64,000 nucleotides of DNA, from contig NMRA01000285.1 of NCBI GenBank assembly GCA_002633005.1, positions 419,505 through 483,504 on the forward strand, read 5' to 3'. Origin of the DNA: Phoronis australis. Taxonomy: Eukaryota; Animalia; Phoronida. A program made the translations under genes and the position numbers. Below are positions 1-64,000 of the stretch, one piece after another (position 1 is the stretch's first letter; every line of letters begins with the position of its first letter). The notes under the pieces are model-generated. The model saw only the letters and a list, made by a program, of their open reading frames with translations. It was not told the origin of the DNA and ran no database searches.

Positions 1-1590
1 TTATCACTTGTAAAAACTAACAAGATGTTGACGAATTATGCATAACATAAAATTGAAAGTAAAATATGCCAAAGTCGGGAAAACTATGGCTTCGTTCAAA
101 AGTCCCCCTTTTCCGAAAAAAAACGCCAGGGCGTTTATTTGGTATTACTAAAACGCCTGATAATTTTCATTTTCCAAATGCAAGTCCATGGGCTTATGTA
201 CGGAAAATCCTGGTACATTGTTGTAAAGACGCGGCATGTCCAATATTCGCACAGTAGTTGATCTTACAAAAGCTGCTGGGCTGAGATACATTGTCACACA
301 TGGGCACGATGGTGTGTTTTTTCTTATTGATGAAACACACTAGCGCTATCTTGCCGTGGAAATAGTGCAATAGGCCTATTTCTCATGTCTAACTAAAATC
401 AAGTATGCCTAATCGAAACCGAACTATTCTACTTTAGTACAAACTCAAGATGAGTGTCTACTGCTCCAGTTCATAATGGCTTATCTGGATAACTTTCTAA
501 TCCTAGTTTGCATCAGGGCTAAAGTTCGAATCTGATTTCGAATGTGTGGCATGGCGAAGTCGTTATCACCCGTTATCTAGAGCCCGAGTGGATTTTGGAG
601 AATTATCGCCACTCGGGCTCTAGATAACGAGGAATAACGACCGGCTGAGAACATGTAATAATCTATTTGTACCACATACTGAACGAGAAACATTGCAATG
701 AATCGATCTACCATTCTCGACTCGCCGATCGGCTTTGTAACTACTTTCTTTGTCAGAGGCCCGGGGTCGGAAGTCGTGACCTTTTAAGAAAAGCAGAGCT
801 ATTTTTGTCAAATGACATACTTTTACTCAAAACCAATTGAAAATTTAAACAAAATAGAAAGTGAATCTATAAATTAAGGTTTAGCAACTATTATAGCTTA
901 CTACACATTTTATCACGCAAAGCTTTGACCGGGAAAATATCGTCTGCTAAAGTATGAGGTTACCACTAGTAACTAAGTATGCTCAAGTCAAAGGATCCCG
1001 AAGACACGATACCGCCCGCATTCAAATTGAAGATCGGTGATTTACAAGTGAGAGAACACGAGAGAAAAATTTCACTGAATTAAAATATTGTTTTTATGGA
1101 AATTATGAGTCTTATTTTTCATAGAGTCGGTACAATGCCCTTTGCCATGCGAACATTCTATTTTCACGTTCTATGAACGTTTAGTTAAAAATCTGTTAAT
1201 GTAATAGTAATAAGGGCCCATAAACATAAAATGTATTTTTATAATTAATGCTGTTTTTGTTTTCATAAAATATATGGTTTTACTAGTTGACAAAAGCTTG
1301 TTTATTTTGATACGAGTAGACTAATGGAGGCCACTGGCACTAATTTATGCGGCTGCATAAAAAGTGGGTCAAGGGGTCAACAGTTGACATTCCTTCAATT
1401 TGAACAGATTCAAAAATCAAGAAAATGCCATCACATGCAGCATATAGAACTGCCTATCCAACCCAGAAGGCGCCAATTTTCAATGAAACTGGGGGGTAGG
1501 GAGCTAAATTCAACTGCTCTGAAGGAAAATGATAATCAACCACACCTCTTTCACAGTGACATCTTTTGCCAGTTTATGACACCATTCATC

Positions 1591-21873
<20,283 letters not shown>

Positions 21874-24708
21874 GTAAATTCATATGTAAAATCCTTTTAT
21901 AATTTGTAAAACAACAATCCTCTGAATTGGTATCTATTTTTAATGTTCCTTCTCAGCTGTCTTGGTCTTCGGAAGCTTCAGTCCAAGATCCAAGACAAGT
22001 GTCATAAATGTTTGGCGGCTATTGTTTCGGGACACTTTTGGATCAATGTGTCTTTTCTGACACATTAGAACTTCTGAATTAGACGTTTAAGAAGATTTCG
22101 TTTATCTCTTTTGATGTACTCTTAGGCGAGTCGTATTATTTTAAGTTAACATTCTTTTGTATTCCCTTTTTGATTTCATTTTATGTCTTGGTTACCATAT
22201 CTTACCTTGTAATTAGTGTCTTCCACGCTGTTGTGAGCTAATAATGATGCGTTACAGCTGTATTGCACTTAAACTTATCACTGTAGTTCTATGCTCTCAG
22301 TTATGTGTCTCATAAAACTAAAAGATTATTTAATTCAAAGAGTTTTATTTGAAGTAGAAGCTTTCCCGCTTACCTTTTGGTCAGAGGTTAAAGCAACTAC
22401 TTATCTTCTGGTCAAATTGCTTTACTTGTGGCTGGTTTGTCTCAAGTATTGTGCATGTATGCAGGTACATTTGAATTCACAGAGATATAGCTGCAACTTT
22501 GAACAGGTGCATGGGCCTAAGTATGGTCATGTACTTTGTTTTATTCGTTCGTCAGGTGTACAGAGATATCATCGGTATGCCCTCTGCTGACAAATATTAG
22601 GATTAGATGGTATTGTCGAGAGACAAGAACATTAATGCATTCTGAGAACTGTTGTGACACATCTATGCTGTTGTATTCGGTTTCTTGGGAGATTAGGTGC
22701 ATATCCCACGTAATGTGCGTTTGGTGTAGAATGTGTCGTGTCGTGATATTGGTTTCATGTGAAATGTAATATTTTTTTAATTAACTTTATTCTATATAAT
22801 GTTAGGATTAGGTCATATTGATGATTGTTTGCATTCTAAGAGCTGTTGTGATGCATATCTATGTAAAGATTTATAGCTTTATGGTTTAGATTTGTTACTT
22901 TATGCTGCTGTATTCTGTTTCTGTCGAGAGATAAAATGCATATCTCACTGTAAAATACGTTTGGCATAAAATATGTCATGTCATATTGGTTTCACGTGGA
23001 ATGCATTGCAATATTTATCTCTATTAATTAAAACCTCATTTTACTAAAAGTATTTGGTTTCTGTAAAACACACTAGTCTAGTTAAATTGACTTTAAACAC
23101 CCCTTCCATCTCCAACACCATATTTTGAATTAGACCACTTTATACAAAACTAGTCTCAAGTTTTCCTCAGTCAAACTGGACGCAATTTCAGGCTTGTAAA
23201 AACTAATAGTTTGTTATTGCTTGCGACAAAGCTCTGTGAGTTGGTTTGTCATGGCATGTCATGTAATGTGCTTAGCATGTTCTCACAGAATAACAAACTA
23301 TCAGTTCTTTACAACCGAGAAATCACTTCTCACTTGTCAGCGAGTCATGTACTGAGACCAATTATATTGTCATTCAGTGATCTAAAGTTTATTTCTTGGA
23401 TGAGACGCTCAGTATATAGCAGCTTTAAGGTTTCCTTCAAGTGTTCTGAAATAAAATTTTTGCTTTTAGCATTTTTAAATGCTAATTCACCCACTTGATA
23501 GAAATGATGAAAACAAGAAAACAGTCCAGTATGCTATCTAAAATTTTAATCTTACAAAACAGGGAAAAACAAAAAAACACTGATTCCACAATAACGTACA
23601 ACACGTGGTTGTTCCTCAGTTAGATGACACACGGTCAACAGAAAGTACGTCAAATCACTGCATGTAACTGTTTCAAGAACATCAGCAATATAAAATACCA
23701 GTCGTCTAAATTCAAACTGAAAACTGACCTATAGCATAGCAACTGTCAATTGACATTTGAATCCCTAATCTGAATAATCTGAATCTAGTCTCGAGTTCTG
23801 AGATTAGAACCTGGGTCAGAATCTGAAGTAAAAAAATAAGACTCCTGGTGCATAAAGCTTTCCTATCACAATGGCGCATAGGTCTTCATCACATCTTAAG
23901 ACAGTGACAAGACTTGTGTGAGATTTCTGAACAAATTCAAAGCCTTAGTCGTTGTTTACACTGAAAATCTAAATCATCACTAGAGTACACTTATTTAGTT
24001 AATAGTAGGATATAACGTGCCCGCATATCCAGCTGTTGTCCTTTTTGTTCCTACAAGTACTACAAGCCTTTGAATGAACCGCAATGTTTCTCAGGCAAAG
24101 TCTTCATGATCTCAAATTTTTTTTGATTTGGTGTTACTGGCACAAGATGACTTAACTATTAATATACTCTGCACACATGCCATAATGGTCCTCCAAGCCT
24201 CATCTGATCTTGAATGGTTTTATCGAGATCATGTTGCTGTGTGAACATATACAGGATCACTACCATATGGAACAGCTTGGGTATTTTCGTAGCCTCAAAT
24301 TTAACCTCAAAGGTGAAAGTTATCTGTGCATGTGAGGACATCTGTCCTACAACAAGTCACGTGACTTTCTAACTGGAAAATGATTGGCTGTATGACTGAA
24401 GTTTGCACATGCACAGATAATGTACACCACCAACAGAAAATTTAGGCTAAGTATAAAAATACCCTGAGGTGCTCCAAATGGATCAGTACACGAAAGGGGT
24501 GTTTGAAATGGCTGTGACTTTTTTGAAATCTTGCAGTATCACGTCTCACAAAGTTAAGAAATGTGAAGAGGAGCATCTCAGTCATAAAACAGACTACAAA
24601 ATGTTCTTCTGTTCTTTTCAAGACTAATCGTAGACACAGTCAACAAAGGTCACGGTCTACCCCACCATCTCGCTATGAAAAGGCAGCATCAAAACCCTCG
24701 GACTCCCT

Positions 24709-24721
24709 CTATTGGATGCAG
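24709..24721 (-). CDS. Kelch-like terminal coding exon giving ...CCIQ* (CaaX)
   Basis: Strong acceptor ccttttgttttttccag; TG+C TGC ATC CAA TAG. Confidence 0.65.
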
Positions 24722-27700
24722 CTGGAAAAAACAAAAGGCAGATGTCATTTCAGGCATTAGCAATTATAACATTTTATGATCTACCACGGAGACTTTCATC
24801 CACGTTTTATCAGTATCTATTCCATGGTTCTGTTCTCCAGAATTTATAGTTACTCAGATGCACACGGTAAACCTCTATTCAAAACCCCATTAGTATTTGC
24901 ACACCAGCTTTGAGATAACAACTGTCTAAGCTAATCAGCGATCATTTAAATAAGTCACCAGAAACAAATGACCATATCAAAGTTGAATATATTTACACTT
25001 CATTCAGACATGAAATTTTTACAAAATGACAGATAGGATCTCTGACGAGAGGGCATATCAACTGTTTAAGATGAGCATTCACGAATTCATGAGAAGGCAA
25101 ACAGAAAGAGCTTTGATAAGAAAGTAAATCAGCCAATTAAGATGAGTGTTCACAAATGACATCCCATCAGCCTTCTTAAGAGTTCTAAGCATGACGTTAA
25201 CGTACAAAATGCAAATAATCTGACAAATCACGTGTGATCTCCATGGACACACAGAGCCTGAATACAAGTCACGTGATTGGAATGGAAAATTCACACAGGA
25301 AGAAGGCAGATCTGCCAGCTGAGTTGGGAGGCAGGTAAGGTGTCTGTCGAGCGTTCACATGTGAGTTTTTTTCAGAGCCAGAGCAGACGTCCACCTTGCC
25401 TTGTGATCAGATGACCCAAGACACTATATCAGCAAGATGGCATTGCTGAAGTGAACTTTTAACATCTTGCTGCGGCAGTTCATTCATTAAGTTTTGTTCG
25501 AGAAATAAAAGTTGAATTAATATCCTGTCACAATCACACTGTACATTCTGTCTTTCTTCCTGTTGTTTTTAACATCTGGGTTCGTGGTCTAGTCTTTGTA
25601 CTAACATAGAATTATTTATATTCCCCCTTCTACTTTTGTACATACCCAATACAATTGTCTATTTTTAAGTTGTCGAGTATACAAAGGTTTGTGCAAACAA
25701 GTGCCAAGTCCAGGTTCGCTCATGAGGTTTAGAGTTCAAACTCAAACTTACAAAATTAACGGGGTCACCACAGGCAAACTAGGACAAGACATCATATCCA
25801 TAAACCATCATACTTCAGCAAAAGATAAGGGACACCTATCCAGTGTTCATACTAAAGTACAACTGAAAATGTCAAAAATAATTTACAGTACAAAGTTTGG
25901 ACAATGGGATCTGACCACACCCAACAGATTTCTACTCCAATCACTTGAAGGCATAAACTTTCTGACCACACCTATTCAATCTGCCCTCCAATCACCTACA
26001 ACTTGTGCAATCTGGTCACACACATTCAACCACTCCTCCAATCACCTGCTAACGCATGACCACACCTACTCATCGCCTTCTGCAATTACATACCAATCAT
26101 TATTGCTACCATTGTCACTGTTGTAGTCATCCATGTAGTCCGAGTCATGGTAGAAATCTTCGAAATACTCATCATCAGATTCATCTCCAGCTAAAAAAAA
26201 CATAAGATACGTCTCCAGCTAAACAAACACAAGACACGTCTCCAGCTAAACAAACATAAGACACGTCTCCAGCTAAACAAACACAAGACACATCAAACTA
26301 TGGGTACATTTAAGGTTACAAGTCTGTGTTTTTAGCTAAATATCTACAATAACTTCAACTTGGTAAAAGAACGTTATTTTCTGAAATTAGAAAGCCTGTG
26401 GAATTTGATATTTGACTTAATAGCCATCTGTCATTAATTGGGTCACATGGCCATGTCCTAATTAGCAAAATTTAGCAAAAAAGAAAGGTGCATTGATACC
26501 AAAACAATGGCATCAATAAAATTAACAAAATTTCATTTGATATATTTAAATAATCCAGATGAAATCTCAAAAACCATGTTAATTTTCTAAATTATCCTTT
26601 CGCTTCATGCAATTTATGACTTCTTTCACAAAAATCATGTAAATCTTATATTTTTCAATACCACTCAGGCAAAAGTGGATATACACCCACCGTGTGCATC
26701 GCAAACATCAAAGACATAAAAGGCTGCTCATCTTTCATGTTTCCTTGTGAACGAGCAACACTCTGGTAAAACCAAAATTACATGTAAGGGTAAGCGCGCC
26801 CAATACCTTAAAAATTAAAGCCTTCTTCCAAATAATACAAGAGCAACGCAGAGCATTGAAATGCACCCACGAATGCATCGCAAATGTGCTTTAAGGGTGG
26901 CAAACCAGTAGTCAGATCTGTCCGAAAGTCGTCATCCTCCGTCATTAACATCATATAAATACACTTACTAAATTTAGTAAAGATCCTCCGAACGGTTTAG
27001 GAGATACAGGCATGGGCGCAAAAAAAACAAAACTGCCACTAGGAGGTGACACAGTGGTCGAAGTCATCGGAAAATCATCGTCAGCTGTCCACTTCATAGT
27101 AAGAACATACATGCTAATTTTCACAATCATCCTTTGAGTGGTTTGATTGATAGAGGGGTGAACGCAAAAAAAATCTTAAAGAGTAAAAATGGCCACTAGG
27201 TGGCGCAAACTATGTCGAACCCATCCGAAAACGGGAGGATAGCGTCATCTCACTAATAAGTGCCTATACACAAAATTTTATGAAAATCTGTTCAAGACTT
27301 TTGAAGATACAGACGAGGTAAACGTAAAAACTAAAATTGCCACAAGGAGGCACACCAGTAGTCGGTTCCGTCCGAAAGTTCGCTCACGCCGTCCCATCCA
27401 TGGAAGAAACACATTGTGCAAAATCTCATGAACATACGTCAAGGCATTTGGAGATAGAGCAATGGACGCCGGACGGACTGATGGAGATGACAGCATAATG
27501 CGTCCACATATAAATATGTGGGCGCATAAAAAACATTTGCTGAATCTCACAAGCAGGGATTAAGATGGGTGTAAAATAAAAATTAAAGTAAATAACTGCT
27601 AAATAATACAAAAAAATACCTAATTATCTAATGAAGTTCACAAACATCAGGATTAAGATAAGGGAGCATAACAAGCTAGAATGTATATTTCTGTTTTCAA

Positions 27701-30700
27701 GATACGTATTTTGCCCTTAAAGGCAAAGGCAACCTTTTTATGTCATTTTTAACGAAAATAAGGTTCGTTGATTATCCCAGACATATTTTTCAGTTAATTA
27801 CAGCTTTTTGGTAATTTAAACAATTTCTCGCCCTCTACTCCGGAAGTGACGTTTTGGGAGGCAAGAATTTCTCGCCAATTTATTTTTATACAGTCTGACT
27901 GTGAGAGCTGCCGAGTTAGTTATTGTTCTATCTCGGTTGTGACAAGCTCGGACGTCGTTTGCTTTTGTTTACCAGTCAGTCAACATGCCGCAATGTTGCT
28001 GCGTACCGGGATGTACTCACTATCGTCTCACAGACAGAGGAAAAACATTCCCACTAGCCCGAGTGTCTCGTGACACACTCCCACTGGATAGTGACCTGAG
28101 CACACAAACTGCTTACAACACGCCGTGTGACTCCCTCGCCACATACCTGGCACCTTCTAAATAACCCCAATACTTTAGACAAGTCCACAATAAACTTATC
28201 AAAGTTTGGCTTACCGATCTGTTCATTGAACAACGAACTGTCTTGTTCACTGGGTGTCGAACTGGGCCTGTATTCACTCCCACTACTCAACATCGCAGCA
28301 GGGCTGCTTACAGGCTCTCAGCGATAAAGAGTACATCCCGGTATGCAGCAACAGTGTGGCATGTTGACCGACTCATAAACAACAACAAACGACGAGCGAA
28401 CTTATCACAACCGAGGTAGAACAATGACTGACTCGACGGCGCTCACAGTCAGACTATATGAAAAGAAATGGGTGCGAAATTCCTGCCTCCCAAAACGTAA
28501 CTTCCGGAGTAGACAACGAATAATTAATTAGATAACGAAAAGCTAGAAGTGAAAAATATGTCTGGGATAACCAACGAACCCTATTTTTCCTAAAAATGAC
28601 ATGAAAAAAAGTTGCCTTCGCCTTTAAATTCATGGCACAACATAATACTAAGTACATACACCAGTCATCTTCTTCCTCCCACAGCTGATCCGAATCCTTA
28701 ACGGGTATATATGGCTGGCAAGCTTCACAATGGGGACACTGGGGTGGGCAGGTGAGCAGAGAAGATGGCAGAGTTATCACCACAGGAATACTGGAGTCAC
28801 TGAACTCCATTGGAGACTAGAAATAGAAATGATGGGTATTAACGCACAGAATATTATTTTTTTTTCAAAGATTTTTTTTAACCAGCACTTACTCCAAACT
28901 GTCTGGTGCTTAAACAACGAGACCAACTTTTCAGACTTTAGAGTTGAGCCCGCTTTCATAAACAAGGACTAATTATAAATAACCATTACGTCACTGATGA
29001 TGTTAGACGCAATATTCACCATTTCTCATANGTCAAGGCATTTGGAGATAGAGCAATGGACGCCGGACGGACTGATGGAGATGACAGCATAATGCGTCCA
29101 CATATAAATATGTGGGCGCATAAAAAACATTTGCTGAATCTCACAAGCAGGGATTAAGATGGGTGTAAAATAAAAATTAAAGTAAATAACTGCTAAATAA
29201 TACAAAAAAATACCTAATTATCTAATGAAGTTCACAAACATCAGGATTAAGATAAGGGAGCATAACAAGCTAGAATGTATATTTCTGTTTTCAAGATACG
29301 TATTTTGCCCTTAAAGGCAAAGGCAACCTTTTTATGTCATTTTTAACGAAAATAAGGTTCGTTGATTATCCCAGACATATTTTTCAGTTAATTACAGCTT
29401 TTTGGTAATTTAAACAATTTCTCGCCCTCTACTCCGGAAGTGACGTTTTGGGAGGCAAGAATTTCTCGCCAATTTATTTTTATACAGTCTGACTGTGAGA
29501 GCTGCCGAGTTAGTTATTGTTCTATCTCGGTTGTGACAAGCTCGGACGTCGTTTGCTTTTGTTTACCAGTCAGTCAACATGCCGCAATGTTGCTGCGTAC
29601 CGGGATGTACTCACTATCGTCTCACAGACAGAGGAAAAACATTCCCACTAGCCCGAGTGTCTCGTGACACACTCCCACTGGATAGTGACCTGAGCACACA
29701 AACTGCTTACAACACGCCGTGTGACTCCCTCGCCACATACCTGGCACCTTCTAAATAACCCCAATACTTTAGACAAGTCCACAATAAACTTATCAAAGTT
29801 TGGCTTACCGATCTGTTCATTGAACAACGAACTGTCTTGTTCACTGGGTGTCGAACTGGGCCTGTATTCACTCCCACTACTCAACATCGCAGCAGGGCTG
29901 CTTACAGGCTCTCAGCGATAAAGAGTACATCCCGGTATGCAGCAACAGTGTGGCATGTTGACCGACTCATAAACAACAACAAACGACGAGCGAACTTATC
30001 ACAACCGAAGTAGAACAATGACTGACTCGACGGCGCTCATAGTCAGACTATATGAAAAGAAATGAGTGCGAAATTCCTGCCTCCCAAAACGTCACTTCCG
30101 GAATAGACAACAAATAATTAATTAGATAACGAAGAGCTACAAGTGAAAAATATGTCTGGGATAACCAACGAACCCTATTTTTCCTAAAAATGACATGAAA
30201 AAAGTTGCCTTCGCCTTTAAATTCATGGCACAACATAATACTAAGTACATACACCAGTCATCTTCTTCCTCCCACAGCTGATCCGAATCCTTAACGGGTA
30301 TATATGGCTGGCAAGCTTCACAATGGGGACACTGGGGTGGACAGGTGAGCAGAGAAGATGGCAGAGTTATCACCACGGGAATACTGGAGTCACTGAACTC
30401 CATTGGAGACTAGAAATAGAAATGATGAAACACTGATATGTTAGAAATAGGGAACACCCTTTAGACCCTCACACATAAAAAGGCTTTCGTTTCCTGACAG
30501 CTTGTGGGGATAAAATTATTTTCATTTTCCGTGTTTAACTTTTCCACGCTAAGTAAGCTTTAAGTGATTATGCCAACTGCTGCAAAATGCTTCAACTCCG
30601 TAATACGTAATGTGGCTGACATAACGATGATTGCTGTTTGACCTTCTTACATGACTTTTCGTCAGTTTTCCATGCACTAAAACTATCTTTCTCTAGGGTA

Positions 30701-33700
30701 TTCATTTCAATGACAAGGGTTAGTGTGAATCATGTCCAACAGAAATTGCTGGTAGTTGCGATGTACCGAACACATAAGATCATGTTTAATACATATCCTC
30801 ATTTGTCAACGTGAATATTTGACAAGTGACTGAGCTAACCAAGCCCGTGAAATTTCTATGAATTATCAGCCTTAAACATCAATTCTACGTTGGCTGACCA
30901 GTCAAGATCACTATATACTCACTTAAAACTAATGTCATTTGTGGTTGAAAGTATGTTAACAATGTGCGGTAGGGTTGCGTATTAACGCACAGAACATTAT
31001 TTTTTCCAAATATTTTTTTAACCAGCACTTATTCCAAACTGGTGCTTAAACAACGAGACCAGCTTTTCAGACTTAACAGTTGAGCCCGCTTTCATAAACA
31101 AGTAAATAAACAAGGACTAATTATAAATAACCATTACATCACTCATGGTTTTAGACCCTTGCAACCACGTTCATTCCACGCAATATTCACCATTTCTCAT
31201 GTGCTGTTAGAATTATATAAAGTAAGGAACATCACACAATCGAAGGGAAATGAACTTTGTATTGAACGAGTTTGCTTGCAACGCATCTATTCATTATTTT
31301 CCGCGCATTACATTGACTTAAATTTCGTTACGAGTAGGTGGTGCACCATCCAGTAAAACAGTGAAATGCATTATTGGAACAGTTGTTATATTAATTAGTC
31401 TTGAATTACTCCCCTGGCGCTCATTTGAGGCCTGGCCAATATTTAACGGTGGTGTTTTTAATTGTCGTCTACCCGTACTGAAACTTGTTGAAGAATTGGT
31501 GCTAAAACGCGAAACAATGGCAGTCAATTATAATCTTCAATGAACACAGTAGTTTTCCAAGAAAAGTTTGACGAATTTTAAAGAAATCTGCATTACATCA
31601 TGGACGTTATGTCGGAAATCCAAGACAAAAAATGACGATAAAAACTTTGAAAATCAACTGAAAAATATTTCCTTTAAAGTTTTGCTGATTCTTGACCAGG
31701 AAAAATACTGTAGATGAAATCGCACTCGATTTCACTCAGCATTTTGATAGATTTCATAAAAGTTTATGATTTTCAATGTCATGGTTAATTTTATTTTTCT
31801 GAAAACTACAACTTTTTGGCTGGTACCTGAGGAATGTCTTCCCAATGTCTCTTCCTAAAACAGAACTTCATGGGCTGCCTGGGAGGAGGAACAGATGAAA
31901 GAGAACCAGTGCTGGGCGCTACACGTTTAGCAGCACTGAATGCATGGATGTCCATGTCGTACACGCACGACATGGCACTTGATCGGAAGTGTGAGTCCTT
32001 AGGACACGGCACCGTGTAACGAGACGTTCTCCATTTCCGTGTCGCTAGTGTGAACACAGCTGAGCGCCTGCCTCCAAACGAATGTACGTAGACCTTTCCC
32101 TGAGTGTCACTGTAGACAAGTGGGCCAAACTGGGCACCGTCAGAGCAGTTCACAGTCTCGCCAGTAACTACGTTATAGCAAACACACACTGGTGTCACCT
32201 TGTGCTCGCCGAGTCTACTAAAATTGTTAGCGAGTAAAAAGATGACCTTGTCTTGCACAGCGCAAGCGCAAAGATTGTCCAAAAAGGAATCCTTCTCTGG
32301 AATGTGATCTACAAAGATGCACTTATAGCTTAGGTCAGGACGCGTTGGAAACATGCGTATAAACACACGACTGTCGCTACCATCCCATTGATGTCTTTGA
32401 CCCACATACCCTATCATGCAAATGTATCCAGCACATGACACGACTAATTTGTGTTGGTAAAGATGGATCTGAGAGAACGCCTCGTTCACTTTATCCAATG
32501 CCACTCTGTCCCAACAATGTTTCTTTTGATTCAACTTCAGCAGTCTTGCCCCAGCCTTGTAACCATCTTCTTCTTGTACTAGGTAGAGCTCATTGTTGAT
32601 GACTGCACTGGCGTACCCCGACCTAAAGCCATGAGTGTGTTTCTGCTCCATAAATGGAAGTCGTACCCATCGTTTCTCCGCCATGATGTACGCATAGTGT
32701 TTAGACGACCGGCGAATGCCGCAAAACACGATAACATCTTTAGTATTCTTATCAGGGTCTATTTTACCCTTGCTTACTCTCCCTTCGTACTTTTTGATGA
32801 GCTCCGAACAGACTTTGCTCTCAGCAACCAGACTCTCTTCCTTGAACTTAGCCATTTCGGATGTTTTTATGAAGTCCATGTTGAGTGCTGCCACCAGCTG
32901 GTCAAGGTAAACTGCTCGACTTTCTGGCTCATGTTTCACCCAGCGTAGGATCAGGTCAAAGAACCTGACGGGCGTGTAATAACTCAGCATTTCATCCTCA
33001 ACAAAGCTGAGCAAGGTGTCAAAGGGCACCGTCATGATCTCTGGCTGCTGGGCAACTTTGATGAACGAAGCGTAAAGACACTTCTGTGCCTCCTTGTAGA
33101 GCTGCTCTAGATTGTATAGGTTGGCCAAAGAGCACATATGGAGACAATTGTCAATATTCACACCATCCTCACACAGCTGGCTAGCACATGTTTTCTTCAA
33201 ATTCTCTAACTGAAGGTAGTCCGCAAGTTTCAGCACGGCCTCAGCACAGCTACTCAGTCCTTCATAACGACCGGTGTAGATGTACCGCAACACGAACTTG
33301 ACGGACACCAAATCTGAGAAGTTGAGCTCAACTTTACCTGCGAACAGAAATAGAAATGGACAGTTTCCAAGTCCTAAAACCAATACAATGAATCTTCAAA
33401 GTCAAACTTGTTTTTCTTATCATTACAGAGATCAAATTTGCCTGTATAAATACTGGATCCAGGCTTCCCACAGTCTGACTAATGTATTCTGTGGATCGCG
33501 ACCAGTAACAGAGAAATGGCAGGTTTCAAAGTTAACTATGTGACATTAAACTAATCCCCTTTTAAATTACCTACTCAGATGCCTTAGGTGGGGATTCGTT
33601 TTTCTGGGTTACCATAGTGATATACATGTTGTAGTAGGGAACATTAAACACTAGAAAACGCGGTATTTAATTCACATTAGCAACACGATCGAAATCATAC

Positions 33701-36700
33701 AAGCAAAACATAACAGGTGACAGAGGAACAACACGTGGTGAAAAAAATGTAGAAAATAACAAGACTTTTCAGTGTTACCTGACGTTTTCTCAACCATGCC
33801 ACTACTGTAGAGGGACTGGAAATATGGGCACGCCATCAACACGCACCAGTGAGCTTTAACTTCCTGAAAATACAGCTCAGTCAGTAGTCAATGCAGTACA
33901 ACTACTCTGTCCACACTGCAGTGTCCTTCATAATGGACAAATCATACTCGATGGAAATCAATCTCAAGTAACTAACAAATTGAGAAATTACTCAGAAAAC
34001 CAGGGAGAGGTGTCAGACCATGCACTCATGAAAAGAAATCTTTAAGAAGTTGATCAGTGGGAATTTACCATCGACCAATTTGAGTTCTGGTAACTCATCA
34101 CCTATTTAGCAAATAGGATAATATAGTGAACAAGTACAATAGGGCATTCCCGCATTACATGGAACTCTCCTTTGTCCTGGAGATAAGAAAGCGGAAGACC
34201 CCGTTTCGGAAATCAGGGCCCATTTTCGTTGATGTCGGAAAGGCAAAGAATTTCAGATTACGCATTCACGGATATTTGCCCAGTTTATCAAACTTTTTCA
34301 CGTCGGATGGGCAGCCCACAGCACAGCAGTAATACGTTGTTGACATTGGAAGGAGTATAGTCATGCAGCCAAGAAAAACTTGTAAAGAATCAGACAATAA
34401 CAAATAACAAGTTAACTCCAGTGGCACAAAAACGAGGCAGCAAATGTGAATGGCGGATATTTACAGCATTATGGGTAAATACAGCATTCTGGGTAAATAC
34501 AGCAAGATTCGAGTGTCGCTGTGTAATCCGGTCCTTATATTCTGCGAAGTTTCTCTTTGACAACAAAAATACAATTACTTACTTTAATAGGGAAATTTTA
34601 ATTAATATTGGCATGTTGATTACCAGTAGTTCCATGCACATGCCATAAACAATATTTGGAAATAAAGCTTTTCCAACTTGTTGTACCGAGCCAAGCATGC
34701 CATGGCATCTATTCTGAACTAGTGAACGGGAGTAAAAACAGGTCCTACAGAAAAGACTGCCCGATAAATCAAACTTGAGACTGAGTTTAACAAAAACATG
34801 AATCATCTTGAATGCATCAAACAGAAGAGGAAGTTATCAACAGTGATATAGAATGTACAAGCAAAGATGCACTTTCGACAAAAAATCATCGTAGGTTCTT
34901 GTCTCTACCCCAACTCATTTTGAGACCTACACCAATTTCAGCCAAGGTCCCATGTAATTTTTTAAGGCAAAGGTAAGCAAGGTTTGAGATGCCATGATTT
35001 TTCACGCCATGAGAAGTAAAAAACAAATCCGGAGCCATTTTTGTTCACCTTGCCTAGATTCTCAGAAAAAAAATGTCCTACCAACGACTCGATTTTCAAA
35101 AGACTAGAACCAGCTACTGTATTTGTCCTAATAAGCACCCTGTAGCCGGTTGCATGAAACAAACCGAAATAGGGACTCAACTAAGGTCCCAAACTCTTTT
35201 TGCGTATTTGTGTCTTTATGGACTCACAGATCATATGCAATATTTTTCCAATCGTTTCATCTTTATTATGAGCTCCTCTTTGATTAATGACATTTTCTAA
35301 TGATATAACTAAAAACTGAGCCCAGAGTTCATAGAAAATAAATAGGGACTCAGTCCTTAAATTGGGGGTGTTGCATGAAAAGATCCCTAATTATTTTTGA
35401 TAACATTGACAATGCAACGTAGAGTTTACACTGAATTTGTATCAAAGACAAAAGTTGACTTAGTAATGAAACCAAAACGATACAAGAAAGGGCAATGGAT
35501 GTTTTCACAAGCCCACTAATATGAAGTAGATTTAGGGAACTTAGTTGAGTCCCTATTTGGGACTGTTTCATGTATCCGGGCACAGGGCGCTTAGAAAAAT
35601 TCGCTTCAGGAAGGGGGGGGGGCTTATTATAGCCCAAAAGTGGTTGAAACAGGGTCTCCACAACTCCACAACGTGTGAAATCGTAAGCTAAAATTCAATA
35701 AAATTTACGATCTGTGACGCATCTGTAACCTAAGACAGAGTTTCTACAAAATTGCAGTGCACTGCTATCAAACTTTGTTGTTAAATTACAAGCATTTTCC
35801 AGAAAATCCCAGTGCAAAAACTCGCCGACTGATGCACTGCTGCCTTACGAGTGCTGATAGGTCAACTTGAATTCTTGAGTAAAAATATAATTATAGTTTT
35901 AACTCAATAAATTACCTGAAGTCCTCCTTAAGTTTTCAAAATAGCATCCCTAAGATTTTTTTAAGTTCCTATGGAGTCGGGATTAACTGCATATTAAGTC
36001 CGAATCTGCACTAGATCGTACTCCGTCTTGTGATGTTTGTTTTGAAGTTCGTCCGCGTATTGTGTGAGAGAGCGAGCATGTGCGTGTCATCAGATTTCAT
36101 TTGCCAGAGTTAACACGATGCAACGATCTAGGTGTGCATTGTAACTAAGGAAATTAACAAAAGCAGTAAAGCAGAACGTCTTTAATTTAAAACCTGTTGA
36201 TCTCATCTGATAAAAAACGTTCGAGAATTGTCTCGGTAAGGTCGATGTCATTAAGTCGCCAGGTGACTGGATGCGTGACAGTATAAATAATAAATAGTTC
36301 TCGAAGATTAATCTTCGACGACAGATTCTTGAATGTAGCGCAAGCTTCCTAGCCATGTGATTTTAACAGGTCAAGTTTTTATTCGTCTTTGATTTGCGGT
36401 TTTCATGTGTACAAAGAGATTTGGATTCCTGTTGAGGGAAAGATCGGTACAGGAAAGATACAATACAACCCCATTGACAAGTACGCAGCGTCCGTTGTGA
36501 AAGGCCAGACCATAAAAGGACACGTGCCTGGCAAGATCAGCAAAACTTGCGTTCTTTTTGAAGCACAACGGAAGTTTAAAGTGTTTAGTCACGGCTAAAT
36601 ACCGACATAGCCGTGACGCTCGTGGTCTACAAATTCCGCGCACAATGTCGGATCTTATTGATAAAGTGGAGACGTTACTGTAGAATTTTAAAACTGTAGG

Positions 36701-37882
36701 TAAGGCATTTTTCGCATGTGCACGGCGTTCATGGACTGGGCGCTTATTTTAGAAAAGTCTGAANGAGCATGTGCGTGTCATCAGATTTCATTTGCCAGAG
36801 TTAACACGATGCAACGATCTAGGTGTGCATTGTAACTAAGGAAATTAACAAAAGCAGTAAAGCAGAACGTCTTTAATTTAAAACCTGTTGATCTCATCTG
36901 ATAAAAAACGTTCGAGAATTGTCTCGGTAAGGTCGATGTCATTAAGTCGCCAGGTGACTGGATGCGTGACAGTATAACAGTTACTTTTCGGGAGATTAGG
37001 AGGGTGTAAGGGTGCAGAAGTGTTCACTATTGGTGGGTCATTTTGACTTTAAAAACACCAATTATGACCACTTTAATAATTCCCCCTTAAAAATAACGCT
37101 AACATTTTTTACGGTATTAGAAACTTTCGGAAATAAGTGCCAGTATTTATTTCTTGCCGATGCTATGCAACCCGTTTCATGAATAAATAATTCTCGAAGA
37201 TTAATCTTCGACGACAGATTCTTGAATGTAGCGCAAGCTTCCTAGCCACGTGATTTTAACAGGTCAAGTTTTTATTCGTCTTTGATTTGCGGTTTTCATG
37301 TGTACAAAGAGATTTGGATTCCTGTTGAGGGAAAGATGGGTACAGGAAAGATACAATACAACCCCATTGACAAGTACGCAGCGTCCGTTGTGAAAGGCCA
37401 GAACATAATAGGACACGTGCCTCGCAAAATCAGCAAAACTTGCGTTCTTTTTGAAGCACAACGGAAGTTTGAAGTGTTTAGTCACGGCTAAATACCGACA
37501 TAGCCGTGACCCTCGTGGTCTACAAATGCCGCGCACAATGTCGGATCTTATTGATAAAGTGGAGACGTTACTGTAGAATTTTAAAACTGTAGGTAAGGCA
37601 TTTTTCGCATGTGCACGGCATTCATGGACTAGGCGCTTATTTTAGAAAAGTCTAAAAACGCGTGGGGGTGCTTATAGGGGCATGGGCGCTTACGGTATAC
37701 TTTTCTGGGCTCGGCTTGTTCTAACTGCTGCGTACAAAGTGTTGGCTCACCTGTCCTTCAACAGAGATGATCAGGTCACAGAGAGGTGACTCATCTTCTC
37801 TTTGCTTCCACAACAAATCCAGTATACCATGTCTCCATTGCGAGTCTGTTCCGCTCCAGTAGTACGATGGTAGCTGGGACAT
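24709..37882 (-). CDS. Divergent BTB-BACK-Kelch-like protein (KLHL/KBTBD-like) with Cys-rich, acidic and CaaX C-terminus, about 664 aa
   Basis: Exons on -: 37882-37751, 33863-33779, 33337-31827, 30409-30253 (second copy 28816-28660), 26190-26094, 24721-24709; total 1995 nt, in frame. BTB: LCDLIISVEGQEVKAHWCVLMACPYFQSLYSSGMVE...VLRYIYTG...LADYLQLENLKKTC. BACK: NCLHMCSLANLYNL...ILRWVKHEPESR. The last three exons are inferred from splice signals and phase only. Confidence 0.8.
26094..26190 (-). CDS. Kelch-like exon 5, acidic (GDESDDEYFEDFYHDSDYMDDYNSDNGSNND)
   Basis: Acceptor ttttttag, donor TG|GTATGT; phases 1 to 2. Confidence 0.75.
26184..26291 (-). repeat. 4 x 27-28 bp repeat containing the Kelch-like exon 5 acceptor
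   Basis: TCTCCAGCTAAA recurs with spacing 28, 27, 27. Confidence 0.9.
26837..27533 (+). mobile_element. Non-autonomous Helentron/HINE-like element
   Basis: Starts ACAAGAGCAACGCAGAGCATTG; about 150-bp internal repeats; GACG/GACT microsatellite remnant; 3' hairpin ATGCGTCCACATAT-AA-ATATGTGGGCGCAT followed by an A-run. Confidence 0.65.
27721..28623. mobile_element. Kolobok-like non-autonomous DNA transposon
   Basis: TTAA on both flanks, AGG...CCT termini, imperfect TIRs of about 300 bp, internal transposase-like remnant KFIVDLSKVLGLFRRCQVCG...QWECVTRH. Confidence 0.8.
28660..28816 (-). CDS. Second, probably allelic, copy of Kelch-like exon 4
   Basis: Same 157-nt exon with two synonymous differences, inside a duplicated block that ends at the single N at 29031. 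Confidence 0.5.
29315..30216. mobile_element. Kolobok-like element, second (probably allelic) copy
   Basis: Near-identical to 27721-28623; TTAA flanks. Confidence 0.75.
30253..30409 (-). CDS. Kelch-like exon 4 (SPMEFSDSSIPVVITLPSSLLTCPPQCPHCEACQPYIPVKDSDQLWEEEDDW)
   Basis: Acceptor tttctag, donor T|GTATGT; phases 0 to 1 fit both neighbours. Confidence 0.75.
31827..33337 (-). CDS. Kelch-like exon 3 (BTB C-terminal half, BACK, divergent beta-propeller)
   Basis: Lies within the 525-aa ORF 31806..33383; acceptor ttcgcag near 33338, donor CAG|GTACCA near 31826. Confidence 0.92.
33779..33863 (-). CDS. Kelch-like exon 2 (EVKAHWCVLMACPYFQSLYSSGMVEKTS)
   Basis: Variant of the BTB core AHxxVLxxxSxYF; acceptor ttttcag, donor AG|GTAAC. 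Confidence 0.9.
35143..35582. mobile_element. Harbinger-type MITE nested in another dispersed repeat
   Basis: TIRs of about 50 bp, GCCGGTTGCATGAAAC...ATAGGGACTCAACTAAG / CTTAGTTGAGTCCCTAT...GTTTCATGTATCCGGGC; flanks CTG/CAG. Confidence 0.65.
36074..37697 (+). mobile_element. DNA transposon remnant with a decayed HIRAN-like ORF, present twice around the single N at 36764
   Basis: ICGFHVYKEIWIP...NPIDKYAASVVKGQTIKGHVP..IS, then after a frameshift CLVTAKYRHS...GLQIP; right end ...GGGCGCTTACGG-TA. Confidence 0.6.
37751..37882 (-). CDS. Kelch-like coding exon 1 (MSQLPSYYW...LCDLIISVEGQ)
   Basis: Acceptor ttttgttgcag near 37904, donor CAG|GTGAGC; start of BTB. Confidence 0.88.
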
Positions 37883-38480
37883 GTCACAATATAAACTCAA
37901 AGTCTGCAACAAAAGACAAACATTTTGCTGTAACATATACAACATATTTTCATATAATTTTTCAAAATGGTAGTAAAACTGTGCCTATGGTAAAATTTTG
38001 ACTTTGGCTTCTTAATATTAAATAAAGTAGTCTCAAAATGTTTCTAAGATGAAGAATGATTTCCGGGCTACAGAGGAACTGAGAGTTTGTAAAATTTCAG
38101 GTCATGCTGGTACTCCTACAAGAGCCCAGACATTACTTCTAAACTAGGTAAGGATCAAGACCAATTTTATAATGGTTAGGGAGGAGTCATAATAAAAACT
38201 TCCGAATCGTCTTTTGACAGGTTTAATGCTGAACGCTGCTCTACATGACGGTGCTCAACTGCATCATGTTCGCTATTGTCAGAATAAATATTGATTAAGT
38301 AATTGGTAAGAATAGATTCATTTGAAGTTGCCCAAAACTTGTGCATATGCACTTTTAAATCATTGGGTTAGACTTGTTGACATGTACTTGAACGTCAAAA
38401 TCTATTTTTAAATGGTGTTTACAACTTTGGGTTCTGGGGCCAAAGTACTCTAGAGATTCTAGAATATTCTGAGAACAAAG

Positions 38481-39006
38481 TGTAACAGCCAATGATATGA
38501 TTGAATATGATCATGTGGTTTTTATTAACAAATCACTAAATAAATAAAATATTATAATATGGGCTTAAGTCAAAAAGAAAATCAGATGAGCTATAGTAGT
38601 TGAAGCATAAAGACTTGCTACAGTGTACAGAGGAAATTGTACGACAGAGCCATCTCGTGGAAGATTCTAGAAAGGATCTTGGCAAGAGTTAACGAACACG
38701 AAGCTATCTAAGAGATTGTCACTTGTATCGTGGGTAGTAAGATACTACCTGAAGTGTTGCGTCAACAGCCAGAGACTGACCAGCAAGAAGAAACGCGGGT
38801 AGAAGAAATTGCATGCAAATGTTGCATCACCAGAGACAGTGACCAGCAAGTACATTGTTGCTATACAGTGTGTGTAGTTCGAAGATTCACCAACAGGACA
38901 GTCATCCAACAAGTGGAGAGTCCTAGCTTGGATAGCAGATAAGACATTTGATTATTTTGGTTGATTGATTGAAGTAATCTTTAAAGAGGGCGCTAGCGTA
39001 GTTACT
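38481..39006 (+). mobile_element. Possible solo LTR
   Basis: Starts TGTAACA and ends GGCGCTAGCGTAGTTAC; internal TTCTAGAA; no clear TSD. Confidence 0.4.
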
Positions 39007-39759
39007 CTTCCTTGTAGGTGATTACTTAACTAACAACAGGTTTCATTTGTCTAATTAATTAATTACTGGATTTGATTATTCACTCTCCATCTAAGCACAA
39101 TCTCAAAGCATAGCTACCTTTTAAACAAACCCACAGTCAATATCTGACAGTTATCATCTTGGTCACGTACTGAAATTACTACACAAGGCAAAAATAATCA
39201 GACAACATTCCGTACAATGGGTACTGAGTACTCAAAGTTCATTCCTACAGACTCTAAACGTGAATTTCACTTAGTTCAAGGCTCCTCGTGGTAGCTGGGC
39301 CATCAGTCATTTGAGGGTAAAGGTGACTGTGCCTTCTGAGAGGAGAATGCCTTTTGGCCAAAGGGTTTGGATGCTAGACACTCACAGTGGGAACAACAGT
39401 TCAAGTCTCGGTGTCAACAGATGCTTCAAACACAGGGTCTCTTAAATGAACACATCGATTTTCAATTTTTACATGAAGTAAAATACAGAGAGCTATGTAC
39501 AATTAGATTGAAAAGATTAATAAATAAAATAAATTAGTAATAAAAATTAATTAATAGGTACAATTAGATGAATAAATAAGATAAAATAGAGTAAAATAAT
39601 GATGAGCTGAGGCCAACAGTCCTGAACCGCACACTAAGTCCCAGTATTTATGTTTGAAGACGTGGACATTGGGCGCATTCGTGACAGCAGTCACATGCTG
39701 CTTCGCAAGCGGCAATTGCCTCTTACTCTTAGACTAATTTTTTTAGCCTTAGACAGTGC

Positions 39760-40243
39760 TGTTGTAATAGCAGAGATTACCCGACCCGGGAATCAAACCA
39801 GCGACCCCCATAAAACCGGCAAGCGTGCCAACCATTCAGCTAATAGGAAATTGCCTATTGGCGAGTAGCTAACAGAAGCTCATATGATTCCCCGGAAGCA
39901 CAACTACAACATTCCCCCATTCCTAAGTAGCAGGCACCAGGATGTCTCGCATACAGGTCGATCATCAACGTCCCTTGGTACCTTTACCACCACAACACGT
40001 AGTCTCTCATACAGGCTCGTCCTCGACTCCTGGAACCTTTCATGCGCGCCGTCCCGAGGGTACTAATTGGCAGACTACGCCATTTGTTATATATTGTAAA
40101 AGCCGAGATTACCCGACCAGGGAATCGAACCAGCGACCCCCATAAAACCAGCAAGCGTGCTTACCATTCAGCTAATAGGAAATTGCCCGTTAGCGAGTAG
40201 CTAACAGAGGCTCATATGATTCACTGGAAGCACATCTAGAACA
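39760..40243 (-). mobile_element. TRIM (miniature LTR retrotransposon) with tRNA-like A/B boxes in both LTRs
   Basis: Two direct repeats of about 152 bp (39760-39911 and 40092-40243, about 90% identical) with TG...CA outer ends. PBS TGGCGTAGTCTGC at 40070-40082 on -; PPT AGGAATGGGGGAA at 39912-39924 on -; flanks GTGC/GTAC. Confidence 0.85.
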
Positions 40244-40608
40244 GTACCACCCTCTGAACTGGTGCACAGCTGCCACTGGATTTTTCAACAATGAAAAATA
40301 CCTTCATGACAATTGTTTCGACTCACCTGTTAGGCACTCAGTAACTCAGTTTTAGTGTACTCTGTGCTGCGATTAACACTGAACACTGTTGGGTAGAGGT
40401 GTAAAATATGGGTGCTGTAGTGCACGGTGCCAAAGGTTGTGGTGTGCGGTTGGTGAGTGATGTTGAACTGCATGTGAGTGACTCATTTATCATTCCTACA
40501 CCTACGGTCAGTGCACACAATCGATTTGGGGAAAACCCGGTTTTGTAATGCGTATATCCCAGAGTATTGCGTTTTGTATGTATCTAAGTAAACATAAACA
40601 TCACTTAC

Positions 40609-40929
40609 TCAAGACTAATTAAAATATCAGCATTTCGCACAAAAACGTTTGGAAAAGCGCACTCTCCACACGTTGCCCCAGCCAAGTGCAGTCTCGTCTC
40701 CAAGCCTCAAGAAGGCGCGCTGATCAGTTAATCCTCAAATGGTCTGTACTGTATATAAAATACATGCGAACAAACATCTTCGTTTGCTTTTCATAGTTAG
40801 TGAAAGTGCGGAAGTTGATTTGTTGGCAGAAAGAAAAGGCAGTGGAAGAAGAATCGCTGCACAGCTGAGACGGGACGTACTATGATTACACAGATGTAAA
40901 AAGTATTTTAACGGGATTTCAAAGTTTCA
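40609..40929. promoter_or_regulatory. Putative bidirectional promoter with non-coding first exons of Kelch-like (-) and SLC41 (+)
   Basis: Outward-facing donors GA|GTAAGT on - near 40608 and CA|GTGAGT on + near 40930; locally CpG-richer; ETS-like GCGGAAGT at 40808-40815. Confidence 0.5.
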
Positions 40930-41540
40930 GTGAGTCGTGGCTTGCTACAAGTCATGCAGACGTTGATACTGTAGCAGTGTAGACTGTAGTACAACAGATC
41001 CATATTTGTTCATTTTGCTAAAATAGTTCTAATAATTAGTAACTAATACTAATTCAAATTCGAATTAGTATTTATACTCGAAATTGTATTACAAATGGAT
41101 AAGTTTACTCAAAGTCAAAGCATTGTCTTTATTTGATCAATTTTCAAGTCAAGTTTCCCCAGATCCTGGTTTTATCAAAACTACTCAAAATATCGTGATT
41201 GGTTAAGCCAGGCAAGGTTAGTGTGGCTGGCAGGCAATAATTACATCGCCCTGAATCACCTAAATGCCGCAGCAGCCAACCAACCAAACGAGGGGCTACA
41301 TGTTGCCGGCACTGGTCAGATATAGCAGTCCCTGAATTTGATTTAGAGAACCAGTTCATCGACGAAATAACGGACCCGTTATTCAGTGATTGCCTGGTTC
41401 CCTAAATCGGGGACCGCTATGCCCGACCAGTGCCCATGTTGCTTAGCTGGTTAGGGCCAGCACTGGCAGTAGGCGCTATAGTACCCCATCGTGGTCACTG
41501 TCTACTATACAAGCAGTGACCACCGTCTCTACTTATATCA

Positions 41541-42034
41541 AGCTCCTATGAGGTTCAGGTAAGCTTCATACGCCGAAAGCTTTTAGACGAATTATGCCTC
41601 ACACTGATTAAAGTATCAAAATCACATTGTAAGTACCTTTTGTGCATAGAGAGTCACCAGGAGGCCGTTGGTGTCATTAATTCCTTTGAAACTTGACCAA
41701 TTATTCTTGTATCAAAACTTTTTTCGAGCAGTCCTCCATTCAGTTGCCCAAATTGAAAACCGTCCATTTTTAACACTGCGTGGTAAAAATGGGAGCATAT
41801 GCAATATAAAACTGACCAGTTGCCAACTGGGCAACTGAACGAAGGACTGCTTGATGAAAAAAGTTTGATTACTGGAGTATTTTTCGAGTTGGAAGGAATT
41901 AAAGACATCTACGGCCTACTAAGGTGACCCTTTATGTGCAAAAGGTACTTATATCAACTTGACTTTGATGTTTTAGTCAATGTGAGGCATAATTTGCTGA
42001 AAAGCTTTTGGTGTATGAAGCTCATATAGGAGCT
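41541..42034. mobile_element. MITE with TIRs of about 110 bp in the SLC41 first intron
   Basis: AGCTCCTATGAG...TTATGCCTCACA...GTACCTTTTGTGCAT at 41541-41658 is mirrored at 41923-42034. Confidence 0.75.
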
Positions 42035-42951
42035 GGATCCAACTAGAGAAGGTTGTCACTGTCCAGGCAATTACAAGCATGAGACTAAGCGAAGATCGTG
42101 ACCTTGTGCTTAACACATATAACATGTAGCTTGGGAAGATATTTTGGAGTTTGTAAGATGTTTCTGGGACTTTTTTCGTCAACAGACGTAATTTTGTTTA
42201 ACTTCCTCAAAATTCACCAGGTGAGGGAATGTCGGGTGAACCGTGACAAATTTTCACGGATATGTTCAAATTATGTTGACTAAATTTTCTCCAGATTATA
42301 TGTTAATAATAACCAATTATGTATGCATGTTTCATTCAATGCTATTTTCTGTATTTTGAGATGAGTAACCTTTTATGGTGGTGTACTATTGCCTGTGTAC
42401 ACCAAATTATACAATATTGCACTTGGACCTTAGGCCTATTACTAGCAAAATGGCTTCCAGTCTGAAGTGTTTTGTCAGTGAAAGTGGAATGATGAATTAG
42501 ATAGAATTCTTTATTTTCATTCTGTTAGCAAAGGTCTTTTATTGTAATTGCCTCGTGAATGTCTTGCACTTACGAAACTCATCCTTAGTTGTGTCTGAAT
42601 GCGAGTGTGACAGTTCAATCAAGGTGCAGGACCACCAAAAATAACTATCAGTGTTATGGCAGAGAGACACGGTGTGAGTCACGTGTCCATGTCATCAACA
42701 AGCGTACTACATGTAGCACATCCTCTTCCCTTCACCTGGTCTTTTCCGTTGACCTGGTAGTTGTGATGGTTTTGAAATTGATAACCATACATGTCCCCCT
42801 ATTTGTGATGCCTGCTGTCATATGCGTGACCTTTGCATTATTCTCCAAGTATTTCTGCTTTCCCCAAGAATTCAGGTCTTTTAAATTTTGTATTTAATTT
42901 TTCAGAAGCTGTGCTGAAGATTAGAAGTTTAATGTCGACGAGGGCACAACT

Positions 42952-43404
42952 ATGTCAAATGACTTCACTCGGATAAGACAACGTAAAATGGTACCCAAAG
43001 TGTCACAAACTCCATCTGGTGACAGTGCAGAAGATGGTGTACTCAGTGACTCGGAAAGTCAACATCAAAAATATGGCACCGTTACTGACATGCATGCATC
43101 CGATTTACATGTGAGGCACCTTTCACCCCGCGACCGACTACGCTCACCTACTGAGCTTCATGGTGCACTAGATACTCACAGCACAGATGTGTATGAAATG
43201 GAGACTGATGTGGACACTGGCCTATCACAGCCACTACTTTCTGGTCACGATCGGCTGTCAGATGGCCACATGTCTGACGTAGAAGAACCACGTCCTGTAG
43301 AGGTGACTGAGTCTTCATTCAGCATCGCTCTACAAGTGTTCATCCCCTATATGATAGCAGGGTTTGGCATGGTTGGTGCTGGCATGGTGCTAGATGTTGT
43401 GCAG
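42952..43404 (+). CDS. SLC41A1: SLC41 coding exon 1 (N-terminal tail and TM1)
   Basis: Acceptor near 42905, ATG at 42952, donor CAG|GTAAAC; [14 protein letters not shown] motif. Confidence 0.9.
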
Positions 43405-46400
43405 GTAAACAGGTTAGAAAAAGTATAAGCAAGAAGTATTAGACAAAGTCTTCATACACTCCATATGTTGTTCACATCACATGGCCCATGATTAAGTCCG
43501 AAAAGATCTCTTCTCGCTCTGTGCCATACGATGCATTTTTGTCATCTGTCACAAACTACAGTATAATGCGAATGTCATACAATTTTTTATTATTAAACAT
43601 TTACCTTTCATATATTTACTGTCAAAGCAACAGGTAAAGGGCATACAGTGTAAGGTGAGTCGGCAACTGATAGTGAGCAGAAATCAAATCGGCCCAAGTG
43701 ATGCTAATAAAAGTTGCCGAAAGTTAGTTTAGCGCCCAGCAGTAGATTTGGCCCACCTGTCGGGCCGCATCAGTTATTACCATCTGCTTTGTTGTGGCAG
43801 TTTATTCCATGCTAAATCGCTCAGGAACCGATTGACTTTGGAAATATAAGCATGAACCACGGATGGCTCCAAAGTTGATCTTAAAGTCCAGAATCTTACA
43901 AATCTGCTTCCAGTAAATTATTAGGAATTGTGGTTCTCATTATCACCATTTTAGTAATCATTTAATTTGTATACTGAGTAATGCTGCGAAAAGGCTGCCT
44001 GCTTATGTGCTTGGCATTATAAAGTCTAACCCAGCCTCATGTGATGTGTTAGACGACTGAGTTTACAGTGTCTAGTTGAAGCTGCATTTCTAAATAAATA
44101 ATAGAACTTTGTTTACCTCCACCGCTACCTATTGTTGCAAATGCTTTGCTTTGAAGTGTCTTAATTCTCTCATCATCATGTTTTTNNNNNNNNNNNNNNN
44201 NNNNNNNNNNNNNNNNNNNNNNNNNNNNNNNNNNNNNNNNNNNNNNNNNNNNNNNNNNNNNNNNNNNNNNNNNNNNNNNNNNNNNNNNNNNNNNNNNNNN
44301 NNNNNNNNNNNNNNNNNNNNNNNNNNNNNNNNNNNNNNNNNNNNNNNNNNNNNNNNNNNNNNNNNNNNNNNNNNNNNNNNNNNNNNNNNNNNNNNNNNNN
44401 NNNNNNNNNNNNNNNNNNNNNNNNNNNNNNNNNNNNNNNNNNNNNNNNNNNNNNNNNNNNNNNNNNNNNNNNNNNNNNNNNNNNNNNNNNNNNNNNNNNN
44501 NNNNNNNNNNNNNNNNNNNNNNNNNNNNNNNNNNNNNNNNNNNNNNNNNNNNNNNNNNNNNNCAGTCAGATCTTGACTCATGAGATTGGAGCTTAAAACA
44601 GACTTGCCTGATAGCGAAGATACCTTAGGGCTGTTCCAGCAAAATCTGTGTGGGGGGGGGCAAGGCAACTGAAATAAAAATTTATGGGTGGTTGCGTTTG
44701 ATTTAAATTCAAAATGGCTGGTGGTCGTACTTCAAAAAAATAAAAATTTACAGGTCGTTGTTGTTTCATTGGGCCATAAATGTTTGATGGTGGGTAATTT
44801 TAGTAAATTTTATAAACAATCCGTACAGAATCAAAAACAGAAACAAAATGCAACTTGCAAAAAGCTCCGACTTTTTCACTCCCTCCGATCTCCCCATCAG
44901 CATTCCCATAACACCAGTCAACCACAGGCGCTCGAATTTCTCGATGGCTAATAACCATATATAAGAAATATATGTTTTCTTAGTAATGAATGACGTTAGT
45001 GGTGATGGAGGAACAGATAAACTCAAGCGCCTGTGCAGTCAACAACAAGAACAAAAAAAAATTACGGGTGGTTGCATTTCAAACTTATAAGAAATTACGG
45101 ATGGTAGGCTGAAGAAATAAATGAAAAATATGGGTGGTGGGTGCGAAAAAAGGTGCCTTCCCCCCCCTCCCATACAGATTTTACTGGAACAGCCCTTAGT
45201 ATTTCTGAGTTGGAACTCTGGCATTTTTAACCCTTAAGGATATCTCAAACCTTATTCCGAAAACTTGGCCATTTTTACAATATTTGATAAATATGTTTAC
45301 CAAAATACCTCATCTTCATTCTCGTAAAACTTCAAATATAAATTTAAGTCTGTGGAGCAAGAAAAAAATTCTAGCAGAACCACCTTGGAACTGCACAACC
45401 TGGTGGAAATTTATTTACTACTTGTCCGAGGCCGAAGGTTATAGGGCTGTCTCTCAAATAGAATCTCCTGCCAGACATAGAGCAGAACTGTATGTACCCT
45501 CAGTCCTTTCATTCACTGAGTTGCCACAATATTGAGTCAATGAGGTGTACATATGATAGAAAGATGCCCGGGGGAAAACTAAGACAAAATTTAGTTTTGA
45601 TCTTCAGGGAGTTAATGTTCATCTGCATGCATACGGCTGTTGTGGAAAGAGATAAATCCTCGCCCAAATTCATTAATTTGATAGTTCTGTGTAATTTGAC
45701 ATTTGGCTGTTTGGATTTCGTACTCATGATGTGCTTTTACGACCGACCCGATTCTGTACCTAGTTTCATGTCAGTCTCCCAGGGCGTGGTGTGTATAACA
45801 ATGAACTGTTGACCTACTTTGTCAACAGTTGACCCCGCCTTGACTGGAAACGGTCACAAAATTAAAATGTCTTTAAAATTATGATAACTTTACTACACAC
45901 TGCAAATTCAGTTGGCATTGCGAGTTAATGTTGAAACAGCAAACATGGATAAGGTGTGTATAGGTTATATTGACTGAATACAAGTTTTCACCAAATAATT
46001 AACCGAAGATGTTGAGATTTTCACTTCTCACTACATACTCGCTTTTTTTGGCATTGGCAAATCGACTTAATATTGTAATTTGAACTTAGGAACACCACTT
46101 CTCGAAAATGGCTTGGTGGATTTCACTGATTAAACTTTCCAAACTTCATCAATCTCAAAAATGCTATGAGGATTTTTCGATATAAAGGCTTAGTTTTTGC
46201 AAAATACAAGTGCTATTTTTTGCAAAAATACTTTCTGCCAGTTGATTTGTCATAGAAACCAAACTAAAAAAAACTAATGAAAATTCCTAACAGCCTTTTT
46301 GAGGTAAGTGGTGAAGTTTTCATTAAACAAGAGGTTTCATTAAAATCGACCGAATGCTTATTTTGGTATGAATCTACCTTTCTTAAAAATGACATTTTGA

Positions 46401-49400
46401 CTTAAAAATATGTTAACATAATAATAATAATGGCACATAAATGTAAAATATGTTTTATAATTATCTCAGATCTCTTTTCTTTCAGAAAACATATGCTTTT
46501 ACTTGTTGACAAAGCCTAGTTTTTTGATGTACGAGTTATAATGGAGGCCACTAAATAAGGATTGAGATAACCTTAAGAGTGTACTCGTGGGTTTAAAAAC
46601 GTAACAAAAAGAATGATTTAGAAAGCTGTAACTTGTTAACCTGAAAGACCTATGCTGCTGTTGACTAGTGACTCAATGTTCTTGCTTGTATAGTTACAAA
46701 CTCAAGCTTAATATTTGAATAATGTGCGTACACAATCCACTTTTGATCCTAATCTGAAACTAAGAGTTCTAGAGTATATCTATTGTGCTTGCTCTATGTG
46801 CTTTTGTACTTTAGAACCAGCCGTAATTTCTTACTAACTCATTTTCAGGCTCAAGCGATCGTTGTGGGTTTCCTCGCCAGTGTGGCTGCTATGGTGCTCG
46901 GCTGGATACCTCAGGGGAAGTTTGACATTCATCACGGCTTCCTTCTAGGAGCCAGTAGTATGCTGACTGCCTCGTTGGCTAGCCTGGTCTTAGGTCAGTG
47001 CCAATTCTGTTGTGTGCTTGCTTAGATTTTTTAGGGAATATGCCAAACTTTATTTATGGCCAAAAAAGCATAGTTGGGTCTGATCTGTACAACATCACCT
47101 CATTTTTGAGACCTGTGATTAATGCCTAAAAATTGAAAAATGCCCACACTCAGTTTCAGCCAAGGTCTGGTGTGGATATATAGAAAAGCAGCGCAAAGGC
47201 ACGCTAGCTAGGGTAAGCAAGGTTTGAAGCACCATGATTTAGTAACCAATTAGTAAAATATCCTGCATCATTTTTGCTCATCTCGAGTGGATTTTCTGTT
47301 CTGAAAAAGTAAGCAACAAATAAACCTCAACATCGACTTGATCATCAAATAAGAGACCAGAACCCTTTATGCTTTTTGCCTAAACTTCTTGGTTTTTTAA
47401 TTTTGGCAAAATTTGATGGTATTACTTACTTAACTTTTTGCAGGCCTGCGGTATTTTTCCCCTGTTTATTGGGCAATGTTGAATTCTTAACCGAAGCATT
47501 TTGTAGGATAAAACCTGTACATTATCATGCTCATCCAAACTTGAATTGCTGTTGAATGAGCCGGCAACTCAAGACAAAGCAATATGCTGCAGATGCGCTA
47601 TTTTCAAATTCACAATTTTAGGATTCAAAACCCTGTGATTTATTAATGTGTTTGAGTTGCTGTTTGGCAAATGTGTGGGGTTTTGTGGTTTTAGTAATTT
47701 ACAAGGAGCATAAAACAGATTCGTTGCAAAATACAAGGCAGAATTAGTACAGACTGGCAAAGAAAAAAAATAATGCGCGAATAGTTGTGAACATTAGCAT
47801 TGCTTAGCGTGACCGCTCTTTCACACCTCACCAAAGCCAACTTGTTTCAATACTTACAACAATTTACCTTGCGTTTGCAGGCTCCATAATGATACTGGTG
47901 ATTGTTCTGTCCCGGAAGTGCCGTGTCAATCCAGACAATGTGGCCACGCCCATAGCAGCTAGCCTGGGCGATCTCATCACATTGACTGTACTGTCTGCTA
48001 TAGGATCACTGTTACATAATGCTTTAGGTCTGTATCTGTGGGTGGGTGTACATCTGAAGATGTACTGTACATACCAAATGTATTTAGACAAAATAGTTCC
48101 CTGTTGTGACAACTAGGCAGAAACAAAATTCATCTTCAGAGTGGTCTTCCCTCATGACCGAGAATGAATGGAAACTAACGGTAATGTTAGTAACGTGGCT
48201 TAGTCTTTCTGTAAGTATTTCGAATGTTGCCATCCTAATAACTATTACCTGTCATTTTTGTTGTTCTTAAAATGAACCGTTATGACAGGGAAGTGTCATT
48301 TTATCTGATTGCTTCTGATTGTTGATTGTATTGGATGTATGTTTGAAGGATTTTTTGTAAATGGGTGAAATGTTGATCCATTCGCAGCTAATGTTTAAAC
48401 TTATTCCAAACTGCGACACTTTATGAAATGGGACAGAAATGGATATTGGATTCTGTTTACAAGTTCAAGCTGTTTACGTTGGCAGTATATACCTGTCAGC
48501 ATACCCTTTCCAAAAAATCTGGTTATGCGCATTCAATGGGCATAAGAAATACCAATGGCAAATTTAACCCCGTCTCTTCCGATATCTTAGTTTTTTCCTC
48601 AATCCATGCATACTTAGTGTAAGTACCTAATATTTTGATATCATTATGCAGATCAGTCCAGAGCAATGTGTTCATTTTCATTTCTTTGACCAGCCCGTAA
48701 GTTCATGTTGTGTTCTTCAATCGTTCCTAGTAGTTTCTTTATCGTTTCCATGGTGATTACAGGTGTGAAGATATGGTTAGCACCCACTATATGTGCAGTA
48801 CTCATTCTCCTCACTCCTTTCATGATCTATATATCGATAAAGAACAAGTATACCTCTGAGGTCATTTACACCGGCTGGACACCAATTATATCTGCCATGG
48901 CCATCAGCAGGTATGTACGAACAGTCACCAATAATCCTGGGCTGTTCCCAACTTTGTGAGCCTTAACCTGTCATGAAATTTGTTAAGGGAATGAAAGTGT
49001 ATTCTATCCATTTGCTTTGTCTCCACCTCTGTATTTTGACATATAAATGATCAGTCACTGACTTCGTTCCCAGACAATCCAAGAATTCACTACACAAGGA
49101 AGTATGATGGTTGAAGGAATTTAGCTAATATCTCACCAATGTGGCACACAATATGGAGGAAAAGTAAAGTTTCATTCTTTTTTATAAAATTTAGTATGAC
49201 CAAACTCTTTATTATTTTAAAGTTATATACCATAGCTTCCATCAGGCACTGTTTGGAGCAATTTTGGCATTATTACTTTTGTCCGAAATTGTGTTTACCA
49301 TATGTGTTCACCATCATGTAATGGCCTGGTAAAGTGATACTTGAAGTGCAGCCCTTATTAGTTTATAATGTTGTAGAGGTAAACCTTGGCATAGACTTGT

Positions 49401-52400
49401 TGTTATCATCTTGAAGATAGTCGATAATTTTATGTCATCATCCATTGTTCCCATCTGTCCGGAGTCAGTTCGGGGTTCGTCCGCCGTCCGCCTGACATCC
49501 ATCTGGCGTCCGTCCGACATCCATCTGGCATTTGTCCGACGTCTGCTGCTCTATCTCCAACACCATTTGGTGCATGTGGCAATTTTATTTTTTTATGTTT
49601 ACCTCGTCTGTGTCTTCATATGGGCATGTACATGTATTAGTAAGATGACGCTATCCTCCCGTTTTCTGAATTCGACATATTTTGCACAACCTTGTGGGTA
49701 TTTTTATTGTTTTCGAGTCTGTTTATTGTGCATGCACCCCTCTGTCAACCAAACTACTCTAAGGATCATTTGTAAAAATTGGGAGTATATGTTTTTACTG
49801 TGAAGAGGGCAGTTGACAAGGATTTTCCTCCGACTTCTACTTCGGTGGCGCTTCCTAGTGGAAGTTTTTTTGCATATACGCCCATGGCTGTATCTCCTAA
49901 ACGCTCTTCAGAATCTTTATTAAATTTAGTAAGTGTATTGATGTAAAGGTAACAACAGACAGAGACGACTTTCGGATGGATTGAACTACAGGTGTGCCCC
50001 CTAGTGACAATTTAAGTTTTTTACGCTTATCTCTATCATCAGAGGTCCTCAACAGATTTTCATAAAATTTTGAAGATAGGCATCGATTAATGAGTTGATG
50101 CTATCCTCTTGTTTTCAGATGGAGTCGAGGTATTTTGCACCAGCTAGTGGCCATTTATGCTGTTTTTGAGACTGTTTTTTGGCATCCGCCCCTCTGTTAA
50201 CCAAACCACTCTAAGGATGATTGTAAAACTTGGCGTATATATGTTCCTACTGTGAAGAGGACGGCTGATGGTGATTTTCCGTTGACTTTGACTACTGTGA
50301 CGCCTCCTAGTGGCAGTTTTGTTTTTTTACACCTATGGCTGTATCTCCTAAACCCTCTGCAGGATATTTATTAAAAGCAAGTGTATCAACATGAAGTTGA
50401 CAGCGAATGATGACGACTTTTAAACGGTCCCGATGAATGCTGTGCCCCCTATTGGCAATTTCTTTTTTCCGTTTTCGTCTGTTTTTCTGAAGTTCCTTGA
50501 GGGATTTTTTTGAAATTTGGCAAATAGTTTTCTGTTAAAGAAAGGATGACATGTTTTTGTTTTCGGATAGATTCTACGTATTTTGTGCCATCTAGTGGCC
50601 ATTTTTATTGTTTTGCAGTCTGTTTTTGGCGTATGTCCCTCTATCAACCAAACGCTATTAGGATGATTTGGAAAATTGGTGTTAATGTTTCTACTGTGAC
50701 GAGGATGGCTGATGATGATTTTCGGATGACCCGGACTTTTGTGGCGCCTCCTAATGGCAGTTTTTTTGCATCTATGGCTGTACCTCCCTAACTGCCTACA
50801 AGATATTTATTGAATTTGGCAAGTGTATTTATATGAAGTTGACAAAGAACGATGACGACTCTTGGATGGATCTGACTTCTGCTGTGTCCCCTTAGTGGAA
50901 TATTTTTTCGTTGTTCTCTGTATCTTTGAAACTTGTTGGCAGATTGTTATGCAATTTTATATCAAATAGATAAAATATTAAATAGATAAAGACTCCACAT
51001 GTTCCTGTTTTTGGATAGCTTCAATGTATGGCGGCTGTTTTTATGATCATGAACTTTTGCAAATAGGTTTCTAATAGGAAGAAGACGATGCCTCCTGATT
51101 TTTGGGCGGATTTGATGTATTCTGCACCACTCGGTGGCCATTTTTTAAAAAAATTTTTGAGTATGTTTTTAACATCACCCTCTCCATCCACCAAACCGCT
51201 TGAAGAATCATTATCAAAATTTGTAGATCTGATGTGTTCCTGATGAGATGATCGAGGCTGACGTTTTTTTCGGATGTGTTCAACTACTCTGGCACCCCTT
51301 AGTGGCAATTTTATTTTTTGCATTCACGGCTGTATCTTAAATAACCCTTTGGAAGATCTTATGTTTGCTCCTATGGAGATGGCAACAGATGATGGCCAGT
51401 TTCAGACCAATCCAACTGCAGCTGTGCTCCTCAGTGGCAGTTTTATTTTTACGTTTGCCTCTTTAACTTCAGAGTTCCTTGTTCCTTTTTTTGAAATTGG
51501 GCAAACAGCTTTCCTTTTTGGTATGGATTCGATGTATTCTGTACCAACTAGTGGCCATTTTAATTATTAGTCTGTTTTTTGTCATCTGCTTCTGTATCTG
51601 CCAAACAGCACAGAGGATCGTAATAGAAATTGGCAGATTCCTACTGATAAGAGGCTGACTGACATGGATTTTTCAAACGGGTCCAACTAGTGGTGCCTTC
51701 AGTGACATTTATTTGTATCTATGGCTGTATCTCTTAAACCCCTTGCAAAATGTTTTTGAAATTTTGCAATCCCTATTAACTTGGCAGCAGACGGACGGAT
51801 TTGACTACTGCTGTGGTTCCTAATGGTAGTTTACATTATGTATATTTAGAGTTCTTTGACAGATTTTCATGAAATTTGTTGGCAAATAATTTTGAGAGAT
51901 GATGTCACCATTCCATTTTTGTATGGGTTCAATGTATTCTGTGCCATGTAATGGCCATTTTTATGCTAGAAATAAACACTCCTAGAAGCACACTATTTAC
52001 GGTACAGTCATGGGCACATATCAATGCTCTGCATTGCTCTTGTTATGTTACAGTGTTGGTGGTCTCATCCTTGATTTTACTGTCTCCAGCAAGAAATTTC
52101 TTGGCATCGCAGTCTTTCAACCAGTAATTAATGGTGAGTGCCTTATAAAGTTTTACTTTAATTCTTAGGTTAAAACATCAATTGTCCAATGTCAGAATCT
52201 GGAAGATTTGGAAGACAAAAATNCAATATGTTTTTTTATATTGTGCAACCCATTGGACACTCAGTCTTCTGTTGAAGAATCCTGTACTCTTCTCAGGAAG
52301 TGGTTGAATCCCACGCTGTGTAGTGTTACCATGATTAATTTTTTACCTCATTCTGATAACAGCATTGCAAACCTTGTTTTCTTTAGTCAGTTCCCTGAAT

Positions 52401-55400
52401 ATTTGCATATAATAATATTATTCTAAGTTTGTACATTTTCCTTTGAAGAAGACCATTTTAGTTCCAAGACGTTTATTATGCAGACATTGATATTTTAATA
52501 TCATTTAAAAATGTAAACCTTCCATTACTCCCCATCCTTACTTATGAGACAAAGTGCACATTCACCTTTTTGCATGTCTAGGGAATATGGGACTGAATTC
52601 TAGAGCTGAGTCTCTTTTGACTTGGGAAGTGACAAGCTCCTCTTTGTCATGTAATAATAATGGCTTTAAGCCATTACCACCTGGCAGATATAACACACAT
52701 AATAATGGCTTTAAGCCATTACCACCTGGCAGATATTACACACCTGAACTTCACCCGAACACCTTGGGTAAATTCTAACCAGTTTCAGACTATAATAATT
52801 GAGAGCTGCTAACTTTATTGTAAAGGCTCATAATTCTTCAAAATATTGTTTCATGGTAGCTAGACAGAAGAACTTGAGTGCAGAAAAGCAACGGCAGGGG
52901 AACTGAATAAATGACGAAATTCATTTCTTGTTCTTAATTGAATAGATTTCAATGTACGTGCCCTGTAAGCAACATACTGTCTGATGAAATATGACCTGCT
53001 CACAACACAGTGGCACCTTTGTACAATCTGTCGGCTGCATTTGGTTGACTTCGACATGTGAACCACCTGAGACTTCTGATTTGTTCTCAATGACAACTTT
53101 TGGCTAACAGTGAGACCAATCAGATGTCTTAAGCTGCCTTTACACGAGGAATAGTTGTCACGGCACGAGATGTCATGGTGCAACTTGCTCCATTTGAGTC
53201 ACACTTACACGACATTAGATCGCAAACTGGATCAGCACGAGTCATTTACGCAAAGACAGTCTATGCATGCTTGCATTAATAATAACGAATATCCAAACCA
53301 CATGAAATGCCAGTGGATCACCCGTATATGCACTATTGCATAATTATGCGCATTGAAAGACAATCCCTTTCTGACCTGCCTCAGTTGTGTTTAGAAGTGT
53401 AGTTGACGTTGGAGCAGCTGATCGAGTACAAGTCACTCTATCTCTCAAACTGGTGTCAAAAATGGCTGCCATAGTGGCACCTTGCTCCGTATCAGTCGTG
53501 TTTACATCTTGCGCACGATCATCTTCTTTATTTTAATTTGCTCCTTGACAGCGGTCTCCCATGTAAATGCGGCTCAAGCCGTAGGATCGGGTGGAACCGA
53601 GTGAAATCAAGTGCAGTCATTGCACTGACGGAACTTGCGCGCAATCTTGTAAAGATCAAGCTTGGATTTACTGTTGAGATGCACAAACTCACCGCAGCCT
53701 CTGTTTCAGGTGTTGGTGGTAACCTGGTGGCAGTGCAGGCTAGCCGTATCTCCACTGCCCTTCACAAGGTCAGCAAGCCTGGGAACCTGCCAAAAGAGGC
53801 GCTGCACGGATGTCCAAACTGTCCTTCAGCCTTCTTTGGAAAAGGTGGGTCAGAAGTGTTGTTCCTTTGTTGAAAATTTGATGTTCCTTTGTTGACAATT
53901 TGATGTTCTGTGTTCAGTTGTTGACTGAAGGTCTTGCTGTGGAAGAGGCATACTGAGTGGAGTCTTGTTGTTGAAAATTGTTTGCAACATGAGCAATTAC
54001 ATGCAGCTAGTTTGAAACAGTGTGTTTTGATACTTTGTATTAGCGAACTTGAAGTTTTGTTGACTGCATAAGTTTTAATAATGTTTGGTAGTATCCAAGA
54101 AACATAATATTTTGAAACGCTTTGTTGTCAAATGCTTGGTATTCTTCTGTTCTGTGTGCCATCTGGGTTCACAGCTGTGAGTGTTATTTACATTAATTTC
54201 ATTCCTATAGACTTCATCATATATATTGATGACACTTCACTAGCCCAATTGCGGATTTGCAGTTTGAGCCATTGGAGTAGGACACAGGGACCATCTTCAA
54301 TGTGTAACCTTGCATAAGGTCTCTTGCCTCGCATGTGAAAACTAATTACACATTGTCAGACTCTTTCAAAGTTGTAGCAAATTCCCAATGTGCATTATCA
54401 AGTTAACACCATGATGGCTATGGAAGGAGGGAAAAATGTCTTAGCTTTTTATATTGCAGAAAGTTAATAGTTTTGTATTTGCTTGTATAATCGACCCCTG
54501 ATCTTCACTATCCCTTATGCAGGTCCCCATTCGCGGGCATGTCGGGTCCTTCTAGCCATGGTTATCCCTGGTCATCTGGTCTTCATGTTTACCATTGCCT
54601 CTATGAATGCTGGCCATACGACTATCACTGCACAGTTTATAGCCGTCTATCTGTGTGCAGCTTTAATTCAGGTGAGCAAGTTATTTTCTTGTGTCTAGAT
54701 ATTTCTATGGTGTAATCCCACCAATTTCAGACAAAAATAATTGCCAAAATTGCCTCTTCATTTTTCAAAAGCTTCTAACATTATTCTGAGTGCCCACATT
54801 GTTTCAAATTATTGTCTGATGCTTGCTGTAGTAAAGACCTTGAACATGCTAAAGCATTTATTTTCAGTCCTACTGTACCTGCCGTGGAAAAATGGAGAAA
54901 ATAAACCTTCTATGTCGTAAATTGGTGTGATTGTATGGTAACATAGTGTTAAGAATTCCATCTGGTTTGGTGCTCAGTGATTGTATGGGTCACGATGACT
55001 GGGTGGGCAAAAGCTGTCAGAATTATTTAATCTAGAAACTGTGTGCGCAGCTTTGCTTATTTTTGTGTCGTTTAGGTCCTACAGTAGGTTCAGTTACCAA
55101 AAACATGTTCTTTAAATTTGCGCTTTGTTCTGCCAGGGTATTTCTCTGTGTGACATACTTTGTTAGCGAATGCCAATTGTCATACGTCCTTAAAGGTTAT
55201 GTAGGACCCTAAAATTGCCCCAAGTTTAGCCAACTTTGGAACATCATCTTTCAGAAATGGCTTGTAATCGGATTTACATCTGAAATTTTCAGATCCTATA
55301 TTTTGTGCATTTTTCTCCAAAATGCTATGAGGAATTGTTTTTGAAGTGACCCGCTTTTGTTTGAGGGCTATCAAAAATGAATTAAAGTTTTTGAGATTTT

Positions 55401-56587
55401 GATTAAAAAGCTCACAAGTTGCATAAAACAAAATGGAAATTAAATTTCCAAAAACTAACATGTGAGTGTGTAGATTTTTTCTAGAAGATTTATATATCAA
55501 CGAAATTTGGTCATTTTGCCGGTACCGTTGTTTTGCTATGAATGAACATGACCTGGTCACATGACCCAATTAGTGACAAAGTGAAAAATTTGCTAATCAA
55601 ATTCCACAGGCTTTCAGTTTTCAGAAAATGTACTTTGAAGATATTTAGATGAAGTCGGACTTGTCAATAAGAAAAAGAGTGCAGGTGATCTGATGTGATT
55701 GCTGTGCATCACATGTGCGCAGGCCTTGTGGTTGAGCCCATTGCTCAAAACACCTGAGCTAAAAGTTACGAGATCCCTCCCGGTCTCCTTTAAGAAAGCA
55801 GTTTTCTGTTTGTTGCCATGCAGTATATGTTGTAAGCATGTAATGATGCCATCCGGTAGCTTCTTATTAGCTTTTAAGGCAAGACTCTGCCAGGTGTTTA
55901 GAGTTTTCAATGTCAGTACGACACTCAGGACACACTGGGCTCCCCATGTACCCAGTGATGTGTCTGTGCCGGGCTAGGTTACCGTGACCTGTCGAAATTT
56001 GAATGACATTTCTTATACCAAATCTCTCAATACTCAGAAGGTTTTTTGAACCTTTTGGTCAATGAGGTCCTACGTAACCTTGTAAGGAATTCCCAAAAAT
56101 CATCTTCTCCCTATTTGGAAAATGTTTTCAGAAATTTTGAAAATACTATTGAAAAGTGCACGCTTAAAGTGTATCCCAAGGGTACTTATGATAGAGCCAA
56201 CACCATCCTTATTGTTGTTGTTCCCTCATTGTTCTTGCAGCTGCTGAACATGTCTTCTCATCAAAGATTAGCCTGCCTAGATGTTGTTGTGTTTGTTACA
56301 CAGCAAACCGTGATGTTCTGTCACACTTTCTGGTGTGAAATGTACGCTGTATTTTAAACGTTGCGAATGAAACACTATGTGTATCTCTTTTCACACAATA
56401 GGTGGCGATACTTTTGTACGTGGCCAACTGGATGGTTCACTGGATGTGGCGTCAGGGTGACGACCCGGACAATTTCGCCATTCCCTACTTGACCGCCCTG
56501 GGCGACCTGTTGGGCACAGCTCTGTTGGCGCTGGCCTTCCAACTGTTGTATGCCATGGGAGATCGTGATGCTGATGTGGGCGACTAG
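42952..56587 (+). CDS. SLC41A1: Solute carrier family 41 (MgtE-like Mg2+ transporter)
   Basis: Exons 42952-43404, [missing exon(s), probably in gap 44186-44562], 46849-46993, 47881-48027, 48763-48910, 52054-52133, 53710-53844, 54523-54671, 56402-56587. Motifs: [78 protein letters not shown]. Paralog assignment (SLC41A1/2/3) is not resolved. Confidence 0.93.
44186..44562. other. Assembly gap (N run)
   Basis: 377 Ns. Confidence 1.
44628..45195. mobile_element. PIF/Harbinger MITE
   Basis: TIRs GGGCTGTTCCAGCAAAATCTGTGTGG / CCATACAGATTTTACTGGAACAGCCC; TTA TSD. Confidence 0.85.
45238..46572. mobile_element. Kolobok-like non-autonomous element
   Basis: TTAA TSD; TIRs GGATATCTCAAACCTTATT / AATAAGGATTGAGATAACC; a related subterminal sequence also occurs near 1280-1335. 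Confidence 0.75.
46849..46993 (+). CDS. SLC41A1: SLC41 exon ([21 protein letters not shown]...SLASLVL)
   Basis: TACTAAC branch point, acceptor ttttcag, donor G|GTCAGT. Confidence 0.93.
47881..48027 (+). CDS. SLC41A1: SLC41 exon ([34 protein letters not shown]...)
   Basis: MgtE D1 motif; weak donor GTCTGT. Confidence 0.9.
48763..48910 (+). CDS. SLC41A1: SLC41 exon ([10 protein letters not shown]...[12 protein letters not shown])
   Basis: Acceptor ttacag, donor AG|GTATGT. Confidence 0.92.
49440..52043 (-). mobile_element. Helentron/HINE-like element with an expanded internal array of about 150-bp repeats
   Basis: Same terminus as 26837 in reverse (CAATGCTCTGCATTGCTCTTGT); GTCC microsatellite remnant at 49480-49540; CTAGTGG-type motif about every 150 bp. 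Confidence 0.65.
52054..52133 (+). CDS. SLC41A1: SLC41 exon ([26 protein letters not shown])
   Basis: Acceptor ttacag, donor G|GTGAGT. Confidence 0.93.
52657..52743 (+). repeat. 2 x about 44 bp tandem duplication containing the hairpin AATGGCTTTAAGCCATT
   Basis: Direct inspection. Confidence 0.85.
53710..53844 (+). CDS. SLC41A1: SLC41 exon ([18 protein letters not shown]...FFGK)
   Basis: Acceptor tttcag, donor AG|GTGGGT. Confidence 0.93.
54523..54671 (+). CDS. SLC41A1: SLC41 exon ([20 protein letters not shown]...AALIQ)
   Basis: Acceptor atgcag, donor CAG|GTGAGC. Confidence 0.93.
56402..56587 (+). CDS. SLC41A1: SLC41 last exon ([39 protein letters not shown]...DADVGD*)
   Basis: MgtE D2 motif and the GDRDxDVGD C-terminus typical of SLC41A1/2. 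Confidence 0.95.
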
Positions 56588-58295
56588 GGGGCACTTTTGT
56601 TGGATGATGTGTTTGGACATGGCTAGGAAGGAATGTTATTTGTCAGAGGTTAAAAAGCAAGGTGGGATGTTGGATATGGACTGAACCACTCATGAAGTTG
56701 ATGTTGGATTATGGTAGTTTCTGATGTGTTGCTGATTTTTGATCTCACTAGCAATTTTCTCATCAGCTTTGATAGGTTGTCAAAGCTAATTTTTATGTAG
56801 TTTATGAGTTTTAAAATCACCTAACACTGATTCCCAGATCAGGTCAGAACTGGAAAGTCCAAACCAAACTAAATCAAAATTGTCTCAGTCCCCAAAGCAA
56901 TCAGTTAATTCCCTTGATCCATATTGAAATCGTGTGCAATTAGGAATGTGAATTCTCCAAATTGGGTAATAAAAATTGACCACCTACGAGGCTTTATTCA
57001 AGTGAAAACTGTGTGAAAGACAATTACATTTTTTAGTGAGAGACATTTTGAAAAACTATGGGTGACGTGGTCCACAACTTAATTAGGGTGGTCGAAATGT
57101 TAGCATAGTTGTGAGACTCAAGTCTTGTCAAGTTGATGGGGGGTACCGCTGTGACAAGTATGTACCACTGACTGATGAAATGTGTGTGTAATCTAAGAAG
57201 TGTTTTGTTGAGGTGTGAATGTGCCACAGGGGCTTCGTTATCAAAGTCTTTTACCTTTTGCAAAATACTGAAAACTACAATATTTTTCACTGCGAAATTC
57301 CTGTTTTATATGTGCACTGTACTCTAATCCATTTTGCTCGATGTGAATCTAATCGTCAGTAAGTACTGTAAACAAAACCATAGAGTATGGTAAAATTTGG
57401 GCTGCATTCCATGAAGCAAATTTCTTGCGAATTTGGCAAAATCAGCCCGGCGAAAAGTGAGTGTTTCACAGCTACACTGTACCTCCCTGACAGTGAAGAG
57501 TAACAAAATGACTGCTACTAAAGCAATTGGACAGCAAGCTTGCAATGCTGGATTATGGGAGAAAAGTCTATCCTGTAAGCCATGATTTCTTAACACCAGT
57601 ATCTAATGTTATTGATTGCACACCTGTAGGTAGTTCATATACAATTATAACACCTTCCTTGGGTTTTAAAGAAACTTAAATTAGTGTTGGCCATTGATAT
57701 AGACAGTAAAGATGGATTTTATAGTGTAATCAAGAAAAGCCTTAACTTTGTTGCTCAATTGTCAAGTCTTTCGCTAGTCACTTTCAGTGAAATTATGCCT
57801 GAAAATATTTTCTAAATGACTGTGCTTTCTAGTTCACTGTTGTCTTGCAGAATAAAGAGGGACAGAAATTACTCAACTCCACTTACTGACCTTTTTTCTC
57901 ACAACAATGTTAATTTTGGTATTACAAATCTTTTTACCCAGTGCTGAGTAAGGTGCATGATTATACCAATTAGGAAATCTTTTTCTTCTAAAATGCATGT
58001 GTTCTGAAATCTCATTTGTCTAACCCCTAAACCTAATGTGTGGGGTGTGTGTAATAATCAAGTCAAAAGGTACAATCCTGCAGTATAGAGGCTGGAGGAC
58101 AGTTATCCATCGTTGATTCTTTGAAGCAGACGTTTATTTTTTACTCATTACCAAACAACAGGGCATTTGAACATTAGTTATGTGGCATTACCATCTTTCC
58201 ATTATTAATACTATCAGTGAAACCAGATGTAGAGGTTGTTCCATTTTTTAATAACAAGGCTTGACCTAATGTTTCAAAAACAAAGCGCCCTAGAT

Positions 58296-58380
58296 GCGTG
58301 CCCAATCGGAATACCATAAGGGCGTGCCCAATCGGCATACCTTAAGGGCGTGCCCAATCGGCATACCTTAAGGGTGTGTC
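58296..58380 (+). repeat. 3 x 26 bp tandem repeat (GCGTGCCCAATCGGCATACCTTAAGG)
   Basis: Direct inspection. Confidence 0.85.
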
Positions 58381-59038
58381 CACACCTTCAAGTCCCTTGT
58401 ATTCTCAAAGGCCCAAAGCACTCGGTATCATCTGTTTATTATGGTACTTGCTCCCAAGCCCGAATTCGCAACAACTCGCGACCACCGGGGTAAGGAGACC
58501 AAACTCAGAAGTTTGTGTTTGGATATGGCAAGTCATTGAGAACATGAGAGTGCTTTGTGCTTTATTGTTATATTGGTCAATACTCGTGAGGAGATGAAGT
58601 GCAATAAAATTGAGATCAAAAGTACTAATTTGTTCGGATTGAACTTTGTCAAAGGGCGTGTAATGTTCTAGTTGTGTGAGAATGTCTTCGTAGGTTGCTT
58701 GAAATTAATTTGGAAATTTGGTACCATGGTAACAAAAATTGGAGATGACAAGAGCAGCCTTCATTTGCATACGGCAATGACGCTAAGACCATATCCCATA
58801 CATCATTTTAAATCAAGTTAATTTGCGTGGTAACCTTCAAATTGCAACTCTCCCTGCACACCTTTGAAGCACTAATTGTAGCGATACAATCGAAACTCAA
58901 TTGGGTGCAATGGGGGTCTGTAGTAGTCTCCGAGGATCTAGTCTGAGGGGATGGATGATTTTCCATAGCATCACCGACGAATGGTGGAGTGGGGAAACCG
59001 TAGTCAAGGCAAACGGAGGTATTAGATGCAAATGATTG

Positions 59039-59720
59039 TGTCACGCTTTTCCCTTGTGTGTGTGGGTGCAGGTTGTTACAGACCGGTGCTAATAGCTTTC
59101 GGTGCGACGATAGACTAAAGATTGGTTCGAGTTAATCACTTTATTAATCTTGGCCGTACGTTCACAAGCCTATCCAAGCAAAAGGTACGACGTAATGTTT
59201 GTTTATGCTCCACAGCCAGTGCTGCGAAGCCTTCACTTGTGATGAACTTCGGAGACTTCTTCAGCAACTGGTTCACTCGCTGATTCCCTGACCTGCTGTC
59301 TCTACATAGCCAGTTCTCTATTGACTATCGCTCTAACTGCTGATTCTCTTCAGTGTAACTCAACTGTAACTCTCTTGTAACTAATTTTAACTGACTTTCA
59401 ACTAACTGTTCACAAACCTGTGCTTGGGTCTTTATAGACCCATGCAATGTTTTATAACTTTTGAACACATTCTAGAACTTTCCGGAATCTATCTATCCAA
59501 TCATTGTACAAACATATACTACGCTCTAGAATGTTGCAGATCACCTTAATCACTGAAATACGAGAATCTTCTAGAATGTTCCATACTATTGTTTGGTAAA
59601 CAAATTACGTCATCACTGTTCTGACCTCGGGGGTCATGCCAATCAATAACTATCTGGTAGAAACAAAAACAATAGAACAAAATAACAAAACTAACAGTGT
59701 AAGTCCGGCTACTCCTGACA
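59039..59720 (-). mobile_element. Solo LTR with a perfect 5-bp TSD
   Basis: TGTCA...TGACA termini, GATTG on both flanks, AATAAA and TATAAA on -. Confidence 0.85.
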
Positions 59721-59789
59721 GATTGCATGGTTTGTCCTGTAATAGCTGTGGCTGTTTGAATTAGCCGTTTGAAACCGAAGTAAAGAACC

Positions 59790-60300
59790 TATGTTTTGAT
59801 GAAGAATATTTTTGAAGTTAAGCCTTACGTGCCCAGTAGGTCAATTCTTGCTCAATTTAGAACCGGAACCCTACAGCTGTTGGTTGAGGTTGGGCGTTTC
59901 CGTTCTCTGCAATTTAATGATAGAATTTGCTGTCTTTGCCACACTGGTCGGGTCGAAACTGAAGTACATTTTCTGTTTGAGTTTCCGTTTTTCTGAGATG
60001 CCAGAAATACCTTTTACTCTGAAGTTGAGATTAAACATCCACGATTTCGTGCAGAAAGCTGTGAAAGCAAATTAATTGCAACTATGCAAGAAATGTTGTC
60101 TAGAAAACTGCATTTTTCATCAAAAATATTTTTGAGGTACGGAAAATTTTTATTTATATATGGTCACTGTTATTGCTGTGTTTACTTGTTTTTTCATGTA
60201 TTTAAAGTGACTTATGAGCCCCGTGGTGGGCTGGGTGTTGTTTTAACTCATCTACGAACACATGTCACGAACACACGTCACTGTAATAAAAAATTACTTA
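59790..60300 (+). mobile_element. LINE 3' end (C-terminal zinc-knuckle region and 3' UTR)
   Basis: RSILAQFRTGTLQLLVEVGRF...RICCLCHTGRVETEVHFLF; ends TGTAATAAAAAA. Confidence 0.8.
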
Positions 60301-61466
60301 TACCAAGAAGTGTGTACTACCCTCCGTGTTTATGCTTAATTACTTCAATGTCGTGTGTCAGTAATTTCGCAAGCTACACAATACATGTTGCTATGCATTT
60401 ATCCAGGCGCTTAAAATCGTTTTGACGTCGTTATTAGTGCAAGCTGCTTTCGAAGGTGTGCGCAATGTCGCAGTTTGAGGGTGACCACAGCTTGTCAGTA
60501 CAAATCCGCAAAGCACAAATTGTCGTAGTTTGTGGTCTACGACAGTTTGTTAAACTCCGCAAAGCAAAAAATTGCCGCACTTTGAGGGGTACGATAGACT
60601 GTGCAACTCCTCAAAGCACAGGTTGTTGCAAAGGCAGTTTGTGCTTTGAAAATCAGCACAAACTCACAATTTAAGGATTGTGATAGTTTTTGTTATTTTG
60701 ACAATTTTGTGGTGGCGTAACAACCCATACACATCCAAACCGTCATCACTCACCCTGTAATTCGTACGGCCGGTGTTAGTGTTTGCCGGTGACGCACAAC
60801 CTTACTCGTTTGCTAGTCGGCGTCGTGACAAAACCGTCTAAAAATAATATACGTGACTAAGTTTTCGAGTACTTGATAGGTTCACTGGTTATCTTCGTCT
60901 CAATAAACTGCATTGACTGGATTCTAGGACTGTTGCTGTAGTTTGCCACAAGCAGTGCTGTAGTGGTAAAATTTGAGGTATAAGTAGGCGTCCAAAGCCC
61001 ACCGGTATCACCGTGAGCACTGACGATGAGTAGCTAGGCGCTACGTCCATTGCCAGAAGATCGTTGGCTGCTCGTACGTGTGCCTACGCCCCACTACAGC
61101 AATGGCCACAAGTACTCTAAAGGAGGCCTATCGAATATACGGGAAAATTTCGAAAGATCTCGCTTGTAATAAACCCATTTTTGTTCCTTAGGCTTGCAAA
61201 AGCTAATATTGCATATACAGTGGCGGATCTAGGATATCACAAGGGGGACCGACATTTTGTCTGTAAACATTTGCTCAAAGCACGATTGTAGATGCGCATA
61301 GCACCGAATGGGGGGAGGTCGCAACCCCCTTCCCGTCCAGGAAATTTTTCTGTTTTTTCCTCTAAAAATCAAGCATTTTCCTTGATTCCAGAAGTATTAT
61401 CCAAGAAAAAAAAGGCAAAAAAAAAACGAAGACAGTGTCAAACAGGAAAAACTGCAAATACCACAG

Positions 61467-61520
61467 ACTCGAACTCACGACCTGGCGAATAGAGCGCGCG
61501 TGCTTTACCACTGCACCACC
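61467..61520 (-). mobile_element. tRNA-derived SINE head inside a putative hAT-type MITE (61218-62089)
   Basis: On -: A box TGGTGCAGTGG and B box GAGTTCGAGTC; outer ends CAGTGGCGGATCTAG / CTAAACCCGCCTATG. Confidence 0.5.
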
Positions 61521-62797
61521 ACGATTTAACTACTAATTTGATACTAAGAGACCTACTTTTTATAGTCCACAGCGTTTGTACTCGAAACCTCCCTCTTTTT
61601 GTAATGCTCATTACATGTTTTATATTTTGTGCAATCAGTTCGTAACAAATTTGTTGTATTTAAAATAGTCTCCAATTGCCCAAAAGACCAAATCCGTTTT
61701 TTGTGTTGGCAATAATGACGCGATTGCTTTGGAAATCGGTTTGACAAAGAAAGAATTATGAGTTTCTGAGTGATTCACTAAGGCTTCTGTTTTTTCATCA
61801 TCACTGAGATTCCATTTTCTTTAAAAAATCATAGGTTATAGTCTATGAAAAAATGAAGTAATTTTCTTCATTGCACAGTGGAGCAGACGACGGTAACGAA
61901 GTCGTAGTGCCCAGCGCCACTGCCGGTCGCCTGGGATATCGCGGGAGAGCCTATACTTGGCCATAGTTCAGTTACGATTGCGCCGTGTTCCGAATTTGAC
62001 ACTTAATTGGATCTGAGCCCCCCCCTCCCCCAAACACTAAAACTGCACACATTTAAACCTTGTTTCACCCCCTTCTAAACCCGCCTATGATATAAGCACA
62101 TATTTATTTCAATTAATTAAGCTTCAATTTAGTTGTTAATTTCTTCCGCTCTATCGTATTCAGTTTGCTTTGCGCTCCAGAACCGTGTTTTTGTCGGAAA
62201 TTCATCGATACTCAATCGCGACCTACATGTACACTGTAGGTCGGGCCTCTTTCAGTCGTGCACGATTTGATATAATACTCGTTTTTCAATAGAATTCACC
62301 GATTGTTACGTTCGTTTACACCGGTAACTATTTTAGAACGAGAGTGGTGGATATGTCATTTGTGTCAATATTGACGGAAAGTCAAGATGTGAGCAGGCTG
62401 AGGTTACCACTGATTTTATGCAGGAATGTTTCGCGATTGTATGCCCAGCCATGCACGCTCATCACTTTTGTAAACTAAGCAGTATAATCAATTTAAGCCG
62501 CCGAAATATATTCATTGCTGACTAGAAAGTCTTGAGTACCCTACGTGTAGCCATGATTACCTTTTGGGTAACCCAAGGATCTTATGCAAATTTCACCACC
62601 CGGATAAAGGTCTTGCGTTCTTTGAATAGTTTTCTGCAGGCGAGCAACGGCTTTGGTTGTAATAGAGTATGGAACTGTGTGGCAAAAATGATTGTCCAAG
62701 CCCTGACTTTTGTCCTCATCCTGGATTTTTAATTTTTAGTCAGGAAAGATGTGGTAAAAATATGAAACGATTCAGTACACATATCCTATAAAAGGGA

Positions 62798-63064
62798 ATG
62801 TGTTGAGAAAATGAGGGTCTCTATCATGTCCTGTGTAGGCCTACTGTGAAATGTTTTGAGAAAATGAGGGTCTCTACCAAGTCCTGTGTAGGCCTACTGT
62901 GAAATGTTTTGAGAAAATGAGGGTCTCTACCAAGTCCTGTGTAGGCCTACTGTGAAATGTTTTGAGAAAATGAGGGTCTCTACCAAGTCCTGTGTAGGCC
63001 TACTGTGAAATGTGTTGAGAAACTGAGGGTCTCTACCAAGTCCTGTGTAGGCCTACTGTGAAAT
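62798..63064 (+). repeat. Minisatellite, 5 x 53 bp, containing the palindrome GTAGGCCTAC
   Basis: GAGGGTCTCTA recurs at 62813, 62866, 62919, 62972, 63025. Confidence 0.95.
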
Positions 63065-64000
63065 GCGATACCAATTTGAAATAGGTTGTGTTTCAAGCAG
63101 GGAACTACGGTAGCAGTGAACTACTGCAGCACTGAAGTACTGCAGCAGTGAACTTGGTTGAAAGACGATTGACTTAAATGGTGGCTGCAAAAGTCTAGCA
63201 TTGGTTCGGGCAGACTGATCTCCTTCAAGCACCTGAGGATAACTTAAAGACATGTAGGACCCTACAAATTTTCAGTTATGCCAACTTCGGAACATCATGT
63301 GGTAGAAATGGGTGGCCAAATTAATACGAAAGTTTTAGATAATATTTTTTATCCACTGTTCTTCAATACGCTATTTGGAATTGTTTTTAAAATGTTTCCC
63401 GTTTGAGGGGCTTTCAAAAATTTGGACCTTTATGATTTACTCGTCACTGCTCGGTCAAGTATACTTGTGGTCGACCTATTGGCGGGTTTCAAACTTCACG
63501 CTGAACGGTACGACCCGCACTTTTGACCCGGCCAGGTTTTCCCTTTTTTCTCGAAACTGCATCCGTTGTCCCCTTCCGATTATATATGTACAACTTGTTT
63601 CCTTCAAAAATATACTGCCGCGACCTCTTGATTTGTTCTTCTGTCTCGAAGTAGGCTATTTTTCCTTGTTGCGGGCTTTTACGCACCTGGATACGTCATG
63701 ATTTAGTTTGTACCTCAAGCATGTAAATTGCATGAGATCCATACTGTAGACCTACAAGGCAGCAGTGTAACCTGGGTCGCTAAGGAGCATAAACCACACG
63801 GTAGGCTCAAAACAATGCTCAACCTCCCGTTCAGTAACTCTAGGACCTCGCTAAAAAGCAACACGTCGCGAGATTACGTGAGATATTGCTGTGCATTTTA
63901 AATGAGAACACGTGACTTTGACTAGGTTTTAGCTAAAACCTAGCATACATGTAGGTCCTAGCGTCTACTGAACGCACGCCAGGTTATCGTCTAAAATGTA

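What the first reader, a model, noticed from the sequence alone, without database searches (positions are those of the whole stretch)
39760..40243. Complete 484-bp TRIM whose LTRs contain a tRNA-derived Pol III promoter (Cassandra/Ajax-like)
Seen in sequence, on -: 5' LTR (40243 to about 40085/40092), PBS TGGCGTAGTCTGC, about 170 bp of non-coding internal sequence, PPT AGGAATGGGGGAA, then the 3' LTR (39911-39760, TGTTGTAG...TTACAACA), with GTGC/GTAC flanks. Each LTR has a hairpin (CTGTTAGC-TACTC-GCTAACGG in the 5' LTR), an A box TAGCTGAATGG, and a B box GGTTCGATTCC 43 nt downstream, which is tRNA spacing. Established: the PBS matches the 3' end of eukaryotic tRNA-Ser (complement TGGCGTAGTCGGC) at 12 of 13 positions. 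TRIMs with small-RNA-derived LTRs are known: plant Cassandra and Helenus carry 5S, and Ajax carries tRNA, to my knowledge reported from a phoronid. Inference: this is a SINE/LTR hybrid, transcribed by Pol III and mobilised by a helper LTR element, and it may be an undescribed family in this lineage. Caveat: a TTTT between the boxes could terminate Pol III.
Basis: partly seen in the sequence, partly recalled or inferred. Interest (0 to 1): 0.8.

Follow-up and report, generated by a model that had tools for sequence, protein, structure and literature searches.

The report
New Helenus mini-retrotransposon with tRNA-like LTRs
This is a real, gene-less 484-base jumping element, found in many copies in this invertebrate's DNA, whose two end repeats carry tRNA-gene promoter motifs; it is a new family of the kind named Helenus in 2024, likely transcribed like a tRNA gene and likely moved by a Gypsy helper element.

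Summary
The element is real: two 90%-identical TG..CA LTRs, a tRNA-Ser PBS (12/13), a PPT, no coding capacity, tRNA-spaced A/B boxes. DNA contigs of the host show a dispersed family ending exactly at the LTR termini, mostly solo LTRs; two other copies have 4-bp TSDs by paired flanks. This meets Kojima's 2024 definition of animal Helenus. The family is not among the published consensuses, its PBS type is unlisted, and the host is no listed species tested (nearest copine Lingula, 68-72%; phylum unresolved). Pol III transcription is untested; RNA-seq shows only passenger copies. This scan has noted Helenus-like elements in at least 13 other genomes. One new lead: the hairpin plus self-complementary 10-mer before box A recurs, with changing sequence, in 54 of 76 non-insect animal Helenus LTRs and both Ajax LTRs (by-eye count), which the paper's text does not mention. 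New member of a known kind.

The parts
40244..40247 (.). target-site flank at the 5' LTR end (GTAC on +)
   Evidence: 3 of 4 letters match the other flank
40085..40243 (-). 5' LTR, TG..CA, 159 nt including about 7 nt near 40088-40095 that most other copies lack
   Evidence: table 4; loose ends of 35 (X1) and 45 (X2) contigs at 40243
40187..40207 (-). hairpin CTGTTAGC-TACTC-GCTAACGG, predicted U3
   Evidence: -12.6 kcal/mol, z -3.08; like-placed hairpins in bivalve, nemertean and fish Helenus LTRs seen by eye
40178..40187 (-). self-complementary 10-mer just before box A; imperfect in this copy (GGCAATTTCC), perfect in most copies of the family (GGCAATTGCC)
   Evidence: table 3 (place 40180: 32352 of 32550 depth in X1, 212043 of 213486 in X2); self-duplex -16.4 vs -3.0 kcal/mol
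40164..40174 (-). box A (TRGCNNARYGG)
40144..40147 (-). TTTT between the boxes; possible Pol III terminator that would have to be read through here
40121..40131 (-). box B (GGTTCGATTCC)
40070..40082 (-). primer-binding site, 12 of 13 complementary to the 3' end of human tRNA-Ser
   Evidence: (PMC3299991 template)
39912..40084 (-). 173-bp non-coding internal region; holds TCGAGGACGA (40026-40017) and a 13-nt direct repeat (40014-40002, 39956-39944)
   Evidence: longest ATG-started frame on the element strand 36 codons
39912..39924 (-). polypurine tract abutting the 3' LTR
   Evidence: 12 of 13 purines
39760..39911 (-). 3' LTR, 152 nt: decayed hairpin 39875-39855, 10-mer 39855-39846, box A 39842-39832, TTTT 39815-39812, box B with one change 39799-39789
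   Evidence: loose ends of 21 contigs at 39760 (X2)
39756..39759 (.). target-site flank at the 3' LTR end (GTGC on +)

Best explanation
This is one aged, full-length copy of a dispersed, non-coding LTR retrotransposon family of the Helenus kind, likely transcribed by RNA polymerase III from the A and B boxes in its 5' LTR and likely copied and inserted by the enzymes of a Gypsy helper primed by tRNA-Ser. Shown: two LTRs, PBS, PPT, no coding frame, tRNA-spaced boxes, many copies ending at the LTR termini. Inferred steps: (1) Pol III starts some 12-20 nt before box A (about 40194-40186), at the self-complementary 10-mer; (2) it reads through the TTTT at 40147-40144 in a fraction of rounds and stops at the same TTTT in the 3' LTR (39815-39812), giving an RNA of about 380 nt with about 45 nt repeated at both ends; (3) the RNA is packaged by a Gypsy element, primed by tRNA-Ser, and integrated with a 4-bp duplication; (4) LTR-LTR recombination has left mostly solo LTRs. 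The 10-mer, present at both ends of such an RNA, would pair with another copy of itself (dimer or end-to-end pairing); this last step is the weakest. This copy's LTRs differ by 0.108 (K2P) and its 10-mer is imperfect in both, so it is probably no longer a source element.
For: Anatomy. PBS. Family: 1309 (X1) and 1605 (X2) DNA contigs lay on 39300-40700; summed depth over the LTR is about 3000 times the unique flank and falls from 23973 to 78 (X1) across 40243; internal region 46-187 times; LTR-PBS junction about 45 times (the tool warns this is no copy number; X1 and X2 are one sample). Loose ends pile at 40243, 40096 and 39760 with unlike flanks (agreement 0.36-0.44). Other LTR-internal-LTR copies: X9 record 26, X5 record 19, joint 40059>39760. 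TSD: both abundant right flanks in RNA reads have a left flank ending in the same 4 letters (CTTC, GGGC), and neither extends to 5 (paired by me). Definition, 4-bp TSD and Gypsy link of animal Helenus: PMC10886601. Shared motifs with published Helenus: hairpin+10-mer+box A layout and TCGAGGACGA in 9 Data S1 entries (chance about 1e-4 in this internal region).
Against: No discrete Pol III transcript seen: in three RNA runs of one study 494, 465 and 533 reads lay, 75-86% run on into unlike sequence, both orientations occur, no place has a pile of read starts or ends, and only 3, 7 and 1 reads are 99%+ like this copy. Library type is unspecified and reads are fragments, so this is a weak test. 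No tRNA covariance hit, so tRNA origin rests on motifs. The family shows no T run after box B, unlike many published Helenus LTRs (table 3, place 40100). This copy's TSD is 3 of 4; the two other TSDs are not bridged by single reads.
Confidence: 0.75

Rival explanations
1. An ordinary TRIM, moved in the same way but transcribed by Pol II or by read-through from host genes; the A and B boxes are relics of an old tRNA/SINE capture.
For: RNA reads look like passenger copies in host transcripts, both orientations, no start pile-up. TTTT lies between the boxes. Kojima states that Pol III use is not validated for Helenus.
Against: Boxes are at consensus with tRNA spacing, and most copies have C at the box B position where this 3' LTR differs (place 39795). 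No room or TATA-like signal was sought or shown for a Pol II promoter.
Confidence: 0.2
2. A tRNA-derived SINE head that was locally duplicated, with PBS- and PPT-like motifs by chance.
For: LTR depth is 16-60 times the internal depth, as a free small repeat would give.
Against: The high-depth unit is the whole TG..CA LTR, including the part upstream of box A; ends pile at LTR termini, not at tRNA boundaries; other copies carry the PBS junction and internal region; 4-bp duplications; no poly-A or simple-repeat tail. Published Helenus families also reach LTR:internal ratios near 20 (Table S3).
Confidence: 0.02
3. The LTR encodes a working small RNA (tRNA-like molecule or ribozyme), as in retrozymes.
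For: An earlier scan note reports a twister-like fold in a tRNA-promoter LTR of another genome (e1-10599781, unchecked).
Against: No Rfam match at E<=10 over 39740-40260; no cloverleaf, fold no better than shuffles (z -0.19 and 0.41); only about 30 nt follow box B.
Confidence: 0.03

Closest known systems
Helenus (TRIMp3), animal families, Kojima 2024, PMC10886601 (read: main text parts 1-5 of 6 plus passages; supplement parts 1, 5, 6, 7, 10, 11 of 11 plus searches)
   Same: Under 1 kb, non-coding, two LTRs with TRGCY..YGG box A and GGTTC box B, PBS to a tRNA 3' end, PPT, 4-bp TSD, many solo LTRs; size (152-nt LTR, 173-bp internal) within the bivalve/nemertean range; hairpin + self-complementary segment before box A as in Helenus-4/5_PeMa, 1_MoPh, 1_LiLo; internal TCGAGGACGA.
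   Different: PBS TGGCGTAGTC has 0 hits in the supplement (listed Ser primers read TGGCGCTGC and TGGCGACGAG). LTR motifs of this family have 0 hits. T4 lies between the boxes, not after box B. Host is outside pteriomorph bivalves and is not Lingula anatina or Lineus longissimus.
Ajax (nemertean TRIM with partial 5S sequence), same paper (LTR consensuses seen)
   Same: Same size class; by eye its LTRs also have a hairpin, a GGAATTCC-like segment and a tRNA-type box A-like stretch before the 5S part, followed by TGGTTGGC as in this 3' LTR; Ajax-1_NGe has the internal TCGAGGACGA.
   Different: Ajax has 5S box A/IE/box C, a tRNA-Leu PBS and 5-bp TSDs; this element has a tRNA box B, no 5S match and 4-bp TSDs.
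Cassandra (plant TRIM with 5S LTRs; seen through PMC10886601 and passages of PMC7215508; the original paper was not held)
   Same: Pol III promoter inside both LTRs of a TRIM; reported start in the 5' LTR and stop in the 3' LTR, the model borrowed here.
   Different: 5S-derived, plants, transcription shown; here tRNA-type, animal, transcription not shown.
biv-TRIM of bivalves (passages of PMC6934838)
   Same: Animal TRIM of similar size.
   Different: No canonical PBS and no mention of Pol III boxes; this element has both.

Membership tests
Helenus (animal) | TRIM layout under 1 kb: LTR-PBS-non-coding internal-PPT-LTR | tested here: met
   484 bp
Helenus (animal) | [quoted passage not shown] | tested here: met
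   motif level only, ARAGORN and Rfam find no tRNA
Helenus (animal) | PBS complementary to the 3' end of a tRNA | tested here: met
   12 of 13 to human tRNA-Ser; the host's own tRNA not available
Helenus (animal) | 4-bp target-site duplication | tested here: met
   3 of 4 here; CTTC and GGGC in two other copies by pairing loose ends, not bridged by single reads
Helenus (animal) | dispersed multi-copy family with solo LTRs | tested here: met
   depth and loose ends; one DNA sample
Helenus (animal) | does not encode a working tRNA | tested here: met
Helenus (animal) | Gypsy helper sharing the PBS type | not testable with these tools
Helenus / TRIMp3 | transcription by Pol III from the LTR | tested here: inconclusive
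   passenger-like reads, no start pile-up; library not suited
Ajax | 5S rRNA-derived promoter in the LTR, 5-bp TSD | tested here: not met
   no 5S match; 4-bp TSD
tRNA-derived SINE | tRNA head at the 5' end, tail, no LTR termini | tested here: not met
   ends pile at TG..CA LTR termini; boxes are 70 nt inside
a family already in Repbase/Dfam | high identity to a named consensus | tested here: inconclusive
   0 hits for 4 family motifs in Kojima's Data S1; Repbase and Dfam are not on hand

The most novel reading that the evidence does not exclude
The hairpin plus self-complementary 8-12-mer just before box A is a conserved RNA signal (dimerisation or pairing of the two RNA ends) that marks one old lineage of animal Pol III TRIMs, spanning fishes, coelacanth, bivalves, nemerteans and this host, with Ajax derived from it by gaining a 5S segment; this would cut against the published view of many independent births by SINE insertion, and this element may add a new animal phylum.
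Probability: 0.35. Interest if true: 0.55.

Novelty: new member of a known kind. Interest (0 to 1): 0.3.

Why it matters
As a family record it is modest: it extends Helenus to a lophotrochozoan-like host outside the species listed in 2024 and adds a primer type. Solo LTRs in the hundreds to thousands would scatter tRNA-type promoter motifs through the genome and into host transcripts. The more useful outcome is the lead on the conserved hairpin and self-complementary segment: it gives a testable handle on how non-coding Pol III TRIMs get packaged and switch strands, which Kojima lists as unknown, and on whether animal Helenus and Ajax share one origin.

Tried and rejected
No second copy in the window. 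Rfam at E<=10: two chance-level hits outside the element, none inside; ARAGORN none. Two pattern scans of metagenome contigs: 0 matches. No RNA holder was listed by the run index. Earlier scan notes by sequence: none; by words 'Helenus palindrome hairpin upstream box animal': none; none of the same-genome notes shown concern this family. Host placement: the kelch protein found only 2 distant hits; the copine tree (31 rows; 5 of 35 chosen proteins left out for length) leaves the window in an open fork; in the SLC41 tree (10 rows) the window lies outside a starred pteriomorph clade, but a clade of window plus bivalves is not rejected (p-AU 0.27). So the phylum is not settled. Organism B (X5) is not taken as a second host: its best contig is identical to this very copy over 183 nt. 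Folding of the internal region is no better than shuffles (z 0.51). A paper search on T4 read-through gave nothing usable (listing only). Ribozyme, SINE and Ajax readings rejected as above.

Full report
Observation. The minus strand of 40243-39760 reads LTR, PBS, internal region, PPT, LTR. The LTRs align without gaps at 135 of 150 letters (K2P 0.108). The 5' LTR ends at 40085 and has about 7 extra letters that most other copies lack (table 4). Box A and box B lie 43 nt apart; a strict pair occurs once in the window and in 0 of 40 simulated windows. The 3' LTR has one change in box B and a broken hairpin. The PBS matches the 3' end of human tRNA-Ser at 12 of 13 letters (template printed in PMC3299991, passage; PMC10284701 passages agree over the first 11 letters). 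The longest ATG-started frame on the element strand is 36 codons. ARAGORN and Rfam see no tRNA, so the tRNA origin rests on promoter motifs and on likeness to published LTRs.

It is a family. Two DNA runs of one sample gave 1309 and 1605 contigs; summed depth over the LTR is about 3000 times that of the unique flank, the internal region 46-187 times. The tool warns that this is no copy number; hundreds to thousands of LTRs and tens to a few hundred internal regions is a fair reading. Depth drops sharply at 40243, and loose ends of 21-45 contigs pile at 40243, 40096 and 39760 with flanks that do not agree (0.36-0.44). The part of the LTR upstream of box A is as deep as the tRNA-like part, so the repeated unit is the LTR and not a SINE head. 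Other LTR-internal-LTR copies exist with a longer segment after the LTR (joint 40059>39760). In RNA reads the two abundant right flanks begin CTTC and GGGC, and left flanks ending in the same four letters are present; neither match extends to five. I paired these; no single read bridges both sides.

Expression. Three RNA runs of one study (about 18-19% of each read) gave 494, 465 and 533 reads; 75-86% run on into unlike sequence, both orientations occur, no start or end pile-up is listed, and 3, 7 and 1 reads are 99%+ like this copy. This looks like solo LTRs carried in host transcripts. It gives no support for a discrete Pol III RNA, and is a weak test against one.

What is known. Kojima 2024 (PMC10886601; main text parts 1-5 of 6; supplement parts 1, 5, 6, 7, 10, 11 of 11; parts 2-4, 8, 9 only searched) defines Helenus as TRIMs with tRNA-like LTR sequence, with 4-bp TSDs and Gypsy-type PBSs in animals, and Ajax as a nemertean TRIM with 5S sequence. 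Every testable Helenus feature is met. The family is not in that paper's consensus set by four motif searches, and its PBS type is not among those listed. A search for Helenus papers since 2024 listed 4; passages of two later ones add no families. Repbase and Dfam could not be checked. This scan has 45 notes on such elements in at least 13 genomes (unchecked), so the kind is common.

Host. The window holds spliced copine-8-like and SLC41 genes and a BTB-BACK gene. Copine is closest to Lingula (67.7% BLAST, 72% aligned; next best bit score 689 against 716) and 64% to Lineus; the tree leaves it in an open fork, outside starred bivalve, ambulacrarian and chordate groups. SLC41 is 62-65% identical to pteriomorph bivalves, which are 72-78% among themselves and form a starred clade without it. 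A lophotrochozoan, perhaps a lophophorate, is my inference; the phylum is not shown.

A lead from the comparison. Most copies have G where this copy has T at 40180 and 39848 (table 3), which makes the 10 letters before box A a perfect palindrome, GGCAATTGCC (self-duplex -16.4 against -3.0 kcal/mol; perfect 10-mers occur at 0.16% of window sites). Reading Data S1 by eye, 54 of the 76 non-insect animal Helenus LTRs have a self-complementary 8-12-mer at this place (18 of 18 chordate, 33 of 51 bivalve, 3 of 3 nemertean, 0 of 3 Lingula, 0 of 1 ctenophore); the other 22 keep a tRNA-like 5' end. Its sequence changes while pairing is kept (GGGTTAACCC, GAAGTACTTC, GGAGATCTCC, GAATCGATTC, GTCCGGAC, GGGAATATTCCC). 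In 48 it reads as an even palindrome whose departures are G-T; in 6 it has one unpaired centre letter. Most also have an upstream hairpin (not counted). Both Ajax LTRs show the same hairpin, palindrome and tRNA-type box A-like stretch before their 5S part, and the internal TCGAGGACGA is shared by this element, 7 bivalve Helenus, 1 wasp Helenus and Ajax-1_NGe. The paper's main text has no 'hairpin', 'palindrom', 'inverted' or 'self-complement', and a library search for TRIM plus palindrome plus dimer plus tRNA found 0 papers; figures were not seen. Cautions: boundaries were chosen by eye, which favours G-T over A-C; related families are not independent; insect and fungal LTRs were not counted; no covariation test was run.

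Mechanism. Shown: anatomy, multi-copy dispersal, LTR-defined ends. From established LTR retrotransposon biology and the Cassandra precedent (as stated in PMC10886601): start in the 5' LTR, stop in the 3' LTR, tRNA priming, PPT priming, integration by a helper. Inferred here: Pol III start 12-20 nt before box A (tRNA-gene geometry, recalled), partial read-through of the first TTTT and stop at the second, giving about 380 nt with a repeat of about 45 nt that holds the palindrome at both ends; Gypsy helper from the 4-bp TSD and 3'-end tRNA primer. The palindrome would let RNA ends or two RNAs pair; a plain fold of this copy's predicted RNA does not pair the two 10-mers with each other, as expected of its imperfect version but also no support.

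Verdict. Real, well explained, a new family of a known group. Interest 0.3; the palindrome lead is the part worth following.

Noticed in passing
window 39469-39692: A second, unrelated AT-rich dispersed repeat of about 220 bp ends about 70 bp from the 3' LTR; many contigs at about 85% identity, summed depth 100-190 times the unique flank. Another short repeat lies at 39300-39346.
   Followed up: no
PMC10886601 Data S1, Ajax LTRs: Both Ajax LTRs carry a hairpin, a palindrome and a tRNA-type box A-like stretch upstream of the 5S part, suggesting that Ajax arose from this Helenus subtype.
   Followed up: partly
window 40050-40232: A contig of run X5, labelled as another organism, is identical to this copy over 183 nt including its private extra letters; other X5 contigs show diverged LTR starts.
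   Followed up: no
window 39760-40243, joints: Joints 40243>40092, 40243>39962 and 40212>39760 hint at head-to-tail LTRs or tandem arrays elsewhere in the genome; each rests on one contig per run.
   Followed up: no
window 31806-33395 (-): A 529-codon open frame with BTB and BACK domains and a diverged kelch-like tail; only 2 hits at about 25% identity among 7995 candidates scored.
   Followed up: partly
window 1597-21873 (+) and 42925-56584 (+): Spliced copine-8-like and SLC41/MgtE genes; used only to place the host.
   Followed up: partly
window 27433-30427, 36074-37656, 49636-51964 with 26892-27379: A 1.4-kb tandem duplication at 99% identity with inner inverted repeats, a second local duplication, and a roughly 450-bp repeat family in several copies.
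   Followed up: no
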